DNA from: an uncultured delta proteobacterium
GTDB taxonomy: Bacteria > Desulfobacterota > Binatia > JACPRU01
Assembly (NCBI GenBank): GCA_963790365.1
Contig: CAWBOU010000043.1
Coordinates: 12,732-76,731 of the forward strand
Direction of reading: 5' to 3'
DNA length: 64,000 bases
Below the pieces are notes generated by a model. That model searched no databases, was not told the origin of the DNA, and worked only from the letters and a program-made list of their open reading frames with translations. Shown here one piece after another: positions 1 through 64,000 of the stretch; within the stretch, counting starts at the first letter, position 1; each line of letters starts with the position of its first letter. Made by a program: the position numbers and the translations under genes.

Positions 1-1051
1 GCACCATCCCCCAGCGGCGGAACTGCGATAGCCACCAGATGCCGTGCGACTTCCACGGGAAGTTCACGCCGCGCTCGGAGAAGCGCATGTAGTCGTCGTC
101 CTGGTGCTCGCCCTCGCCCGCGCCGTGGTCGTACTTGCCGAGCATCCGACCGAGGATGATTTCCTTCGGACAGTTGATGTAGGCGGGCCGCGAGACGATC
201 TCGGCGACCTCCGGCCGATTCTCGAGCTTGTCGATGAAGACGCTCGAGTGATGGAGCGCGCGCAGTACGGCCCGCACCGTCTTCGGGTTCTCGGCCGCGA
301 ATTCCTCGGTGAACGCGCAGACCTTCTCGGGGTGATCCTTCCAGATCGCCTGCGTGGTGGTCGCGGTGAAGCCGATCTTGTCGGCGATCGCGCGCGCATT
401 CCACGGCTCGCCGACGCAGAAGCCGTCCATCTTGCCGACCTTCATGTTCGCGACCATCTGCGGCGGCGGGATGGTGATCAGCGAGACGTCCTTGTCAGGA
501 TTGATGCCGCCGGACGCGAGCCAGTAGCGCATCCACATCGCGTGCGTGCCGGGCGGAAAGGTCATCGCGAACGTGCGCGGCGGCTTCCCTTCCGCCTTCT
601 CCGCATCGATCAGCTTCTTCAGATCCTGCGGCGTGCGCACGCCCTTTTGCTTCAGTTCGTTGTTCAGCGTGATCGCTTGCCCGTTGTAGTTGAGCACCCA
701 CGGGATGATCATCGGCTTCACGGGCGCGCCGAAGAGACCCATCGTCGACGCGTAGGGCATGCCGTAGAGCATGTGCGTCGCCTGGTTCTCGCCGAGGTTC
801 AGCTTGTCGCGGATGACGGCCCACGAGGCTTCCTTCGAGACCGTGACGTCGAGCCCTTCCTTCGCGAAGAAGCCCTTCTCGTGCGCGATCACGATCGACG
901 AGTTGTCCGTGAGCGCGATGATGCCGATGCGGATCGCCGTCGTTTCCGGCGCATCCGAGGCGTAGACGCCGCCGCGCCAGCCGACGGGAAGCTGCGAGAG
1001 CAACGCTCCCGCGGCGGACAGCTTCAGCAGCTTTCTTCTCTTGATGGTCAT
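1..1051 (-). CDS. NrtA/CmpA/CynA-family ABC transporter substrate-binding protein (nitrate/cyanate/bicarbonate), 3' end runs off the window
   Basis: Manual minus-strand translation from ATG at 1051: MTIKRRKLLKLSAAGALL (Tat-like twin Arg), then IRIGIIALTDNSSIVIAHEKGFF, EASWAVIRDKL, TFAMTFPPGTHAMW, GFCVGEPWNARA, characteristic of this family. Not in the ORF track because it has no stop in the window. Confidence 0.85.
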   Translation of the reverse strand, partial: MTIKRRKLLKLSAAGALLSQLPVGWRGGVYASDAPETTAIRIGIIALTDNSSIVIAHEKGFFAKEGLDVTVSKEASWAVIRDKLNLGENQATHMLYGMPYASTMGLFGAPVKPMIIPWVLNYNGQAITLNNELKQKGVRTPQDLKKLIDAEKAEGKPPRTFAMTFPPGTHAMWMRYWLASGGINPDKDVSLITIPPPQMVANMKVGKMDGFCVGEPWNARAIADKIGFTATTTQAIWKDHPEKVCAFTEEFAAENPKTVRAVLRALHHSSVFIDKLENRPEVAEIVSRPAYINCPKEIILGRMLGKYDHGAGEGEHQDDDYMRFSERGVNFPWKSHGIWWLSQFRRWGMV

Positions 1052-1082
1052 TTCTTTCCTTTTCGATTCACCGGGCCTCGTG

Positions 1083-1171
1083 GGCATCGTCGTTGCTTAT
1101 GACTTCCCCCCGTGGAGCCTGATCCTGCTTCGCGGCGCGGACACGGAACGGAAAAGAGCAACGGCGGTGCC
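1083..1171. promoter_or_regulatory. 15-bp imperfect inverted repeat (arms 1083-1097 and 1157-1171) in the divergent nrtA/LysR intergenic region
   Basis: GGCATCGTCGTTGCT ... AGCAACGGCGGTGCC pair with two G-T wobbles. Each arm contains a C-AACG(A/G)C-G hexaloop-like motif. Confidence 0.45.
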
Positions 1172-1308
1172 AAAGAACGAACGACCCCGGGGAGTTCGCG
1201 CGTGAGGCGCGAGCCTCCGGAACGTGCTCAGTGCTTGGGCATCCCGCTCACTCCCTGTGCACGCCGAGCAACAATCGCGGGTGCGGATGCGCGGAGTCCG
1301 CTTCGGTT

Positions 1309-2217
1309 ATGATCGAGCTGAAGCAACTGAAAATCTTCCGGACGGTCGTCGACGTCGGCAGCTTCACCGGCGCCGGCGAGCATCTCGGCATGAGCCAGCC
1401 GGCGATCAGCCAACACATCCGCGCGCTCGAGGAAGAGCTCGGCGTGCCGCTCCTCCTCCGCACCGCGCGCTCGCTGCAGATCACGCCGGCGGGCGACATG
1501 CTGCTTCACTGCGCGCGCCAGGTGCTCGACAAGATCGAAGAGACGCGGCGGCGCGTGGAGGATCATGCGCGCGGCCGTGCGGGCCTCGTGCGCGTCGGCA
1601 CGCCCGAGCCGCCGTGCAACTATCTCCTGCCGGAAGTCCTCGTGGAGCTGAAGCGACGCTTCCCGCGAATCGACGTTCGAGTCGTCAGCGGCCACACCGC
1701 CGAGACGCTCGCGCGACTCGTGGCGGGCGAGCTCGACGTCGCGCTCTTGCCGCTACCGGTCGAAGCCGGGAAGCTCCGCATCGTCGAGGTCGGACGCGAC
1801 GAGCTCGTCGCGCTCGTGCCGCCCGATCACGCGTGGGCGCAGATGCCGTTCGTCACCGCCCGCGATTTCGACAAGGAATCGCTCCTCGTCTACGACCGCG
1901 CGAGCCAGATCACGGAGCTCACGCTCGGGTTTCTGCTCGCGGACGGGGTCTTTCCGCGAATCGCCGCCGAGGTCGATCACCTCGAGGCGCTGAAGCAGCT
2001 CGCGCAGCGGAAGCTCGGCATCGCGGTCGCGCCGGTGTGGTCCGCGCGGCGCGAGCTCGAAGCCGGGTTGCTCGTGTCGGTACGGCTCGGGCCGACCGGC
2101 CTGACGCGCGCTTGGGGCGTGCTGCACGCCGACCGCCAGCCCTACCCCGCGACGCTCCGCGCGCTCGTGCAGCTCTTCGCGGAAGCGCTGCCGCCGCTGT
2201 TCGCTCGCGCCGCTTGA
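1309..2217 (+). CDS. LysR-family transcriptional regulator (CynR/CmpR-like by context)
   Basis: MIELKQLKIFRTVVDVGSFTGAGEHLGMSQPAISQHIRALEEELG helix-turn-helix followed by a substrate-binding domain. Start moved to ATG 1309. Confidence 0.92.
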   Translation: MIELKQLKIFRTVVDVGSFTGAGEHLGMSQPAISQHIRALEEELGVPLLLRTARSLQITPAGDMLLHCARQVLDKIEETRRRVEDHARGRAGLVRVGTPEPPCNYLLPEVLVELKRRFPRIDVRVVSGHTAETLARLVAGELDVALLPLPVEAGKLRIVEVGRDELVALVPPDHAWAQMPFVTARDFDKESLLVYDRASQITELTLGFLLADGVFPRIAAEVDHLEALKQLAQRKLGIAVAPVWSARRELEAGLLVSVRLGPTGLTRAWGVLHADRQPYPATLRALVQLFAEALPPLFARAA

Positions 2218-2236
2218 ATCAGGCTTGGCGCAGGAA

Positions 2237-3091
2237 CTAGCGCGCTTGGCGGATCCGCTCGAGCACCGGCATCAAGTGCCGGCGAAACGCTTCCGGATTC
2301 TCGCACATCGGGAAGTGCCCGACGTTCTTCATCTCGGTGAACTCGGAGCCCTTCACGCGATCGGCGAGCGCCTTCACATCTTCCGGCGACGCGGACCAAT
2401 CGTACTCGCCGCCGAGCAGGTAGACGGCGCACTTCTTCGAGTCGATCTGCTCCGCCGTCTCGCTGAGGTCGTGCTCCTGTGAATAGTAGTAGAGATCGCC
2501 ACGGAACACGGGCGGCGCGCCCTGGCTGTAGATCCAGGTCGTCTCCTGCTTGAACGGCTCGGGGCTCTGCGGCGCCATCAGCGTGTACATGAGGCTCGGC
2601 TTCGAGCCGTTCGAGAGCCGCGGATGGTTGAACCACTCGAGCAGCGTGTCCGTCCCCTTGCTGGAGACCGCGCTTTCGACGCCGATCACGGCGCGGAATT
2701 CCTCGGGATGGTGGAGCGCCAAGTCGCCGGCGAGATGTCCGCCCATCGAGCAGCCCATGTAGACCGGCCGATCGAGCTCGAGCTCGTGCGCGAGCGTGAC
2801 GATGAACTTCATGAAGAACGCCTGCGTGAGCTTGTACTCGCGCTTCCACCACTCGACGCCGACCGGCGGCAGCGACTTCCCGTGATACGGCAGATCGTGC
2901 GCGATGAGGCGGAAGCTTCGCGTGATCTCCGGATCCTCGAGGAGATGGCGCCATTGGCGTCCGTCCGCGCCGGCCGTGTGCTGCAGGATCAGTGGAATCC
3001 CCTGCCCCGCCTCCTCGAAGTAAACGCGGTACTCGACGCCGTCGACGGGGAAGTAGACGTAACGTCCGCGAACGTCGGCGAAGCGCGCCAT
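2237..3091 (-). CDS. Alpha/beta-fold hydrolase
   Basis: Start ATG 3091 overlaps the upstream stop (TGATG). Motifs LQHTAGADGRQW, DLPYHGKS, nucleophile GCSMGG, GGEYDWS, C-terminal GHFPM. Confidence 0.85.
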   Translation of the reverse strand: MARFADVRGRYVYFPVDGVEYRVYFEEAGQGIPLILQHTAGADGRQWRHLLEDPEITRSFRLIAHDLPYHGKSLPPVGVEWWKREYKLTQAFFMKFIVTLAHELELDRPVYMGCSMGGHLAGDLALHHPEEFRAVIGVESAVSSKGTDTLLEWFNHPRLSNGSKPSLMYTLMAPQSPEPFKQETTWIYSQGAPPVFRGDLYYYSQEHDLSETAEQIDSKKCAVYLLGGEYDWSASPEDVKALADRVKGSEFTEMKNVGHFPMCENPEAFRRHLMPVLERIRQAR

Positions 3092-3474
3092 CACGCGCGC
3101 CTCATGACGTCGACGACGCGCCGAAGCGCGGCGTGATACGCGAAGAACGATTCGACGTCGCCGCCGAGCACGAAGCCGTGACGGAGGAGCGCCGAGGCCA
3201 CGTCTTGATAGAACGGTCGCGGCTCCGGCGCGAAGATCTCGCGCCAACCGTCGGCCGGGCCCGACACCTCGAAGTCCCAGGCATCGAAGTGCGTGGGCGC
3301 GAGGTTCACATCGACGAGCCGACCGTCGCGAACGCGGAAGACGTACGCTTCCTCGGGGCCCATCCCGAAGCGAAAGCTCCCGTTCCAGAAGCGCGCCGCG
3401 AGCTGGAACTCGGGATCGCCGTTCACGGCCTCGACGATCGCGGCGCGGTTGCCCTCGTGGATGCGGCGGCTCAC
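3091..3474 (-). CDS. Small hypothetical protein, SCP2/sterol-carrier-like by pattern
   Basis: 127-aa ORF translationally coupled to the hydrolase. NGDPEFQLAARFW..FRVRDGRL..WDFEVSGPADGWREI pattern resembles the SCP2 fold. Confidence 0.55.
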   Translation of the reverse strand: MSRRIHEGNRAAIVEAVNGDPEFQLAARFWNGSFRFGMGPEEAYVFRVRDGRLVDVNLAPTHFDAWDFEVSGPADGWREIFAPEPRPFYQDVASALLRHGFVLGGDVESFFAYHAALRRVVDVMRRA

Positions 3475-3522
3475 ATCCCGCTCCTAACGAGATCTCGTTG
3501 ACTCGGCAATCCGGAACGCCTC

Positions 3523-5265
3523 CTACCGGAGGGAACGCCGCCGATCGCGACGCCACCAGCGATTCGCGAGAGTGGCAGCGAGGCCCCCGGTGAAGAGGCC
3601 GACCACGAGAAACGCGACGAGATGTCGGCGGCCGGGACGCGCGGGAAGGAGACGCCGAGCCCAGGATTCGCCGGTCGAGGAATCCGCTTCGCCGACCAGC
3701 CTGCGTGCGATCGCTTCGGCGCCGTCACGGGAGATGCCGGTCACCGGCATTCGCGCCGCAACATCGTCGAACGTCGGATGAAGGATGCGGTTACGGACCC
3801 ACGCGACGCGCTGCGCCTCGCCCGTCGCCGCGCGAACCTCTTGGCGCGCCTCGCGCAACGCCGCGTCCCCGCCCGCGGCATCGAGCGCGCGGAGGCGCTC
3901 GAGGTAGGTGGGGTCGGCGAGTCGCTGATCGATGCTCGCGATCAGCGCAGCACGATCGAGAGCGGGGCCTTCCTGACCGCCGAGGCCGTCTAGCCGGTGG
4001 CACCCGAGGCAGCCTTTGTCCGCGATCAACGAGGCGGGATCGGTGAGCGAGTCGAGGTTGTACGGATGTCGATTCTCGCCGTCTTCCCGCATCGCCAAGA
4101 CGGCGGACGTCGCGCCGTCCACGGGCAAGATCGGCACCACGTACAGCGCGTCGGCGCCGAGCGCGACGCCGACGACCATCTGCGGGCTGCCCCCGCGGTG
4201 GCGTAGCAACGGTCGCGGCGGCTCGACGAGATGCCGCTTCTCGACGTCGAACGGCACGACATAGACGCCGGCGGACGACATCGCCGAGGCCGCGAGCACG
4301 AAGGAGCCGCGCGCTCGCGACAGTACCGTCGAGCTCGGGGGCACGTAGGCGAGCTGCACCGGACCGAGCGGCGGATGGAAGAACGCCTGCGCGCGAGCAC
4401 CGAGCGTCATGTCGGTTCCGGACCAGAGATAGTCGGCTCCGCGCTCGATCTCGAGAAAGCGATCGACGGAGCGCCCGTTGTCCGTCGCGAACAAACGGTC
4501 GTGCACGAATTCGAGCCCGAACGGATTTCGCAGGCCGAACGCCCACACGAAGCTAGCCGGCGCACGAGCGGCGGCGACGTCGTAGTAGGGATTGTCGGGC
4601 GAAGCCTCTCCGTCGATCGTCAGGCGCAGGATCTTGCCGAGCGGGGAATCGAGCCGGCGACTATGCGCGGTCTGCCGACCGTCGCCGATGGCCACGTAGA
4701 GATCATCGCCATGAACTCGGCAGGGGCCGATTTGGTGGGACACGGCGGCGCGGAAGGAACCGAGGAGCCCCTCGGCGATGGGAGTCGTCCTCACGGGAGC
4801 AAGCGCCAAGCGGCCTGACTCCGTTTCGAAACGGGCGATGCGGTTCCGCAGCGTACCGGCCGGCTCGAAATCCGCGTACGTGACGAAGACGTGTCCCCGT
4901 CGCTCGTCGAGGCAGATCCCTGCGAGCCCGACTTCCCCTTCCGCCGCGGGGAGCTCGCGGGCCGGGGCTCGTCGAACGAAGCCTTCGGCAAAGGTGCGGA
5001 CTCGTCGGTCGCGGGTGACGACCTTCACCGAGCCGGCGATCTCGGTGACGAAGTAGATCGGATCGTCGGGACTCGGGCCGGGATTCGCGACGACGGCGAT
5101 CGACGTCGGCATTTGGAAGCCGCGCGCGTGGATCTCGACCGAAAGACCGTCGTCGGCGGCCCATTGGCTTCTCCAGTCCTCCGCTCCAGCCGCGCTCGGC
5201 ACCGCCGCATCTCCGGCAACGGCGAAGACCGCGAGCGCCGAGACGACTGCCGTCAGGCGTCTCAT
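3523..5265 (-). CDS. PQQ-type glucose/sorbosone dehydrogenase beta-propeller fused to a c-type heme domain and a C-terminal membrane anchor
   Basis: Start ATG 5265 (ATGA overlap) with a signal peptide. Propeller motifs SHQIG, LYVAIGDG, LGKILR, WAFGLRNPFGL, DNG; CxxCH (GCLGCHR) near 4010; hydrophobic helix plus RWWRRDRRR tail. Confidence 0.8.
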   Translation of the reverse strand: MRRLTAVVSALAVFAVAGDAAVPSAAGAEDWRSQWAADDGLSVEIHARGFQMPTSIAVVANPGPSPDDPIYFVTEIAGSVKVVTRDRRVRTFAEGFVRRAPARELPAAEGEVGLAGICLDERRGHVFVTYADFEPAGTLRNRIARFETESGRLALAPVRTTPIAEGLLGSFRAAVSHQIGPCRVHGDDLYVAIGDGRQTAHSRRLDSPLGKILRLTIDGEASPDNPYYDVAAARAPASFVWAFGLRNPFGLEFVHDRLFATDNGRSVDRFLEIERGADYLWSGTDMTLGARAQAFFHPPLGPVQLAYVPPSSTVLSRARGSFVLAASAMSSAGVYVVPFDVEKRHLVEPPRPLLRHRGGSPQMVVGVALGADALYVVPILPVDGATSAVLAMREDGENRHPYNLDSLTDPASLIADKGCLGCHRLDGLGGQEGPALDRAALIASIDQRLADPTYLERLRALDAAGGDAALREARQEVRAATGEAQRVAWVRNRILHPTFDDVAARMPVTGISRDGAEAIARRLVGEADSSTGESWARRLLPARPGRRHLVAFLVVGLFTGGLAATLANRWWRRDRRRSLR

Positions 5266-7487
5266 CCCGGGGGCTCGGGCGCGGCCGGCCGCACTCCACA
5301 GACGGCCCAGACCGAAATCGTGGCGACCACGGCGAGGATCGCCCATGCGACCGCGATCATGGCGCGAAGATATCGCGGTTGATAGCGGAAGCGAACCTCG
5401 TGAGGCCCCGCGTCGACCTCGATCGCGCGAAAGAGGAAATTCGCACCTTTCACCTCGACGCTGCGGCCGTCGACTTCGGCTTCCCAGCTCCGCGCCCAGC
5501 GATCGGTGACCAACAGCCAGCCGCGCGCCGGTGCTTCCACCTCGAACGAGAGCTCCTCGGGGCGATACGAGATCAGCCTCGCACCGAGTGGCGTCATCGG
5601 CATCGCCGCGGAAATCGCGGCGACGTCCGCCTTCGCATCGTCGTTCGCCGTGCGCGACGCGGCGCCCGCTAGCATCGCCGTCCTCGAGTGGAGAACGAGC
5701 GGCGGAGCTCCGACCACCTTGGCACGCTGGGCGAAGGCGTCGAATGCGGATGCGATCGGCGGGACTTCGACGGCGTGCGGCGAAAACCAAGTTCGTTCCG
5801 CGCCCGTCGCCGCGGCGAGGAGCACGGGATGGGCGGCCGTCGCATGATGAAGCGCATGGTCCGCCGTCGAGTTCGAGAAGAAGACCGGAATCCGATCGAT
5901 CAACTGGTCGGAGGTGAGGACCTCACAGGACGGGTCGCGACACGCGCGCTCCTTGCGAATCCATCCGACGCCGCTCAGGTCGAGAAGGGAAGAATGCGAC
6001 CGGTCGAGCGCGGACCAGCGCTCGCGCGAACGATCGTCGACCCCGTACGTCGTGTGCCGCGTGATCGGTGCGGTGATCGCCGCATCGGCGATCGCAACGA
6101 GGGCGAGAAGCAGCGAAAAGGAACCCGCTGTGGTGCGCCACCGTAGGGCCCACCAGCCGGCAATGATGGAAAGACCGCCCCAAGCAGCGGCCGCATGAAG
6201 CCAGCCGGCGGCGTGCACGATCGAGGGTGCGCGCGCCGCCGGAGAGCTCCCCAGCACCACTGCCGTCGTCGCCGTCGCAACGAGCGCACTCGCCAGCGCG
6301 GCAGCGGCGAGCCACCGGAAGAATGTCGCATCGGTCCGGCGCTCGCTCATCTCCCGCGCCCCGAGACTCGCCAGCACGACCAGGCCAAACATGAAGTAAA
6401 CGCGAAAGATCGCCGCATGGCGGAAGAACCGCGTCGGCGGAAGAAGATCGTACAGCCACCCGCGAACGGGGAGCGTTCGCCCGAGACTCGCGGCAAGCGC
6501 GAGCGCCGCCACGATCGCGATCAACGGCGCGAAGCGGCTCGGGCCTCGCCACGCGAGAGACACGATGGCCAGCGCGAGAATCACGGGCCCCACGTAGACG
6601 CTCATCATGGAGATGTCGGTGCCGGGTGACACCTCAGCCGGCGCGAAACGCTTGAGACGCGTTTGCACGGGCGACGCGAGCGTCGTCAGGTTCACCGGCG
6701 AAAGCGAGTTTGCGAGCGCTGCCTCACGCGCAACGGCGCGGGCCCGCTCGTGAACACCCGCAGATTCGTGGAGCAGTCCCCGCGCCACCGGCAGGAACAC
6801 AGGCATCCCCACGACAACGAAGAGCGCGAGCGAAGCGGAGCCGCGACGCACCATCGCAATCGAAGGACGTTCGAGCACGCGGGCCCCGGCCCACAACCCC
6901 ACGAAACCCGCGGACAGGATCGTCAGGCCGGGGTACCCCGAAATCGCCGACAGCCCCCACAGCGCTCCCGCTTCGCACGCGGGCAGAATCCGTCCGTCGA
7001 GCAGCGCGACGTCGAGACGCCAGACGATCCACGGCAGCAGGGCAACCGAAACGATCCAAGAAAAATGCTCCGCATTCCCGGTGAACACGCCGCCGAAGGA
7101 GAAGCCGAGCGCGATCGCCAACGCGGCGCCAGGCGGCGATCCGAGGTGACGGGCGAGAGCGATGAGTCCGACGCCGCCGAGGCACCAGACGAAGAGCCAG
7201 GAGAGCAAATAGCCGTGAGTCGAAGGACCGAAGACGAGGCCGAGCGAGAGCCGGAGGGGCGAGAGCGTCCCGACCTGAGGATCCGCGAAAATCGGCAATC
7301 CTCCGTCCGTCCACGGATCCCACAGGACCCACGCGGCCGAGCGGGCCGCGTCGGCAAGCAATGCGTGATAGGCGACGAACTGCCGATCAGCGTCCCAGAG
7401 ACCCGCCGCACGGCCGAGCAGCACGGGAAGATTCGCGACGAGGATCGTCGCGAGGAGCACGGCAACGGCGACGGCGAACCCACCCAT
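5262..7487 (-). CDS. YfhO-family multi-pass membrane protein (GT-C-like)
   Basis: Many transmembrane segments, LWDPWTDGGLPIFADPQ near the N-terminus, and a C-terminal GWLLVTDRWARSWEAEVDG..ANFLFRAIEVDAGPHEVRFRYQP typical of YfhO. Start set at ATG 7487. Confidence 0.75.
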   Translation of the reverse strand: MGGFAVAVAVLLATILVANLPVLLGRAAGLWDADRQFVAYHALLADAARSAAWVLWDPWTDGGLPIFADPQVGTLSPLRLSLGLVFGPSTHGYLLSWLFVWCLGGVGLIALARHLGSPPGAALAIALGFSFGGVFTGNAEHFSWIVSVALLPWIVWRLDVALLDGRILPACEAGALWGLSAISGYPGLTILSAGFVGLWAGARVLERPSIAMVRRGSASLALFVVVGMPVFLPVARGLLHESAGVHERARAVAREAALANSLSPVNLTTLASPVQTRLKRFAPAEVSPGTDISMMSVYVGPVILALAIVSLAWRGPSRFAPLIAIVAALALAASLGRTLPVRGWLYDLLPPTRFFRHAAIFRVYFMFGLVVLASLGAREMSERRTDATFFRWLAAAALASALVATATTAVVLGSSPAARAPSIVHAAGWLHAAAAWGGLSIIAGWWALRWRTTAGSFSLLLALVAIADAAITAPITRHTTYGVDDRSRERWSALDRSHSSLLDLSGVGWIRKERACRDPSCEVLTSDQLIDRIPVFFSNSTADHALHHATAAHPVLLAAATGAERTWFSPHAVEVPPIASAFDAFAQRAKVVGAPPLVLHSRTAMLAGAASRTANDDAKADVAAISAAMPMTPLGARLISYRPEELSFEVEAPARGWLLVTDRWARSWEAEVDGRSVEVKGANFLFRAIEVDAGPHEVRFRYQPRYLRAMIAVAWAILAVVATISVWAVCGVRPAAPEPPG

Positions 7488-7575
7488 CGCGGGCGATCGT
7501 ATCGACAGGGTCGGACGGCCACAAACTCGTCCGCATCGTTGACTCGGCGATCGGGAACGCGTGAGAACCGCGCCC

Positions 7576-8505
7576 ATGGCCTGGACCGTCTCCGACATGC
7601 CCGACCTCGCGGGTCGTACGATCGTCGTCACCGGCGCGAACAGCGGCCTCGGCTACGAAGGCGCGCACGCGTTCGCCGGCAAGGGCGCGCACGTCGTCAT
7701 GGCGTGCCGCGACGCGGAAAAAGGTGCGAGCGCGAAAGCGAAGATCGTCGCCGAGCACCCCGGCGCGCGCGTCGAGGTGATGGCGCTCGACCTCGCGAGC
7801 CTCACCTCGATCCGCCGATTCGCCGAAGAGCTCTCGCCGCGCGTCCAGCGGATCGACGCGCTCTGCAACAACGCCGGCGTGATGGCGCTGCCACGGCGCG
7901 AGACCGCCGACGGCTTCGAGATGCAGATCGGCACGAACCACTTCGGGCATTTCGCGCTGACCGGGCTGCTGCTGCCGAAGCTCCTCGCGACGCCGGGCGC
8001 ACGCATCGTCACGCAGTCGAGCGGCGCGCATCGCGGCGGCCGGATCAGCTTCGACGACATCCACAGCCAACGGCGCTACAGCAAATGGCCCGCGTATTGT
8101 CAGAGCAAGCTCGCGAACCTGCTCTTCATGTTCGAGCTCGATCGGCGCCTGCGCGCGAAGGGCGCGAACGCCGTCAGCGTCGCCTGCCATCCGGGCTATT
8201 CCGCGACCGAGCTTCAAGGCGCCGGGCCGCGCATGGAAGGCTCGAGCTTCATGGAGCGGATCATGGAGCTCGGCAACCGGCTGTTCGCACAGGACGCCGC
8301 CACGGGCGCGCTGCCGATGCTCTACGCGGCGACCGCGGCGGACGTCGCCGGCGGAGAATACTGGGGCCCGAACGGCTTCGGCGAGCTCTGGGGCGCGCCG
8401 AAGCGCGTGCCGACGACGAAGCGCGCGCGAAACGTCGACGACGCGCGCCGGCTCTGGACGGTCTCCGAAGAAGCCACGGGCGTCCGGTACGAGGCGCTCG
8501 CATGA
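7576..8505 (+). CDS. Short-chain dehydrogenase/reductase (retinol-dehydrogenase-like)
   Basis: TGANSGLG, NNAG, NHFGHF and YCQSK (YxxxK) motifs. Confidence 0.92.
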   Translation: MAWTVSDMPDLAGRTIVVTGANSGLGYEGAHAFAGKGAHVVMACRDAEKGASAKAKIVAEHPGARVEVMALDLASLTSIRRFAEELSPRVQRIDALCNNAGVMALPRRETADGFEMQIGTNHFGHFALTGLLLPKLLATPGARIVTQSSGAHRGGRISFDDIHSQRRYSKWPAYCQSKLANLLFMFELDRRLRAKGANAVSVACHPGYSATELQGAGPRMEGSSFMERIMELGNRLFAQDAATGALPMLYAATAADVAGGEYWGPNGFGELWGAPKRVPTTKRARNVDDARRLWTVSEEATGVRYEALA

Positions 8506-9833
8506 GCCTCACCCGCGCGCTCGTCGGCTCGGTGCGCGGTCTCCGGTTCGAAGACGTCCCCGAGGAGGCGCGCGAAGTCGGGCGGCACTGCCTTCTCGAT
8601 TTCCTCGGGTGTGCGATCGCGGGCTCGCGGGAGCCGCTCGTCGAGATCCTGGTGAATGCCGTCGCCCGCGGCGAAGGCTCGAGCGAGGCCGCGCTGGTCG
8701 CGCGGAGCGAGCGCGCTTCGCGGCTCACGGCCGCGCTCGTGAACGGCGCCGCAGGCCACGCGCTCGATTTCGACGACACGCACATGGCGATGAACGGGCA
8801 TCCGTCGGTGCCCGTGCTGCCGGCGCTCCTCACGCTCGCCGAGAGCGAGAAGGCGTGCGGACGAAGCCTCCTCACCGCGCTCGTCGCCGGCATCGAGCTC
8901 GAGTGTCGGCTCGGGATCCTCCTCGGCCTCCGCCACTACGACGTCGGCTTCCACACGACCGGCACGATCGGCACGTTCGGCGCGGCGGCGGCATGCGCTC
9001 ACCTCCTCCGTCTCGACGAAGACGGCTGGCTCCGCGCGATCGGCCTCGCCGGCACCGAGGCCGCCGGGCTCAAGTCCGCGTTCGGCACGATGGCGAAGCC
9101 GCTTCACGCGGGCCGAGCCGCCTCGGCGGGGCTCCTCGCCGCACTCCTCGCGCGCGACGGATTCACCGCCGCGACCGACGTGCTCGAAGCGAAGCAGGGC
9201 TTCTTCGAGACGCATCACGGCACCGCGGCCGATCCGAAGCGCCTCGACGCGCTCGCCGGCCGATTCTACGTCCGCGAGACGCTCTTCAAGTACCACGCCG
9301 CGTGCTACCTCACCCACGCGCCGATCGAGGCGGCACGTCGCCTCCGTGAGGGCGGGCTCGAGCCCGATTCGATCGATCTCGTCACGCTGACGGTCTCGCC
9401 GATGCTGCTCGGCGTCTGCAGCATCCCCGAGCCGCGCACCGGGCTCGAAGGCAAGTTCAGCCTTCGTGCGACGACCGCGCTCGCGCTCCTCGGCGACGAT
9501 ACGGCGGCGCTCGCGACGTACTCGGACGCGAGGATGCGCGAAGCGAATCTGCTCCGTCTCCGCGACCGCGTGCTCGTCGAGACCGACGGCGATCTCGCGC
9601 CCACGCAAGCGCGCGTGCGGATCGCGGCCTCGGGCCGCCGGCTCAGGAGACCGCCGACAGCGGCGTGCCCGCGTCCGACCTCGCCGCGCAGCGCGCACGG
9701 CTCCGTGAGAAGTTCGTCGCCCTGACGGACGCCGCTATGCGGCTCGTCGAAGCTCGGCCTCGATCGCCGACGCCGCGCTCGGTGTCGATCGCGGCGCGTT
9801 CGCCGCGGATCTCCTCCTCTCTCAGAGGCCTAG
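8502..9833 (+). pseudogene. MmgE/PrpD-family protein with frameshift(s) in the 3' end (possibly sequencing indels; end coordinate approximate)
   Basis: From ATG 8502: LLDFLGCAIAG, NGAAGHALDFDD, GHPS, KPLHAG, FKYHAAC, GLEGKFS. Homologous sequence continues in another frame after about 9645 (ETADSGVPASDLAAQRARLREKF). Confidence 0.75.
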
Positions 9834-9933
9834 ATCAGGCTCGAAGAGCGGCGCCCCTACGTCGCCTACGCACACCTCAATGACGTCGAACTGAGAGGAC
9901 AGCAGGAGCCCGGTCACGAACGCGTTTCGTCTT

Positions 9934-11144
9934 TTACGAACAGCCAAGCTGAACCTGCAGCTGATTCGGCCGCCTCGAGGAGCTCGGCGGCCTGCTCGGC
10001 AGAGAGCTTCTTGCCCGATTGCGCCTGAACCTGGCTCTCGAAGGACTGGAGGTGACTGCAGGCACTGGCGATGTCGCCTTCGGCGATGGCGTCGAGAACG
10101 GCTTGCAGCTTTACCGTCAGCGCGTTGCTCAGACCGGCGGGGAGGTCGAAGATGTCGATCTTCTCGATCGTCTCCCCGACCTGCTCCTGAGGAGTCGTTC
10201 CCGGACCGATGGCGATCGCGAAGGCGTTGCCGGTGGGCACCAGCCGACGACCGTATTGCCGGCGGTATCGATGATCGAAACGTCGCCGCCGAGCTTGGTG
10301 GCGTATACTCGGGTGCCGTCGGGTGTGATCGCCAAATCAAACACGACCGACGTGATCGGCACGTGGGTCAACAACGTGTTCGTTGCCGTGTCGATGACGG
10401 TGACGCCGTCGTGATTGCTCGCATAGACGCGGCTGCCGTCGGGCGTGACGGCTATGCCGTCGGTGCCTTGATCGCTCTGGGAATCACGGCGACCTCCGTG
10501 TTTCCGACCGTCTCCAAGACCGAAACGCTCGGAGCGATCTTAACCACGTAGGCAAAGGCACCGTCAGGCGAGAAGTCGACACCGCTCGGGATTCCCGGAA
10601 GAGCGAAGGCATCGAGCACGGTGTTCGTGGCGGTGTCGATGACCGACATGGACTGAGCCTGCGTGACGTAGAGCCGGCTACCGTCGGGAGTCACGGCCAC
10701 GTTGTTGGGCGCGGGCCGGGGTATCGTCGCGACGACGGCGTTGGTGGCGACGTCGATCACGGAAACGGTATTCGAGAGGATGTTCGCCACGTACGCCCGA
10801 GTGCCGTCCGGCGTGAACGCAACACCCCGAGGGGAGTCGCCGACCGGAATCGTGGCAACCACCGTCCGCGTGGCGGTATCGATGACGGAGATGGTGTCGA
10901 GATCCTCGTTGGACACGTACGCTCGAGTGCCGTCCGGCGAAATCGCGATGTAGAAGGGAGAGCCGAACCCCTCGATGGTGTCTACCACCGTGTTGGTCGC
11001 GGTGTCGAAGACCGACACGCTATCGTTCGCGGTGCTGGTGACGAAGGCGAGTGGCGGGGCGGCGTCGACCGGCAGAGCGCTCGCCACGAGCAGCATCGCC
11101 GATGCCCAAGTTGATACGGTCGTGATTCTACGCTTCGTTTTCAT
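9934..11144 (-). pseudogene. Secreted YVTN-repeat beta-propeller protein with a C-terminal FIMAH-like helical domain, split by about 3 single-base indels
   Basis: Signal peptide, then repeated (S/T)PDGxRxYV..VSVIDTATNTVV units. The reading continues across frame changes near 10480, 10245 and 9965 into LSNALTVKLQA..SACSHLQSFESQVQAQSGKKLSAEQA and a likely end NQLQVQLGCS* at TAA 9934-9936. Confidence 0.7.
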
Positions 11145-11165
11145 GATTTCCCCTTCTTCGGCGAC

Positions 11166-11851
11166 TCACGAACAGCTGAAGCCGATGGATGCGCAGTTCT
11201 CGGGTGAACCGCAGGCGTCGAAGTCGACCAAGATCGTGCCGTGGCAGCAACAGCCGGTTTCGCAGTCACTGTTCTGGGTGCAGTCCCCCGGGGCGGGTGG
11301 CGGCGGGGGCGGTGGCGCCTGGCACTCGCCGAGGACGTTCTCGCAACCCCAATCCGGGATGCAGACGCCGACATCACCCACCAGAGGCACGGTCATAAGG
11401 CAGCAACAGGCTGTGCCACATTGATCGCTCTCTTCGCAGTGGGCGTTCAACGGCAACGGTGGCGGCCCGTCGGAGATGGGCAGGTTCGGGATCAGGCATT
11501 CCGACACGCAGGTGAGAATGTCGCCTCGCGACGGGTCGGGAACCTCGCAGCCTTGTGGCTCGCACGTCGCGCCCCTGACCGGTGTGCCCCGCCCGGCGGA
11601 GCAAATCCCGGCCGTGGTGTTCGAGCATTCCTCACCGACGCCGCAGCAAACCGTCGTGCCTCCGCACAGCCCAGTGGCCGCATTGCAGCTGCCCGAGGCT
11701 GGCTGCCCACCCTGCGATACGCAGTCGCTCGGCGCCGGTACATGCAGCCGTCATCCAGCTGGCAGCAGCCCCCGGCCGAGATCTGGCTCCACGCTTCGCC
11801 GTTGAGCGCGAACAACAGCGCGATCACCGCCCATCCTCGTTGAAATCGCAT
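11166..11851 (-). CDS. Cys-rich secreted hypothetical protein (one apparent frameshift near 11742)
   Basis: GGAGG RBS, then MRFQRGWAVIALLFALNGEAWS signal peptide. A one-base correction joins GGCCQLDDGC to VPAPSDCVSQGG..CCGVGEEC.. and to the 11166-11507 ORF (CGTACCC, poly-Pro, CETGCCC). Confidence 0.6.
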
Positions 11852-11886
11852 CGTCGTCATCCTCCCCTGCTGGGCCGAGCGATCAC

Positions 11887-12285
11887 TCACGGACTGACCT
11901 GTCCCAATCCGTCGATGACGTCGGGTTCGGCGATGATGAAGGACACGAGGCACCGAGTGCTGGCGCTCCCGGTCTTGTAGAACGGCTTGATCTCCACCGA
12001 TCGATTGCCGACGGCTCGCGCGAGGATCTCGACGTCGCTACTCGTGACGAGCTTGCCGAAGCAAAGGGACCCGCCCCAGCGATAGGTGCGCATTTGCAAG
12101 TCCGTCTCGCGAACGATGATTCGCCCGTGCGATGCGCCGTACTCGTCGGAGGAGGATTCGTTTCGCTGAATTCCGACCAACAGACCGGGAGTTCCGATCG
12201 CGTCCGCGTGCGCGGTCGTCGCCGCGAAGGAAATGCCGGCGATCCCCAGTAACACTGCTACTTTCATCGTTCGCCCCAGATTCAT
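11887..12285 (-). CDS. Small secreted hypothetical protein (132 aa)
   Basis: GGAGG RBS, MNLGRTMKVAVLLGIAGISFAATTAHA signal peptide, two Cys in the mature part. No family recognised. Confidence 0.65.
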   Translation of the reverse strand: MNLGRTMKVAVLLGIAGISFAATTAHADAIGTPGLLVGIQRNESSSDEYGASHGRIIVRETDLQMRTYRWGGSLCFGKLVTSSDVEILARAVGNRSVEIKPFYKTGSASTRCLVSFIIAEPDVIDGLGQVSP

Positions 12286-12586
12286 CGCGTCCCTCCCCTG
12301 GTTTTGCGTCAGTGGCCCCTTCCGAGAATGACCTGACTCATCCACGCCGAGAGCTCGTCCAGCGAGGCGAAACGAACCGCCAATCCGGAGGCGAGATGCT
12401 CCGCGCGACCCGCGTAGTTTGTTCCGCTCTTTCGAGCCCGCTCGCGGAACTGCACGACGAAGCCCAAGTCCGGTGAGAGCGGCGGCTCTTCCGTGAGCTC
12501 GGTTTCGCTGGCGCGCGCTTTTCGGAATCTCGTCGGCATGGGTCGACGCGATGCCACCCGGGAGATTCGAAGGGCGATGGGTCGTG

Positions 12587-12623
12587 CGTTGATTCGACGT
12601 CGAATCGACGTTGAATCGGCGGT
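12587..12623 (-). promoter_or_regulatory. 11-bp-periodic tandem repeats (minus-strand AACG/GACG/AACG cores) containing the 16-bp palindrome GATTCGACGTCGAATC
   Basis: Plus-strand CGTT 12587, CGTC 12598, CGTT 12609; TCGACGT at 12594 and 12605, TCGGCGG at 12616; palindrome 12591-12606. Confidence 0.55.
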
Positions 12624-12680
12624 AAGGCGAACTTGTAACTTCGGCGGCGGGAGTTGTACGTTCGGGCATCGGTCACTCAG

Positions 12681-15600
12681 GTGGAGTTCGAATCCATCGT
12701 CTTCCCGCCCTTTCGACTCGAGCCGGGAAATGCGCGGCTTTGGCGCGGCTCGGAGATCGTTCCGCTTCGGGGCAAGACGTTCGGCGTGCTTCGCTACCTC
12801 GTCGAACGGCACGATCAGCTGGTCACGCGTGACGAGCTTCTGAGCGCGCTTTGGCCCGACACGCACGGCGCCGAGGCGCTCCCGCGCGGGTGCATTCACG
12901 AGCTTCGTGAGGTGCTCGAGGACGACACCGCCCGCCCCCGCTTCATCGAGACCGTCGGCCGGCGCCAGGGCTACCGCTTCATCGCACCCGTGACGACGAA
13001 CACGTACGTCGATGCTAGGCCCCGACCCCGTGCCAAACGGGTGACCGTCGCGACTCGCGTCGCTTCAGTGCAACGCCAACCGTTGGTCGTCGGCCGTACT
13101 GCCGAGTTCGCGCGCCTCGACGCGGCGTTCGAACGAGCACTCGACGGCGAGCGCCGGCTCGTCTTCGTGACGGGGGAGCCCGGAATCGGCAAGACCACCC
13201 TGGTCGATACGTTTCTCGGGCGGCTCCGGAGGGACCATGACGTCTGGAGCGGCTGGGGCCAGTGCGTCGAGCAGTACGGGGCGGGCGAAGCCTACTTACC
13301 CGTCCTCGAGGCGCTCGGTCGACTCTGCCGCAGCGCCGATGGCGAGCGCGTGATCGCTCTCCTCGATCGCCACGCCCCAATGTGGCTGATGCAGATGCCC
13401 GCGCTACTCGACTCGCAGCGGGCGGAGGACCTCCGGCGCCGGGTGCAAGGCGGCAATCCCGAGCGGATGGTTCGTGAGCTGTCCGACGGCCTGGACGCCC
13501 TCGCCGCGGAAAAGCCGTTGGTACTGGTGATCGAGGATCTCCAGTGGAGCGACTACTCGACCGTCGACCTCGTCGCCGCGCTGGCATCGCGAAGAGAATC
13601 TGCGCGGCTTCTGTTCATCGCGACGTATCGACCGGCGGACGTCGTCGTGAGCCGGCATCCGGTGAGAGTCGTGAAGCAGCAACTGCAAGCGCGCGGGAAG
13701 TGTGAAGACGTCCTGCTCGGATCGCTGAACGCAGCCGAGGTAGGTCACTATTTGACGATTCGTTTCGCGGGCAACCGATTTCCGCAGGAGCTCGACCGTG
13801 CGATCTACGGCAACACGGATGGGAACCCGCTCTTCGTCGTGAATCTCTTGGACTATCTCGTCGCGACCGGCGGGATCCGCGAAGCGGACGGTCTATGGCG
13901 GGTGACGGGCGACATTCATGATGTCGTCAAGCGCGTTCCGGACACCCTGCGCGCGTTGATCGAGGCGCAGATCGATCGTTTGTCCGAACCGGAGAAACAC
14001 CTTCTCGAGGCCGGGAGCCTCGCGGGAGACGAGTATTCTTCCCTCCATCTCGCGGCACTGCTCGGCGAACCCGCCGAGACGATCGAAGATCGATGTGACG
14101 AACTGACCCGCCGAAGCCAGTTCATTCGAGCGCTCGGGCCACTCGCGCTGCCGGATGGATCCACGGGCGCGCGCTACGGCTTTCTCCACACGCTCTACCA
14201 GAAAGTTTTCTACGAGCGCATGTCGGCTACGCGTCGGGCGCGGCTTCATCGGAGGTTTGCCGCGGAGCTCGAGCGGCGGCACGCGAACCGAACGGATGAG
14301 ATCGCAGCCGAGCTGGCGATCCATTTCGAGCGGGGAGGCGAGGAAGCGCGCGCGGTTCACTATGTCGCGAAAGCGGCGCAGAACGCGAATCGACGCGGCG
14401 CGCTCCGCGAGGCCATGGGTCATCGTGCGAAGGGATTGCGACTTCTCGAAGCACTCCCTCAGGGAGCGTGGCGTGCAGACCTCGAGCTCACGCTCGAAGT
14501 CGACGCCTACGACGCGATGTACTTCGCCGAGGGCGGCGTCGGCGTGGGCGCGGAAGCCGAAGGGATTCTGGCCCGCGCGTTGACGCTATCCCGTCAAGCG
14601 AGTCAGACGCGCGCTCTGGCACTCACGCTGATGCGACTGGCATTCGTCCATCTTTGGCGCGGAGATTTCGCCGGCGCCGAAAAGCTCGTGGATCAACTCG
14701 TGACCGTGGCGCAGCGGAGGCGCGATCCTCTGCAGCTCGCGATCGCGCATGGAATGGCGGCGACCGTATCTCTGTTTCGCGGCGACCTGCGGTCGTCATG
14801 TGGGCGATTCGAACAGTGCCTCGCTCAGTATCGTCGGGCCGAGCATGACGTCGCCGAACCCATGCACGACAACGTTTTGATCTTCGTTGCCTTCTCCGCG
14901 TTTCCTTTGTGGTTCCTCGGGCGCGCCGATCGATCGCGGCACAGATTCGATGAAGCCCTGACGTTGTTGGCAGGCCGTACCGGCTCGATCCTCGCAATCC
15001 TTCACCACACCCTGCTGCACTACCTCCGTCGGGAGACCGAAATGGCTCGGTCCTCCCTGCGGGCGGTGATCTCGCGCGCCACCGAGGACACGCTCGCTTC
15101 CTTCTGGATCAACAATTTGCGGTTTTGGTTGCTCGACGAAGGGGGCGCGAAGGAAGGCGGCATCGCGCGATTTCGTCAGCAGCTGGTTTCCGAGAATCAG
15201 ACGTGGCGGTCGCTCTTCGTATGCATCGCCGCCGAAAAGCTCGCGCAGCGCGGCCGTCTCGAGGAAGCGATCGCGTTGGTCGCGGAGGACCTGGGCTCGG
15301 TCCCGAAGCGAGGCGATCGCTGGTGCCTCGCCGAGCTCTACCGGGTCCAGGGTGAGCTGATGCTCAAGCGGGCAAGGCAGCTCGAGAAAAAACTCAAACG
15401 AAGCGGGCCGAAGCGGCCCCGACCGTCTGCCATTGAACACCTCGAGTTGAGGGCCGAAGAGTCGGTTCGGCGCGCAATCGTTGTCGCGCGACGGCAGAGT
15501 GCCAAATCATTGGAGCTGCGGGCCGCGATCAGCCTGAGCCGCCTGCTCCGAAGCAAGGGCAAGAGCTCGGCGGCTCGTCGAATGCTCTCGCGCATTCATG

Positions 15601-15695
15601 GGTGTTTCACCGAGGGCTTCGCGACACCGGATCTCGCAGACGCCAAAGCTCTACTGGACCAGCTGGATGGCAGCGCACCTGAAGTGGTGAGGTGA
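12681..15695 (+). CDS. OmpR-type winged-helix + AAA/STAND ATPase + TPR transcriptional regulator
   Basis: N-terminal FRLEPGNARLWRG..KTFGVLRYLV..IETVGRRQGYRF winged helix, Walker A GEPGIGKTT, Walker B LVIEDLQW, TDGNPLF, and a C-terminal AKSLELRAAISLSRL..FTEGFATPDL helical region. Confidence 0.88.
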   Translation: MEFESIVFPPFRLEPGNARLWRGSEIVPLRGKTFGVLRYLVERHDQLVTRDELLSALWPDTHGAEALPRGCIHELREVLEDDTARPRFIETVGRRQGYRFIAPVTTNTYVDARPRPRAKRVTVATRVASVQRQPLVVGRTAEFARLDAAFERALDGERRLVFVTGEPGIGKTTLVDTFLGRLRRDHDVWSGWGQCVEQYGAGEAYLPVLEALGRLCRSADGERVIALLDRHAPMWLMQMPALLDSQRAEDLRRRVQGGNPERMVRELSDGLDALAAEKPLVLVIEDLQWSDYSTVDLVAALASRRESARLLFIATYRPADVVVSRHPVRVVKQQLQARGKCEDVLLGSLNAAEVGHYLTIRFAGNRFPQELDRAIYGNTDGNPLFVVNLLDYLVATGGIREADGLWRVTGDIHDVVKRVPDTLRALIEAQIDRLSEPEKHLLEAGSLAGDEYSSLHLAALLGEPAETIEDRCDELTRRSQFIRALGPLALPDGSTGARYGFLHTLYQKVFYERMSATRRARLHRRFAAELERRHANRTDEIAAELAIHFERGGEEARAVHYVAKAAQNANRRGALREAMGHRAKGLRLLEALPQGAWRADLELTLEVDAYDAMYFAEGGVGVGAEAEGILARALTLSRQASQTRALALTLMRLAFVHLWRGDFAGAEKLVDQLVTVAQRRRDPLQLAIAHGMAATVSLFRGDLRSSCGRFEQCLAQYRRAEHDVAEPMHDNVLIFVAFSAFPLWFLGRADRSRHRFDEALTLLAGRTGSILAILHHTLLHYLRRETEMARSSLRAVISRATEDTLASFWINNLRFWLLDEGGAKEGGIARFRQQLVSENQTWRSLFVCIAAEKLAQRGRLEEAIALVAEDLGSVPKRGDRWCLAELYRVQGELMLKRARQLEKKLKRSGPKRPRPSAIEHLELRAEESVRRAIVVARRQSAKSLELRAAISLSRLLRSKGKSSAARRMLSRIHGCFTEGFATPDLADAKALLDQLDGSAPEVVR

Positions 15696-15734
15696 ATTGC
15701 ATGGGCTCTCCGCGAGGCCTATGACCCGTCGTTG

Positions 15735-16580
15735 ATGAACCGTCGTACCTGCGTCATCACCGGCGCGAGCTCCGGGATCGGTCTCGAGGCTGCCGTCGGC
15801 ATCGCGCAGACCGGCGCCAAGATCTTCCTCATCGTGCGCGATCGCGGGCGCGGCGAGAACGCCGCGGCCGAGATCCGCCGGCGAACCGGCAACCAGGACG
15901 TCGAGCTGTTGCTTGCTGATCTTGCTTCGCAGCGTGATATCCGGCGCGTCGCGAAGGAGTTTCTCGACCGCGGCGAGCCTCTCCACCTGCTCGTCAACAA
16001 CGCCGGCGTCTTCCAGCTCCGTCACGAGAAGACCGTCGACGGCATCGAGACGACGTTCGCCGTCAACCATCTCGGTTACTTCCTCCTGACGAATCTCCTG
16101 TTGCCGCGCCTCCGCGAGAGCGCGCCGGCGCGGATCGTGAACGTCGCCTCCGACGCGCACCACTGGGGCACGATCGACTTCGACGACCTCGGCGGCGAGA
16201 AGAGCTTCCGCTCGATGAAGATCTACGGGCGATCGAAGCTCGCGAACGTGCTCTTCACGCGCGAGCTCGCCGAACGGCTCGCGGGCACCGGCGTGACCGT
16301 CAACTGCATGCACCCGGGCGCCGTCGGCACGAACCTCGGCAAGCAGAACGGCACGTTCGCGCAGGTGGTCACCACGGTCATCCGACCGTTCATGCGAACG
16401 CCGGCGAGGGGCGCCAACACGATCGTCTGGCTCGCGACCGCGCCCGAGCTCGAAGGCGTGACCGGCAAATACTACTTCGACCGCCGCGAGAAGCGCGGCT
16501 CGCCCGAATCGCAGGACCCGAACGTACGCAAACGACTTTGGACCGTGAGCGAACAGCTCACCGAGAGGAGCTCTGCATGA
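15735..16580 (+). CDS. Short-chain dehydrogenase/reductase (retinol-dehydrogenase-like)
   Basis: TGASSGIG, NNAG, NHLGYF, YGRSK motifs. Confidence 0.92.
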   Translation: MNRRTCVITGASSGIGLEAAVGIAQTGAKIFLIVRDRGRGENAAAEIRRRTGNQDVELLLADLASQRDIRRVAKEFLDRGEPLHLLVNNAGVFQLRHEKTVDGIETTFAVNHLGYFLLTNLLLPRLRESAPARIVNVASDAHHWGTIDFDDLGGEKSFRSMKIYGRSKLANVLFTRELAERLAGTGVTVNCMHPGAVGTNLGKQNGTFAQVVTTVIRPFMRTPARGANTIVWLATAPELEGVTGKYYFDRREKRGSPESQDPNVRKRLWTVSEQLTERSSA

Positions 16581-17083
16581 CCCCTCATCAATCCGTCGCT
16601 CTCATGGTGAAGATGCTGAAGAACGTCGAGGCGTGGCTCGACAAGGCCACCGCCCATGCGACCGCCAAGAAGTTCGAAGCCGACGTGCTCGCCGGATCGC
16701 GCCTCGCGCCCGACGCGTACGACCTCGCACGGCAGATCCAGGCCGCGTGCGATCAGGCGAAGTACACGGCCGCGTATCTCGGCGGCAAGCCGCCGCCTTC
16801 TCACGCGGACACCGAGAAGACGATCGCCGAGCTCCGCCAGCGGATCTCGAAGTGCCTCGCCTTCGTCGAGAGCGTGCCGGAGAAGGACTACGCGGGCGGC
16901 GAGGAGCGGAAGGTCAGCCCGGGCTGGCTCGGCGGCAAGTGGCTTCGCGGCGAAGACTATCTCGTCGAGCTCGCGATGCCGAACTTCTTCTTCCACGTGA
17001 CGATGGTCTACGCGATCCTCCGCCACAACGGCGTCGACGTCGGGAAGATGGATTACATCGGCTCGCTCTCGATCCGCGAGTAG
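16577..17083 (+). CDS. DUF1993-family (DinB-like) protein
   Basis: RLAPD..L..QIQAACD and C-terminal PNFFFHVTMVYAILRHNGVDVGKMDYIG; ATGA overlap with the SDR. Confidence 0.88.
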   Translation: MTPHQSVALMVKMLKNVEAWLDKATAHATAKKFEADVLAGSRLAPDAYDLARQIQAACDQAKYTAAYLGGKPPPSHADTEKTIAELRQRISKCLAFVESVPEKDYAGGEERKVSPGWLGGKWLRGEDYLVELAMPNFFFHVTMVYAILRHNGVDVGKMDYIGSLSIRE

Positions 17084-17088
17084 TTCGA

Positions 17089-17115
17089 GAAAAAATACTT
17101 ACGAAGTATTTTTTC
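17089..17115. terminator. Perfect 12-bp AT-rich inverted repeat between convergent genes (bidirectional terminator-like)
   Basis: GAAAAAATACTT-ACG-AAGTATTTTTTC, giving a 6-U tract after the hairpin on either strand. Confidence 0.5.
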
Positions 17116-19240
17116 GGACGCGCACCGGCACGCCCGTCTGGTGCGGCATGAAGCTGATGCGCTCGCGGTGCCCCGCCGCGAGCGGCACGAGCCGACCGGT
17201 GTGCGCGCCGCGCGGGCCGTCGAAGCCGTGCGCCATCGAGATGACCGAACGGCGTACCGTCGCGTCGCTGATCGCGACCGCGACGATCTCGCCCGTTCGT
17301 GAGCCGATGCGGATCGGACCGCCTTCGGCGACGCCGTCGCGCCGCATGTCCTCCGGATTCATGTGGGCGTGGTTGATCTCGCCCTTCTCGCCGAGCCGCG
17401 GCGTGCCGCGGAGGAGACTGTTCATCACGTGCGGCAGGCGCCGCGAGGCCAGGCGGTAAGGGAACGCGCCGTCGGCGCTCGCCGCGAGGTCCTTTCGCAC
17501 CTCGTCGATCTCGAGCGCGACGTCGTCGGGACATACGTCGAGGCGGCGGCCTGAGTCTTCGGGAAGTGCCGCCACGCGGAGCGGCGGCAGATCGTAGACG
17601 ATGCCGCCTTCGGCGGAAGAAAGCTCCGCGTACGAAAGACCGCGCTGCTCGCAGATCCAGGCGAGGATCTCTTCTTCGCTCGGCTTCGACTCCATCGAAA
17701 GCGCGAGACCGGGCGGCAGCGCCGCGTAGTCCATCAACAGCCCGAGGTACTTGTACTCGAGGCGGATGCCCATCCGCCGCGCGACGCCCCAGAAGAGCTC
17801 CCAGTCGTGGATCACGCCGGGCGGCTTCTCCACGACGGGCTTCGAGAGCTCGGCGAAGGTCCGCTCGAACATGAACTCGAGATAGCCGGAGAGCTCGTGA
17901 CGCTCGAAGAACGTCGAGGTCGCGATCACGTAGTGAGAGAGCGCGGTCGTCTCCGTCTCGCGGGAATCGAGCGTGACGAGAAGCTCGAGGTCCCGGAGCG
18001 CGGTTCGCGTCTTGCCGGGATCGACGAGCGCGACGGCCGGGTTGCCGGAGAAGACGATCAAAGCGCGGATCTTGTCGTCGCCGGGCGCGAGGATCTCGTC
18101 CGGGAGGAGCGGCGTCGGCAGCTCGCCGCCGATCCGTCCGACGTTCTGCGTGCGACACCACGGGGCGGATTTCCACGTCCGGTTCGGCGGCAGCACGTCC
18201 TCGATCGGGGGCATGCCGAAGAAGACGCCCCGATTCGGAACCTCCTCGCCGGCGCGCCGATAACCGCCGCAGAGCGCGTTCAGCGACTCGACGAGGAACT
18301 CGGCCGCGTTCGAATGCGGGGTCATGCAGGTGCCGGTGCCACAGCCGGCCATCGGATGCTTCGCGTGGCTGAAGATTCGCGCCGCCTCGACGACGTCTTC
18401 CGCGCGCACGTCGCAGCGGCGGGCGACGGTGTGCGGATCGAACGCGGCCGTATGCTCGCGCAAGCGATCCACGCCGACGACCCACCGGTCGCAGAACTCG
18501 CGGTTCTGCCAGCCGTTCCGGAGGATCACGTGCACGATGCCGGCGAAGAGCGTCGCGTCCTCTCCGGGCAGGAGCTGGAGGTGAATGTCCGCGTGCTTCG
18601 CAAGCTCGGTGCGCCGCGGGTCGACGACGATGTGCCGAACGCCTTTCCGGCGAAGCTCGCGATTCGCGAGGTTCGGATCGAGGCCCGGCGCCGGCGTCAT
18701 CGGGTTCCCGAGATGCGAGACGAACGGATTGTTCCCCGCCGTGAGCATGACGTCGACGTCGTGGTGGCTCCGCTTCCCGCCGAGCCAGAGCCCCATGCGC
18801 GCGGGGGTCGTCACCTTCTGCGGCTGGTCGATCGTCACGGTCGAGAAGAGGTTCGGCGTGCCGATCTCGTGCACGAACGAGCGCGCCATGCCGTAGGCGA
18901 TCGTGTTCGCGTACGACCCGGTGCCCGTGTAGAGCGCGATCGAGCGCGGACCGTAGCGTCGTCTCAACGCCGCGAGCTTCGCGGCGACCTCGTCGAGCGC
19001 CGTCTCGGCGTCGATCGCGGCGAAGCGCCCGTCAGGAAGACGCTTCCGCGACTCGCGCAGGCGCGGCACGCCGTCGCCCTGCAGGAACCGCACGAAGTCG
19101 GCGCCTTTCGCACAGGCGTAGCCGCGCGACACGGGGTGATCCGCGTCCGGACGCGCGGCGACGATGCGCCCGTCCTCGACGTCGAGGTCGAAGCCGCAAT
19201 AGATGCAGATCCGGCACGGCGACTTGACCGTGCGCAACAC
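17099..19240 (-). CDS. Molybdopterin (bis-MGD) oxidoreductase, MopB superfamily, uncharacterised subfamily
   Basis: N-terminal CRICIYCG..CAKG cluster motif, GNNPFVSH, VVDPRRTE, SGNPA, and a C-terminal molybdopterin-binding region (SRR..MNS..AHMNPED). Confidence 0.85.
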   Translation of the reverse strand: MLRTVKSPCRICIYCGFDLDVEDGRIVAARPDADHPVSRGYACAKGADFVRFLQGDGVPRLRESRKRLPDGRFAAIDAETALDEVAAKLAALRRRYGPRSIALYTGTGSYANTIAYGMARSFVHEIGTPNLFSTVTIDQPQKVTTPARMGLWLGGKRSHHDVDVMLTAGNNPFVSHLGNPMTPAPGLDPNLANRELRRKGVRHIVVDPRRTELAKHADIHLQLLPGEDATLFAGIVHVILRNGWQNREFCDRWVVGVDRLREHTAAFDPHTVARRCDVRAEDVVEAARIFSHAKHPMAGCGTGTCMTPHSNAAEFLVESLNALCGGYRRAGEEVPNRGVFFGMPPIEDVLPPNRTWKSAPWCRTQNVGRIGGELPTPLLPDEILAPGDDKIRALIVFSGNPAVALVDPGKTRTALRDLELLVTLDSRETETTALSHYVIATSTFFERHELSGYLEFMFERTFAELSKPVVEKPPGVIHDWELFWGVARRMGIRLEYKYLGLLMDYAALPPGLALSMESKPSEEEILAWICEQRGLSYAELSSAEGGIVYDLPPLRVAALPEDSGRRLDVCPDDVALEIDEVRKDLAASADGAFPYRLASRRLPHVMNSLLRGTPRLGEKGEINHAHMNPEDMRRDGVAEGGPIRIGSRTGEIVAVAISDATVRRSVISMAHGFDGPRGAHTGRLVPLAAGHRERISFMPHQTGVPVRVRKNTS

Positions 19241-19243
19241 CGT

Positions 19244-20170
19244 CTACCTCTTCGACTTCACGAACGCGCCGATGCGCTCGATCGCGTCGAGCGCCTCCGG
19301 CAGGAGCGGCGCGTAGCCCTGGAACACGTGCGGCATGCCTTCGAAGACGTCGACGCTCGCCTCGATCCCCACCGCGCGTGCCTTCGCGACAAATCGCGTC
19401 GAATCATCGCGCAGGATCTCGAGCCCGCCGACCTGGAAGTAGAGCGGCGGGAGGTCGCGCATGTCGTCGTAGAGCGGCGAGGCGTACGGCATCCGCGGGT
19501 CCTCGCCGTTCTGGAGGTAGAGCTTGCAGACTTCCCTGACGCTCTCCGGCGAGACCCAGTCGTCGACCGCGCGCCGCGACTCCATGCTCGGGCTCTCGCA
19601 GAGGAAGTCCGTGCCGGGCGACATCGGTACGAGGCCGTGCGGCGCGCGACGTCCGGCATCGCGGATGCGGAGCGCGGTGGTGAGCGTCAGCCCGCCGCCG
19701 GCGCTGTCTCCGGAGATGAACATGCGCTCGGCCTTGCTCGCGCCGTCCGGGCCGTTCTCGAGCATCCACTCGTAGCCGGTGACGCAGTCGTCGAGCCCGG
19801 CGGGATAAGGATTCTCCGGAGCGAGACGATATTCGACGGCGAGCACCGCGCATCCCGTCGCCCGCGCGATGCGACTCATGAACGGGCGATGCGAATCGAT
19901 GCCGCAGAAGCACCACCCGCCGCCGTGGAGATACAGGAGCCGGTGGCGAGGATTTCCTTCCTTCGTGGTCAGCCACTCCCCGCGCATCCGGCCGATCGTG
20001 ACCGGCTTCGTGTCGGCGACGACCTCGCGACACGCGGGGTCGGCCCAGAACGTCCCGTCGACGACCCCGCGCGCCGCGGCCATGTCGCCGCCGAGCAGTG
20101 CCTGCTCGAACCGATTCTTGAGGCTGCGCGCGTGACTTCGAACGATCTCGAGAGGGGTGGGCATGCGCAC
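19244..20170 (-). CDS. HSL-family esterase/lipase (alpha/beta hydrolase fold 3)
   Basis: LHGGGW, YRLAPENPYPA, GDSAGG, GMPHVF. Confidence 0.9.
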   Translation of the reverse strand: MRMPTPLEIVRSHARSLKNRFEQALLGGDMAAARGVVDGTFWADPACREVVADTKPVTIGRMRGEWLTTKEGNPRHRLLYLHGGGWCFCGIDSHRPFMSRIARATGCAVLAVEYRLAPENPYPAGLDDCVTGYEWMLENGPDGASKAERMFISGDSAGGGLTLTTALRIRDAGRRAPHGLVPMSPGTDFLCESPSMESRRAVDDWVSPESVREVCKLYLQNGEDPRMPYASPLYDDMRDLPPLYFQVGGLEILRDDSTRFVAKARAVGIEASVDVFEGMPHVFQGYAPLLPEALDAIERIGAFVKSKR

Positions 20171-20222
20171 CCGCTATCAGCAGCGGCGTCGCCCAGGCGA
20201 CGCCCTGACCGTAGGGAGTTCG

Positions 20223-23177
20223 TTATTTTGTCGTTAGCGAGGTTGCCGACCACTCTTCGAGAAGGTCGCGCGCGACGCGCAGATCGACCGAGTCGAAGCC
20301 CTCGGTGAATCGCTCGTAGACCGGCGCGAGCAGGCGACGCGCTGGCTTCGCGCCCTGCTGCGCTCGCCGCAGCCGCGCGAGATCGATCGTGGCGCGGAGG
20401 ACGAGAGAGAGCGCACCCTGACGCTCGGCGATCGCGATCGCCTTCGTGAAGCACGCTTCGATCTCGGGCGTGCCCGCGTCGTTCTTGCGCTTGCGCAGCG
20501 AGAGCTCTCCCTTCAAGCGCCAGAGCTCGGGCGCGTAGAAGCCTTCCCTGCCCTCCACGACCTCGCCGAGCGCCCGCTCGAGGACCGCGAGGCCCGCGTC
20601 GATCCGGCCGTCGCTCGCGAGCGTCTCCGCGAGCCACGCGTCGAAATGCGGGCGTAGCCATTTCGCGCCCGTCGCCTCGAACGCGGCGATCGCCTCGCGC
20701 ATTTGCTCGATCGCGGCAGCGCGGAAGCCGCTGCGGCGCGCGCGGATGCGGGCGTCGCAGACGCGCGCGATCGCGAGCATCATCGTGAGACCCTGCACGG
20801 TGAAGAGATCGATCGCCTCTTCGAGACGCTCCTTTGCCGTCGGCTCCTCCGGTCGGCATTCCTGCGTGAGGAAGAGCAGCGAGATCAGCCCGATCCCGAG
20901 GCTCAAGGGATGGCCGAGCTCGCGGGCGAGCCCGATCGCTTCCTCGGCTCGCGCGATGCCGCGCTCGGGAAACCCGAGCGCCCAGAGCGCGGCCGCTTCC
21001 GTCACGAGGCACATCACGCCTGGATCGTCCGCGGAAGCCACCGCGACGCCGCGACGCGCGCGGCGATCGTAGAGCTCGAGGCCGCGCTCCGCGTGCTCCA
21101 TCGCGCTGGACCAGTCGCCGAGGAAGTGCGACGTCACCGCGATCGCCTGATGCGCTTCGAGGAGCTTCGCGGGATCGCGCGGGGACTCGGCGAGCGCGAG
21201 CAGCCGGTGGCCGAGCTCGAGCGCGCGCATGAGCTCGCCGCGTACCATCGCGACCATCCACGAGCCTTGCAGCACGGGGAAGATCTCCGCCGCGGCGTCG
21301 AGGCCGGCGCAGAGCTCGCTCGCGCGTGCGTACGTCTCCTCGACGGCCGGATCGGCGTAGCCGCGCGTCGTCGACAACGCCGGGCCGAGCACGAGTCGGA
21401 GCGCGAGCTCGTGGCGGTCACGAGGCGCACCCGTCGGCAGGCTCTCGAGGAGGCGGAGACCCGATCGCAGGAATGCCTCCGCTTCGCGCGGTGCATGGCC
21501 CCGCATCGCGCGCGCCCCCGCCGCGTGGAGCGCGTCGATCGCGCGGCCCGGCTCGCTGCCGCGCTCGAAGTGCATCGCGAGCTCCGGCGCGATCTCCGCG
21601 GTCTTCGCGACCCAGCCGCGCTCGAGCCGCTCGCCGATCCGCCGGTGAAGTCCGATCCGCCGCGCCGTCGTTACGCGGCGATAGAGCACTTCCTGGTGGA
21701 GCGCGTGCGCGAAGCGGAAGCTCGCGCCGACCGTGCCGTCCGGCCACTCGGCGGTCTCGCCCGGCTCGAGAAGCGATCCGCGGCGCGCGAGCTCCCCGAG
21801 CCGTGCCTCGACATCCTCGAGCGGCTCCTCCAACCCGGCGGCGACGCTCGCGGCGGCGAGCTCCATGCCGGCGACGCTCGCGGCTTCGAGGAGCCGGCGA
21901 TCTTCGCGCGGCAAGTGCTCGATCTGCTGCTCGAGGAACTCGCGCACGTTCGGCGGAACCTCGCGGCAGACGTCGCGCGCGACCCCTAGGAAACTGCCGG
22001 CGTCCGCGCCGCGCTCGAGCACCGCGTCGACGGTGGAGACGAAGAACAGCGGATTGCCGTCGGTGCGCGCGTGGATCAGATCGGCCGCATCGCGAATCGC
22101 GGCCTCGTCCGTGGCGCGGAGCTCCGCGCGCGTCGCGAGGTACGCCGCGACGCCTTCCTTCGAAAGCGGCGCGAGCGCGAGCTCGTGACACCACCCGCGC
22201 ACCTGCAGCTCCTGCTGGATCGCCCAGAGCGGGTGCTCGCCCGTGCGCACGACCGAAGGGCGGTACGTGCCGACCACGAGGAGCCGTGCCGGCTCGCGAC
22301 GCCGCGCGAGGAACGCGAGGAGATCGAGCGTCGCGTGGTCGCTCCCATGGAGGTCCTCGAGCCAGAGCACGAGCGGCGAGCGGTGTCCGATCTCCTCGAT
22401 CGCGTCGGCCATCTCGCGGAGCATCCGTTCCGGCGTCGCGCCCGCGACTCGCGCGTCGAGCGCCTCGCGATCGGACGCGGACGCGACCGACGGCATCTGC
22501 GCGAGCCAGAGCGGGGCATGCCGGGCAAGGATCTCCACCACCGCCTCGCTGCCGGGCGCGCGGCAGAGCCGCGTGAAGGCCTCGAGCACCGGGAGATAGG
22601 CCTCGGGCGTGCCGTAGTGCTCGATGCACTGTCCGCGCGCGATCCGGAAGCTCGCCGCGCGGCGCGCGGCGAACGCGTCGACGAGCGTCGTCTTGCCGAT
22701 GCCGGCCTCGCCCGTCACGAACACGATGCGGCGCTCGCCGGCGAGCGCGTCGGCGAGCCAGCGGTCGAGCTTCGCGAGCTCCGCGTCGCGGCCGACGAGA
22801 TCCCCCGCAATCCTTTCGGGCGACGACGACCCCAGCGCGGTGGCGTCGGACGGCACTACGACGCTCACCGGCGCGACGAACCGATACCCGCGCCGCGGCA
22901 CCGTTTCGATGAATTGCGGCGCCGCGGCATCCTCGCCGAGCGCTTCGCGAATCTCGTGGAGGCAGACTCGCGGCGACGTGGGGGTCACGTGGACGCCGCC
23001 CCAGACGACGTCGAGCAGGTCCTGCTTGGTGACGAGCCGCCCCGGGTGCTCGACCAGATGGCGGAGCATCGCGAACGGCTTCGGGCTGAGCGCGATCTCC
23101 TCGGAGCCACGCCACAGGCGCTCGTCGACCGCATCGAGCCGGAACGGCCCGAAGTGGAATTCGCGCGCTCGCTCCAT
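20223..23177 (-). CDS. Second OmpR-type winged-helix + AAA/STAND ATPase + TPR transcriptional regulator
   Basis: FGPFRLDAVDERLWRG..IETVPRRGYRF, Walker A GEAGIGKTT, LEDLH, TDGNPLF, and C-terminal SLVLRATIDLARL..FTEGFDSVDL. Same architecture as 12681-15695. Confidence 0.88.
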   Translation of the reverse strand: MERAREFHFGPFRLDAVDERLWRGSEEIALSPKPFAMLRHLVEHPGRLVTKQDLLDVVWGGVHVTPTSPRVCLHEIREALGEDAAAPQFIETVPRRGYRFVAPVSVVVPSDATALGSSSPERIAGDLVGRDAELAKLDRWLADALAGERRIVFVTGEAGIGKTTLVDAFAARRAASFRIARGQCIEHYGTPEAYLPVLEAFTRLCRAPGSEAVVEILARHAPLWLAQMPSVASASDREALDARVAGATPERMLREMADAIEEIGHRSPLVLWLEDLHGSDHATLDLLAFLARRREPARLLVVGTYRPSVVRTGEHPLWAIQQELQVRGWCHELALAPLSKEGVAAYLATRAELRATDEAAIRDAADLIHARTDGNPLFFVSTVDAVLERGADAGSFLGVARDVCREVPPNVREFLEQQIEHLPREDRRLLEAASVAGMELAAASVAAGLEEPLEDVEARLGELARRGSLLEPGETAEWPDGTVGASFRFAHALHQEVLYRRVTTARRIGLHRRIGERLERGWVAKTAEIAPELAMHFERGSEPGRAIDALHAAGARAMRGHAPREAEAFLRSGLRLLESLPTGAPRDRHELALRLVLGPALSTTRGYADPAVEETYARASELCAGLDAAAEIFPVLQGSWMVAMVRGELMRALELGHRLLALAESPRDPAKLLEAHQAIAVTSHFLGDWSSAMEHAERGLELYDRRARRGVAVASADDPGVMCLVTEAAALWALGFPERGIARAEEAIGLARELGHPLSLGIGLISLLFLTQECRPEEPTAKERLEEAIDLFTVQGLTMMLAIARVCDARIRARRSGFRAAAIEQMREAIAAFEATGAKWLRPHFDAWLAETLASDGRIDAGLAVLERALGEVVEGREGFYAPELWRLKGELSLRKRKNDAGTPEIEACFTKAIAIAERQGALSLVLRATIDLARLRRAQQGAKPARRLLAPVYERFTEGFDSVDLRVARDLLEEWSATSLTTK

Positions 23178-23194
23178 CCGGATCGCCGGACGCT

Positions 23195-23227
23195 AACGGA
23201 AAGCGAACGAAAACCCAACGGGTTCTC
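23195..23227 (+). promoter_or_regulatory. Three 11-bp-periodic AACG-core repeats in the divergent regulator/operon spacer
   Basis: AACG at 23195, 23206 and 23217 (AACGGAAAGCG, AACGAAAACCC, AACGGGTTCTC). Confidence 0.5.
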
Positions 23228-23270
23228 ACTTCCGGCCGGCGCTCGCGAAGGCGTAGGGTCCGCGCCACTC

Positions 23271-24092
23271 ATGAAGAACCACGACAGCGACGTCGCGATC
23301 GGCGACGGGCTTTCGATCCACTCCGTCGAGCGCGGCAGCGGCGCGCCCGTCGTTTTCCTTCACGGCGGGGGGCCCGGTGCGAGCGGCATCAGCAACTGGC
23401 GCGCGAACCTCGACGCCTTCGCCGACGCAGGCTTCCGCGCGATCGCGCCGGACGCGCTCGGCTACGGCCGTTCGAGCAAGCCCGAGGACGCGACCTTCGA
23501 CGGCAAGTTCCTCGTCGGCGGCTTGCGACGCTTTCTCGATGCTCTGGGTATCGAGCGCGCGTCGTTCGTCGGCAACGCGATGGGCGGATCGATGGCGCTC
23601 CAGCTCGCGCAGGAATCGCCGGAGCGAGTGGAGAAGCTCGTCGTCATGGCGCCGGGTGGGATCGGCGACGTCGCCCGCTACCTGGCGATGCCGGTCATCC
23701 AGGTGATGCTCCGCGTGGCGCGGGATCCCGACGGGCCGACGCGCGCGGGTCTCCGCGAGCTCTTCGAAGCGCTCGTCTCGGACCGTGGCCTCGTCACCGA
23801 CGAGCTCGTCGAGGAGCGCTTCGCGGTCGCGGCCACACAGCCGAAGCGCGTGCTCGCGACGCTTCGCTTCGACGACCTCGTGCCGGGCCTCGGCAAGCTC
23901 CGGGTGCCGCTCCTCGCGCTCTGGGGGCGCGACGACCGCGCGGTTCCGCTCGAGGCCGGTCTCGACATCCTGCGTGCGTGCGACACCGCGCGGCTCATCG
24001 CCTTCGCGAACTGCGGCCACTGGCTGCACGCTGAGCGTGCGGCGATCTTCAACCAGACGTGCGTGAGCTTTCTGAAGGAGGTTTCTCGATGA
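23271..24092 (+). CDS. Meta-cleavage-product (BphD/MhpC-like) hydrolase homologue with Ala at the nucleophile position
   Basis: LHGGGPGASG.SNW, DALGYGRSSKP, GNAMGG in place of GNSMGG, WGRDDRAVP, CGHW. Confidence 0.8.
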   Translation: MKNHDSDVAIGDGLSIHSVERGSGAPVVFLHGGGPGASGISNWRANLDAFADAGFRAIAPDALGYGRSSKPEDATFDGKFLVGGLRRFLDALGIERASFVGNAMGGSMALQLAQESPERVEKLVVMAPGGIGDVARYLAMPVIQVMLRVARDPDGPTRAGLRELFEALVSDRGLVTDELVEERFAVAATQPKRVLATLRFDDLVPGLGKLRVPLLALWGRDDRAVPLEAGLDILRACDTARLIAFANCGHWLHAERAAIFNQTCVSFLKEVSR

Positions 24093-24835
24093 CTGCCGAA
24101 ACGTTTCTGGAAGACCTGCGCGCTTACATCCGCGCGCAAGACGAGAAGCCGCTCCTCGGGGTGAATTTCTACGAGGGCGTCATCGGCGGGAAGCTCTCGC
24201 GCGAGCAGCTGAAGCACTGGGCGCTCAACATGTTCTATGTCTCCGGGCAGCACATCCGTGCGTTCGGCGGGATCTTCCTGAACACGGGGCTCGCGCCGCT
24301 CGACTGCCGGATCCGCCAGCACATCGTCGAGAACCTGATCGACGAGGAGACGAATCAGGGGCGTGGCGACGAGCCGCACTGGAAGCTCGCGGCGCGGCTC
24401 GCACGCGCGCTCGGCGCGACCGACGAAGAGCTGATGAACCCACGTGTGTCGAAGGAATCCGTCGAGTACGTCGAGTGGGTGATCGAGCTCGGGCGCCGCG
24501 AGTACGGCGCTGTCACGCTCGCGGCGATGTCGATCGGCGGCGAGACGCGCACCGACAAGGGAGTCGGCCAGATGCTGCAGGCGCTCCGCGATCACTACGG
24601 GCTCAGCCGCGAGGCGCTCGAGTTCTTCTACGCGCACATCGGCGAGGCGGAGGCGCACGGCGACCCCGTTTTCGACATGGTCCGCGAGTGGGCGACGACC
24701 GACGAGCGCCAGCAACGGATCCGGGATGAAGTGCAGACCTGGTGCAAGAAGTTCGCGGCCTCGGCCGACGGCGTCTTGCGCGTCGCGATGGGGGTCGATC
24801 CCGGCGTGCAGGTGCGTCTCGGGCCGACGGTTTAG
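24089..24835 (+). CDS. Heme-oxygenase-like diiron enzyme (PqqC/CADD/TenA-like iron-containing redox family)
   Basis: All-helical 248-aa protein with ENLIDEE-x9-H, GGE, and LEFFYAHIGEAEAH ligand-like motifs; ATGA overlap with the hydrolase. Confidence 0.72.
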   Translation: MTAETFLEDLRAYIRAQDEKPLLGVNFYEGVIGGKLSREQLKHWALNMFYVSGQHIRAFGGIFLNTGLAPLDCRIRQHIVENLIDEETNQGRGDEPHWKLAARLARALGATDEELMNPRVSKESVEYVEWVIELGRREYGAVTLAAMSIGGETRTDKGVGQMLQALRDHYGLSREALEFFYAHIGEAEAHGDPVFDMVREWATTDERQQRIRDEVQTWCKKFAASADGVLRVAMGVDPGVQVRLGPTV

Positions 24836-24837
24836 GC

Positions 24838-26319
24838 ATGGGAGCTCGAACCGGACGGCAGTACGTCGAGCGACTCCGCGACGATCGTCGCCTGTTCGCG
24901 AACGGCGCGCTCGTTCGGGACGTGACGGAGCATCGCCCGTTCCATGGCATCATCCGCACGCTCGCCGACCTCTACGATCGCCACCACGACCCCGCCGTAC
25001 GAAATGTGCTCACCTATCGCTCGCCGTCGACCGGCGACCGCGTGAGCACCTCGTTCCTGCAGGCGAAGAGCTGGCCGGAGGTCGAGCACCGCGTTGCCGG
25101 CGAGCGCGCCCGCGCCGAGGCGACGTACGGATTCATGGGCCGGCTGCCGGACTTCATGAACGCATTCGTCACGGAAGCGGCGATGCTCCGCTCGTTCCTC
25201 GGCCAGCGCGAGCGCGCGTTCGGCGACAACGCCGTCGGCTACTACGAGAAGGTGCGCGAGGAGGATCTCTGCCTCACGCACGCGCTCGCCGATCCGCTGA
25301 TCGACCGCTCGAAAGGCATCGAGGAGCAGGACGCTGTTCGCGTGGTGAAGGAAACCGATGCCGGGATCGTCGTCCGCGGCGCGCGCATGCTGTCGACGCT
25401 CGCGCCGGTCGCGCACGAGATCTGGGTCGGGCCGTACATGCCGCGCCGGCCGGGCGAAGAGGACTACGCGCTCTGCTTCGCGCTGCCGATGGCGACGCCC
25501 GGGCTCACGCTCCTCTGTCGCGAGTCCTACGACGCGGGGCGGAGCTCCTACGACCGGCCGCTCAGCGGGCGCTTTGACGAAGGCGATGCGATCGCCGTCT
25601 TCAAGGACGTGCTGGTGCCGTGGGAGCGCGTGTTCGCGCTCCGCGATATCGAGATCTACAACGCGTTCCTGCCGTCGACCGCCGGCTATATCAGCCTTCA
25701 GGCGGTCATCCGCAGCGCGACGAAGCTCCGGTTCCTGACCGGTCTCGCCAACGTCGTGGCCGACACGCTCGGGCGATCGGCAATGCCGCGCTATCAGGAG
25801 ATGATCGGCGAGCTCGTCGGCTTCGTCGAGATGGCCGACGGTTTCGTCACGGCCTCTGCTCACGATGCGCTGTTCAACGCGCAGCGTCTGCTCGGCGCGG
25901 ACCCGTCGCTCGCGACACCGCTCAGCGGCAACGGCCGGAGCTCCCTCGCGGCGGCCGCTGCGATCCGCCTCTTCTTCCCCGAAGCGATCAGCAAGGCGAT
26001 CCATGCGCTTCGCCTGCTCGGCAGCAGCGGCCTCGTGATGACGCCCTCGGAGGCGGACTTCGCGAATCCGGACGCGCACGAGATCCTGCAGCGGCATCTC
26101 CGCGGCCGCGACATCACGGCCGAAGAGCGCGTACGCGTGATGAAGCTCGCCTGGGATACGGTCGCAACCGAGTTCGCCGGGCGCCAGCTTCTCTACGAGT
26201 GGTTCTACGCCGGCGACCCGGTGACGAACCGGATGGGCTTCTGGATGGACCCGCGGCGCGAGGAATGCACGGCGCTCGCGCGCGGCCTGATCGACTCGCT
26301 CAAGGAAGCGCGGTCGTGA
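24838..26319 (+). CDS. HpaB-family (group D) two-component flavin monooxygenase, oxygenase subunit
   Basis: MGARTGRQYVERLRDDR, GFMGRLPDFMN, THALADPLIDRS, GIVVRGARMLST, RFDEGDAIAVFKDVLVPWERVF, KLAWD..FAGRQLLYEWFYAGDP. Confidence 0.88.
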   Translation: MGARTGRQYVERLRDDRRLFANGALVRDVTEHRPFHGIIRTLADLYDRHHDPAVRNVLTYRSPSTGDRVSTSFLQAKSWPEVEHRVAGERARAEATYGFMGRLPDFMNAFVTEAAMLRSFLGQRERAFGDNAVGYYEKVREEDLCLTHALADPLIDRSKGIEEQDAVRVVKETDAGIVVRGARMLSTLAPVAHEIWVGPYMPRRPGEEDYALCFALPMATPGLTLLCRESYDAGRSSYDRPLSGRFDEGDAIAVFKDVLVPWERVFALRDIEIYNAFLPSTAGYISLQAVIRSATKLRFLTGLANVVADTLGRSAMPRYQEMIGELVGFVEMADGFVTASAHDALFNAQRLLGADPSLATPLSGNGRSSLAAAAAIRLFFPEAISKAIHALRLLGSSGLVMTPSEADFANPDAHEILQRHLRGRDITAEERVRVMKLAWDTVATEFAGRQLLYEWFYAGDPVTNRMGFWMDPRREECTALARGLIDSLKEARS

Positions 26320-27200
26320 CCGGCGTCACGGAGCTCGGCTACCTCGGCTTCGGCGTCCGCGACATCCGGGCCTTCGGCCACTTTGCGACCGAGGTCCTCG
26401 GCCTCGAGCCGAACGGCGCGGACGAAGACGGCGGGCTCTTCTTCCGCATGGACGCGCACCATCATCGCTTCATCGTCCGCGAATCCGACGCGGACGACGT
26501 GGCGTTCATCGGCTGGGAGGTCGCGAACGAGCGGGCGCTCGGCGAGCTCGGCGAGCGGCTCGCCGCCGGAGGCACCGCGGTCGTGCGCGCCGACGCGGCC
26601 GACGCGAAGAAGCGACGCGTGGCCGGGCTCCTCCGCTTCGCCGACCCGAACGGCGTCGCCTGCGAGGCTTTCTTCGGCGCGCGCGTCTTGACCGACAGGC
26701 CGTTCCTCTCGCCGCGCCCGATCTCCGGCTTCAAGACCGGCGAGCTCGGGATGGGCCATCTCGTGCTCCTCGCGGACGACTTCGAGAAGACGCAACGTTT
26801 CTACTGCGACGTGCTCGGCTTTCGCGTGACCGACTTCATTCATTTTCCGGCTGCGCCCGGAGTCGTGGTCGACATCGGCTTCCTGCACTGCAACCCGCGA
26901 CACCACACGCTCGCATTCATCGCCATGCCGAATCCGCCGAAGCGCATGCATCACTTCATGCTGCAGCTCCGCTCACTCGACGACGTCGGGCTCACGTACT
27001 CGCTCTGCCAGGAGCGCGGCGTACCGATCGTCTCGACGCTCGGCCGTCACACGAACGACCAGATGGTCTCGTTCTACGCCGCCACTCCGGCCGGCTTCGC
27101 CGTCGAATACGGCTGGGGTGCGCGCGATGTCGACGATGCGACGTGGCGCGTGCAGACCTACGACGCCGGCTCGATCTGGGGCCACAACCCTCCGGCTTAG
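26316..27200 (+). CDS. Type I extradiol ring-cleavage dioxygenase (BphC/HsaC/NahC-like VOC family)
   Basis: GTG start overlapping the upstream stop. VTELGYLG, RMDAHHHR, GMGHLVL, CNPRHHT, MHHFMLQ, LGRHTNDQMVSFY, VEYGWG supply the His/His/Glu metal ligands. Confidence 0.92.
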   Translation: MTGVTELGYLGFGVRDIRAFGHFATEVLGLEPNGADEDGGLFFRMDAHHHRFIVRESDADDVAFIGWEVANERALGELGERLAAGGTAVVRADAADAKKRRVAGLLRFADPNGVACEAFFGARVLTDRPFLSPRPISGFKTGELGMGHLVLLADDFEKTQRFYCDVLGFRVTDFIHFPAAPGVVVDIGFLHCNPRHHTLAFIAMPNPPKRMHHFMLQLRSLDDVGLTYSLCQERGVPIVSTLGRHTNDQMVSFYAATPAGFAVEYGWGARDVDDATWRVQTYDAGSIWGHNPPA

Positions 27201-29525
27201 ATGCTGCGACGCATTCTCTTCTCGGCTGCCATGCTCGCCGCGCTACCCGCTTGGGCGCAGTCGCCGCCGCATTCGATCGAGGAGGTCGTCGTCACCGCGC
27301 AGCGCCGAAGCGAGAACCTCCAGGACGTTCCCGTCGCGGTCACGGCGTTCACGGAGAACGTGATCGAGCAGCGCGACTTCGACTCGGTCGAAGATATCGA
27401 GCACTCCGTCCCCGGTTTCGTCTACGCGCACGTCGTCGGCACCACGCAGCCGACGCTCCGCGGCGTCGGGAGCGACCTCTACACCGCGGCCGGCGAGCCC
27501 GGCGTCGCGCTCTACGTCGACGACATCTACCTCGGCCGCACGTATCTACCGCAGGCCGCGCTCGGTGACGTCGAGCGCATCGAGGTCCTGCGCGGACCGC
27601 AGGGGACGCTCTACGGGCGAAACACCTCGGGCGGCGCGCTCAAGTTCGTCACCCGGCGCCCGCCGGACGAGCTCGATGTGCGCGCGAGCTTCCAGTACGG
27701 CTCCTTCGACCAGCTCCTCGGCAAAGCGTCGATCGGCGGACCGATCCTCGCGGAGATGCTGAAAGCGACGGCGTCGTTCGTCGGTGAAGATCGCGACGGG
27801 TGGCTGACGAACCTGAACACCGGCGAGAACCTCGAAGGACGCGAGCTCTGGTCGGGCCGTGCGGCGATGGACTTCGATCCGCTCGACTGGCTCGGCCTCA
27901 GCATCACGGGGGACGTCACGCGTCAGGAGGACGACGGCCCGCAGCCGCGCTACGTGCGTCCCGCGGTCGGCAACCTCGTGAGCGATTCGGCGGCCTCGCC
28001 GTTGTTCCGGCCGTACGACACCATCATCAAATCGATCGAAGACCAGTTCGCCATCGTGCTCGATCCGATCCGCGACCGCGTGCTCGCGGAGATCGCGGGC
28101 GGGCGCTTCTCCCCGGATCCGCGCGAGGTCTACACGGACTTCCCGCCCCACACGAAGATCGACAGCGAGGGCATCTCGGCCACGCTCAGAGGGACGTTCG
28201 GGCCGGTCGACGCGAAGCTCATCGGCGGCTGGCGGAACAGCAAGCGGAAACACAACTTCGACGCCGACGGCAGCGATCAGCCGCTCATCCACATGCACAA
28301 GTTCGACGATCGCGGCGAGCAGACGAGCGTCGAGCTCCACCTCTCCTCCGAAGGGGATCTCCCGTTCGGCCTCGGGCGCGGCCGTGTGCTCGGCGGCTTC
28401 TACTACTACGACGAGGACGCGAGTCAGTTGATCGACATCGCACTCTTGACGCTCGCGCCGAACGAGCTCGCCCCGCTGGCGGCGCTGATTCCGCCGAACG
28501 TGCCGGTCCTTCAGAACCCGGGTCTCTTCGCGCTCGTCTACGACGCCGAGCTCGACACGCGCTCCTACGCCGGGTTCGGGGAGGGCGAATGGGACGTGCT
28601 CGAGTGGCTGACCCTGCGCGCGGGCGGACGTTACACGCTCGACGAGAAGAGCGCCGTGCTCGCCTCGATCAACCCGTCCGTCACGGATGCGTGCCCGCCG
28701 ACGGCCTTCGAGGAATCCTTCAGCGCGTTCACCGGCAAAGTCGGCGCCGACGTGCGGATCGACGACGAGCGGATGGTGTACGCGTCGTTCAGCCAGGGCT
28801 TCAAGGCGGGCGGCTTCACGAACGCCGGCTGCAACGGCACGCCGTACGATCCCGAGCGCATCGACGCGTACGAGATCGGCTTCAAGAGCCAGTGGCTCGA
28901 GCGACGGCTGCGGCTGAACGTGGCGGCGTACTACTACTCCTTCCGCGACATCCAGGTGCAGCAGGCCGCGGGGCTCGTCTCGATCGTCGTCAACGCGGCC
29001 GAGGCCGAGATCAAGGGCGTCGAGGTCGAGATGCAGGCGCGGCCGTTCGACGGGATCGCGTTCCTCGACGGCTTCTCGCTCGACGGCTCGGCGACATGGC
29101 TCGACGCCAAGTACACGGACTACGTCGACGACGAACAGCTCACGCTCTTCGAAGGCGACATCGACCTATCCGGCAATCGCCTGCCGAAGGCTCCGGAGTG
29201 GTCGGGCACCGTCGGCGTGCAATACGACGCGCCGGTCGCGTCGTACGGTGAGGCAACGGCGCGCGTCGACTGGAGCTATCGCGGGCAGCAGTACTTCGAT
29301 CAGTTCAACCGCGACTTCAACGGCCAGGCCGCGTACGACCTGTGGAACGCGTTCCTCGGCTTCGAGCACGCGAGCGGGTACGGCGGCTTCCGCGGCTTCG
29401 TGAAGAATATCGAGGACGAATCCTACCTGCAGGGCGGCCTGATCACGTCGTTCATCATCGGCGCGCCGTCGAACTTCTATGCGGCGCCGCGGACGTGGGG
29501 TATCGAGGCGTACGTCCGCTTCTGA
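27201..29525 (+). CDS. TonB-dependent outer-membrane receptor
   Basis: Signal peptide, IEEVVVTAQRRSENLQDVP, ERIEVLRGPQGTLYGRN, and terminal PRTWGIEAYVRF. Confidence 0.93.
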   Translation: MLRRILFSAAMLAALPAWAQSPPHSIEEVVVTAQRRSENLQDVPVAVTAFTENVIEQRDFDSVEDIEHSVPGFVYAHVVGTTQPTLRGVGSDLYTAAGEPGVALYVDDIYLGRTYLPQAALGDVERIEVLRGPQGTLYGRNTSGGALKFVTRRPPDELDVRASFQYGSFDQLLGKASIGGPILAEMLKATASFVGEDRDGWLTNLNTGENLEGRELWSGRAAMDFDPLDWLGLSITGDVTRQEDDGPQPRYVRPAVGNLVSDSAASPLFRPYDTIIKSIEDQFAIVLDPIRDRVLAEIAGGRFSPDPREVYTDFPPHTKIDSEGISATLRGTFGPVDAKLIGGWRNSKRKHNFDADGSDQPLIHMHKFDDRGEQTSVELHLSSEGDLPFGLGRGRVLGGFYYYDEDASQLIDIALLTLAPNELAPLAALIPPNVPVLQNPGLFALVYDAELDTRSYAGFGEGEWDVLEWLTLRAGGRYTLDEKSAVLASINPSVTDACPPTAFEESFSAFTGKVGADVRIDDERMVYASFSQGFKAGGFTNAGCNGTPYDPERIDAYEIGFKSQWLERRLRLNVAAYYYSFRDIQVQQAAGLVSIVVNAAEAEIKGVEVEMQARPFDGIAFLDGFSLDGSATWLDAKYTDYVDDEQLTLFEGDIDLSGNRLPKAPEWSGTVGVQYDAPVASYGEATARVDWSYRGQQYFDQFNRDFNGQAAYDLWNAFLGFEHASGYGGFRGFVKNIEDESYLQGGLITSFIIGAPSNFYAAPRTWGIEAYVRF

Positions 29526-31216
29526 TGGATACGGCCGAAGCCTACCTCGCCCTTCTCGCCGACCGCGGCATCCGATGGATGTTCGGCAACGGCGGCACCG
29601 ACTTCGCGCCGATCGTCGAAGCGCTCGTGCGCATGCAGGCGCGCGGCGCGGCGTTCCCGCAGCCGATCACCGTGCCCCACGAGCAGGTCGCCGCGAGCAT
29701 GGCGCACGGCGCGGCGATGGTGAGCGGCGAGCCGCAGCTCGTCATGGCGCACGTGACCGTCGGCACCGCGAACCTCCTGAACGGCATCATCAATGCCAGC
29801 CGTTCGAACGCGCCGATCCTCTTCACCGCGGGCCGCTCACCGATCACCGAGCGCGGTCTCCGCGGCTCGCGCGATCTCCACATCCATTGGTCGCAGGAAG
29901 CGTTCGACCAGGGCGCGATGGTGCGCGAGTGGGTGAAGTGGGACTACGAGCTCCGCAACGCGACGCAGCTCGAGACCGTCGTCGACCGCGCGCTGGCGCT
30001 CTGCTCGGCGGAGCCGCGCGGACCGGTCTATCTGACGCTGCCGCGCGAGGTGCTCGCGACGGAGATCGAGAACCGGACGTTCTCGCAGCGCCGCGCGACC
30101 GTCGGCGCCGCGCTCGAGCATCCGCGTCCGGCCGGCGTCGCCGAAGCGGCCGAAGCGATCCGTCGCGCGCGGAATCCGCTGATCGTGACGTCCGCGGCGG
30201 GGCGTGATCCCGCAGCCGTCGCCGCGCTCGTCGCGCTCGCGGAGCTCGCGGCGATTTCCGTCGTCGAGCCGGGCCGCACGTTCGTGAATTTCCCGACGAC
30301 CCATCCGCTGCACTCCGGCTTCGATTCGAATGCGCTCGTCGCCGAGGCCGACGTCGTCCTCGTCGTCGAGGCGGACGTGCCGTGGATTCCGGTACGCGCG
30401 GAGCCGCGCGCCGACGCGACCGTGATCCATCTCGGCGTCGATCCGCAGCACACGCGCTATCCGATCTGGGGATTTCGAACCGACGTCGCGATCACGGCGG
30501 CGCCCGCGGCCGGCCTGCGAGCGCTCGCGGAGGAGCTCCGCGAGCGGCCGGCGCTCGATCCGGCGGCGATCGAGGAGCGGCGTGCCACGGCGACGGCCCG
30601 ACACGAGAGCGCGCGACGCGCCGCGCGCGAGGGCGCCGTGGCGCGCGCGAGCGCGAGCCCCGTCGACTTCGCCTGGCTCGCATCGGCGATCGGCCAGGTC
30701 CTCGACGACGAGACGATCTGCATCAACGAATACGACCTGCTGCCGCAGTTTCTCGATTTCGCGCGGCCCGGCTCGTACTTCGGCTATCCACCTTCGGGCG
30801 GCCTCGGCTGGGGCCTCGGCGCCGCGCTCGGCGCCAAGCTCGCCGCGCCCGACAAGACGGTCGTCTGCTGCGTCGGTGACGGCTCCTACCTCTTCGGCGA
30901 GCCGCTCGCGGCGCACTGGGTCTCGCGCGCGCAGAGCCTACCGGTGCTCTTCGTCGTCTTCAACAACGAGGCGTGGAACGCCGTGCGAGCCTCGACGCTC
31001 ATGGTCTACCCGGAGGGCGCCACGCGAGACGCAGCCTCGACACCGTTCTCCGATCTCCGCCCGCAGGGACGCTTCGACCAGGTGGTCGCCGCCTTCGGCG
31101 GGCACGGCGAACGGGTCGAGCACGGCGTGGACGTGCTCCCCGCCCTGCGGCGCGCGCTCCGCGTCGTCCGCGAAGAAGGGCGCCAGGCGCTGCTCGACGT
31201 GAGCTGCGCGCGTTAG
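29525..31216 (+). CDS. Thiamine-diphosphate-dependent enzyme (benzoylformate-decarboxylase/acetolactate-synthase-like family)
   Basis: FGNGGTDFAP, PHEQVA, GDGSYLF-x-NN ThDP motif; TGATG overlap with the receptor gene. Confidence 0.88.
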   Translation: MDTAEAYLALLADRGIRWMFGNGGTDFAPIVEALVRMQARGAAFPQPITVPHEQVAASMAHGAAMVSGEPQLVMAHVTVGTANLLNGIINASRSNAPILFTAGRSPITERGLRGSRDLHIHWSQEAFDQGAMVREWVKWDYELRNATQLETVVDRALALCSAEPRGPVYLTLPREVLATEIENRTFSQRRATVGAALEHPRPAGVAEAAEAIRRARNPLIVTSAAGRDPAAVAALVALAELAAISVVEPGRTFVNFPTTHPLHSGFDSNALVAEADVVLVVEADVPWIPVRAEPRADATVIHLGVDPQHTRYPIWGFRTDVAITAAPAAGLRALAEELRERPALDPAAIEERRATATARHESARRAAREGAVARASASPVDFAWLASAIGQVLDDETICINEYDLLPQFLDFARPGSYFGYPPSGGLGWGLGAALGAKLAAPDKTVVCCVGDGSYLFGEPLAAHWVSRAQSLPVLFVVFNNEAWNAVRASTLMVYPEGATRDAASTPFSDLRPQGRFDQVVAAFGGHGERVEHGVDVLPALRRALRVVREEGRQALLDVSCAR

Positions 31217-31226
31217 CCCACGCCGT

Positions 31227-32006
31227 CTACGCCGAGAACCGCCGGAAGAACTCCGTCGCCGCGGCGTCGAACGCTTCCGGAGCCTCGAGATTGACGGCGT
31301 GCCCGGCGTCGAGGCCGACGACCTCGAGCGCGGGCATCGTGCGCTCCGCGTGCTCGCGATGGGGCGCGAAGCGCTTCTCGTGATGTCCGAAGACGAGGAG
31401 CGTCGGCACGCGGTTCTCCCCGACTCGGTCGCGGACGCTCGATTCCGGGAGCATGTGTCGCCAGATGCGCGCGACCGCGCCGGGATCGACGAGCGCCGCG
31501 TCCTCGAGGATCGCGCGCTTCACGTCCGGCGCGAGGCGCTTGGCGCGAAGCGGATGGATCGGGAGCTTCTCGAGCCCTTCCCGTCCGCCCGCGGCGATCG
31601 CCGCGGACATCGTCTCCGCGGTGGCGAGCGTTGCCTTCGTCCACGCCTCGTCGGCGAGCGCCGAAACGGAGTTCGTGAAGACATGCGCGATCAGGCGATC
31701 GGGATGATCGAGCGCGTAGCGAAGCGTCAGCGCCGCGCCGAGCGAGGCGCCGCAGACGAGCCAACGCTCGACGCCGAGCTCGCGGCGGATCTCTTCGAAG
31801 AGGCGGACGGCGGTGCTCGGTCGATAGAGCTCGGGGTCCTCCGGCGCGGGCGACCGCCCGTGCCCCCAGAGCTCGACGACGACCGGGCGACAAACCCGGC
31901 GCAAAGAAGAAAGATTGGGCGCCCACTGCGCGCGGCCGGAGAGCATGCCGTGCACGAGGAGGAGCGGCGGCCCCTCGCCCGCGTGGACGTCGTGGTGGAA
32001 TCTCAG
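31227..32006 (-). CDS. Alpha/beta-fold hydrolase (apparent CTG start)
   Basis: GEGPPLLLVHG, ELWGHGRS, GASLG, AGHAVNLE. The domain begins right at the ALDH stop with a CTGA overlap. Confidence 0.75.
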   Translation of the reverse strand: MRFHHDVHAGEGPPLLLVHGMLSGRAQWAPNLSSLRRVCRPVVVELWGHGRSPAPEDPELYRPSTAVRLFEEIRRELGVERWLVCGASLGAALTLRYALDHPDRLIAHVFTNSVSALADEAWTKATLATAETMSAAIAAGGREGLEKLPIHPLRAKRLAPDVKRAILEDAALVDPGAVARIWRHMLPESSVRDRVGENRVPTLLVFGHHEKRFAPHREHAERTMPALEVVGLDAGHAVNLEAPEAFDAAATEFFRRFSA

Positions 32007-33418
32007 AGCTTGATCGTCACGCACTTGAGCTGCGTGTAGTGGTGCAGCGCCTCGAGGCCCTTCTCGCGCCCGTAGCCGCTCATCTTGTAGCCGCCGAACG
32101 GAGTCTCGACGCCGCCGGCCATCCACTCGTTCACGAAGATCTGTCCGGCTTCGAGCCGCGCGGCGACGCGGTGCGCGCGCGAGAGATCGCGCGTCCAGAT
32201 GCCGGCGACGAGCCCGTACTCGGAGTCGTTCGCGATCCGCACCGCCTCGTCCTCGTCGCCGAACGGGATCGCAACGACCACCGGGCCGAAGATCTCCTCG
32301 CGCGCGAGGCGCGAATCGTTCGTCACGCCGGAATAGATCGTCGGGGAGACGTACCAGCCGCGGCCGAGGTCCGTCGGCAGCTCGCCGCCGACGACCGCTT
32401 TCAACCCCTCGTCCTTCGCGACCGCGTAGTAGTCCTGCACCTTCTGGTATTGCGCCTCGGTCGTCACCGGGCCGAGCGCCTTGCCGGGCTTCGACACCGT
32501 CTGCGGCGACGGGCGAGCGCAGCGACGAACGAGTCGTGGATCTCGCGCTGAAGGAGAAGCCGCGTGCCGCAGCTGCAGACCTGCCCGGGTTGATCACGAA
32601 CGCGCGGAGCGAGCCGACGACCGCCGCTTCCATGTCGGCATCGGCGAAGACGAGGTTCGGCGATTTGCCACCGAGCTCGAGCGTGAGCGGCAGGATCCGA
32701 TCGGCGGCGATCCGCGAGATCTCCTTCCCCGCGCGCACCGAGCCGGTGAACGCGACCTTGCGCACGTCCGGATGCTCGACGAGCGCCTGGCCCGCCTCGC
32801 GCCCGGTGCCGGTGACGACGTTGAAGACGCCGGCGGGAACGCCGCAATCGATCGCCATCCGCGCGAGCGCGAGACACGTCGCCGAGGTGAACTCCGACGG
32901 CTTCGCGACCGCGACGTTGCCGGCGGCGAGCGCGGGCGCGACGGCGCGCGCCGCCTGGTTCATCGGCGCGTTCCACGGCAGGATCACGCCGACGACGCCG
33001 TAAGGCTCGCGGCGCGTGTACGAGTGGTATGCGGCGCCGAGGTCGATCGTGTCGCCCTGGATCGCGTTCACGAGCCCGCCGTAGAGCTCGAAGTACTGCG
33101 CCGCGACCTCGATCTCGCCCATCGCCTGCATTTGCGGCTTGCCGGTCTCGCCCTGCTCGAGCGCGACGAGCTCGCTCATCCGCTCGCGCATGCGGCGCGC
33201 GATCTCGAGGAGGATCCGCCCGCGCTCGATCGGACGCCGATCGCGCCACGCGGGGAACGCGCCCTTCGCCGATTCGACCGCGGCGGCGACGTCCGCGGCG
33301 TTCCCGCGCGCGACGGACCGGCGACCTCGCCGGTCGTCGGGTTCTTGGTTTCGACGTACTGCCCGGAGCGCGGCGCCACCGAAGCGCCGGCGATGAAGTG
33401 GTCCTGCGGCTCGCTCAT
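32003..33418 (-). pseudogene. NAD-dependent aldehyde dehydrogenase with about 3 frameshifts (possibly sequencing indels)
   Basis: Pieces in successive frames: MSEPQDHFIAG, PWNAP..KPSE..FTGS..LELGGKSP, GQVCSCGTR, EEIFGPV..PFGGYKMSGYGREKG. Frame changes near 33325, 32590 and 32510. Confidence 0.85.
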
Positions 33419-34346
33419 GATCCGCCCCTGCCGAGCTTGTCGGCGAGGCGAGCACGCTCGATCACGTTCTCGAAGATGCGCGCCGTCGCCGCGTCGATCA
33501 TCATGCCGCCGACCGCCTTCGCGCCGTCGCCGCCGCGCTCGGCGCGCCTGGTACGCCTCGATCATCCGCTTCGCGGTCGCGATCTCCTCGTCGGTCGGCG
33601 CGAACACCTCGTTCGCGATCTCGATCTGGCTCGGGTGGATCGCCCACTTGCCGACGGCGCCGAGCGTCGCCGCCCACGTCGCGTCTTCCGGTAGCCGTCA
33701 GGATCGCGGAAGTTCGCGAACGGTCCGTCGATCGCGTCGATGCCGTTCGCGCGCGCGGCGACGATCATGTCGCGTCGCGCGCGTAGTGCCACATGTCGCC
33801 CGGGATAGCCGCCGCCGCCGTCGTCGCCGATGTGGCCGAGGCGCATGCCCTGGCTCGCGGAGAGGTCGCCGAAGCCGAGGATCAGCGCCTCGAGCCGCGG
33901 CGAGCACGCGGCGATCTCCTCGACGCGCGCGAGCGCCTCCGTCTCCTCGATCAGCACCTCGAGGCCGATCGGCGTCGTCGAGGCCGAGCTTCTTCTCGAG
34001 CTGCGTGAGCAGCGTGTCGAAGAACCAGACGTCGCGCGGCGCCTTCACCTTCGGGATGATGAGGATGTCGAGGTTCGCGCCGCGCCCGTCGACGACGCGA
34101 TGATGTCGCCGTGCGCCCATTCGGTGTGCGCGCCGTTGACGCGCACGCGCGCGGAGCTTCTTGCCCCAGTCGAGCTCGCGCAGGCCGCGATCGACGATGT
34201 CGCGCGCGCCGATCCTTCTGCGCCGGCGCGACCGCGTCCTCGAGATCGAGGAACACGAGGTCGGCGGCGCTCGCCGCCGCCTTCTCGATCATCTTCTCGC
34301 TCGAGCCCGGCGTCGACAGCTCGGATCGTCTGAGCCGTAGACTCAT
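33415..34346 (-). pseudogene. HpcH/CitE-like (malyl-/citramalyl-CoA lyase-like) protein with many frameshifts (possibly sequencing indels)
   Basis: RRSELSTPGS..DLVFLDLEDAVAP, RVNG, IIPKV, LIEETE..GFGDLSASQG, AIDGP, GKWAIHPSQI, GMMIDAAT, spread over all three frames. Confidence 0.8.
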
Positions 34347-34391
34347 GCGTACTACCGGACTCGTAGTCAGCCGCAGCGAAGCAAGTGACCC

Positions 34392-35606
34392 TCATGGTTT
34401 TTTCCTCGCGCGCGCTTCCGCCAAGACCTCCTCGGTGTGCTCGCCGAGGAGCGGCGGGCGGCGATAGACGCCGGCCGGCGTGGTGGTGAACTTGATCGGC
34501 GTGTTCGCGACGACGACACGATGGTTCTCGCCCGGGAGCTCCATCTCGGCGAGCATGTCGCGCGCCGCGACGTGCGGGTCGGCGAATACGTCCGGCGCGG
34601 TGTTCACGGGACCGACCGGAACCTTGCCGCCGAGGATCTCGACGACCTCCCGCTTCGTCTTCGAGCGCGTCCACTCGAGCAGGATGCCGTTCACGAAGTC
34701 GCGGTTCGCCGAGCGGCGGCCGACGTCCTTCGTGCGCTCGTCCGCGACGAGGTCCGGCCGGCCGAGGATCGCGCAGAGCGCGCCCCAATGGTTCTCCATC
34801 GGTGCGGCGATCGCGACCGCGCCGTCGCTCGTCTCGTAGACGTCGAACGGGCAGAGGCTCGGATGGCCGGACCCTCGCGCGCCGAGCGCGCGCTTCGCGT
34901 ACGAATAGTTGACGACGATCGTCTCGCAGAGCGCGAGCACGGCGTCGACCATCGAGACGTCGAGGAACTGCCCCTGCCCCGAGCGGCGCGCGGCATGAAC
35001 CGCGGAGACGACTCCGAGCGCCATCAAGGTTCCGGGAAAGATGTCGCCGACGCTCGAGCCGCTCGGGAACCCCGCCGTGCCGGTCGGCCCGGTGATGCCG
35101 ACGAGCCCGCCCATGCACTGCGCGACGATGTCGAACGCCGGCCACTGCGCGTACGGGCTCTCGCCGGTCCGCGGATCGCCGAAGCCGCGGATCGCCGCGT
35201 AGACGATGCGCGGATTCCGCGCGCGGCACGTCTCGTAGCCGACGCCGAGGCGGTCCATGACGCCGACGCGCGAGTTCTCGATGACCGCGTCGGCAGTGTC
35301 GACGAGCTCGAGGAACGAGGCGCGGTCCGCTTCCTTCGTGAGGTCGAGCACGACGCTCCGCTTGTTGCGGTTGATGCTCGCGAAGTAGCCGCCGTAATCG
35401 CAGCCCGCGGTCGAGCCCGAAGACGGCGCGGCGAAGTCTTTCGGGATCGGCGGCAGAATGCGCGCCATGTCGCCGCGCGGCGGCTCTATCTTGATGACGT
35501 CGCAGCCGAGATCGGCGAGCAGCGCGGTGCCGAACGGCCCGGCGAGCGCCTGCGTGCAGTCGACGATGCGAAGGTCCGAGAGCGGGCCGGTGCGTCCCTC
35601 GATCAA
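34392..35606 (-). CDS. Family III CoA transferase (CaiB/BaiF)
   Basis: GPLSDLRIVDCTQALAGP, NRNKRSVVLDL, ENSR.G, FDIVAQCMGG, PPLLGEHT. TTG start with a GGAGA RBS and TTGA overlap. Confidence 0.9.
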   Translation of the reverse strand: MIEGRTGPLSDLRIVDCTQALAGPFGTALLADLGCDVIKIEPPRGDMARILPPIPKDFAAPSSGSTAGCDYGGYFASINRNKRSVVLDLTKEADRASFLELVDTADAVIENSRVGVMDRLGVGYETCRARNPRIVYAAIRGFGDPRTGESPYAQWPAFDIVAQCMGGLVGITGPTGTAGFPSGSSVGDIFPGTLMALGVVSAVHAARRSGQGQFLDVSMVDAVLALCETIVVNYSYAKRALGARGSGHPSLCPFDVYETSDGAVAIAAPMENHWGALCAILGRPDLVADERTKDVGRRSANRDFVNGILLEWTRSKTKREVVEILGGKVPVGPVNTAPDVFADPHVAARDMLAEMELPGENHRVVVANTPIKFTTTPAGVYRRPPLLGEHTEEVLAEARARKKP

Positions 35607-36061
35607 GTTTGCTTCTCCCAATGGCTCTTGCGCTTCAATAACACCTCGCGCTCCCCCTCGAAGACGATCGTGCCGTCCTGCTTCGTGCCCCAGTGCTTGA
35701 AGCGGACGACGCCCGCGTCGGCGCGGTCGGCGTCTCGCACCGCCAGCACCTCCGTGAACGCCGTCAGCGAATCCCCGTGGAAGACCGGCGCGCGGAAGCG
35801 GAGCTTGTCGAGGCGGAGCTCCGCGAGCGCGTTCTCGGCCGTGTCTTGCGTCGCGAGCCCGATCACGACGGAGCCGGTGACGAGGCCGAATACCACCCGC
35901 TGCCCGAACACCGTCGTCTTCGCGAAGTGCTCGTCGTAGTGCGCGCTCGCGGTGTTCATCACGAGCTTCGTCACCATCTGGTTCTCGACCTCGCCGATCG
36001 TCGTGCCGCGTGCGTGCCGCATGCGCTGGCCGACCTCGTAGTCCTCGAACCAAAGGCTCAC
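35603..36061 (-). CDS. MaoC-family dehydratase
   Basis: WFEDYEVGQRMRHARGTTI, N..SAHYD, FRAPVFHGDSL. GTG start overlapping the ACAD stop. Confidence 0.88.
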   Translation of the reverse strand: MSLWFEDYEVGQRMRHARGTTIGEVENQMVTKLVMNTASAHYDEHFAKTTVFGQRVVFGLVTGSVVIGLATQDTAENALAELRLDKLRFRAPVFHGDSLTAFTEVLAVRDADRADAGVVRFKHWGTKQDGTIVFEGEREVLLKRKSHWEKQT

Positions 36062-37269
36062 TTCTTCGCCCTCGGCAGGTACGTGTCCGAGATGATGCGC
36101 TGCTGGATCTCGGAGGTACCCTCGAAGATCTTCGTCAGCCGCGCGTCGCGCCAGTAGCGCTCGAGCGGGTATTCGGTCGTGTAGCCAGCGCCGCCGTGGA
36201 TCTGGATGCCCTCGCTCGTCACGCGCTCCGCCATCTCGCTCGCGAAGAGCTTCGCCATCGAGGCCTTGATGTCGTCCACCCGTCCTTTGTCGGACTCGTC
36301 CGCGGCCGAATAGGTGAGATCGCGCGCCGCCTCGATCTCGGTCGCCATCATCGCGATCTTGAACCGGATCGCCTGAAAATCGCCGATCGGCCGCTCGAAC
36401 TGCTCGCGCGACTGCGCGTAGGCGACGGAATCCTCGAGCGCGCCGCGCGCGAGGCCGATCGCGCGCGCCGCGGTGTGAATGCGCGCGATCGAGAGCCAGC
36501 TGAGCGCACGCTTGAAGCCCTCGCCCGCGGCGCCGTCGCCCCCCTTCTCCGCGCCGAGTACGTTCTCGCGCGGAATCTTGAAGTCCGTGAACGAGAGCTC
36601 CCATGTCTTCCAACCGTGGTAGCCGATCTTCCGCATCGGCGTGCCCTCGACGCCGTCCGGAAGCTTGCCGCGCTCCTTCGGAATCAGGAACTGCGTGATG
36701 CCCGCGTGGCGCCGTTGCGGGTCGTACGGGGTCGCGCGCGCGACGAGCACGATGAAGTCCGCGCCGTCCGCGAACGTGCACCACATCTTCTGCCCGTTGA
36801 TGACCCAGTGATCGCCCTCGAGCTCCGCGCGACAGCGGATCGACGCCGCGTCCGAGCCCGACGCCGGCTCGGAGAGCGCAAACGCGCCGAGGCATTCGCC
36901 CTTCGCCATCTTCGGCAGCATTTCTTTCCTGTGTTTCTCACTGAATCCCCCGCCGAGACCGTTGCCGCGCGCGATGATGCTCGCGACGCTCATCCACGCA
37001 CGCGAGAGCTCCTCGGTGACGAGCACGTACTCGAAGATGCCGAGCCCGAGCCCGCCGTACTCCTGCGGGATCAAGATGCCGAAGTAGCCGAGCTCCGCCA
37101 TCTTGTCGCGGAGATCCATCGGGATCTCGCCCTTCTCGGGATCGAGCTTGTTCGCGACCGGCATCACTTCCTTCATCGCGAACTCGCGCGCCGACTCGAG
37201 AATCGCCTGCCGCTCTTCCGTGAAGTACGCGGCGGGAACGCGTTGGATGACGCCCGTCCGCAGGCTCAC
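36058..37269 (-). CDS. Acyl-CoA dehydrogenase
   Basis: AFALSEPASGSDA, INGQKMWCT, QSREQFERPIGDFQAI, QIHGGAGY, YWRDARLTKIFEGTSEIQ. Confidence 0.93.
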   Translation of the reverse strand: MSLRTGVIQRVPAAYFTEERQAILESAREFAMKEVMPVANKLDPEKGEIPMDLRDKMAELGYFGILIPQEYGGLGLGIFEYVLVTEELSRAWMSVASIIARGNGLGGGFSEKHRKEMLPKMAKGECLGAFALSEPASGSDAASIRCRAELEGDHWVINGQKMWCTFADGADFIVLVARATPYDPQRRHAGITQFLIPKERGKLPDGVEGTPMRKIGYHGWKTWELSFTDFKIPRENVLGAEKGGDGAAGEGFKRALSWLSIARIHTAARAIGLARGALEDSVAYAQSREQFERPIGDFQAIRFKIAMMATEIEAARDLTYSAADESDKGRVDDIKASMAKLFASEMAERVTSEGIQIHGGAGYTTEYPLERYWRDARLTKIFEGTSEIQQRIISDTYLPRAKK

Positions 37270-37757
37270 GGCGCGCTCCTCTTCATCACGAGGTTCGAGC
37301 GGCGATAGCTCACCACGATCTCTCCCTTCTGATTGCGACCTTCGGTTTGCCAGGTGACGATGCCGAAATTCGGCCGGCTCTCGGATTCGCGCTTCGAGAC
37401 GACCGTGCTCCGCGCGGTGATCGTGTCGCCGGGATAAACGGGCCGGCGAAACTCGACGTCGTCGACGCCGAGAAACGGCCCGCCGCCCTCGGAGAGGTCT
37501 TCGACCGAGAGACCGAGGACCGTGCAGAGGACGAGCAGCGGATCGACGACGACGCCGGGGTGTCCGTCCGCGCGCGCCGCTTCCGCGTTGAAGTAGATCG
37601 GCGTGAACCGCAGCGCGAGCGTCGCGAAGAGCGTGTTGTCGCTTTCGCCGATCGTGCGGCCCCAGTGATGCTCGAACGTCTGCCCCTCGGCGAAGTCCTC
37701 GAACTGCCGCCCCTTTCGCACGAGCGGGAACGCGCCGAGATCGGGATCGGGGCTCAT
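37266..37757 (-). CDS. MaoC-family dehydratase
   Basis: FEDFAEGQTFEHHWGRTI, NAEAA..GHP, FRRPVYPGDTI. Confidence 0.88.
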   Translation of the reverse strand: MSPDPDLGAFPLVRKGRQFEDFAEGQTFEHHWGRTIGESDNTLFATLALRFTPIYFNAEAARADGHPGVVVDPLLVLCTVLGLSVEDLSEGGGPFLGVDDVEFRRPVYPGDTITARSTVVSKRESESRPNFGIVTWQTEGRNQKGEIVVSYRRSNLVMKRSAP

Positions 37758-37831
37758 CGGTTTCGCCTACGACAATTTTCCGGAACGCGGAAGTAGCGGA
37801 CGGCGGCACTTTCGATCATGCTCGGCGGTCG

Positions 37832-39154
37832 ATGGCGGTACACGTGGCGATTGCGGTCGCCACGGCATTCGCTCTCGCCGTGGCCGGCTGTAGCGGAGAC
37901 GATGACGACGGCTCACCGCCGGCGAGCGGCGGCACGGGCACGACGACGAATGCCGCCGCCCTCGGTGATCCCGACACGGTGCCGCCCGAGCTGCCGCTCG
38001 GTTTCCTCGTGCTTCCCGCCGGCGTGTCCGTTCTGCCGACCTCGATCTCGATCTCGCCCGACGGCGGCACGCTCTACGCCGCGAGCCTCGCGGGCTTCGT
38101 GTTCTCGCACACGATCATCGCCGGGATGGTGGTCGGCCCGCCGATCCCATTCCTCAGCAATCTCAGCGACGCGCTCGGCGTGCTCGCGACCGAAGACGCG
38201 GTCTTCGTCTCGGTGTCGCGAGACGGCAAGGGAGCCGTGCTCCGCGCGCGCGACGGGAACGGCGACGGCATGGCCGACTCGACCGACGTCGTCATCTCCG
38301 GATTGCCGATCGGGCGACACAACACGAACGGCCTCGCGATCGGGCCCGACGGCATGCTCTACGTCACGAACGGCGCCTCGACGGACTCGGGCTTCCGCGC
38401 CGAAGGCGGCCCTCCGGAAGAGCCGCCGTTCTCGGGAAGCCTTCTGCGGATCGATCCCGACGCGAAGGACCTCACGCCGCAGAGGGAGATGGTCGTCGCG
38501 ACCGGCTGGCGGAACATCTACGACGTCGCGTTCGTGCCCGACGGCCATCCGTCGCTCCACCCCGGCCTCGCCGCGGTGCCGATGAACGGGGCCGACGGTG
38601 AGAGTTACGGTCAGCCCGACGGGACCTCGATCGCGCGGCCGCAAGGCGAAGACACGCTGAGCCTCCTCGACGTGACCGACGGCGTCGTCGAGCACTTCGG
38701 CTTTCCGTGGTGTCTCTACGATCGCGCGAACGGCGGGCTCGCGGGGTTCACGCAGGATCCGGCCGAAGGCGATTGCCATCCGCTCTCGCCGAAGGCGTTC
38801 GCCGCGCTCGGCGTGACTCCGTTCGGGCAAGGCCCCGAGGTGATCGCGGCGAAGCCGGTCGTGCTCTTCGGCGCGCACGTGAGCGCCGACGGCCTCGCGT
38901 TCAACCCGGGCGGCAGCTTCCCGGCCGCCTACGCCGGCGACCTCTTCGTCGCCGAGTTCGGCAGCAATCCCAACGAGTCGACCGCCGGCCACAAGCTCGT
39001 CCGCGTGCGCTTCGGCGCCGACGGAGAGATCGCCGGGGTCGAGGATTTCATGAGCGCGCCGCTGCCCTTGGATCTCACCTTCGCCCCGGACGGGAGCCTC
39101 TGGCTCGCCGACTTGAGCGGTCTGATCCTGCGAATCAGCAGCTTCGGGCCTTAG
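37832..39154 (+). CDS. Lipoprotein with a PQQ-type sugar-dehydrogenase (GSDH-like) beta-propeller
   Basis: Lipobox LAVAGC; HNTNGLAIGPDGMLYV, GSLLRIDP, GWRNIYD, GDLFVAEFG, PDGSLWLAD. Start uncertain. Confidence 0.75.
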   Translation: MAVHVAIAVATAFALAVAGCSGDDDDGSPPASGGTGTTTNAAALGDPDTVPPELPLGFLVLPAGVSVLPTSISISPDGGTLYAASLAGFVFSHTIIAGMVVGPPIPFLSNLSDALGVLATEDAVFVSVSRDGKGAVLRARDGNGDGMADSTDVVISGLPIGRHNTNGLAIGPDGMLYVTNGASTDSGFRAEGGPPEEPPFSGSLLRIDPDAKDLTPQREMVVATGWRNIYDVAFVPDGHPSLHPGLAAVPMNGADGESYGQPDGTSIARPQGEDTLSLLDVTDGVVEHFGFPWCLYDRANGGLAGFTQDPAEGDCHPLSPKAFAALGVTPFGQGPEVIAAKPVVLFGAHVSADGLAFNPGGSFPAAYAGDLFVAEFGSNPNESTAGHKLVRVRFGADGEIAGVEDFMSAPLPLDLTFAPDGSLWLADLSGLILRISSFGP

Positions 39155-39171
39155 ATTTTCTGCCCGACCTT

Positions 39172-39213
39172 AAAAGAAAGTGACTTGACACTTTCTTTTT
39201 AGAGACCTATACC
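39172..39213 (+). promoter_or_regulatory. Sigma70-type promoter overlapped by an 11-bp inverted-repeat operator upstream of tetR
   Basis: TTGACA (39185-39190), 17-nt spacer, TATACC (39208-39213). IR AAAAGAAAGTG (39172-39182) / CACTTTCTTTT (39189-39199). Confidence 0.75.
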
Positions 39214-39220
39214 GCTGCGC

Positions 39221-39856
39221 ATGCCGCAGCTCGCCGCGCCCCGCCGCCGCACCCAGGCCGAGCGACGCGCCTCGACCCGAGGCAAGCTTCTCGACGCCGC
39301 GCTCGATGAACTCGTCGAGGGCGGCTACCACGACCTCACCACGCCGGCGATCTGCCAGCGCGCGGGCGTCTCGCAGGGCGCGCTCTTCAAGCACTTCCCC
39401 ACGAAGTCGGCGCTCCTCGCGGCCGCGGCCGAGCATCTCTTCGCCGCGCTCCGCTCCGGCTACGCCGAGCGCTTCGAGGCGGCCGGTGCGGCGAGTGATC
39501 CGATCCGCAAGGGCGTCGAGCTCCTCTGGAACGTCTTCCAGGATCCGCGCCTTCACGCCGCCTACGATCTCTACACCGCGGCGCGCACGGACGCCGAGCT
39601 TCGCGCGAGCCTCGATCCCGTCGTCCGCGAGCACGCCGAGAGCCTCCACGCGCTCGCGCGCGCTCTCTTCGGCGATCTCGCCGAAGCGGACGCGGAGCGG
39701 CTGCACGACGCCGTCGATCTCGCGATCCTCGCGCTTCAGGGTTTGGCGCTCAACGAAATGGCTCATCACGAGCCGACCGCACGCGAGCGAGCGCTCCGCG
39801 TGCTTGCCGCCGTCGCCGAGCAACTGCTCGCCGGCGCGAACGAGAGAAGCCGATGA
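39221..39856 (+). CDS. TetR/AcrR-family regulator
   Basis: RTQAERRASTRGKLLDAA..TTPAICQRAGVSQGALFKHFPTK helix-turn-helix. Confidence 0.93.
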   Translation: MPQLAAPRRRTQAERRASTRGKLLDAALDELVEGGYHDLTTPAICQRAGVSQGALFKHFPTKSALLAAAAEHLFAALRSGYAERFEAAGAASDPIRKGVELLWNVFQDPRLHAAYDLYTAARTDAELRASLDPVVREHAESLHALARALFGDLAEADAERLHDAVDLAILALQGLALNEMAHHEPTARERALRVLAAVAEQLLAGANERSR

Positions 39857-40704
39857 AAGCCGACGACATCCTCCTCCTCGCGATTCCCTTCTTCCTCGTC
39901 ACGATGGCGATCGAAGCCGCGATCCTCGCGCGCGCGGGCCGCTCGTACGGGCGCGCCGACACCGCGGCGAGCTTGTCGATGGGCATCGGCTACCTCGTGA
40001 TCGAGGCGTTCTGGCGCGTCGCCGAAGTCGGCGTGCTCGCGTGGGCGTGGCAGTTCCGGATCTTCGATCTCGAGGACAGCCTCGCCACGTGGGCGTTCGC
40101 GATCGTCGGCTGGGACTTCGCGTACTACTGGTACCACCGCGCGGGTCACGAAGTTCGCCTGCTCTGGGCCGCGCACGTGAACCACCACTCGAGCGAGCGC
40201 TACAATCTCTCCACCGCGCTTCGCCAAACGTGGACGCCGTTCGCGGGCGTGATCTTCTTCGTGCCGCTCGCGCTGCTCGGGCTCTCGCCCGAGAAGATCG
40301 TCGTCGCCGGCGCGTTGAACCTCCTCTACCAGTACTGGATCCACACCGAGACGATCGGCCGACTCGGCGCGCTCGAGTGGGTGATGAACACGCCGTCACA
40401 CCACCGCGTGCACCACGGCACGAACCCGCAGTACATCGACCGCAACTACGCCGGGATCTTCATCCTCTGGGATCGCCTGTTCGGCTCGTTCGAGCCCGAG
40501 GGCGAGAAGGTCCGCTACGGCCTCACCAAGAACATCGGCAGCTTCCACCCGCTCTGGATCGCGCTCCACGAGTACGCGGGGATCCTCCGCGACGTGCGCG
40601 GCGCCGAGAATTGGCGCGCTCGCCTGGGCTTCGTCTTCCGCTTTCCTGGCTGGCAACCATCTCCTTCGATTCGCCCCTTGCCAGGCGCCGCGGAAAGCTG
40701 TTAG
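39853..40704 (+). CDS. Sterol-desaturase/fatty-acid-hydroxylase-family membrane diiron enzyme (alkylglycerol-monooxygenase-like)
   Basis: His boxes YWYHRAGH, HVNHHS, WIH, HHRVHH, plus NYAG..WDRLFG. Confidence 0.9.
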   Translation: MKADDILLLAIPFFLVTMAIEAAILARAGRSYGRADTAASLSMGIGYLVIEAFWRVAEVGVLAWAWQFRIFDLEDSLATWAFAIVGWDFAYYWYHRAGHEVRLLWAAHVNHHSSERYNLSTALRQTWTPFAGVIFFVPLALLGLSPEKIVVAGALNLLYQYWIHTETIGRLGALEWVMNTPSHHRVHHGTNPQYIDRNYAGIFILWDRLFGSFEPEGEKVRYGLTKNIGSFHPLWIALHEYAGILRDVRGAENWRARLGFVFRFPGWQPSPSIRPLPGAAESC

Positions 40705-40710
40705 GAACCC

Positions 40711-40905
40711 CGACTAAAGTCGAAGCCTGAGCTTCGGCCCTACCCTGATGAGGGCGTCTCACCGAGGTCCCCCCTGACCACCACGGTGCGGCGCCCTCGT
40801 CGTTTCTGGGGCGCGACCCCAAGAAAAAGGGGTCGGGAGTCATTTGTATGGGAAGCAATTGACTTCCGACCCTGGGCGGGAGCGCCGCGAGTGCGACGCT
40901 CCCGC
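40711..40905. repeat. Cluster of hairpins including a GTAG-type REP-like element between convergent genes
   Basis: Minus-strand GTAGGGCCGAAGC-TCAG-GCTTCG at 40743-40721, a long stem 40747-40801, alternative stems 40814-40835 and 40830-40872, and a stem 40876-40905. Confidence 0.5.
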
Positions 40906-40916
40906 GAAAAAACCGT

Positions 40917-41300
40917 TCAGGCCTGGGGAGCTTGCTCGTTCCGCGGGGCCTGGTTGCCGTTGCCGCCGAGCGCCTCGTCCGTCAGGTCACGCGCCCGCGC
41001 GACCGCGTCAGCCGCGACGCCGAGCCACCTGGCCGCGCTCGTCCGGGCCGATTCGGCCGCCGCGACGACGAGCTTCTCGGTCTCCTCGCGCGCCTGGCCG
41101 TTCAGGAAGCCCTTCACCGCGTCCGTCGACTTCTCGACGAGGCCGCGCGCGCACGCGATCTCGGCCTGAGCCGCCTTCGCGACGCTCGCCGCGCCCTTGT
41201 CGATCTCCTCGAGCCCACGCTCCGCGATGCGGGAAACGCGCTCGGAGAGCTTCTTCGTGAACTCCTGGATCGCTTCGGGGTCGATCGTTTGCTTTGCCAT
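40917..41300 (-). CDS. Probable phasin/PHA-granule-associated protein
   Basis: 127-aa Ala/Glu/Lys-rich amphipathic protein with a GAGGAGG RBS, divergent from phaR. No sequence family recognised; the call rests on context and composition. Confidence 0.5.
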   Translation of the reverse strand: MAKQTIDPEAIQEFTKKLSERVSRIAERGLEEIDKGAASVAKAAQAEIACARGLVEKSTDAVKGFLNGQAREETEKLVVAAAESARTSAARWLGVAADAVARARDLTDEALGGNGNQAPRNEQAPQA

Positions 41301-41349
41301 GGTTCGTTCCTCCTCGGTTGGGATCGTTGTGCGACTGCGGCAATCTTTA

Positions 41350-41436
41350 GTGCGCTTGCACAACGCCGTCAAGGCCAAAATCGAGATATTTTTTGCGTCT
41401 GCACCAAGAAGCCTTGACCCGATGGTGCGCTCGCAC
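41350..41436. promoter_or_regulatory. Three TGC-N4-GCA boxes (PhaR-box-like) between the divergent genes
   Basis: GTGCGCTTGCAC 41350-41361, TGCGTCTGCA 41394-41403, GTGCGCTCGCAC 41425-41436. Confidence 0.55.
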
Positions 41437-41447
41437 TACCTGGAGCC

Positions 41448-41951
41448 ATGGCCGAAGCCGAACCGAAGCCCCGTCTGGAGATCCGTAAGTACCCGAATCG
41501 GCGACTCTATGACGTGACCCGGAGCCAGCACCTCACCGCCGACGAGCTCTACGAGCTGATTCGCCAGGGCCACGACGTGACGGTCGTGGATTCCGCCACC
41601 GGAGCCGACATCACGCATCAGATCCTCACGCAGATGATCCTCGAGCGCGATTCCTCGAAGCTCGAGGTGTTCCCGACGACGCTCCTGCACGAGATCATCC
41701 GCGCGAACCAGCGGATGTGGAAGGCGTTCGCGGAGCAGTGGATGAACGGCATCACCCGGATGATCGCCGAACAAGCCAACACCTACGCCGAGCGTGTGGC
41801 TGAGATCGGACGCGCGCCGCTCGACGCCGCCGCGTGGAATCGCCTCTTCGGCAAGAGCGGCGGGGAGGACCTCCGCGAGACGGTGCGGCGCCTCGAAGCC
41901 GAGGTGAAGCGTCTCGCGCGCGGCCGGAAGGCGCGTCAGCGCCGGTCGTAG
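41448..41951 (+). CDS. phaR: PhaR-type polyhydroxyalkanoate synthesis regulator
   Basis: IRKYPNRRLYD..S..T..L..IRQG..V.V.DS.TG.DIT..IL.Q DNA-binding domain. Confidence 0.85.
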   Translation: MAEAEPKPRLEIRKYPNRRLYDVTRSQHLTADELYELIRQGHDVTVVDSATGADITHQILTQMILERDSSKLEVFPTTLLHEIIRANQRMWKAFAEQWMNGITRMIAEQANTYAERVAEIGRAPLDAAAWNRLFGKSGGEDLRETVRRLEAEVKRLARGRKARQRRS

Positions 41952-43243
41952 ACCCGCTTCGCTTTGCCGAGCGAGCGCTCGACGCCGCCCTCGGCGCGAA
42001 CTTCGACCGCGGCGGTGATGCCGATGCGGTTCTTCACGCGCTCGCAGAGCGCCTGGCCGGACGCCCGCCGCGTTTCTTCCTCGACGCCGGGACGACCTTC
42101 GACGACGATCGCGAGCTCGTCGAGCTGCTTCGGTCGCGTGAGCTCCAGGAAGAAGTGCGCGGTGAGCGCGGGGTCCTCGAGCACCAGCTCTTCGATCTGC
42201 GACGGGAACACGTTCACGCCGCGGACGATCATCATGTCATCGCTCCGCGCGCGGATCCGCGCGATGCGGCGAAACGGTCGGGCCGTACCAGGCAACAATC
42301 GCGTGAGATCGCGCGTGCGATAACGCACGACCGGGAACGCCTCTTTCGTGAGCGAGGTGAACACGAGCTCGCCGGCTTCTCCGTCGGGCAACACGCGACC
42401 GGTCTCGGGATCGACGATCTCGGGGAGAAAGTGATCCTCCCAGATGTGCGGCCCGTCCTTCGTCTCGATGCACTCGCTCGCGACACCGGGACCCATCACC
42501 TCGGAGAGGCCGTAGATGTCGACGGCGTCGATCGCGAAGCGGTCCTCGATCTCGCGCCGCATCGCCTCGGTCCACGGCTCGGCGCCGAAGATGCCGATCG
42601 CGAGCGCGGTCGAGCGCGGATCGACGCCTTGCTTCTCGAACTCGTCCGCGATCGCGAGCATGTAGCTCGGCGTCACCATCACGACGCGCGGCGCGAAATC
42701 GCAGAGGAGCTGCACCTGGCGCTCCGTCATGCCGCCCGAGACCGGTACGACCGTGCAGCCGAGACGCTCGGCGCCGTAGTGCGCGCCGAGGCCGCCCGTG
42801 AAGAGGCCGTAACCGTAGGCGATGTGGACGACGTCGCCCGGCCGCCCGCCGGCGGCGCGAATCGACCGCGCGCAGAGCCCCGCCCAGGTCTCGAGGTCAC
42901 GCGCCGTGTAGCCGACGACGGTCGGCTTGCCGGTCGTGCCGCTCGACGCGTGCACGCGAACGACCTGCTCGCGCGGCACGGCGAACATGCCGAACGGATA
43001 GCTCTCGCGGAGGTCCGCCTTCGAGGTGAACGGGAACTTCGCGAGGTCGGCGAGCGCGCGGCAGTCGTCGGGATGGACGCCGGCGGCGTCGAACTTCGCG
43101 CGGAGCGGCGGCACGTTCGCGTAGACGTGCGCGAGCGTCCTGCGCAGGCGCTCGAGCTGCAGCGCTCGAAGCTCGTCGATCGAGGCGCGCTCCATCGCAT
43201 CGAGCGACTCGGGAGCGGGCGGCCGAGCGCGGTCCTTCGTCAT
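41936..43243 (-). CDS. paaK: Phenylacetate-CoA ligase
   Basis: HASSGTTGKPTVVGYT, YGYGLFTGGLG, DIYGLSEVMGPG, RYRTRDLT, RGVNVFPSQIE. Confidence 0.95.
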   Translation of the reverse strand: MTKDRARPPAPESLDAMERASIDELRALQLERLRRTLAHVYANVPPLRAKFDAAGVHPDDCRALADLAKFPFTSKADLRESYPFGMFAVPREQVVRVHASSGTTGKPTVVGYTARDLETWAGLCARSIRAAGGRPGDVVHIAYGYGLFTGGLGAHYGAERLGCTVVPVSGGMTERQVQLLCDFAPRVVMVTPSYMLAIADEFEKQGVDPRSTALAIGIFGAEPWTEAMRREIEDRFAIDAVDIYGLSEVMGPGVASECIETKDGPHIWEDHFLPEIVDPETGRVLPDGEAGELVFTSLTKEAFPVVRYRTRDLTRLLPGTARPFRRIARIRARSDDMMIVRGVNVFPSQIEELVLEDPALTAHFFLELTRPKQLDELAIVVEGRPGVEEETRRASGQALCERVKNRIGITAAVEVRAEGGVERSLGKAKRVYDRR

Positions 43244-44028
43244 TCGCCGCGGAACTTGGGCTCGCGCTTCTCGAGAAACGCGCGCACGCCTTCTTGATAG
43301 TCGTGGCTGCGGCCGGCCTCGCTCTGGAGATCACGCTCGACGTCGAGCTGGCGGTCCAGATCGTTCGTCAAAGACAGATTGAGCGCACGCTTCGTGAGGC
43401 CGAGCCCGCGCGTCGGCCGCGTCGCGAGATGCGCGGCGAGCTTCCACGCCTCGTCGGCCAGCGCCTCGGGCTCGCAGACTTTGTAAATCATGCCCCACGC
43501 GAGCGCCTGCTCGGCGGACACGCGCTCGCCGAGCATCATCGCCGCGGTCGCGCGCGGCAGACCGACGAGCCGCGGGAGGAAGAACGTGCCGCCGCTGTCC
43601 GGCACGAGGCCAATCGCGGCGAACGCCTGGAGGAAGAACGCCTTCTTCGAGGCGAGCACGATGTCGCAGGCGAGCGAGAGGTTCGCGCCGGCGCCGGCCG
43701 CGGTGCCGTTGACAGCGCCGATGACCGGCTTCTCGAGCGCTCGCATCGCGCGAATGATTGGATTGAAGCCGGCCTCGACGTACTTGCCGAGATCGAGCGG
43801 CGGCTCGCCTTCGCGCGGCTTCACCTCTTCGAGGTCCTGGCCCGCGCAGAACGCCCGGCCCGCGGCGCCCAGAAGAACGGAGCGCACCGCGCGGTCCTTC
43901 GCGGCAGACTCGATCGCGGCCGTCAGGCGCTTCGCCATCTCGCTCGTGAAGCTGTTCAGCGCGTCCGGGCGGTTCAGCGTGATCTTGGCGACGCCCTGGT
44001 CGACCTCGTAGAGGATGCTCTCGGCCAC
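43240..44028 (-). CDS. paaG: 2-(1,2-epoxy-1,2-dihydrophenyl)acetyl-CoA isomerase (crotonase fold)
   Basis: LNRPDALNSF, RAFCAGQDL, AVNGTAAGAGANL, GLVPDSGG, DYQEGVRAF.EKR. Start 44028 (AAGGAG RBS) or 44043. Confidence 0.9.
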   Translation of the reverse strand: MAESILYEVDQGVAKITLNRPDALNSFTSEMAKRLTAAIESAAKDRAVRSVLLGAAGRAFCAGQDLEEVKPREGEPPLDLGKYVEAGFNPIIRAMRALEKPVIGAVNGTAAGAGANLSLACDIVLASKKAFFLQAFAAIGLVPDSGGTFFLPRLVGLPRATAAMMLGERVSAEQALAWGMIYKVCEPEALADEAWKLAAHLATRPTRGLGLTKRALNLSLTNDLDRQLDVERDLQSEAGRSHDYQEGVRAFLEKREPKFRGE

Positions 44029-44039
44029 GGAAGACTCCT

Positions 44040-44813
44040 TCACCAGCTCGCGCCGGGAAACGCCCGCGCGAGGCTCTGCATCTCGGAGAGCATGCGACCG
44101 AGCGCCTCGCCGTGGAGGCCGCGACGTCCGCCGCTCGGAGGGAACGGATTCTCGCCCGGCACTTCGAGTGTCGCCTCGCGAAGCACCGCGCTCACGGCGT
44201 CGCGCCATGCACCGCGGAGCGCTTCGGGATCGACGAGCACCTTCGCCTCGACGAGGCGCGCGACGAGCGGATCCTTCTCGAATAGCTCGGGCGCGAAGCC
44301 GAAGAGCGCGTCCACGGCGGCCTGCATCCGGCGCCGGCTCTCGTCGGTGCCGTCGCCGAGGCGGATCGTCCACTCGCGACTGTGTCGCCAGTGATACGTC
44401 GCTTCCTTGCCGCTCCGCTCGCCGAAGCGGGCGAGCCAATCGTCGCTCGAGCTCGCGAGCGACGCGGACAAATGGAGATCCCAGGCGTCGAAGAGGAGCT
44501 GGCGGACGATCGTCGCCGCGAAATCGCCGTTCGGCTGCTCGACGAGGAGCGCGTTCCGGAAACCGGTGACGTCGCGAAAGAACGCGATCTCGTCCGCGCT
44601 CCGCCCCTTCGATTCCAGCTCGCCCGCGCGCGCGAGGAGATCGCTCGCCTGGCCGAGAAGGTCGAGCGCGAGGTTGCCGATCGCGAGCTCCTCCTCGAGG
44701 ACCGGCGCATGCCCGACCCACTCGGACAATCGGTGCCCGAGCACGAGGCGATCGTCTCCGAGCCGGAGACAGAGCTCCGCGATGTCTTCCTTGGACGCCG
44801 CGTTCAACCTCAC
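44040..44813 (-). CDS. paaC: 1,2-phenylacetyl-CoA epoxidase subunit C
   Basis: LGDDRLVLGHRLSEW.GHAPVLEEELA, FRN..LVEQPNGDFA.TI.RQ, KEATYH. Confidence 0.93.
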   Translation of the reverse strand: MRLNAASKEDIAELCLRLGDDRLVLGHRLSEWVGHAPVLEEELAIGNLALDLLGQASDLLARAGELESKGRSADEIAFFRDVTGFRNALLVEQPNGDFAATIVRQLLFDAWDLHLSASLASSSDDWLARFGERSGKEATYHWRHSREWTIRLGDGTDESRRRMQAAVDALFGFAPELFEKDPLVARLVEAKVLVDPEALRGAWRDAVSAVLREATLEVPGENPFPPSGGRRGLHGEALGRMLSEMQSLARAFPGASW

Positions 44814-45145
44814 ATCCCCCGGACGCCGCGCGGCACTTTGTAGAACTGTGGATGCCGATAGATCTTGTCGTCCGCGGGCTCGAAGAACGACGGCCGATCG
44901 GCCGGCTCACTCGCGAGGATCTCTGTCGACCGCACGATCCAGAGGCTCGTCACCTTCCCGCGACGCGCGAAGAGATCGCGCGCGTTCTGCAGCGCCATCT
45001 CGCGATCGGAAGCGTGGACGCTGCCGGCATGCACGTGCGGCGAGCCGTCTTCCTCCTGGACGAACACTTCCCAGAGCACGCCTTCACCACCTCCCTCCGG
45101 GAGGTCGCGCGAAGCGCGGGAGGGGGAAACGCTGTTGGCGCTCAT
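44810..45145 (-). CDS. paaB: 1,2-phenylacetyl-CoA epoxidase subunit B
   Basis: [42 protein letters not shown]. The start could be a GTG further downstream. Confidence 0.93.
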
Positions 45146-46107
45146 GCGACGTCTTTCGTGCGCGCGCGCCGTTTCGCCTCGTAGGCCGCCGCGGCCTCGC
45201 GCACCCAGCGGCCGCCTTCGTGAGCCTCTCGGCGATCGGCCAAGCGCTCACGATTCATCGGTCCGCCGCCTTTGACGACGCGCCAGAACTCGTCCCAATC
45301 GATCGCGCCAAACCGCCAGTGCTTCGTCTCCTCTTCCCACTGGAGATCCGGATCGGGCAGCGTCAGGCTCATCGCGCGCGCCTGGGGCACCGCGAGATCT
45401 ACGAAGCGCTGGCGGAGCTCGTCGTTCGACTTCGGCTTCACCTTCCAGCGCATGAGCTCGCCCGAGTTCGGCGACTCCGTGTCCGGCGGGCCGAACATCA
45501 TGAGCGTCGGCCACCACCAGCGGTCGACCGCGTCTTGCGCCATCGCGTGCTGCTCCGGCGTTCCCGCCGCGAGCGTCGCGAGCATCTCGAAGCCCTGGCG
45601 CTTGTGCGCGTTCTCCTCGGAGCAGATGCGGCGCATCGCGCGCGCGTACGGTCCGTACGACGTCTTCGCGAGCGTCGTCTGGTTCACGATCGCGGCGCCG
45701 TCGACGAGCCAGCCGATCGCGCCGACGTCGGCCCAGGAGAGCGACGCGTAGTTGAAGATGCTCGAGTACTTCGCGGCGCCGGTGAGGAGCTGCTCGATCA
45801 GCTCGTCGCGCGAAACACCGAGCGTCTCCGCGGCCGCGTAGAGATAGAGGCCGTGTCCCGCCTCGTCCTCCACCTTGGAGAGGAGCCCGATCTTCCGTTT
45901 GAGGCTCGGCGCGCGCGTGATCCAGTTGCCTTCCGGCAGCATGCCGACGACCTCGGAGTGCGCGTGCTGCGAGATCATGCGCACGAGCTGCTTGCGATAG
46001 CGCTCGGGCATCCAGTCGCGCGGCTCGATCGACTCGTCGCGATCGAGCCGCTCCAGGAACGCAGCCTCGAGCTCCGCCGACTCGCGATTCTTCGCTTCCA
46101 TCATCAC
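45142..46107 (-). CDS. paaA: 1,2-phenylacetyl-CoA epoxidase subunit A
   Basis: [60 protein letters not shown]. Confidence 0.95.
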
Positions 46108-46116
46108 GGTCTGATC

Positions 46117-46156
46117 TGATACAAAATAACTGGAAAACCGTCAAGCCTTTGTATCA
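46117..46156. promoter_or_regulatory. PaaX operator
   Basis: TGATACAAA-N22-TTTGTATCA, i.e. GATACA-N26-TGTATC, matching the PaaX site I recall for Pseudomonas sp. Y2. A second TTGTATCATGAA copy lies at 46163-46174. Confidence 0.8.
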
Positions 46157-46183
46157 TGAAACTTGTATCATGAAGATCGCGCG

Positions 46184-47125
46184 ATGAAATCCTTCGAGCG
46201 GATCCTCGAGCAGCGCCCCCCGAAAGCGGCCTCGCTCGTCGTCTCGACGTTCGGCGACGCGGTCGTGCCGCACGGCGGCGAAATCTGGCTCGGTTCGCTG
46301 ATCCGCTGGCTGGTGCCGTTCGGGGTGAACGACCGCGCGGTCCGCACGGCGGCTCAGCGCCTGGCGGCCGATGACTGGTTCACGACGCGAACCGGCGGCC
46401 GGCGCTCCGACTATCTCCTCACGCCGACCGGCCGCGATCGATTCGCGGATGCGGACCGCCGGATCTACGCGGACGCGCCGCACCCATGGGACGGGAGCTG
46501 GTCGGTCGTCGTGATCCCGCCGACCGCCTCCGCCGAACGAAGGGACACGGCGCGACGGGAGCTCAGCTGGCACGGCTTCGGCGAGCTCGCGCCGAGCGTG
46601 CTCGTGCACCCGCGCGCGGACGTTTCCGAGCTCGAGCATGCGCTCCGCGACCTCGGCCTCGATCGCACGGCGCTGATCCTCCGCGCGCGCGGCGAGCGGG
46701 AGGGCCCGGCTCCACTCCACGCGCTCACGGACGCCGCCTGGGATCTCCGCGACCTCGCCGCCGACTACGCGGCCTATGTCGAGCGCTTCCGCCCGCTCGC
46801 GAGCCAGCTCCGCGGCACGACGCCCGAGCCCGAGCTGGCGTTCCGGATTCGCGTGCTCGCAATCCACGAGTACCGGCGCATCTTGTTGCGCGATCCCGAG
46901 CTGCCGAGCGAGCTGCTCCCGAAGAGCTGGGTGGGGGCCGAAGCACGCCGTCTCTGCGGGGAGATCTACCGTCGCGTCGAGAGCGCCGCGGTCGGCTTCG
47001 TCCTTGCTACTGGTGAGACTATGATGGGATCCTTGCCACCACCCCGCGACTTCTATTACCGCCGATTCGGGGGCTTACCGCGGCACCGAGAGGGGAAGAA
47101 CGGTCGCCGTGTTTCACTCCGGTGA
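46184..47125 (+). CDS. paaX: Phenylacetate catabolism repressor PaaX
   Basis: SLVVSTFGDAV.PHGG.IWLGSL, VRTA..RL..W, WDGSW, ELSWHGFG, HEYRRILLRDPELP.ELLP..W.G. Confidence 0.93.
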   Translation: MKSFERILEQRPPKAASLVVSTFGDAVVPHGGEIWLGSLIRWLVPFGVNDRAVRTAAQRLAADDWFTTRTGGRRSDYLLTPTGRDRFADADRRIYADAPHPWDGSWSVVVIPPTASAERRDTARRELSWHGFGELAPSVLVHPRADVSELEHALRDLGLDRTALILRARGEREGPAPLHALTDAAWDLRDLAADYAAYVERFRPLASQLRGTTPEPELAFRIRVLAIHEYRRILLRDPELPSELLPKSWVGAEARRLCGEIYRRVESAAVGFVLATGETMMGSLPPPRDFYYRRFGGLPRHREGKNGRRVSLR

Positions 47126-47225
47126 GGGCCCGGGGGAGATCGATGACGCGAGGCAGCAGAGAGGGTGGCCGTCCGGCGATGGTCGGCACGGCGGCGGTGG
47201 CCCGCCGGGGACGGCGGGAGTGGCG

Positions 47226-49174
47226 ATGCCGCCCGCGATCGCCCTCGGCTTCGTGCTCGTCGCCGCCAAGGCGGCATACCTGCTCGCCCAGGCGCCGGCG
47301 AAGCCGCAAGGCGCGCTCGCGTTCCTCTCCGCGCTCTCGGCGATCACCGTCGCGGACGTCACGTTCGTCGCCGCGGTCGCGATCGCCACTGGCTCCTCCT
47401 CGTGGTCGCGCGCGTCGTGCCGGGGCTCCGCGGCGTGCTCAAGCCCGTGCTCGCCGCGACGTATTCTCTCGCTGCAGCGTTCGCGATCGCGAATCTCTCG
47501 ATCTTCGCGTTCTTCCGCATGCCGCTCACGCATGCACTGGTTTCGCTCGCGGGTGACGCGGCCGGCTTCTTCGAAATCCTCTCCGCGTCGCTCACGCTGC
47601 CGGTGCTCGCCGGGCTCCTCGGTGGCGTCTGGATCTGGGCCGGACTCCTGCTCGGGCTCCGGCTGCTCGTCGATGCATGCAGCGGCCCCGTGCGCCGCGA
47701 TGCGTTCGCCGTGCTCGTCGTCCTCGCCGCGCTCTGGTGCGCGTGGGGCGGCTTCGAGCTCGAAGCGCGGTGGGACAAACGGGCCGACCATCGCATCGCC
47801 GAGAATCCGCACGTGACGTATCTCGCGTCCGTTCTGCGCGCGCCGATCGACGAATCGCCGCTCGCGCTCGCGGAGGCCGCCACCGCGATCGACCTCGAGG
47901 ACTTCGACACGGTCGCGATGCGCGCCGAGCGGCGGGCGAACGCGCCGATCGTGCGCGCGGCGGCGTATCGGACCTCGCGGGTCGCGGCGGCGCAGCGTCC
48001 GAAGAACGTGATCCTCGTCGTGCTCGAATCGGTGTCTGCGAAGTGGCTCGAGCCTTACGATTCCCCTTATCCGGCTACGCCGTTTCTGGATGCCGAGGCG
48101 AAGCACGCGCTCGTGTTCGACGCGTTCTACGCGCCGGCCGGCAGATCGAGCGATTCGCTCGCGGCGCTCCTTCTTTCGGTGCATCCGCGAGTCTCCTGGC
48201 GCGACCTCACGGTCGACTTCCCGGATCTGCCGGGCGAATCGATCGCGGATCGTTTCCGCGAGAGCGGACGGCGGACCGCGCTCTTCACCTCGAGCGATCT
48301 CGGCTGGGCGAACTGGCGCGGCTTCGTCCGCGACCGCGGCTTCGACGTCGTGAAGGAGCATCGCGACCTCGATTGCGGCGCGCTCCTCACCTACTGGGGC
48401 GGCGAAGACCGCTGCGCGATCGACGGCCTCCTCGGCTGGCTCGCGGAAGACGACGAGCGACCGTTCTTCGCGATGGCGTGGACGGTGCAGACGCACCATC
48501 CGTACGAGCCGACGCCCGGCGCGCCGTTCCTCGACTTCTTCCACGGCGCGGCGCCGCCGGACGCGTACGACCTCGATCGCTATCTCAACGTGCTGCACGA
48601 CACGGACCGCCAGCTCGGGCGGCTCTTCGAAGCGCTGCGCGCGAGGGGCCGGGATCGCGACACGCTCGTCGCGATCGTCGGCGATCACGGCGAAGCGTTC
48701 GGCGACCCTCGCTCGATCTACGGGCACGGCACGACGCTCTACGACGAGCAGATGCGCGTGCCGATGATCCTCTGGAGCCCGAAGCTCTTCCCGCGCGGCA
48801 GCCGCTCGGCCGTCGTCGGCGGACATGTCGACCTCGCGCTCACGATCGCGGACCTCGTCGGCCTCGAGCCCGCGCCGACGTGGCAGGGCCGCAGTCTCCT
48901 CTCCGCCGAAGCGCCGTCGCGCACGTACTTCACGTCGACGGCCGATGGCCTCCGGCTCGGCGTTCGCGAAGCGCGCTGGAAGTACATCGTCGACGCGACG
49001 ACGGGTAAAGAGGAGCTCTACGACGTCGGCACCGACCCCGACGAGCGCACGAACGTCGCCGGGGATCACGCCGAGATCACGCGCCGCATGCGCCAGCGAG
49101 TCGCCGCGCGGCTCGAAGCAGATCGCCGCTTCTATTCGCCGTTGATCGCGACCGGCGCCCCGCAGCCAGGCTAG
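47226..49174 (+). CDS. LTA-synthase/sulfatase-family membrane protein (one apparent frameshift near 47385)
   Basis: The hydrophobic N-terminus switches frame at about 47385 into NVILVVLES, QTHHPY, TD..LG.L, GDHGEAF, LYDEQMRVPM, ELYD..DPDE..N. Confidence 0.75.
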
Positions 49175-49180
49175 CCGAAA

Positions 49181-49310
49181 CCGCCTCCCCCCTCACCCGC
49201 CGGCTTCGCCGGCCGGGCCGGCTCGCCAAACGCCCCTCCCATTCGGTCGGGTCGGCTCGCATCCGAACGCACAACGTGCGTTCGGATCCTCTTCCCCAAG
49301 GGGGAGAGGT
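49181..49310. repeat. REP-like palindromic element (CCCTCACCC/GGGAGAGG class) with an internal 12-bp hairpin
   Basis: Starts CTCCCC(C)CTCACCCGCCGGCTYCGCCG, as at 61151; contains ATCCGAACGCAC-AAC-GTGCGTTCGGAT (49261-49287); ends GGGGAGAGGT. Confidence 0.55.
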
Positions 49311-49344
49311 GAATTGGCGCACGCGTTGTGCGAGAGGAGCACTG

Positions 49345-50235
49345 ATGTCCTCTCCCCGCACCTGGCTCACCGCGGTCCGTGCGTATTCCTATCCGGCGAG
49401 CATCGTGCCGATCGCGCTCGGCACCGCGCTCGCCTACCGCGAGGTGGGAGAACTTTCGTTTGGCGCGTTCCTGCTCGCATTGATCGCCGGGATCTTGGTC
49501 CACACCGGCTGCAATCTCCTGAACGACCTCTACGATTTCCGTCAGGGCGTGGATCGGGCGGACACGTTCGGCGGCAGCGGCGTGCTCGTCTCGGGCGAGC
49601 TGACGGAAGACGCGATCGCGCGCAGCGCGTGGCTCTGCCTCGGGCTCGCCGCCGGCGTCGGGCTCACGCTCGTCGGCCGCGTCGGCACGCCGCTCGTGGT
49701 GCTCGGCGCGCTCGGCATCGCCGGCGCCGTCCTCTACACCGCGACGCCGGTCGCGGCGAAGTACCACGCCCTCGGCGCGCCGCTCGTCTTTCTCGCGATG
49801 GGTGTCGGCATGACCGTCGGCGGCTATCTCGTGCAGACCGGCGGCTGGAACGCCGTGATCGTGCTCGCGAGCCTCCCGGTCGGTTTCCTCGTGACGGCGA
49901 TCCTTCACGCGAACGACACGCGCGATCTCGCGGACGATCGCGAGAGCGGGATCCACACGCTGGCGATCGCGCTCGGCGCGCGCGCTTCGCGTGTGCTCTT
50001 CAGCTCACTCCTCGTCGCGACCTACGCTTCGACCGCGGCGCTCGCCGCAGGCGGCATCGTTCCTCTCGCCGCGCTCGCAACGTTCGCCACGCTACCGATC
50101 GCGGTCGGGCTCCATCGGCTCGCGTTCTCCGACACGGCCGAGCGAAGCGAGAGCCTCCGCGACGGTCCCGAGCGCACGGCGAAGCTGCATCTCGCGTTCG
50201 GCGCGCTCTACACGCTCGGCATCGCGTTCGGTTAG
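49345..50235 (+). CDS. menA: 1,4-dihydroxy-2-naphthoate polyprenyltransferase (UbiA family)
   Basis: WL.AVR.YS.PASIVP, NLLNDLYDFRQGVD, ILHANDTRDLADD..SGIHTLA; multiple transmembrane helices. Confidence 0.8.
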   Translation: MSSPRTWLTAVRAYSYPASIVPIALGTALAYREVGELSFGAFLLALIAGILVHTGCNLLNDLYDFRQGVDRADTFGGSGVLVSGELTEDAIARSAWLCLGLAAGVGLTLVGRVGTPLVVLGALGIAGAVLYTATPVAAKYHALGAPLVFLAMGVGMTVGGYLVQTGGWNAVIVLASLPVGFLVTAILHANDTRDLADDRESGIHTLAIALGARASRVLFSSLLVATYASTAALAAGGIVPLAALATFATLPIAVGLHRLAFSDTAERSESLRDGPERTAKLHLAFGALYTLGIAFG

Positions 50236-50246
50236 ACAATCTCCTG

Positions 50247-51023
50247 ATGCTCGGGCGACGCCTCGAAGAGACCGAATGGGTGGAGACGAACGGTCTCGGC
50301 GGCTACGCCTCGGGCACGGTCGGCGGGCCGCGCGCGAGCCGCGAGCAAGGGCTCCTCGTCACGGAGGTCGCGCCCGACCGACGCTTCGTTCTCGTCAACG
50401 GCTTCGACGCGTGGATCGACGGGCCGGCGGGCAAGTTCGCGATCAGCTCGCAGCGGTATTCGCCCGACGTCGTCCATCCCGACGGCTTCGAGCGCATCGC
50501 CGACTTCGAGCCGGATCCGTGGCCACGCTGGCGCTATGCGATCGAGGGCGGCGCGCAGGTCGAGCAGGAGATCGTCGTTCGTCACGGCACCTCGCTCACC
50601 GCGGCCGCGTGGCGCGTACGCGGGCCACGCATCGGCATCTCGCTCACGGTGCGACCGTTCTTCTCCGGGCGCGAGGCGAGCGCGCTCCACTCCGAGAATC
50701 CGACCTTCCGCTTCGACCCCGAGATCAGCTTCGGACGGCTCGTCTGGCGGCCCTACGCCGGCGTGCCCGGGATCGTGGTGGCGATGAACGGCGAGTATTC
50801 ACACCACCCTCTCTGGTATCGGAGCTTCATTTACGGGCGCACCGGTCTCGACGGCAGCGAGGATCTCGCCTCGCCCGGCGTGTTTCGCTGGGACTTCTCC
50901 CAAGGCGAGGCCGTGTGGATCGTCGCCGCGGAGGGCGCGGAGGGCCAGGAGCTGGTCGGCGTCGACAGCGCCGAATCCTGCCTCGCCGCCGTACGCGACG
51001 CCGAGCGCGCGCGTCGAAAGTAG
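50247..51023 (+). CDS. Glycogen-debranching-enzyme N-terminal domain only (stand-alone or truncated)
   Basis: EW.ETNGLGGYASGTV, SQRY.PDVVHPDG, W.R.F.Y, EDLASPG.F. The ORF stops at about 258 aa with no catalytic glucosidase domain. Confidence 0.7.
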   Translation: MLGRRLEETEWVETNGLGGYASGTVGGPRASREQGLLVTEVAPDRRFVLVNGFDAWIDGPAGKFAISSQRYSPDVVHPDGFERIADFEPDPWPRWRYAIEGGAQVEQEIVVRHGTSLTAAAWRVRGPRIGISLTVRPFFSGREASALHSENPTFRFDPEISFGRLVWRPYAGVPGIVVAMNGEYSHHPLWYRSFIYGRTGLDGSEDLASPGVFRWDFSQGEAVWIVAAEGAEGQELVGVDSAESCLAAVRDAERARRK

Positions 51024-51097
51024 GATTGCCAACCGCGCGACGCCGAGTCAGAGACCTCCAACGAGGGTCAGGCTTGCTTCGCTGCGGCTGACCCTAC
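51020..51097. repeat. GTAG-type REP-like element/doublet
   Basis: Plus-strand GTAGG at 51020 and minus-strand GTAGGGTCAG..CTGACCCT (arms 51064-51071 and 51088-51095) facing each other. Confidence 0.5.
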
Positions 51098-51126
51098 GAG
51101 TCCGAGAGAAAGGCGGGAAAACAAAG

Positions 51127-52107
51127 ATGCCGCATCCAACCAAGCCGGTCCCGACGAAGTCGTTCGAAGAGCACCTCAAGGACATGCCCAAGAACTGGGG
51201 GCGTTGGGGCGCGAACGACGAGCTCGGCTCGATCAACTTCCTGACCTCCGCCGAGGTGCTCCGCGGCGCGAAGTCGATCCGCTCAGGCAAGGTCTTCACG
51301 CTCGGCGTTCCCGTCGCGCGGAAGGAAGGCGACCCGATCTATCCGGGACGCGGTCAGCCCGTGAAGACGATGAACATGGACAAGGGCTTCTACATCAACG
51401 ACCAGGCGCCGCTCTTCCCCGGCGGGCTCGAGTACGCGGACGACGTCATCTTCATGTACGTGCAGGGCACGACGCAGTACGACGCGCTCGGCCACGTCTG
51501 GTACGGCGAGAAGCTCTACAACGGCTACGACGCGAAGACGACGATCGGCGGCCTCAAGAAGTGCTCGATCCAACCGATCGCCGAGCACGGCGTCGTCGGC
51601 CGCGGCGTGATGCTCGACGTGGCACGCTACAAGGGCGTTCCCCACCTCGGCGCGAACGAGCAGATCACGCTCGATGATCTCTTGAAGACCGCCGCGAAGC
51701 AGAAGGTGAAGATCGAGAAGCACGACATCATCGTCATCCACACCGGCTGGCTGAAGGTCTTCTACGACAAGGGCGCGGACGCGTTCTTCCCCGACAAGGC
51801 CGTGATGGAGCCGGGCATCACCGACGAGCCCGCCCTGATCCGTTGGTTCCACGAGATGGAGATCCCGTCGCTCACCGTCGACACGATCGCGAACGAGCAA
51901 TCGTGGTCGTCGGAGAGCGGTTACTTCCTCCCGCTCCACGCCGCGCTACTCCGCAACCTCGGCATTCCGTTCAACGAGATCAACTGGCTCGCCGATCTCG
52001 CGGAGGACTGCGCAAAGGACGGTCAGTACGACTTCCTCTTCGTCGGCGCGCCATTGAAGATCGTGGGGGGCACCGGGTCGCCGGTGAATCCGATCGCGAT
52101 CAAATAA
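51127..52107 (+). CDS. Cyclase-family (kynurenine-formamidase-like) metal-dependent hydrolase
   Basis: NWGRWGANDELGSINF, GTTQYDALGH, GRGVMLDVA, HTGW, LH..LL..LGI, PLKIVGGTGSPVNPIAIK. Confidence 0.88.
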   Translation: MPHPTKPVPTKSFEEHLKDMPKNWGRWGANDELGSINFLTSAEVLRGAKSIRSGKVFTLGVPVARKEGDPIYPGRGQPVKTMNMDKGFYINDQAPLFPGGLEYADDVIFMYVQGTTQYDALGHVWYGEKLYNGYDAKTTIGGLKKCSIQPIAEHGVVGRGVMLDVARYKGVPHLGANEQITLDDLLKTAAKQKVKIEKHDIIVIHTGWLKVFYDKGADAFFPDKAVMEPGITDEPALIRWFHEMEIPSLTVDTIANEQSWSSESGYFLPLHAALLRNLGIPFNEINWLADLAEDCAKDGQYDFLFVGAPLKIVGGTGSPVNPIAIK

Positions 52108-52115
52108 CCGCGACG

Positions 52116-53018
52116 ATGATGCGGGGGATCGCCGGACTCGCGCTGCTCGGCCTTCTCCTCGGCTGCCGCTCGTCGGCACCGGACAACTCGGCGCTCTACG
52201 CGGCGATCCGGGCGGGCGATGCCGCGCGCGTTCGCTCGCTCCTCGCCGGCGGCGCGGATCCGAGCTCGAACGCCGTGAGCACCGCCTTCGGCGAGCGAAT
52301 CATCCGACCGTCGTCGGGGCCACCGCCTCCGCCGCTCGTGCTCGCGATCACGGACAAGCAACCGGAGTGCGCGCTCGCGCTCCTCGAGGGCGGGGCGCGA
52401 GCAGATGCCCGCGACGACGACGGCTTTTCGGCGCTCGAGCACGCCACCTCCGGCGGCCAAGCGGCCGTGGTCGGAGCCTTACTCGAGCGCGGCGCCGACC
52501 CGCGCGCGGCGTCGAAGCACGGCTTCCCGCTGGTCTTCGTCGCGGCCGCCGGCGGGAACCCGGAGATCGTGCGCGCGTTCCTCGAGCGCGGCGCCGATCC
52601 GAACGCGCGCGATACCGCGGGCGCGGCGGCGAATCACTACGTCGGCTCGCTCGACAGCGTCTACGAGAAGCTTCGCGGCAAGACGGGGCAGCGCGCTCGC
52701 CCGGGCGAGACGGCGATGATGCTCGCCGCCCAGCGCGGGCATGCCGACGCCGTCCGCGCCTTTCTGGAAAAGGGCGCGGACCCGAACGCGCGCGACGAGA
52801 GCGGCCGCGACGCGCTCATGCTCGTCGCCGAGGAGGCTCTCGGGACCACCGTCGACGAGCGTTATCTGCGCGTCACGCAGGTCCTCCTCGAGCGGAAGCT
52901 CGATCTCGGTGCGAAGGATTCGGCCGGGGGCACCGCGCTCGACCGCGCCCACAAACTCGCCGGCCTGAGCCCGCATCATGCCGAGCTCGCGCGCCGGATC
53001 GAGGCCGCCTCACGGTAG
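52116..53018 (+). CDS. Ankyrin-repeat lipoprotein
   Basis: Lipobox LLLGC; repeated G.TAL..AA..G...V..LL..GADPNA.D units. Confidence 0.88.
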   Translation: MMRGIAGLALLGLLLGCRSSAPDNSALYAAIRAGDAARVRSLLAGGADPSSNAVSTAFGERIIRPSSGPPPPPLVLAITDKQPECALALLEGGARADARDDDGFSALEHATSGGQAAVVGALLERGADPRAASKHGFPLVFVAAAGGNPEIVRAFLERGADPNARDTAGAAANHYVGSLDSVYEKLRGKTGQRARPGETAMMLAAQRGHADAVRAFLEKGADPNARDESGRDALMLVAEEALGTTVDERYLRVTQVLLERKLDLGAKDSAGGTALDRAHKLAGLSPHHAELARRIEAASR

Positions 53019-53058
53019 CTTCTCCGCGGCTACGCGCCGACGACGGCGCTCCGGCGCG

Positions 53059-53307
53059 CTACGATCCCCGGTTGATCGCCCCCCACGCGGCGAGCAAGGC
53101 GACGGCGCCGACCACCGCGCCGATGAAGCCCGCCGCCTCGCCCGGTTGGTAGAACCCGAGCGCCTGTCCGCCGTAGGTCGCGACGAGCGCGCCGCCGATG
53201 CCGAGAACGATGGTGAGGATGATCCCGACCGCCTGCCTGCCGGGCATCACCGCTCGGGCGACGAGTCCGACGATGAGCCCGATGATGATCGTGCCAATGA
53301 TTCCCAT
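53059..53307 (-). CDS. GlsB/YeaQ/YmgE-family stress-response membrane protein
   Basis: IIIGLIVGLVARAVMPG..ILTIVLGIGGA..GFIGAVVGAVALL. Confidence 0.9.
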   Translation of the reverse strand: MGIIGTIIIGLIVGLVARAVMPGRQAVGIILTIVLGIGGALVATYGGQALGFYQPGEAAGFIGAVVGAVALLAAWGAINRGS

Positions 53308-53445
53308 CGTACGCCCTCCTCTTTCGCGAGCATGCAATCCCGTCGCGCTGCCGATTTCAACACTCGGGATTCCGACAATGGGAGGAAGATCCCATCCACA
53401 GAGCCGACGCGTCGCGACTTGCTTCCGACCACGACCTCAGTAGAT

Positions 53446-53790
53446 GTGCGGTATACGGACACTCGTTCGAGAGAGCTCGCTCTCCTTTCCCTCCTCTCGC
53501 TCCCCGGCCTCTTCGCGCTGGGGGTGGCAGTCGGGTGGATCTGGCTTACGCCGCCCGAGGAGCCCGAGCGGTGGGCGGTGTCCCCGGAGGACGAGCTCAC
53601 CCGTCCGCCCGAAACGATCGAGGAGCGGGAGCTCCACGCGTTTCCGGTGCGCCGGGCGTCGACGAAGAAGATCAGCCATTACCGCGACGCGAACGGCGTC
53701 TTCCACTTCGTCGAAGAGAAGTCTCCGTCGAACGCCGACCGGGAGCAGGCGAACAACACGGTCGAGCTCGAAGAGACGCTGAACCGCTGA
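53446..53790 (+). CDS. Small membrane-anchored protein with a DUF4124-like motif
   Basis: N-terminal transmembrane helix, then HYRDANGVFHFVE resembling the DUF4124 Y.W.D..G..HF core. Start uncertain. Confidence 0.45.
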   Translation: MRYTDTRSRELALLSLLSLPGLFALGVAVGWIWLTPPEEPERWAVSPEDELTRPPETIEERELHAFPVRRASTKKISHYRDANGVFHFVEEKSPSNADREQANNTVELEETLNR

Positions 53791-53828
53791 CGATTGACAT
53801 CCGGGGCGAGGAAGCCCGACTAGGGCGC

Positions 53829-56159
53829 GTGGCTCCGGCGAACGACGCGCTCCGCAGCGTTCACACGACAAATCTTCCCGAGCTCTTTCGCCAACTCGGG
53901 ATCAGCTTGGTCGTCTCGACGTACCAGGCCGGCAAGGTAATCCTCATCCGAGCGGACGGCGACAAGCTGAACACCCACTTCCGCACGTTCGGCAAGCCGA
54001 TGGGGATCGCCGCCGATCGCGCCCGGTTGACGATCGGCGGCGCGAACACCGTCTGGTTCTACCGGAACGTGCCTGCGGTCGCCGCGAAGATCGAGCCCGC
54101 CGGCAAGCACGACGCCTGCTTCCTGCCGCGCCGGCTCCACGTCACCGGCGACATCGACATCCACGAGATGGCCTACGACCAGAGCGGCGAGCTCTGGGTC
54201 GTGAACACCCGCTTCTGCTGCCTCTCGACGCTCGACGTCGATCACAGCTTCACGCCGCGCTGGCGGCCCCCGTTCGTGAGCGCCTACGCGCCGGAGGACC
54301 GCTGCCACCTGAACGGGCTCGCGCTCGGCGACGGCCGCGTGAAGTACGTGACCGCGCTCGGCGAGACGGACGCGGCGGGCGGCTGGCGCGTGAACAAGAA
54401 GAGCGGCGGCCTGCTGATGGACGTGGAGACGAACGAGATCCTGCTGCGCGGCTTGTCGATGCCGCACTCGCCGCGCTGGTACCGCGGCAAGCTCTGGCTC
54501 CTCGAGTCCGGCGACGGCGGCATCGCGATCGCCGATCTTGCGCGTGGTACGTGGCAGACGATCGCGCGCTTGCCGGGGTTCACGCGCGGCATCGACTTCG
54601 TCGGACCGATCGCGTTCGTAGGGCTCTCTCAGGTACGCGAGAGCGCGACGTTCAGCGGCATCCCGCTCGTCGAGCGTCTGAACGAGCGGACGTGCGGCGT
54701 GTGGGTGGTGAACCTCGAGACCGGCCAGACGCTCGGCTTCATTCGGTTCGAAGCGGGCGTGCAAGAGATCTTCGCCGTGCAGGTGCTGCACGGTATCCGC
54801 TTCCCGGAGCTCCTCGAGTGGAACGACGAGCGGCTCTCGCAGTCCTACGTGCTGCCCGACGAGGCGCTCGCCCAGGTCGCGCTGCCGAAGCCGGAAGACC
54901 TCGAGCGCTCCCCGCTCCACCACCTTCGCCGCGGCATCGAGCTTCATCGTACCGGCAAGCTCGACGAGTCGATCGCGGCTTTCGAGCGCTCGCTCGAGCT
55001 CGAGCCGAAGGACGTGAACGCGCGCCTGAATCTCGGCGTCGCGCTCGGCGACGCGGGACGGCACGACGAGGCGACCGCACAACTCGAGCAGGTAGTCGCC
55101 GAGGAGCCGAACCGCGCCGAGGCCTGGAACAGCCTCGGCTTCGCCGCGAGCCGTCGCGGCGATCCGCGCGCGGCCGTTGCGCATTACGAGCATGCGATCG
55201 AACGCCGGCCGGACTGGCCGCAAGCGCACTTCAATCTCGGCATGACGCTCCTCCTCCTCGGCGAGTACGAGCGCGGCTGGGTCGAGTACGACTGGCGCTG
55301 GAAGACGGGCGAGTTCACGCCGTTCCAGGCGCCGCATCCGCTATGGGACGGCTCGCCGATCCCCGACAAGACGCTGCTCCTCCACACCGAGCAAGGCGCG
55401 GGCGACGCGATCCAGCTCGCGCGCTTCATTCCGCTGGCGGCCGAGCGCGCGCGGAAGGTGATCCTCGTTTGCAAAGCGGAGCTCGCCCCTTTGTTCGCGA
55501 CCGTCCCGGGGATCGCAGAGCTCCGCGAGGCGGGGCGCATCGGCGTGAACGAGTTCGACGCGTATCTGCCGTTGATGAGCCTGCCCCGCGTGTTCGGCAC
55601 CACGCTCGAGACGATTCCGAACCGCGTTCCGTACCTCGACGTGGAGGCGATCCGCCGCCGCAAGGGTGGCGGGGCGCCGTCGATCGCCGCCGACGGCCGG
55701 TATCGGGTGGGCCTCGTCTGGGCGGGCAGCCCGACCCACAAGAACGATCGCCATCGCTCGCTCGCGCTCCGCGAGCTGTTGCCGATCTTGCGTACCCCCG
55801 GCGTTTCGTTCCACGCCTTGCAGGTGGGCGATCGCCGAACGGATCTCGCGGAGCTTTCCGCAGGCGTCACGGTGACCGATCTCGGCGATCAGCTTCGCGA
55901 CTACGGCGACACCGCGCTCGCGATCGACGCGCTCGACCTGATGATCGGCGTCGACACCTCCGTCGTCCATCTCGCGGGCGCCCTCGCCAAGCCGGTCTGG
56001 ACGCTCCTCCCGCTCGTGCCCGACTGGCGCTGGCTCACGACCGGCAGCACCACACCCTGGTACCCGACGATGCGACTCTTCCGACAGCTCGCGAGCGGCG
56101 ACTGGTCACCCGTCGTCGCCGAGGTCGCCGGCGCGCTCGCGGCTCGCCGCGCCGCGTAA
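53829..56159 (+). CDS. TIGR03032 (DUF4915) domain fused to TPR repeats and a GT-B (GT9/heptosyltransferase-like) glycosyltransferase domain
   Basis: SLVVSTYQAGK, TGDIDIHE, VNTRFCCL, PRWRPPF, EDRCHLNGLA, LSMPHSPRWY, LPGFTRG (DUF4915); 3-4 TPRs; EQGAGDAIQLARF, VGLVWAGSP, DTSVVHLAGAL, DWRW, PWYPTMRLFRQ (GT-B). Confidence 0.85.
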   Translation: MAPANDALRSVHTTNLPELFRQLGISLVVSTYQAGKVILIRADGDKLNTHFRTFGKPMGIAADRARLTIGGANTVWFYRNVPAVAAKIEPAGKHDACFLPRRLHVTGDIDIHEMAYDQSGELWVVNTRFCCLSTLDVDHSFTPRWRPPFVSAYAPEDRCHLNGLALGDGRVKYVTALGETDAAGGWRVNKKSGGLLMDVETNEILLRGLSMPHSPRWYRGKLWLLESGDGGIAIADLARGTWQTIARLPGFTRGIDFVGPIAFVGLSQVRESATFSGIPLVERLNERTCGVWVVNLETGQTLGFIRFEAGVQEIFAVQVLHGIRFPELLEWNDERLSQSYVLPDEALAQVALPKPEDLERSPLHHLRRGIELHRTGKLDESIAAFERSLELEPKDVNARLNLGVALGDAGRHDEATAQLEQVVAEEPNRAEAWNSLGFAASRRGDPRAAVAHYEHAIERRPDWPQAHFNLGMTLLLLGEYERGWVEYDWRWKTGEFTPFQAPHPLWDGSPIPDKTLLLHTEQGAGDAIQLARFIPLAAERARKVILVCKAELAPLFATVPGIAELREAGRIGVNEFDAYLPLMSLPRVFGTTLETIPNRVPYLDVEAIRRRKGGGAPSIAADGRYRVGLVWAGSPTHKNDRHRSLALRELLPILRTPGVSFHALQVGDRRTDLAELSAGVTVTDLGDQLRDYGDTALAIDALDLMIGVDTSVVHLAGALAKPVWTLLPLVPDWRWLTTGSTTPWYPTMRLFRQLASGDWSPVVAEVAGALAARRAA

Positions 56160-56184
56160 ACGAACCGTCATCGACGATCGTTTG

Positions 56185-56238
56185 TGCTCGAGCCTCGAGG
56201 GCACGAACACGTTCGACGCGAGCTGCGAGATCAAGAAG
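56185..56238 (+). repeat. 54-bp relic encoding a near-copy of the last 18 aa of the downstream secreted protein
   Basis: Translates CSSLEGTNTFDASCEIKK versus [18 protein letters not shown] at 58649-58702; 47/54 nt and 15/18 aa identical. Confidence 0.85.
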
Positions 56239-56338
56239 GAACTCGCATTTGTGATTCGCGAACACACCGTGGTACAGACGGCGCGTTCGTAACGCGTTGG
56301 GCGGTGGCCGGGAGCCGGTGCCGCGGAAGTGAGGCGGC

Positions 56339-58705
56339 ATGCGTAAGACGGTCTTCGCGGTCGATGGGATGCTCTCGCGTGAGCTCGCGGCCGTCAGCCG
56401 ACAACCGTGGCTGCTGAGCGAGATCGTCGAGCGCGGTCTCTTGCCCCGCGCCGCGGCCTACTATGCAGAGCTGCAGGCCCTGCCGAGGCGGATGCGGCGC
56501 GCGCTGCAAAGCCGCTGCGCGCGCTCGCTCGCCGGCGTGGCGATCCTGCTCGCGCTCGGCCAGGCGCCGGCGATGGCGGGCACGATCGCGGTCGACGGCG
56601 TCACCTGCGCGCTTCCCGCCGCGGTGACGACGGCGAATGACGACACGCCGACCGGCGGATGCGTGATCACGGGCACCGTGGGCGGCGCGGACACGATCAC
56701 GCTTCCCGCGGCGAGCACGCAGACGCTCGGGGTGGGGATCGCGACGCCCAGCGAAGACAGCGGCACGGAGCTCGTCACGAGCACGATCACGATCGCGGGC
56801 AACGGCGCGACGATCGCGCGTGACACGAGCGACCCCGACGTCTTCCGGCTCTTCACGGTCGCGGCGAGCGGGGTGCTGACTCTCGAGAACGTCACGCTCT
56901 CGGGTGGCAGCGCCGTCAACGGCGGCGCGGTTTACAACGACGGCGGCAGCCTCACGATCACGAACGCGAAGATCTCGGGGAACGCCGCCCTCGCCGGCGG
57001 CGGGGGAATCGCCGCCTCTAACGGCCAGGTGGCAATCAACTCGAGCACGATTTCGGGAAACTCGGCCGGCGATGCGACAGGTCCTGCAGAGGGCAGTGCC
57101 CTCTTCGCAGTTGGAAGCGGGTCGACCACGACGATCACGAACAGCGTGATCAGCGGCAATCAGACGTCCGGAACGGGCTCAGTGGTCGGAGCCGTCTCCG
57201 TGGGTTTCGGGGACGAGTTCACGGTTACGAACAGCACGATCAGCGACAATCGGGTATCGGGCGGTGTCGTGTTCGGCGCCGGGATCGGCGTCTTCGACAC
57301 TGCCGCGACGATCACGGGCAGCACGATCAGCGGCAACCGGGCGTACGGAAGCACCTCGGCCTACGGAAGCGGTGTAAATGTAGCTGTCGGGTACCAGACA
57401 ACAACGATCCTGAACAGTACGATCAGCGGCAACACCGCCGAGGCGGCCTCACAATTCGCGGAAGGCGCCGGTGTCTACGCTGTAGAAGCTGTCCTCGTCA
57501 TCGACAGCTCCACGATCACCCGGAATACCGTCGATTCCCCGTTGTTGCCTTATGGAGGCGGCATCTACGCGAACGACGTCACGTTGACCCTCCGGCGCTC
57601 GATCATCGCCGGCAACGATGCGCCGGCCGGCCCGGAAGTGTATATCGTCGACTCGGACGCCCCGACCACGACGCTCAACATCTTCGGTCTCAACAACATC
57701 CCCGGGACGGTAGGATTTGCCCCGGACGCGAGCGACATCGTGCCTCCCGCGGGCGTGTTCCTCGCCGACATCCTCGATCCCGTGCTCGGCAACAACGGCG
57801 GCCCGACACCGACGCACGCGCTGCCGCCGACCAGCATCGCGGTCGACGTGAGCGACGCCGGCTGTCCGGCAACGGACCAGCGCGGCGTGGGCAGGCCCGC
57901 TGACGGAGACGCCGACGGCCTGCCCGTCTGCGACATCGGCGCCTTCGAGCTCGCGCCGGCGGGCGTCGATCCCGACAACGACGGGATCCCCGCGAACATC
58001 GACAACTGCCCGACGATCCCGAACCCCGATCAGGCGAACGGCGACGCCGACGCGCTCGGCGACGCCTGCGACAACTGTGACGCGCTCACGAACCCGACCC
58101 AGCTCGACGCCGACAGCGACGGCTTCGGCAACGAGTGCGACAACTGCGCCGGCGAGATCAATTTGAGCCAGGGCGACTTCGACACCGACACGATCGGCGA
58201 CGTCTGCGACAACTGCCCGACGCTCTCCAATCCGAATCAGCTCGACTCCGACGTCGACGGCTTCGGTGACGTCTGCGAGGGCCTGCCCGCGCCGATCTTC
58301 TGCTTCGACCGCGTGGCGACGATCATCGGCACGAACCTCGCCGAGAACCTGATCGGCACGGAAGGCAACGACACGATCGCCGGCCTCGGCGGCGACGACG
58401 CGATCGACGGCTTCGGCGGCAACGACTTCATCTGCGGCGGCGACGGCAACGACGTGATCTTCGGCCGCAAAGGCAACGACTTCCTGAAGGGGAACTCGGG
58501 GAACGACTTCATCAAGGGCGGCAAGGGCGACGACGAGCTCCGCGGCAGCAAGGGTGACGACACCCTGAACGGCGGCGGCGGCGTCGACCAAGTGCGCGCC
58601 GGCAAAGGTACGGACGTGCTGATCGGCGGCAACGGCACGCCCGACACCTGCTCGGGTCTCGAAGGCACGGACACCTTCGACGCCACCTGCGAGATCAAGA
58701 AGTAA
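56339..58705 (+). CDS. Large secreted Ca-binding surface protein: long leader, right-handed beta-helix/choice-of-anchor-Q-like region, TSP3-like repeats, hemolysin-type GGxGxD repeats
   Basis: About 80-aa leader ending [11 protein letters not shown]; repeated (I/V)TNSTISGN..GGG; [32 protein letters not shown]; DxDGIxxxxDNCPxxxNPDQ repeats; GGxGNDxL repeats. Confidence 0.85.
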
Positions 58706-59918
58706 GCGAAGCGCAAAATTTGGGATGCGCGATCGCGGCGAGAGCTTCGGCCCTCGCCGCGAGGTCCCTGCCCTTCAGGCGCGCGATCCCGTACTCGGTG
58801 ACGACCGCGTCGACGCAGAAGCGCGGCGCCGTCACGACCGCTCCCTCGCCTAGGCGCGCGACGATCCGCGAGCGCTTGCCGTCCTCGGTCGTCGACGGCA
58901 GCGCGAGGATGGAGAGACCGCCGTCCGACGCGGCCGCGGCCTCCAGGAAGTCGAGGCTGCCGCCGACGCCCGAGACCTGCACACCGTCGATCGTCTCGCC
59001 GTTCGCTTGACCCATGAGGTCGATCTCGATCGTCGAGTTGATCGAGGTGAATCGCGGCAGCTTGGCGATGCGGCCGACGTCGTGCGTGACGCTCGCGGGC
59101 GCCATCCGGATCCGCGGATTGCGATCGGCGAAGCGGTAGAGCGTCGCGTCGCCGGCGAGCTCGCCGGTCACGACCGGCGGACCGCCCTCGGTCGCGTTCA
59201 GGAAGTCGATGAGCGCCTGCGAGAACATCCCCGAGAAGAGCCGCACGCCGCGTACCCCGGCGAGCCGGCCGAGCACGCGATCCGGCACCGAGCCGACGCC
59301 GAGCTGCACCGTCGCGTTCTCGGGCACGAGCGAGAGCACGTGATCGAGGATCTTCGCGTCGCGCTCGCTCGCCTTCGGAGTCCTGTACTCGAGTAGCGGC
59401 TCGTCGCTCTCGCACGCGAACGTGATTCGCCCGACGGGAATCGTGCTCGCGCCCGAAGTCCACGGCATGTTCGGGTTCACCTCGGCGAGCACGAGCTTCG
59501 CCTCGCCGATCAGGTCGCGCTGCACGCCGCTCGAGATGCCGAGGCTCACGCGTCCGCGGCGTGGAGGCGAGACTTGCGTGACGAGGACATCCGGCTCGAT
59601 CACACCCCCGCGGCGGATGACGCGGTGCACGTCGCCGTAGCGGATCGGTAGGATGCCGACGAGCCCGGCGCGCGCCCGCTCGCGCAGCTTCGGCGAGCTC
59701 TGCCAGGTGAAGTAGCGAAAATTCTTGCCGAGCCCGCGCTCGAGATAGCCGTACGCGCCGAACGAGAGCCCGGAGATCACGCGGAGGTCACGGAATCGAT
59801 CCACGCCGGTCGTGAACGCGCGATGCAGCGAGCGCGGCTCGACGCAGCCCGCCGCGAAGACCACCGTGCTCCCGTTCGGGATCGCCGCGATCGCCTCTTC
59901 CGGCGAGACGAGCTTCAT
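58695..59918 (-). CDS. Family I acetyl-CoA hydrolase/transferase (4-hydroxybutyrate CoA-transferase-like)
   Basis: [60 protein letters not shown]. Confidence 0.9.
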
Positions 59919-59974
59919 GCCGTTGCCTCCGGCGCGTGGATGGTCGAGAACACGAGGCTCGCGGAGGAGACTCG

Positions 59975-61141
59975 ATGGACTTCGGCTGGACCGAAGAGCA
60001 GCAAGAGATCCGGCGTCAGGTGCAAGCGCTCTGCTCGCATTTTCCCGACGAGTACTGGCGCGACCGCGACAAGACCGGCGTGTTCCCCTGGGAGTTCTAC
60101 GACGCCGTCGCCAAGGGCGGCTGGCTCGGCATCACGATCCCCCGCGAATTCGGCGGCGCCGGGCTCGGCATCGCCGAAGCGGCGCTCGTCTTGCAGACCG
60201 TCGCCGAGTCGGGCGGCGGCACGCAGGCCTGCTCCTCGATTCACCTCGGCATCTTCGGGCTCGAGCCGCTCGTGCGCTACGGCACCGAAGAGGCGAAGCA
60301 GAAGTATCTGCCGGACATTCTCGAGGGGAAGCTTCACGTCTCGTTCGCGGTCACCGAGCCGAATGCCGGCACCAACACGACTCAAATCGAAACCTTCGCG
60401 ACTCGCAAGGGCGACGACTACGTCGTCTCCGGCCGGAAGGTCTTCATCACGAAGGCGCGCGAATCGAAGAAGATGCTGCTCCTCACGCGGACGACGCCGT
60501 ACGACAAGGTCGCGAAGAAGACGGACGGCATGACCCTCTTCTTCGCGGACATCGATCCCGCGGCCGTCGAGGTGCGCGAGCTCGAGAAGTGCGGGCGGAA
60601 AGCCGTCGACACGAACATGCTGTTCATCGACGAGCTTCACGTCTCCGCCGGGGACCGCGTCGGCGAGGAGGGCAAAGGCTTCCGCTACATCCTCGACGGC
60701 ATCAACCCCGAGCGGATCCTCATCGCCGCCGAGTGCATCGGCATGGGCAAGCGCGCCATCGAGAAGGCCGTCGCGTATGCCAAGGAGCGCATCGTCTTCG
60801 GCCGACCGATCGGCATGAACCAGGGAATCCAGTTCCCGCTCGCGGAGTCGGCGGCGAAGCTGGAGACGGCGGAGCTCATGGTCTACAAGGCGGCCTGGCT
60901 GTACGACCGACGCGAGCCCTGCGGCAAGGAGGCGAACATCGCGAAGTACATGGCGGCGGAAGCGGCGTTCGAGGCCACGGACCGCGCGATGCAGACGCAC
61001 GGCGGTTACGGCTACATCAAGGACTACGACGTCGAGCGCTACTGGCGCGAGGCGCGCCTCTTCAAGATCGCGCCGATCTCGCAGGAGATGATCCTCAACT
61101 ACGTCGGCGAGCACGTGCTCGGGTTGCCGAGGTCGTACTAG
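59975..61141 (+). CDS. Acyl-CoA dehydrogenase
   Basis: FAVTEPNAGT, GRKVFIT, GINPERILIA, ERIVFGRPIGMNQ, QTHGGYGY, YWREARL.KIAPISQEMIL. Confidence 0.93.
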   Translation: MDFGWTEEQQEIRRQVQALCSHFPDEYWRDRDKTGVFPWEFYDAVAKGGWLGITIPREFGGAGLGIAEAALVLQTVAESGGGTQACSSIHLGIFGLEPLVRYGTEEAKQKYLPDILEGKLHVSFAVTEPNAGTNTTQIETFATRKGDDYVVSGRKVFITKARESKKMLLLTRTTPYDKVAKKTDGMTLFFADIDPAAVEVRELEKCGRKAVDTNMLFIDELHVSAGDRVGEEGKGFRYILDGINPERILIAAECIGMGKRAIEKAVAYAKERIVFGRPIGMNQGIQFPLAESAAKLETAELMVYKAAWLYDRREPCGKEANIAKYMAAEAAFEATDRAMQTHGGYGYIKDYDVERYWREARLFKIAPISQEMILNYVGEHVLGLPRSY

Positions 61142-61150
61142 CGTGAGCGT

Positions 61151-61264
61151 CTCCCCCTCACCCGCCGGCTCCGCCGTCGGCCTCTCCCCAACGGGCAGAG
61201 GCGAAGAGGATCCACCTCTCCCTTTGGGGAGAGGTCGGAGGCGAAGCCTCCGGGTGAGGGGGAG
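61151..61264. repeat. REP-like palindromic element (CCCTCACCC class) with 13-bp terminal inverted repeats
   Basis: CTCCCCCTCACCC (61151-61163) / GGGTGAGGGGGAG (61252-61264); internal ACCTCTCCC-TTT-GGGGAGAGGT; shares its 5' arm with 49181-49310. Confidence 0.65.
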
Positions 61265-62531
61265 GCGATTCGCGGTCGTCGCGCTCTCCCTAGCGCTCGC
61301 GACGGTGGTCGCCGCGAAGGACGAGCCCGCCCCCTCGTCCATCGACGGTCAGATCGCGTGGGTCGATCTCGGCGGCGAGCTCTGGATCGGCACGGCGGAT
61401 GGCGCGACGTCGCGGCAGCTCGGACCGGGCGCCGAGATGCGGCCCGCGTCGTTCTCGCTCGTGCAGGATCTGCCGGAGTCCTTCCGCTGGCCGCTCTGGT
61501 CGCCGGACGGCAAGCGGCTCGCGGCGTTCTACATCTCGCAGGGCGCCGGCCCCGCGACGAGCCGGCTCCTCGTCTTCGACGCGCCCTCCGGGCGCGTGCT
61601 CCACTCGTTCCAGGACGTCGATCTCCGGCCGATCTACGCGTACTGGGCGCCCGACGGCTCGCGCTTCGCGTTCCTCCATCAGACGGGCCCGGTGCACACG
61701 CTCTCGCTCTGGCCCGCCGAGGACCGCGACACTCCGCGGAACGTCGCGGCCGGCATCCCGCTCTTCTTCGATTGGCGCCGCGACTCGCGCGCGCTCGTGC
61801 TCCACGTCGCGCGCGATCCCGAGTCGAAGGATCGGAGCAGCGTGACGCTCCTCGATCCGTCGACGGGCGAGCGAACGCTCCGCACCTCCTCGCCCGCCGC
61901 GTTCGGCCCCGCCTCGTATTCGCCGGACGGCTCGTGGCTCGCCTACGGGATCGAGGCGCCGGACGGCAAGGCGCGGCTCGTGATCGAGAAGCGCGACGGC
62001 ACGAGCCGCAAGGATCTCGCCCGCATCGATCCCGAGGCCGCGTTCACCTGGTCGCCGGACGGGAAATCCATCGCGCTCGGCAAGACGAGCGACGAGCGCG
62101 CGCCACTGCTCGAAGAGATCGTTCGCATCGACGTCGCCTCCGGCCAGACCAAGTCGATCGCGAAGGAGATCATCGGCTGCTTCTTCTGGTCGCCGAAGAG
62201 CGACAAGATCCTCTACGCGGTCCGCGACCTCGACCGCGGCGACTGGGAATGGGTCGTCGTCGACGTGAAGAGCGGCGTGAAGACGCGGCTCATCCGCTTC
62301 GTGCCCTCCCCCGCGCTCGTGTTCGTCTTCCAGTTCTTCGACCAGTACGCGCTCTCGCACCGCTTCTGGTCGCCGGACGGACGCGCGTTCGTGTTCACCG
62401 GCTGGACGGGCGTCGACCAGCAGGCGGAAGGTCCGGTCGGGCCGCCCGCCGTGCACGTCGTGCCCGTGAACCCCGCGGAGAAGCCGCGCATCCTCGCCGA
62501 GGGGCACGTCGCGTTCTGGTCGCCGCGATGA
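61254..62531 (+). CDS. Secreted TolB-like/PD40 beta-propeller protein
   Basis: Signal peptide from GTG 61254; repeated WSPDG/WAPDG/YSPDG motifs. Confidence 0.75.
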   Translation: MRGRRFAVVALSLALATVVAAKDEPAPSSIDGQIAWVDLGGELWIGTADGATSRQLGPGAEMRPASFSLVQDLPESFRWPLWSPDGKRLAAFYISQGAGPATSRLLVFDAPSGRVLHSFQDVDLRPIYAYWAPDGSRFAFLHQTGPVHTLSLWPAEDRDTPRNVAAGIPLFFDWRRDSRALVLHVARDPESKDRSSVTLLDPSTGERTLRTSSPAAFGPASYSPDGSWLAYGIEAPDGKARLVIEKRDGTSRKDLARIDPEAAFTWSPDGKSIALGKTSDERAPLLEEIVRIDVASGQTKSIAKEIIGCFFWSPKSDKILYAVRDLDRGDWEWVVVDVKSGVKTRLIRFVPSPALVFVFQFFDQYALSHRFWSPDGRAFVFTGWTGVDQQAEGPVGPPAVHVVPVNPAEKPRILAEGHVAFWSPR

Positions 62532-62538
62532 GAACCGC

Positions 62539-64000
<1,462 letters not shown>

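Follow-up and report, generated by a model that had tools for sequence, protein, structure and literature searches.

A six-gene operon of an uncultured Candidatus Binatia suggests an undescribed handling of a ring-opened product

Layout of the operon and its surroundings

Within the window (the whole stretch of 64,000 nucleotides that was analysed, from an uncultured soil Candidatus Binatia), six co-directional genes occupy positions 23271-31216 of the + strand and are joined by overlaps of 1-4 nt or gaps of 0-2 nt (Table 1). Read along the DNA, they encode a BphD/HsaD-like hydrolase homologue, a heme-oxygenase-like dimetal protein (HDO), an HpaB-like oxygenase, a BphC-like dioxygenase, a TonB-dependent receptor (TBDR) and a ThDP-dependent enzyme of the NF006203 family. 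All six reading frames are stop-free, align over their full length with homologues and keep the coordinates and strand initially assigned to them. The domain matches and the junctions read from the DNA confirm the initial annotation as to what the genes encode and how tightly they are coupled; the gene order in the title of that annotation has to be corrected, as the hydrolase homologue is the first gene and the HDO the second. A search with the profile PF01613 likewise bore out the early remark that the operon lacks an HpaC-type flavin reductase: no Flavin_Reduct gene occurs in the window region, and the sole match of the whole assembly lies on another contig (C8).

Table 1. Features of the operon, its junctions and the adjacent genes
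Feature	Position	Strand	Basis
Divergent regulator, 984 aa	20223-23177	-	Trans_reg_C 58.6 bits + AAA_16 90.6 bits (Pfam)
Divergent intergenic region, 93 bp	23178-23270	.	AACG cores at ~11-bp spacing (sequence read)
BphD/HsaD-like alpha/beta-fold protein with Ala103, 273 aa	23271-24092	+	Abhydrolase_1/6 (Pfam)
Junction hydrolase/HDO	24089-24092	+	ATGA, 4-nt overlap
HDO / PqqC / CADD-like protein, 248 aa	24089-24835	+	Haem_oxygenas_2 PF14518 62.8 bits, weak TENA
Junction HDO/HpaB	24833-24840	+	TAG gc ATG, 2-nt gap
HpaB-family flavin-dependent phenol monooxygenase, oxygenase component, 493 aa	24838-26319	+	HpaB_N 289 bits, HpaB 155 bits
Junction HpaB/BphC	26316-26319	+	GTGA, 4-nt overlap
Two-domain type I extradiol dioxygenase (BphC-like), 294 aa	26316-27200	+	BphC_D1 + Glyoxalase (Pfam)
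Junction BphC/TBDR	27200/27201	+	0-nt gap
TonB-dependent outer-membrane receptor, 774 aa	27201-29525	+	Plug 57.8 bits, TonB_dep_Rec_b-barrel 161 bits
Junction TBDR/ThDP	29525	+	TGATG, 1-nt overlap
ThDP-dependent enzyme, NF006203/PRK08327 family, 563 aa	29525-31216	+	NF006203 668.5 bits, cut-off 456
Convergent alpha/beta hydrolase with Ser (GASLG)	31227-32012	-	Abhydrolase_1; weak MenH/PcaD likeness
Convergent aldehyde dehydrogenase (ALDH) frame	32003-33418	-	Three frame changes needed (three-frame translation)

The divergent regulator consists of an N-terminal OmpR-type winged helix, an AAA_16 (STAND) ATPase and a long TPR-like C-terminal part, and has two paralogues of 38-39% identity in the same assembly. 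It had been described as a STAND-type regulator dedicated to the operon; consistent with this, it is transcribed away from the operon and kept alongside it in both relatives discussed below, with a dN/dS of 0.16 (versus L021). The short region between them is a probable promoter and putative operator; it holds no match to the sigma-70 consensus. On the other side, the convergent Ser-containing hydrolase gene is absent from the equivalent place in one relative (the JGI contig) and probably lies outside the operon, and the broken ALDH frame beyond it might be tied to the operon. Genes for a hydratase, an aldolase and an acetaldehyde dehydrogenase are found neither in the operon nor in the recovered 66% of the genome. 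Since the completeness of the MAG is only 65.8%, this lower pathway and the reductase may belong to its unrecovered parts.

Active sites of the encoded proteins

The HpaB-family protein scores 368 bits against TIGR02309, under the equivalog cut-off of 480, and aligns with T. thermophilus HpaB at E 1.6e-86. Equivalents of the phenol-activating Arg100 and His142 are kept (MGRLPD and THAL aligned), Tyr104 is replaced by Phe, and Tyr-Met stands in place of the carboxylate-binding Ser197/Thr198 (T. thermophilus numbering). Because these carboxylate-binding residues are missing, the substrate is not 4-hydroxyphenylacetate; the lost site and the sub-cut-off score rule out a 4-HPA hydroxylase and leave an HpaB-family phenol hydroxylase. 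The dioxygenase narrowly misses the equivalog cut-off of TIGR03213 (361.1 versus 366.45 bits) and is therefore filed as BphC-like, not as biphenyl-2,3-diol dioxygenase proper. It has two VOC domains and aligns with LB400 BphC (1han, E 2e-85), and the Fe(II) ligands His146/His210/Glu260 as well as the catalytic His195, Asp244 and Tyr250 (LB400 numbering) are identical, within the aligned stretches GMGH/GLGH, MHHFML/IHHFML, VEYGW, RHHTLA, TND and SFYA.

In the hydrolase homologue, the nucleophile elbow reads GNAMGG, and at 23577-23579 the codon GCG puts Ala103 where the nucleophilic Ser would be expected. The Ser-His-Asp triad is thus incomplete, with the His (CGHW) and the Asp (GRDD) present. 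Its scores lie far under the cut-offs of both HsaD (192 versus 400 bits) and BphD (190 versus 462 bits). The best PDB matches are the BphD chains 2rht and 2puh (E 2e-51), which carry VGNAMGG at the same place; the alpha/beta fold is present and the dienoate-binding residues Gly41-43, Asn51, Asn111, Arg190 and Trp266 are identical to those of the two chains. Ala occupies the nucleophile position in only 3 of 121 homologues, the other 118 having Ser, and is kept down to 80% identity. Besides S103A, this Ala clade shares four specific changes, A107S, G142V, F224A and G229A, of which F224A lies two residues past the catalytic Asp. The dN/dS of 0.21 is near the values of the neighbouring operon genes. 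As read from these alignments, the exchange of Ser for Ala is a recent, fixed change. The nearest Ser-type relatives belong to operons of canonical make-up, which also encode a hydratase, an acetaldehyde dehydrogenase and an aldolase. The Ala variant may retain some hydrolase activity by a general-base route.

The AF2 model of the HDO (pLDDT 88.8; low confidence at residues 86-92, just past the first putative metal-ligand Glu pair) shows the seven-helix HO-like fold, and Foldseek matches it to PqqC, CADD, UndA, FlcD and BesC with probability 1.0 and TM 0.66-0.73. The ligand set expected of the superfamily comprises three His and three carboxylates (E...H, E, H-x3-D/E-x2-H). Seven residues are invariant among 38 orthologues (E86, E87, H97, E152, H183, E186 and H190); the carboxylate position of the third helix is occupied by an invariant Ala187, flanked by the invariant E186 and a near-invariant E188. 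Two specific identities were considered and rejected. As PqqC, the protein reaches 39 bits against TIGR02111 (cut-off 240). As a self-sacrificial pABA synthase of the CADD type, it reaches 68 bits against TIGR04305 (cut-off 200), and the sacrificial residues, Tyr27 and Lys152 in CADD (PMC13108848), are not conserved: at the position of Tyr27, 22 of the 38 orthologues have Tyr and 15 have Phe, and that of Lys152 is Met in the HDO (alignment to the CADD homologue 9pj4). The characterised roles of HDOs in a 2026 review are confined to natural products and pABA (PMC13108848), in agreement with the initial annotation, which had placed known members mainly in biosynthesis.

The receptor translation shows a signal peptide, a TonB-box-like stretch (EEVVVTA) and a C-terminal Phe. 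No substrate-specific model is reached; the best NCBIfam match is a siderophore-receptor subfamily (168 bits, cut-off 223.5), and dozens of TonB-receptor paralogues exist in the same genome. The ThDP enzyme contains the Pfam TPP_enzyme N, M and C domains, the GDG-x(24-27)-NN motif (GDGSYLF...FNNEAWN) and the activating Glu in PHEQ. Among solved structures, benzoylformate decarboxylases come closest (E 4e-32). Soil metagenomes contain over 7,000 close relatives of the family, and no characterised member of NF006203 was found.

Conservation and gene neighbourhoods

The order of the operon and its regulator recurs at 85-93% identity on two independent metagenome contigs, L021 (hydrolase homologue 91%, HDO 93%) and a 13-kb JGI contig, where an ThDP orthologue of 85% identity closes the equivalent operon and is followed by an NMO-family gene. 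The receptor gene has the same position in both. This recurrence implies that the arrangement did not come about by chance, and dN/dS values of 0.09-0.21 indicate purifying selection on every comparable gene.

The claim that the HDO and ThDP genes are conserved together with the ring-cleavage genes holds within one narrow lineage (three instances, 85-100% identity) and fails beyond it. Across 251 Binatia genomes, HDO orthologues have an Amidohydro_3 gene as usual neighbour. An HpaB gene adjoins them three times independently, namely in the window, in L017 and in L028/L060. ThDP homologues elsewhere stand alone or belong to other aromatic-acid clusters, away from HpaB and BphC; a Rokubacteria member is found with UbiD, Amidohydro_2 and IclR, and the contexts in other Binatia are uninformative. 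The only widely conserved pair is HpaB plus BphC, which occurs in many Binatia aromatic operons, normally with a Rieske dioxygenase and a dihydrodiol dehydrogenase. Given their single-lineage linkage to the ring-cleavage genes, the HDO and the ThDP enzyme could be recent passengers or side-chain enzymes. In line with the initial proposal of an undescribed route, no characterised pathway with the six-gene set was found.

A proposed pathway, its alternatives and known systems

Meta-cleavage pathways proceed in a near-invariant manner through a hydrolase, a hydratase and an aldolase. The six-gene set found here joins an ordinary pair of hydroxylating and ring-opening enzymes and an importer to three partners foreign to this textbook scheme, and suggests an undescribed handling of the ring-opened product. 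At a probability of roughly 0.5, the operon is catabolic and serves the breakdown of a phenolic imported by the TonB system: HpaB would produce a catechol, BphC would open the ring, and the product would be processed non-hydrolytically, possibly by the hydrolase homologue together with the ThDP enzyme. The phenolic compound would enter through the operon's own TonB-dependent receptor, and the divergent OmpR-wHTH/STAND/TPR regulator would switch on the operon. On strong homology, the HpaB-family oxygenase, supplied with reduced flavin by an unlinked reductase, is expected to add a second hydroxyl to the phenol, ortho to the first, and the BphC-like Fe(II) dioxygenase to convert a 3-substituted (biphenyl-type) catechol to a 2-hydroxy-6-oxo-dienoate. 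The usual serine-dependent C-C hydrolysis would then be bypassed, the Ser-less homologue probably binding the product and ketonising it or holding its 2-oxo-acid tautomer. The ThDP enzyme might decarboxylate this 2-oxo acid, as a non-oxidative counterpart of the oxidative step in the oestrogen 4,5-seco pathway, and the HDO may perform an O2-dependent tailoring of the substrate or an intermediate. A more specific version is speculative and rather unlikely in full: a natural 'S112A' BphD acting as ketonising tautomerase or carrier that hands over to a ThDP decarboxylase, with the HDO as the first catabolic member of its superfamily, possibly catalysing oxidative C-C scission.

Decarboxylation of the ring-cleavage product by the ThDP enzyme is as plausible as the trimming of a side chain, which was the first reading of the locus. 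There, meta-cleavage would be ordinary: HpaB, BphC and the hydrolase homologue would act canonically, the Ala variant through general-base attack of water or merely slowly, and the HDO and ThDP enzyme would act earlier, on the imported compound, where they would trim or oxidise a side chain, for example one of the amino-acid or 2-oxo-acid type (compare UndA, BesC, SktA and benzoylformate decarboxylase). Characterised HDOs do act mostly on amino- and fatty-acid side chains (PMC13108848), aryl-glyoxylate decarboxylases are the nearest solved ThDP relatives, HDO orthologues repeatedly adjoin HpaB, and the amidohydrolase that usually neighbours them could free an amino acid. However, the Ser in all 118 other hydrolase homologues, the coordinated active-site changes of the Ala clade under purifying selection, and the absence, from the operon and the recovered genome, of the enzymes that would take up the hydrolysis product make this combined explanation somewhat doubtful.

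A biosynthetic, cofactor- or siderophore-type cluster is improbable. A ring-cleaved or catechol-derived molecule would here be built, and the receptor would re-import the molecule or its metal complex; every characterised HDO is biosynthetic (PMC13108848), siderophore clusters commonly hold TonB receptors, the best NCBIfam match of the receptor points the same way, and secondary metabolism is often controlled by STAND/SARP-like regulators. Yet NRPS, PKS, ligase, exporter and other scaffold-building genes are absent in and beside the operon, the BphC is a near-equivalog of a catabolic enzyme, the HpaB and BphC orthologues originate from Rieske-dioxygenase catabolic operons, and the wealth of receptor paralogues deprives the receptor of any value as a siderophore signal. 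We give just as little credence to a recently shuffled set of partly decayed function; the hydrolase homologue would then survive as a dead relic, and its juxtaposition with HDO and ThDP genes would say nothing about a pathway. The restriction of the gene combination to one narrow lineage and the thrice-broken ALDH frame nearby would fit such decay, but the low dN/dS of the hydrolase homologue, the retention of its Ala across the clade and the exact start/stop coupling of six genes, conserved in relatives, speak against it.

If the non-hydrolytic catabolic route is true, the Ser-less hydrolase and the ThDP enzyme would open another way out for the product of ring cleavage, so far hinted at only in oestrogen degradation, and a very large uncharacterised ThDP family would gain its first function. 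A catabolic HDO would likewise broaden a superfamily now known from biosynthesis only. Uncultured Binatia abound in forest soils, and the operon would offer them a concrete, testable role in the turnover of aromatic or lignin-derived carbon.

Among known systems, the core resembles meta-cleavage modules of the biphenyl/alkylphenol type, such as BphC and BphD of LB400 (Paraburkholderia xenovorans) or the two-component phenol hydroxylase and extradiol dioxygenase AphAB/AphC of Rhodococcus, in HpaB-family phenol hydroxylation, in two-domain Fe(II) extradiol cleavage with all catalytic residues conserved, and in the adjacent BphD-fold protein with dienoate-binding residues. In contrast to these modules, the operon has a BphD homologue devoid of the nucleophilic Ser and no gene for a hydratase, an aldolase, an acetaldehyde dehydrogenase or a reductase, and its translationally coupled unit additionally encodes an HDO, a TonB receptor and a ThDP enzyme. 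With the engineered BphD S112A (PDB 2PUH/2RHT), the hydrolase homologue shares an identical VGNAMGG together with the oxyanion loop, Asn111, Arg190, Asp237, His265 and Trp266; unlike that variant, it is natural, under purifying selection, only ~40% identical overall and altered at the four further clade-specific positions. When bound by BphD S112A, HOPDA reportedly takes the form of its 2,6-dioxo tautomer (Horsman et al. 2007). The HDO is similar to CADD, UndA, BesC, SznF, AetD and PqqC in its seven-helix HO fold (Foldseek TM ~0.7) and its family-invariant candidate Glu/His ligand positions, whereas its last motif reads H-x2-E-A-E-x-H instead of H-x3-D-x2-H and its gene contexts look catabolic instead of biosynthetic. 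Sphingobium sp. SYK-6 reportedly takes up lignin-derived aromatics by a TonB-dependent system of the DdvT type; compared by role, not by sequence orthology, both receptors would be dedicated to aromatic catabolism, but here the receptor gene is part of the operon itself, with the dioxygenase gene before it and the ThDP gene after it. The oestrogen 4,5-seco pathway of Sphingomonas sp. KC8 comprises OecB/OecC plus a 2-oxoacid oxidoreductase, and C1 of its 2-oxo-acid meta-cleavage product is removed by a ThDP-type enzyme (PMC7264893). The two routes would share phenolic hydroxylation, extradiol cleavage and the proposed replacement of C-C hydrolysis by a ThDP-type decarboxylation. [quoted passage not shown]

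Layout of the operon and its regulator

Six uninterrupted open reading frames occupy the + strand at 23271-31216 of the window, a stretch that has a high G+C content overall (0.64-0.72). The contig carrying them belongs to a MAG of 4.6 Mb that is 65.8% complete, and the closest named relatives of the window are Candidatus Binatia MAGs. Reading frames, junctions and domains bear out the initial annotation as to the existence of a six-gene operon, the identities of its genes and their tight coupling; only the gene order given in its title departs from that of the DNA.

Genes and junctions of the operon at 23271-31216 and its divergent regulator
Feature	Position	Strand	Description	Basis
Regulator	20223-23177	-	984 aa, OmpR-type winged helix, AAA_16 and TPR-like tail; divergent, 93 bp upstream of operon	
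Gene 1		+	alpha/beta-fold protein, closest to HsaD/BphD	Pfam, NCBIfam
Junction hydrolase homologue/HDO	24089-24092	+	ATGA overlap	
Gene 2		+	Haem_oxygenas_2/TENA-like protein (HDO, putative heme-oxygenase-like dimetal protein)	Pfam, NCBIfam
Junction HDO/HpaB	24836-24837	+	2-nt gap	
Gene 3		+	HpaB-family oxygenase	Pfam, NCBIfam
Junction HpaB/BphC	26316-26319	+	GTGA overlap	
Gene 4		+	BphC-like extradiol dioxygenase, two domains	Pfam, NCBIfam
Junction BphC/TonB receptor	27200/27201	+	gap 0	
Gene 5		+	TonB-dependent receptor	Pfam, NCBIfam
Junction TonB receptor/ThDP	29525	+	TGATG overlap	
Gene 6		+	ThDP enzyme, family NF006203	Pfam, NCBIfam

In the spacer between regulator and operon, AACG cores are repeated at 23190-23225 with a spacing of about 11 bp, which is compatible with a putative tandem winged-helix operator. 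Two paralogues of the regulator (38-39% identity) occur in the assembly, one of them inside the same window. The TonB receptor starts with a signal peptide, comprises a plug and a barrel domain and ends in Phe; it has dozens of paralogues in the assembly. The sole Flavin_Reduct match of the assembly lies on a contig other than that of the operon. Convergent to the operon, an aldehyde dehydrogenase gene (32003-33418, - strand) is readable only with three frame changes (near 33315, 32582, and 32510). Since split-frame tblastn matches also occur for other genes of the MAG (contigs C46, C52, and C57), assembly indels and a true pseudogene are equally likely explanations.

Features of the individual enzymes

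The oxyanion loop, Asn, Arg, Asp, and His-Trp of the hydrolase homologue all align with BphD, and its best PDB matches are the BphD chains 2rht and 2puh, which themselves read VGNAMGG and are the S112A variant used for substrate trapping. Ala stands at the nucleophile position in 3 of 121 homologues, namely the window protein (Ala103) and two relatives with 91% and 80% identity, and these three have A107S, G142V, F224A, and G229A in common, each at a position whose conservation among the remaining 118 is 90% or more. S103A is paired with the reverse exchange A107S four residues on (23571-23591, residues 101-107; residue 107 is Ala in 118/118 others), and this Ser/Ala swap spans one helical turn. 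A sequencing error behind Ala103 was rejected, as the GCG codon recurs in L021, an ENA forest-soil contig with the same operon, and Ala in the third sequence (80% identity). The canonical operons that harbour the nearest Ser-type relatives (61-65%) encode either a hydratase, an acetaldehyde dehydrogenase and an HOA aldolase or a Rieske dioxygenase. Homologues of the first three, the lower-pathway enzymes, are absent from both the operon and the recovered genome (65.8% complete), which is weak evidence because the MAG is incomplete. A literature search for natural Ser-less meta-cleavage hydrolases found none.

The HDO is confidently predicted to fold as a heme-oxygenase-like helical bundle (pLDDT 88.8), with Foldseek matches to PqqC, CADD, UndA, FlcD, and BesC. 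Across 38 orthologues, no variation occurs at five of the six CADD ligand positions; the remaining one is always Ala, with Glu186 (invariant) on one side and Glu188 (37/38) on the other. Heme uptake by the TonB receptor and a “heme oxygenase” was rejected, given the lack of a PF01126 match, the predicted dimetal-type ligands and the appearance of canonical heme oxygenases only at Foldseek rank 29 or beyond. Likewise, a pABA synthase of the CADD kind, an idea raised by the best PDB match (9pj4) and an AbgT transporter beside one HDO orthologue, was discarded because the sacrificial Tyr and Lys of CADD are not conserved. The HDO roles given in a 2026 review are biosynthetic only (PMC13108848), and a literature search for an HDO with HpaB found nothing.

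The BphC-like protein aligns over its full length with LB400 BphC (E 2e-85), with all Fe ligands and catalytic residues identical, and scores 5 bits under the TIGR03213 equivalog cut-off. HpaB retains the phenol-activating Arg and His of T. thermophilus HpaB and has Phe in place of Tyr104; the Ser/Thr pair to which the 4-HPA acetate binds is absent. Judged by these residues, it is predicted to be a phenol hydroxylase acting on a substrate other than 4-HPA.

Distribution, neighbours and conservation

So far, the combination is confined to one narrow uncultured lineage, in which the common catabolic pair of HpaB and BphC is joined to four further genes. A search of genome contigs for the combination elsewhere, with the HDO as query, matched a single Binatia MAG, which lacks the cluster. 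Of the 251 genomes of the class, only 32 encode an HDO orthologue (59-70% identity), nearly all of them in one other family; the gene is therefore not a housekeeping gene, a second ground for discarding the CADD-type pABA synthase. Comparison of 28 loci around these orthologues revealed two types. In 15/17 loci of the higher-identity type (64-70%), the next gene encodes a 563-aa Amidohydro_3 protein, and the two form a conserved, uncharacterised gene pair (seen at L001, L014-L016, L020, L047-L049, and L052-L057, often with a family III CoA-transferase close by). The second type (59-63%; L018 and L062-L065) adjoins a TIGR03619 F420-dependent LLM oxidoreductase, often together with an OmpR-AAA-TPR regulator, which in L063-L065 is about 29-30% identical to that of the window. 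The F420 dependence of these LLM neighbours weakens the notion that two-component flavin monooxygenases always accompany the HDO. Only two other contexts place an HpaB gene beside an HDO orthologue (L017, and L028/L060). On a further Binatia contig (L022, 3642-6200), genes for another hydrolase, an extradiol dioxygenase and a distant TENA/Haem_oxygenas_2 protein (22% identity) come after those of a canonical lower meta-pathway, a second, independent case of a heme-oxygenase-like protein beside ring-cleavage genes.

HpaB orthologues (55-63%) are widespread, and a BphC orthologue (50-57%) lies within 3 kb in 6 of 10 loci examined. Such operons further contain genes for both Rieske dioxygenase subunits (alpha and beta) and for a short-chain dehydrogenase, and the HpaB and BphC pair of the window probably derives from a typical Binatia Rieske operon. 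In two such aromatic operons (L035, 5484-11775; L036, 9465-16669), the genes encode BphC, Rieske oxygenase alpha/beta, short-chain dehydrogenase, HpaB, and a DHDPS-like protein. ThDP homologues with at least 48% identity are present in 8/251 genomes, none near ring-cleavage genes, within a very large family (7,332 proteins at E<=1e-60 among candidates scored) for which a literature search (PRK08327) yielded no paper. A 58% homologue in Rokubacteria sits inside an IclR/UbiD/Amidohydro_2/TRAP-transporter cluster that looks like one for aromatic-acid catabolism.

The same regulator and gene order recur in L021, which ends within the receptor (identities to the window: hydrolase 91%, HDO 92-93%, HpaB 93%, and BphC 95%), and in a 13-kb JGI metagenome contig, which has a ThDP enzyme with 85% identity. 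For each gene comparable between the window and L021, dS is 0.24-0.35 and dN/dS 0.09-0.21, the Ser-less hydrolase homologue reaching 0.21, and the unit is thus maintained by selection. Downstream of the ThDP gene, the window has a convergent hydrolase gene; on a smaller second JGI contig, which encodes this 85%-identical ThDP protein as well, an NMO-family gene comes next. In the JGI records (3300078620 and 3300071358), this 327-aa NMO/IMPDH-family (FMN) gene begins 13 nt after the ThDP gene on the same strand.

A putative ring-cleavage route and its alternatives

Known here from its sequence, the operon would represent a variant form of an aromatic meta-cleavage operon. Strong homology points to outer-membrane import, hydroxylation of a phenol at the ortho position and extradiol opening of a 3-substituted, biphenyl-type catechol, and every step past ring cleavage is one that we infer. 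A BphD fold that keeps the dienoate pocket and has no nucleophile could not form the acyl-enzyme needed for C-C hydrolysis; the ring-cleavage product may nevertheless be bound and kept as its 2,6-dioxo tautomer, as reportedly happens in BphD S112A. This tautomer would be a 2-oxo acid, the class of substrates on which benzoylformate-decarboxylase-like ThDP enzymes act. In the oestrogen 4,5-seco pathway, a ThDP-type enzyme decarboxylates the meta-cleavage product, replacing hydrolysis (PMC7264893). Due to this precedent and the fit of the tautomer to the substrate class, ketonisation followed by ThDP decarboxylation is the favoured reading. The resulting aldehyde could be taken on by unlinked enzymes, for which the convergent aldehyde dehydrogenase, CoA-transferase, and acyl-CoA-dehydrogenase genes, not conserved with the operon, are candidates. 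The HDO might remove a side chain oxidatively before HpaB acts or perform an oxidative cleavage after ring opening.

The version of the initial annotation, in which hydrolysis is canonical and the HDO and ThDP enzyme trim a side chain, appears somewhat unlikely. A biosynthetic or siderophore-type cluster is improbable, as scaffold-building genes are absent and the core enzymes are of catabolic ancestry. That the operon is a recent, meaningless shuffle with a dead hydrolase has a similarly low probability, being contradicted by the dN/dS values and by the conserved coupling. A literature search for the six-gene combination found nothing. Its closest known counterparts, none of which shares the gene set of the operon, are the meta-cleavage modules for biphenyl and alkylphenols, the oestrogen 4,5-seco pathway, the engineered BphD S112A, and the HDO superfamily.

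Follow-up and report, generated by a model that had tools for sequence, protein, structure and literature searches.

A removable N-terminal segment that recruits a cytoplasmic maturation factor is known from RiPP precursors, whose leader peptides have recognition elements, and from Tat signal-binding chaperones such as TorD/DmsD, and some large surface proteins with repeats have conserved extensions ahead of the signal peptide, such as ESPR (PF13018) and the KxYKxGKxW signal. The N-terminal extension of serine-rich adhesins, which are handled by the accessory Sec system with GtfA/GtfB, is linked to their glycosylation in the cytoplasm prior to export. The passenger of another adhesin, HMW1, is a β-helix. 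This secreted protein is glycosylated at N-x-S/T sequons by HMW1C/NGT (GT41) and exported by two-partner secretion (PMC3012730). TibC and Aah (BAHTs), which are GT-B heptosyltransferases encoded next to the surface proteins TibA and AIDA-I, add sugar to Ser in the repetitive rungs of the β-helix (PMC4358343). OGT, SPINDLY and FlmG are modular enzymes, in which substrate-binding TPRs are combined with a C-terminal, sugar-transferring GT-B domain, and FlmG modifies flagellin in a cytoplasmic O-glycosylation pathway (PMC7591256).

The stretch of DNA analyzed here (the window; 64,000 nucleotides from an uncultured delta proteobacterium of the GTDB lineage Bacteria; Desulfobacterota; Binatia; JACPRU01) contains a pair of co-oriented genes (Table 1), for which the initial annotation had claimed a cytoplasmic DUF4915-TPR-GT9-like protein and an exported neighbor with β-helix rungs, TSP3-like and GGxGxD repeats and a long leader. 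Both descriptions are confirmed by the profile searches, and for the second protein also by the rung motifs and composition. The upstream frame starts with GTG and is identical with the recorded gene call P0004; the GC3 frame signal changes to its frame at about position 53800. Its product, in which no signal peptide was found, matches PF16261 (DUF4915) over residues 15–329 (E-value 3e-128) and TIGR03032 with 416.9 bits against a cut-off of 251.5 (DUF4915/TIGR03032 E-value 1e-125), as well as several TPR families of Pfam, and the AlphaFold2 model (pLDDT 92) divides it into a propeller (residues 1–330), TPR helices (355–492) and two Rossmann-like lobes (505–776). The propeller modeled alone (pLDDT 91.6, pTM 0.90) finds six-bladed Kelch, YWTD and NHL propellers as its best Foldseek matches; the likeness to Kelch domains, some of which bind peptides, is generic (TM 0.5–0.64), no enzyme occurs among the top 50 fold matches, and no solved structure matches the DUF4915 propeller in sequence. 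About 75 columns are invariant in an alignment of 33 DUF4915 sequences from many phyla; they are rich in His, Asp, Cys, Arg and Glu (HVTGDIDIHE, DRCHLNG, SMPHSPR, PGFTRG, SQVRE) and persist in every architecture, also where the partners are leaderless. Profile searches of the PDB relate the TPR region to the TPRs of OGT and SPINDLY, which are also the best fold matches of the whole-protein model. The similarity of the C-terminal domain to GT9 enzymes is weak: 16.6 bits for Glyco_transf_9 (PF01075; cut-off 22), an E-value of 1.6e-4 for TIGR02193, a profile match to WaaC/WaaF restricted to the donor-binding motif (E-value 0.06), and hhalign probabilities of 53–89% over 32–37 columns for the GT9 proteins of the same genome.

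Table 1. Features of the fusion gene, the β-helix gene and the gap between them
Feature	Position	Strand	Product or residues	Basis and remarks
DUF4915/TIGR03032 propeller + TPR + GT-B fusion gene	53829..56159	+	776 aa, cytoplasmic	profile matches, gene call, AlphaFold2 (pLDDT 92.3)
Six-bladed β-propeller, DUF4915/TIGR03032	53829..54860	+	about 1–345	profile matches, model, Foldseek
TPR region	54890..55304	+	about 355–492	eight helices; Pfam TPR families, AlphaFold2 helices
GT-B-like domain	55341..56156	+	about 505–776	GT9-type motifs HTEQGAGD..., ...DLMIGVDTSVVHLAGALAKPVW
Relic, 3' end of lost β-helix paralog	56185..56238	+	54 bp	47/54 bases identical to 58649–58702
Secreted β-helix protein, presumed substrate	56339..58705	+	788 aa	ATG start
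Conserved N-terminal leader	56339..56524	+	1–62	alignment; local HMM, E 6e-27
Sec-type h-region and A-x-A site	56525..56578	+	63–80	A-M-A, then G; read from sequence
N-cap and right-handed β-helix rungs	56579..57778	+	81–480	cap-family HMM, E 6e-68
Choice-of-anchor Q domain	57785..57952	+	483–538	NF041518, E 3.6e-17, 62.4 bits (cut-off 25)
Thrombospondin type-3-like calcium-binding repeats	57959..58288	+	about 541–650	PF02412, E 4.8e-10
RTX GGxGxD nonapeptide repeats	58319..58678	+	about 661–780	PF00353, E 5.7e-25, five stretches

The β-helix frame begins 179 bp downstream of the fusion gene, and neither a promoter nor a terminator was detected in this gap. The relic within it encodes CSSLEGTNTFDASCEIKK, the counterpart of the 18 residues encoded by 58649–58702, and no further similarity to the β-helix gene was found upstream of it. 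In the 788-aa protein about eight xTIxNSTISGN-type rungs follow the signal; the β-helix region is rich in Ser, Thr and Asn (30% of residues 141–480, versus about 10% in the long ORFs of the genome) and has five N-x-S/T sequons in residues 81–480, and the TSP3 region is also matched in part by NF047638. The short h-region and the -3/-1 Ala pattern recur in the family alignment as in the window protein.

As in the TibC/TibA and Aah/AIDA-I pairs, whose GT-B enzymes are relatives of the LPS heptosyltransferases, the gene of an enzyme with a GT-B-like domain and the GT9-type donor-binding motif adjoins the gene of a β-helix surface protein. However, the window enzyme exhibits no sequence match to TibC and possesses both a propeller and TPRs, neither of which belongs to the BAHTs as described in PMC4358343, while the β-helix protein lacks the barrel domain of an autotransporter and carries a dedicated leader before its signal peptide. 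The N-S-T of the rungs resembles the sequons of HMW1, but the GT domain has no GT41 family match, HMW1 leaves the cell by two-partner secretion, and neither a propeller nor a leader domain has been described for the HMW1C system. From OGT, SPINDLY and FlmG, whose modular design it shares, the window enzyme differs by the additional N-terminal propeller, by GT-B motifs that are GT9-like rather than GT41, and by its presumed substrates, which are Sec-exported β-helix proteins with a leader. The leader itself is unrelated in sequence to ESPR and KxYKxGKxW (no Pfam or NCBIfam match), longer than either, and tied to a propeller protein rather than to SecA2/SecY2. The proposed use of one enzyme for several paralogous precursors, with exchangeable tailoring enzymes, recalls RiPPs and TorD/DmsD; yet instead of peptides the presumed substrates are proteins encoded by open frames of about 400–2600 residues, their Sec-type signal has an Arg pair 10–40 residues from the h-region, and a propeller would serve for recognition in place of an RRE or a TorD fold.

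The leader is a real conserved domain. In an alignment with 19 further leader proteins, which come from several phyla, it forms an N-terminal domain of about 70 aa (about 60–90 aa in the family, helical-looking), and at E ≤ 1e-3 its HMM finds 1002 protein clusters, in every case at the N-terminus; no model of Pfam or NCBIfam matches it. The family exhibits a hydrophobic stretch of 11–13 residues and, in nearly all members, a canonical A-x-A site and then the β-helix cap. Within a single genome the mean identity is 47% for the leaders and 41% for the mature N-termini.

This domain is coupled near-exclusively to DUF4915, both genomically and phylogenetically. The assembly from which the window comes (4.6 Mb, 66% complete) has exactly one TIGR03032 gene, one leader-bearing ORF and one strong member of the β-helix family, all of them neighbors. 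TIGR03032 occurs in 28 and the leader in 15 of the 301 genomes of the window's class, and all 15 leader-positive genomes are also TIGR03032-positive (Fisher P-value 4.6e-18); in a second class (251 genomes), centered on the MAG that holds locus L039 and is recorded as Chloroflexota, the overlap is 11/12 (P-value 2.9e-17). The co-occurrence that the initial annotation had proposed to look for is thus strongly positive, and the near-confinement of the leader to propeller-carrying genomes across two bacterial classes points to an undescribed pre-export maturation step. Among 80 loci retrieved by DUF4915 homology (most compared sequences come from MAGs), 19–20 contain leader ORFs, all on the strand of the propeller gene and mostly directly adjoining it, in arrays of up to five. 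There are 1–16 leader genes per enzyme gene, often as tandem paralogs beside the propeller gene, with others dispersed in the genome; the dispersed leader ORFs that were retrieved all belong to the same β-helix family (18/18). A β-helix ORF of this family lies within 1.5 kb of the DUF4915 gene at 39 of 79 loci, and where both flanks extend over at least 3 kb, an adjacent one is present at 27 of 46 loci and absent from 19. In the propeller tree all 18 leader-linked propellers fall into one clade (SH-aLRT 97), which mixes TPR-GT fusions with standalone forms. The partners of a basal clade of DUF4915-TPR-GT fusions are leaderless and have plain signal peptides, and some leaderless partners of DUF4915 have no N-terminal signal and carry RTX repeats, presumably as type I secretion substrates.

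Some propellers with leader-bearing partners stand alone, with no glycosyltransferase in the vicinity (at some of these loci no other conserved neighbor at all), so the leader system does not inherently involve glycosylation. Elsewhere a split TPR-GT gene adjoins the DUF4915 gene, DUF4915 is fused to GNAT, or an Asp/Asn hydroxylase and a sulfotransferase are fused with it; this last fusion is accompanied by PAPS synthase and 2OG oxygenase genes and lies next to a β-helix gene of 1900 aa. Leader and β-helix partners thus accompany the propeller also where a GNAT or the hydroxylase/sulfotransferase takes the place of the glycosyltransferase. That the leader follows one DUF4915 clade, standalone forms included, while other fusions occur elsewhere, argues that the system probably centers on the propeller, with the glycosyltransferase as an exchangeable accessory tailoring module. 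The functional link between enzyme and leader protein is strongly upheld by the co-occurrence, but the division of labor suggested in the initial annotation has to be altered: because the leader follows the propeller with or without it, the GT-B domain would not be the heart of the system. With 55–79% identity across phyla, compared to about 30–46% for the leader, the propeller appears far too conserved to be assumed a mere adaptor; such conservation is more in keeping with an enzyme, or with a component that contacts a conserved machine, than with a leader adaptor.

We consider it about an even chance (probability roughly 0.5) that the two genes form a dedicated cytoplasmic maturation system acting before export, in which the propeller engages the leader and the TPR/GT-B part glycosylates the β-helix. 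The repeated fusion of DUF4915 to four kinds of modifying enzymes and the co-encoded PAPS synthase point to covalent modification as the purpose. We infer the following pathway, including its binding step, chemistry, sugar, target residues and pre-export timing. The β-helix protein would be synthesized with the conserved extension of ~60 residues ahead of an ordinary cleavable Sec signal; in the cytoplasm, the propeller of the neighboring enzyme would bind the leader, probably together with the conserved cap at the N-terminus of the β-helix, while the fused TPR and GT-B domains would use a nucleotide sugar to glycosylate Ser/Thr, or Asn of the N-S-T rungs. Export via Sec would follow, signal peptidase I would remove leader and signal together, and outside the cell the TSP3 and RTX repeats would fold with calcium. 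The propeller would be the invariant core, to which other lineages fuse or co-encode the hydroxylase and sulfotransferase with PAPS synthase, the GNAT, or nothing.

Or perhaps the propeller itself catalyzes the core modification, with the leader as a recognition handle and TPR-GT and the other enzymes adding a second, lineage-specific decoration? The standalone propellers whose only conserved neighbors are leader partners would fit this possibility, as would the invariant columns shared across phyla and architectures and a cross-phylum identity typical for enzymes; we nevertheless find it somewhat doubtful, as neither the fold matches nor the solved structures mentioned above offer an enzymatic relative and neither a cofactor nor a catalytic motif could be assigned. 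A propeller acting as a non-catalytic holdase or export pilot on the leader or N-cap, which would maintain an unfolded state, delay entry into Sec or hand the protein over to a conserved export component while the fused enzymes exploit the wait, is rather unlikely. It would agree with a leader that precedes the signal peptide and is hence accessible only before export, with the peptide-binding Kelch domains among the fold matches and with the existence of standalone propellers, and contact with a conserved machine could explain the high conservation, but the pairing of DUF4915 with signal-less, leaderless RTX proteins, as well as the four kinds of fused modifying enzymes and the PAPS synthase, speak against it.

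The leader might also be retained, if the hydrophobic stretch were a signal anchor that keeps the N-terminal domain in the cytoplasm, as the inward-facing part of a surface protein anchored in the membrane, with the propeller as its permanent partner in anchoring or signaling. A conserved 60-aa domain before a single hydrophobic segment is indeed how type II membrane proteins and anti-sigma factors are arranged, and within one genome the leader is conserved at least as well as the mature N-terminus; however, the shortness of the stretch, the A-x-A site before the cap in nearly all members, and the plain signal peptides (or none) in the partners of other clades make a retained leader improbable. 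Finally, it is very unlikely that the neighborhood is meaningless, i.e. that the fusion enzyme acts elsewhere (e.g. on the lipopolysaccharide core or another glycan) beside a bystander β-helix gene. LPS heptosyltransferases are the sole sequence likeness of the GT domain, the genes are separated by a gap, and some loci miss the adjacent β-helix gene, but against this stand the profile P-values of about 1e-17 obtained twice, the adjacency on one strand in many phyla and a leader specific to one clade, and LPS-core genes were not found nearby.

The leader-dependent maturation system that we propose is new, in that neither Pfam and NCBIfam nor the searched literature, in which no work on DUF4915 was found, describes it; the claim of novelty in the initial annotation is borne out to this extent. 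If the proposal is true, DUF4915/TIGR03032 would acquire a role in an undescribed pre-export maturation of β-helix proteins.

TIGR03032/DUF4915 (PF16261) is a very widespread and unusually conserved protein family, present in many phyla and with no known function; neither name was mentioned in the literature library searched. In the window it is represented by the product of the fusion gene. Because the genome has a G+C content of 69%, reading frames were judged by third-position GC, and this signal changes to the frame of the fusion gene at the GTG at 53829, which is its start. The protein scores 416.9 bits against TIGR03032 (cut-off 251.5) and 427.9 bits against PF16261 (cut-off 35, E 3e-128), the latter over profile positions 2-316 of 316, and is a full-length member of the family; it also matches many TPR families. 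The complete three-part architecture is common to more than 3800 proteins (identity 63-71%), with relatives labelled as Deltaproteobacteria, Gammaproteobacteria, Chromatiales, Binatia and Panacagrimonas.

Features of the window and of the compared loci
Feature	Location	Strand	Description
Fusion gene	53829-56159	+	776 aa, same as recorded gene call P0004; DUF4915/TIGR03032 propeller, TPRs, GT-B domain
Beta-helix gene	56339-58705	+	788 aa
Putative relic	56185-56238		54 bp in the spacer between both genes; matches the last 18 codons of the beta-helix gene at 47/54 bases, no stop codon after
Upstream genes	47165-53790	+	sulfatase-family protein (long N-terminal part), UbiA prenyltransferase, GDE_N-only ORF, putative cyclase, ankyrin-repeat protein, 270-aa ORF without family
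Phenylacetate catabolism cluster	41936-47125		PaaK-like ligase, two PaaA/PaaC-family subunits, PaaX regulator
Co-oriented ORFs	59812-63999		444 aa; 462 aa with PD40 repeats; >487 aa, leaving the window
Second cap-HMM match, own genome	G000:C7:110505-113254		E ~1e-6, spread over two adjacent reading frames
Sulfotransferase-type locus, Wenzhouxiangellaceae	L058:3440-17755		PAPS synthase (ATP sulfurylase and APS kinase), Asp/Asn hydroxylase + sulfotransferase + DUF4915, 214-aa 2OG-Fe(II) oxygenase, 1900-aa beta-helix protein; likewise in L059 and L067
GNAT fusion, Planctomycetota MAG	L078:8909-11173		GNAT acetyltransferase domain precedes DUF4915 in one fused gene
PAPS synthase-like ORF, Gammaproteobacteria MAG	L017:3495-4130		directly 5' of the DUF4915-TPR-GT gene

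The AlphaFold2 model of the whole fusion protein (pLDDT 92) retrieved in Foldseek the TPR plus GT-B protein O-glycosyltransferases SPINDLY, bacterial OGTs and human OGT as the best matches (top entries 8dti, 7y4i and 5djs, E ~1e-13), with TM values of just 0.18-0.32 because the domain arrangements differ. TPR repeats followed by a GT-B domain, as found in the model, constitute the architecture of GT41 (OGT, SPINDLY, HMW1C), but the catalytic domain does not belong to GT41 by sequence: no GT41 Pfam family was matched, the whole-protein profile retrieved only TPR proteins among solved structures, and the PDB profile matches to OGT and SPY were confined to the TPR region (query 366-499). The GT region of the model shows two Rossmann-like lobes. 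Its assignment to GT9 was also dropped, as the last 290 residues score only 16.6 bits over 28 residues against PF01075 (Glyco_transf_9), below the Pfam gathering score of 22 (the homologue from locus L057 scores 32.9 bits), and the donor-binding motif alone (..vDtG..HLAaAlg.P..) can be aligned. The domain sequence matched no solved structure and its profile retrieved WaaC and WaaF only, weakly and over this motif (E 0.06), while hhalign comparison with the GT9 proteins of the same genome gave probabilities of 53-89% over the 32-37 columns of the same motif. Since the alignment is confined to it, we refer to a "GT-B domain with GT9-type motifs". A GAGD motif, kept in 15 of 17 homologues, would correspond to the catalytic Asp of WaaC. 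Unlike the BAHT enzymes (TibC/Aah), the domain shows no sequence match to TibC, no chain of which was found among the PDB matches of the GT domain or its profile.

The beta-helix gene begins 179 bp 3' of the fusion gene, and its product carries a long N-terminal extension followed by a short h-region that ends with A-M-A|G at residue 80, about 8 rungs of the xTIxNSTISGN type, and then a choice-of-anchor Q domain and repeats of the TSP3 and RTX types. Ser, Thr and Asn together make up 30% of residues 141-480. The GGxGxD repeats of the RTX type (PF00353, E 6e-25) are located near the C-terminus, yet an N-terminal h-region with A-x-A is also present. The protein was rejected as a passenger of an autotransporter or two-partner secretion system, as Pfam and NCBIfam reveal only the RTX, TSP3 and choice-of-anchor Q domains, without a beta-barrel or TPS domain. 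The initial annotation had described the domains of the enzyme, the adjacency of the two genes, the rungs, the TSP3 and RTX repeats and the long leader, and this description proved accurate throughout.

When the 788-aa protein was compared by BLAST with every ORF of 80 DUF4915 loci, obtained by a scan with one genome per species, relatives were found to adjoin the propeller gene directly in dozens of them, and many of the alignments begin at residues 1-35, i.e. inside the leader. The leader aligns as ..AAW...L....PWL..LL..G..L..RF...Y..L..LPR..RR.LQRKL.., with an optional insert of up to ~30 residues, followed by ..SLAGAALLLAL.Q.P..AA|TITV.. and, after leader and signal, by the motif C-S-L-x-E-A-I-x-N-A-N of the cap, the conserved start of the mature beta-helix. 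The leader family was defined by this alignment (A3) as an N-terminal ..PWL..LL..G..L..RF...Y..L..LPR..RR.LQ.., a short h-region with A-x-A and a beta-helix cap. The sequence from the window belongs to it (E 6e-27 with the local HMM, 4e-29 in the genome search), with a degenerate first motif (AAW). The h-region of the family is just 11-13 residues long and conforms to the -3/-1 rule, and is therefore read as a predicted cleavable Sec signal. Against 1.84 billion representative proteins, the leader profile matched 1002 clusters at E<=1e-3, a number that falls to 723 at E<=1e-10, and none of the matches listed starts beyond residue 45. A comparison inside one genome showed the leaders to be conserved no less than the mature N-termini (mean identity 47% vs 41%).

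No model of the leader was found in Pfam or NCBIfam, and several known types of N-terminal extension were considered and rejected. ESPR (PF13018) was dismissed because five leaders searched against Pfam at E<=1 gave no match. In a Tat signal S/T-R-R-x-F-L-K directly precedes the h-region, whereas LPRxxRRxLQ is separated from it by 10 residues here and by up to ~40 in the insert-bearing paralogs; at such a distance the Arg pair is not a Tat motif, and the Tat-signal models gave no match to the leader. A miscalled start, with translation from the internal Met at residue 52 yielding an ordinary signal peptide of 29 aa, was rejected, as the 50 residues before it can be aligned with leaders from other phyla and score E 6e-27.

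Leader ORFs were identified in 19-20 of the 80 loci and always share the strand of the propeller gene. The gaps usually measure 1-250 bp, and as many as five leader ORFs stand in tandem (L003, L004). An HMM built from the first 230 residues of the mature protein detected a family member within 1.5 kb in 39 of 79 loci, and in 27 of the 46 loci whose flanks extend 3 kb or more on each side. On the scale of whole genomes, TIGR03032 was found above the cut-off in 28 of the 301 genomes of the window's class and a strong leader match (E<1e-10) in 15, all 15 among those 28 (Fisher p 4.6e-18) and all with a fusion-sized propeller ORF. In the second class (251 genomes, centred on a Chloroflexota MAG) 12 genomes contain TIGR03032, 12 the leader and 11 both (p 2.9e-17), with propeller ORFs of standalone and of fusion size. 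The exceptions are a leader ORF without a TIGR03032 match (G472) and, in a genome without a leader, a partial TIGR03032 match located at the end of a contig (G510), both of which may be due to incomplete MAGs. The co-occurrence of TIGR03032 and the leader, proposed in the initial annotation as a check, was thus found in two classes (15/15 and 11/12) and at the adjoining loci. The leader genes number 1-16 per one to few enzyme genes (16 in G228/G307, 11 in G439) and many are distant from the enzyme gene; all 18 dispersed leader ORFs that were fetched encode members of the same beta-helix family. We regard a functional link between the enzyme and its beta-helix partner as highly probable. Two weaker types of TIGR03032 matches were observed in the window's class: single ORFs of ~290 aa in ~70 genomes (E 1e-4 to 1e-6, model positions ~190-300) and a distant DUF4915-like subfamily (E 1e-20 to 1e-33). 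Both may be remote relatives of the propeller, a possible hint at the origin of the family.

In the tree of 79 propeller domains, all 18 leader-linked propellers fall into one clade (SH-aLRT 97), which mixes TPR-GT fusions with standalone propellers; outside it there are 24 propellers with leaderless beta-helix neighbours and none linked to a leader. On this tree, the presence and absence of the leader requires just two changes. The near-exclusive coupling of a real leader to one DUF4915 clade is, like the domain make-up, directly observed. The leaderless partners of the basal DUF4915-TPR-GT clade begin with a plain signal peptide, those of Cyanobacteria have RTX repeats and no signal, and those of Planctomycetota and Wenzhouxiangella show other N-terminal motifs. 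As the leader is confined to one clade and leaderless pairs are found outside it, we conclude that the propeller and the beta-helix protein are the ancestral, general pair, that the leader arose within one propeller clade, and that the glycosyltransferase is one of several exchangeable add-ons.

In the loci analyzed, DUF4915 occurs in the three-part form (DUF4915-TPR-GT, ~780 aa), as a standalone domain (~360 aa), with TPRs only (~480 aa), as a split pair in which the DUF4915 gene comes after a TPR-GT gene (L057), C-terminal to an Asp/Asn beta-hydroxylase and a sulfotransferase (~1000 aa), and C-terminal to GNAT (L078). The sulfotransferase-type loci possess a PAPS synthase upstream and an extra 2OG-Fe(II) oxygenase between the enzyme gene and the beta-helix gene, and the gene row in Wenzhouxiangellaceae looks like a complete cassette for hydroxylating and sulfating a protein. 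The propeller of the GNAT fusion has an insert of ~35 residues within one blade, and the end of its gene is overlapped by a 1340-aa beta-helix ORF. The propeller is kept across forms that carry different modifying enzymes and is thus the constant part of cassettes with varied protein-modifying chemistries. The ORF at L017 falls into one cluster with the PAPS synthases of these sulfotransferase-type loci, a hint at possible combinations of sulfation with glycosylation modules.

Neither the upstream genes nor the downstream acetyl-CoA hydrolase/transferase gene recur beside DUF4915 in the loci compared, and all-against-all clustering of neighbour ORFs for a third conserved partner gave only shadow ORFs and unrelated WD40, cyclase/AAA, ABC and SDR proteins, with the exception of the PAPS synthase and 2OG oxygenase of the sulfotransferase-type loci. 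Among the upstream genes, the coding signal of the GDE_N-only ORF begins near 50230; an acetyl-CoA hydrolase/transferase is encoded 3' of the beta-helix gene on the opposite strand. A promoter and terminator scan of 52800-59200 found no sites, which says nothing for or against an operon. The 54-bp repeat in the spacer was probably left by a lost tandem paralog, because in relatives the enzyme gene is bordered by whole rows of paralogs. The assembly itself (a MAG of 4.6 Mb, 66% complete) contains one TIGR03032 gene, one leader-bearing ORF and one strong member of the beta-helix family, i.e. the two adjoining genes; the weak second cap-HMM match could represent a leaderless paralog that is either frameshifted or divergent. 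Elsewhere in the window, the phenylacetate catabolism cluster is ordinary, and the three co-oriented ORFs show no family match other than the PD40 repeats.

These data are consistent with a mechanism to which we assign a probability of about 0.5 as a whole: in the cytoplasm, the propeller would engage either the leader or the cap, residues of the rungs would then be glycosylated by the TPR-GT domain, the product would be exported by Sec, and signal peptidase would take off the leader together with the signal. As precedents, TibC/Aah modify Ser in beta-helix rungs (PMC4358343), HMW1C acts on N-x-S/T sequons (PMC3012730), and FlmG is a modular TPR-GT enzyme (PMC7591256). The main competing explanation, according to which the propeller itself is the core enzyme, draws on the ~75 columns that are invariant among 33 propellers from many phyla and enriched in His, Asp, Cys, Arg and Glu. 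Every architecture retains these columns, also where the partners lack a leader; such conservation stands against a purely adaptor role. Modelled alone, the domain is a six-bladed propeller (pLDDT 91.6, pTM 0.90) that resembles designed six-bladed propellers, the peptide-binding Kelch domains of KLHL3 and Keap1, YWTD propellers and the TRIM2 NHL domain (TM 0.5-0.64). The likeness to Kelch, YWTD and NHL folds is generic, the top 50 fold matches include no enzymes, and a search of solved structures with the propeller sequence gave no match. We consider a catalytic propeller less probable, and glycosylation of the rungs by the TPR-GT domain remains our preferred reading.

The locus and the comparative data give DUF4915 a testable context, with presumed substrates (leader-bearing beta-helix exoproteins), a candidate for recognition (the leader) and a predicted chemistry for this variant (glycosyl transfer). 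As a tentative proposal, less probable than the preferred reading, DUF4915 could represent a new class of cytoplasmic protein-modifying enzyme, central to a leader-guided, RiPP-like maturation of large secreted beta-helix proteins, in which a removable leader of ~65 aa ahead of the Sec signal would recruit the propeller, one enzyme would serve up to 16 paralogous substrates per genome, and fused exchangeable tailoring domains (glycosyltransferase, Asp/Asn hydroxylase, sulfotransferase, GNAT) would diversify the surface chemistry of the product. If true, leader-guided post-translational modification would extend from small peptides to large Sec-exported proteins, the leader would represent a new kind of extended signal peptide, and environmental bacteria would vary the chemistry of adhesin-like surfaces by swapping tailoring domains on one scaffold.
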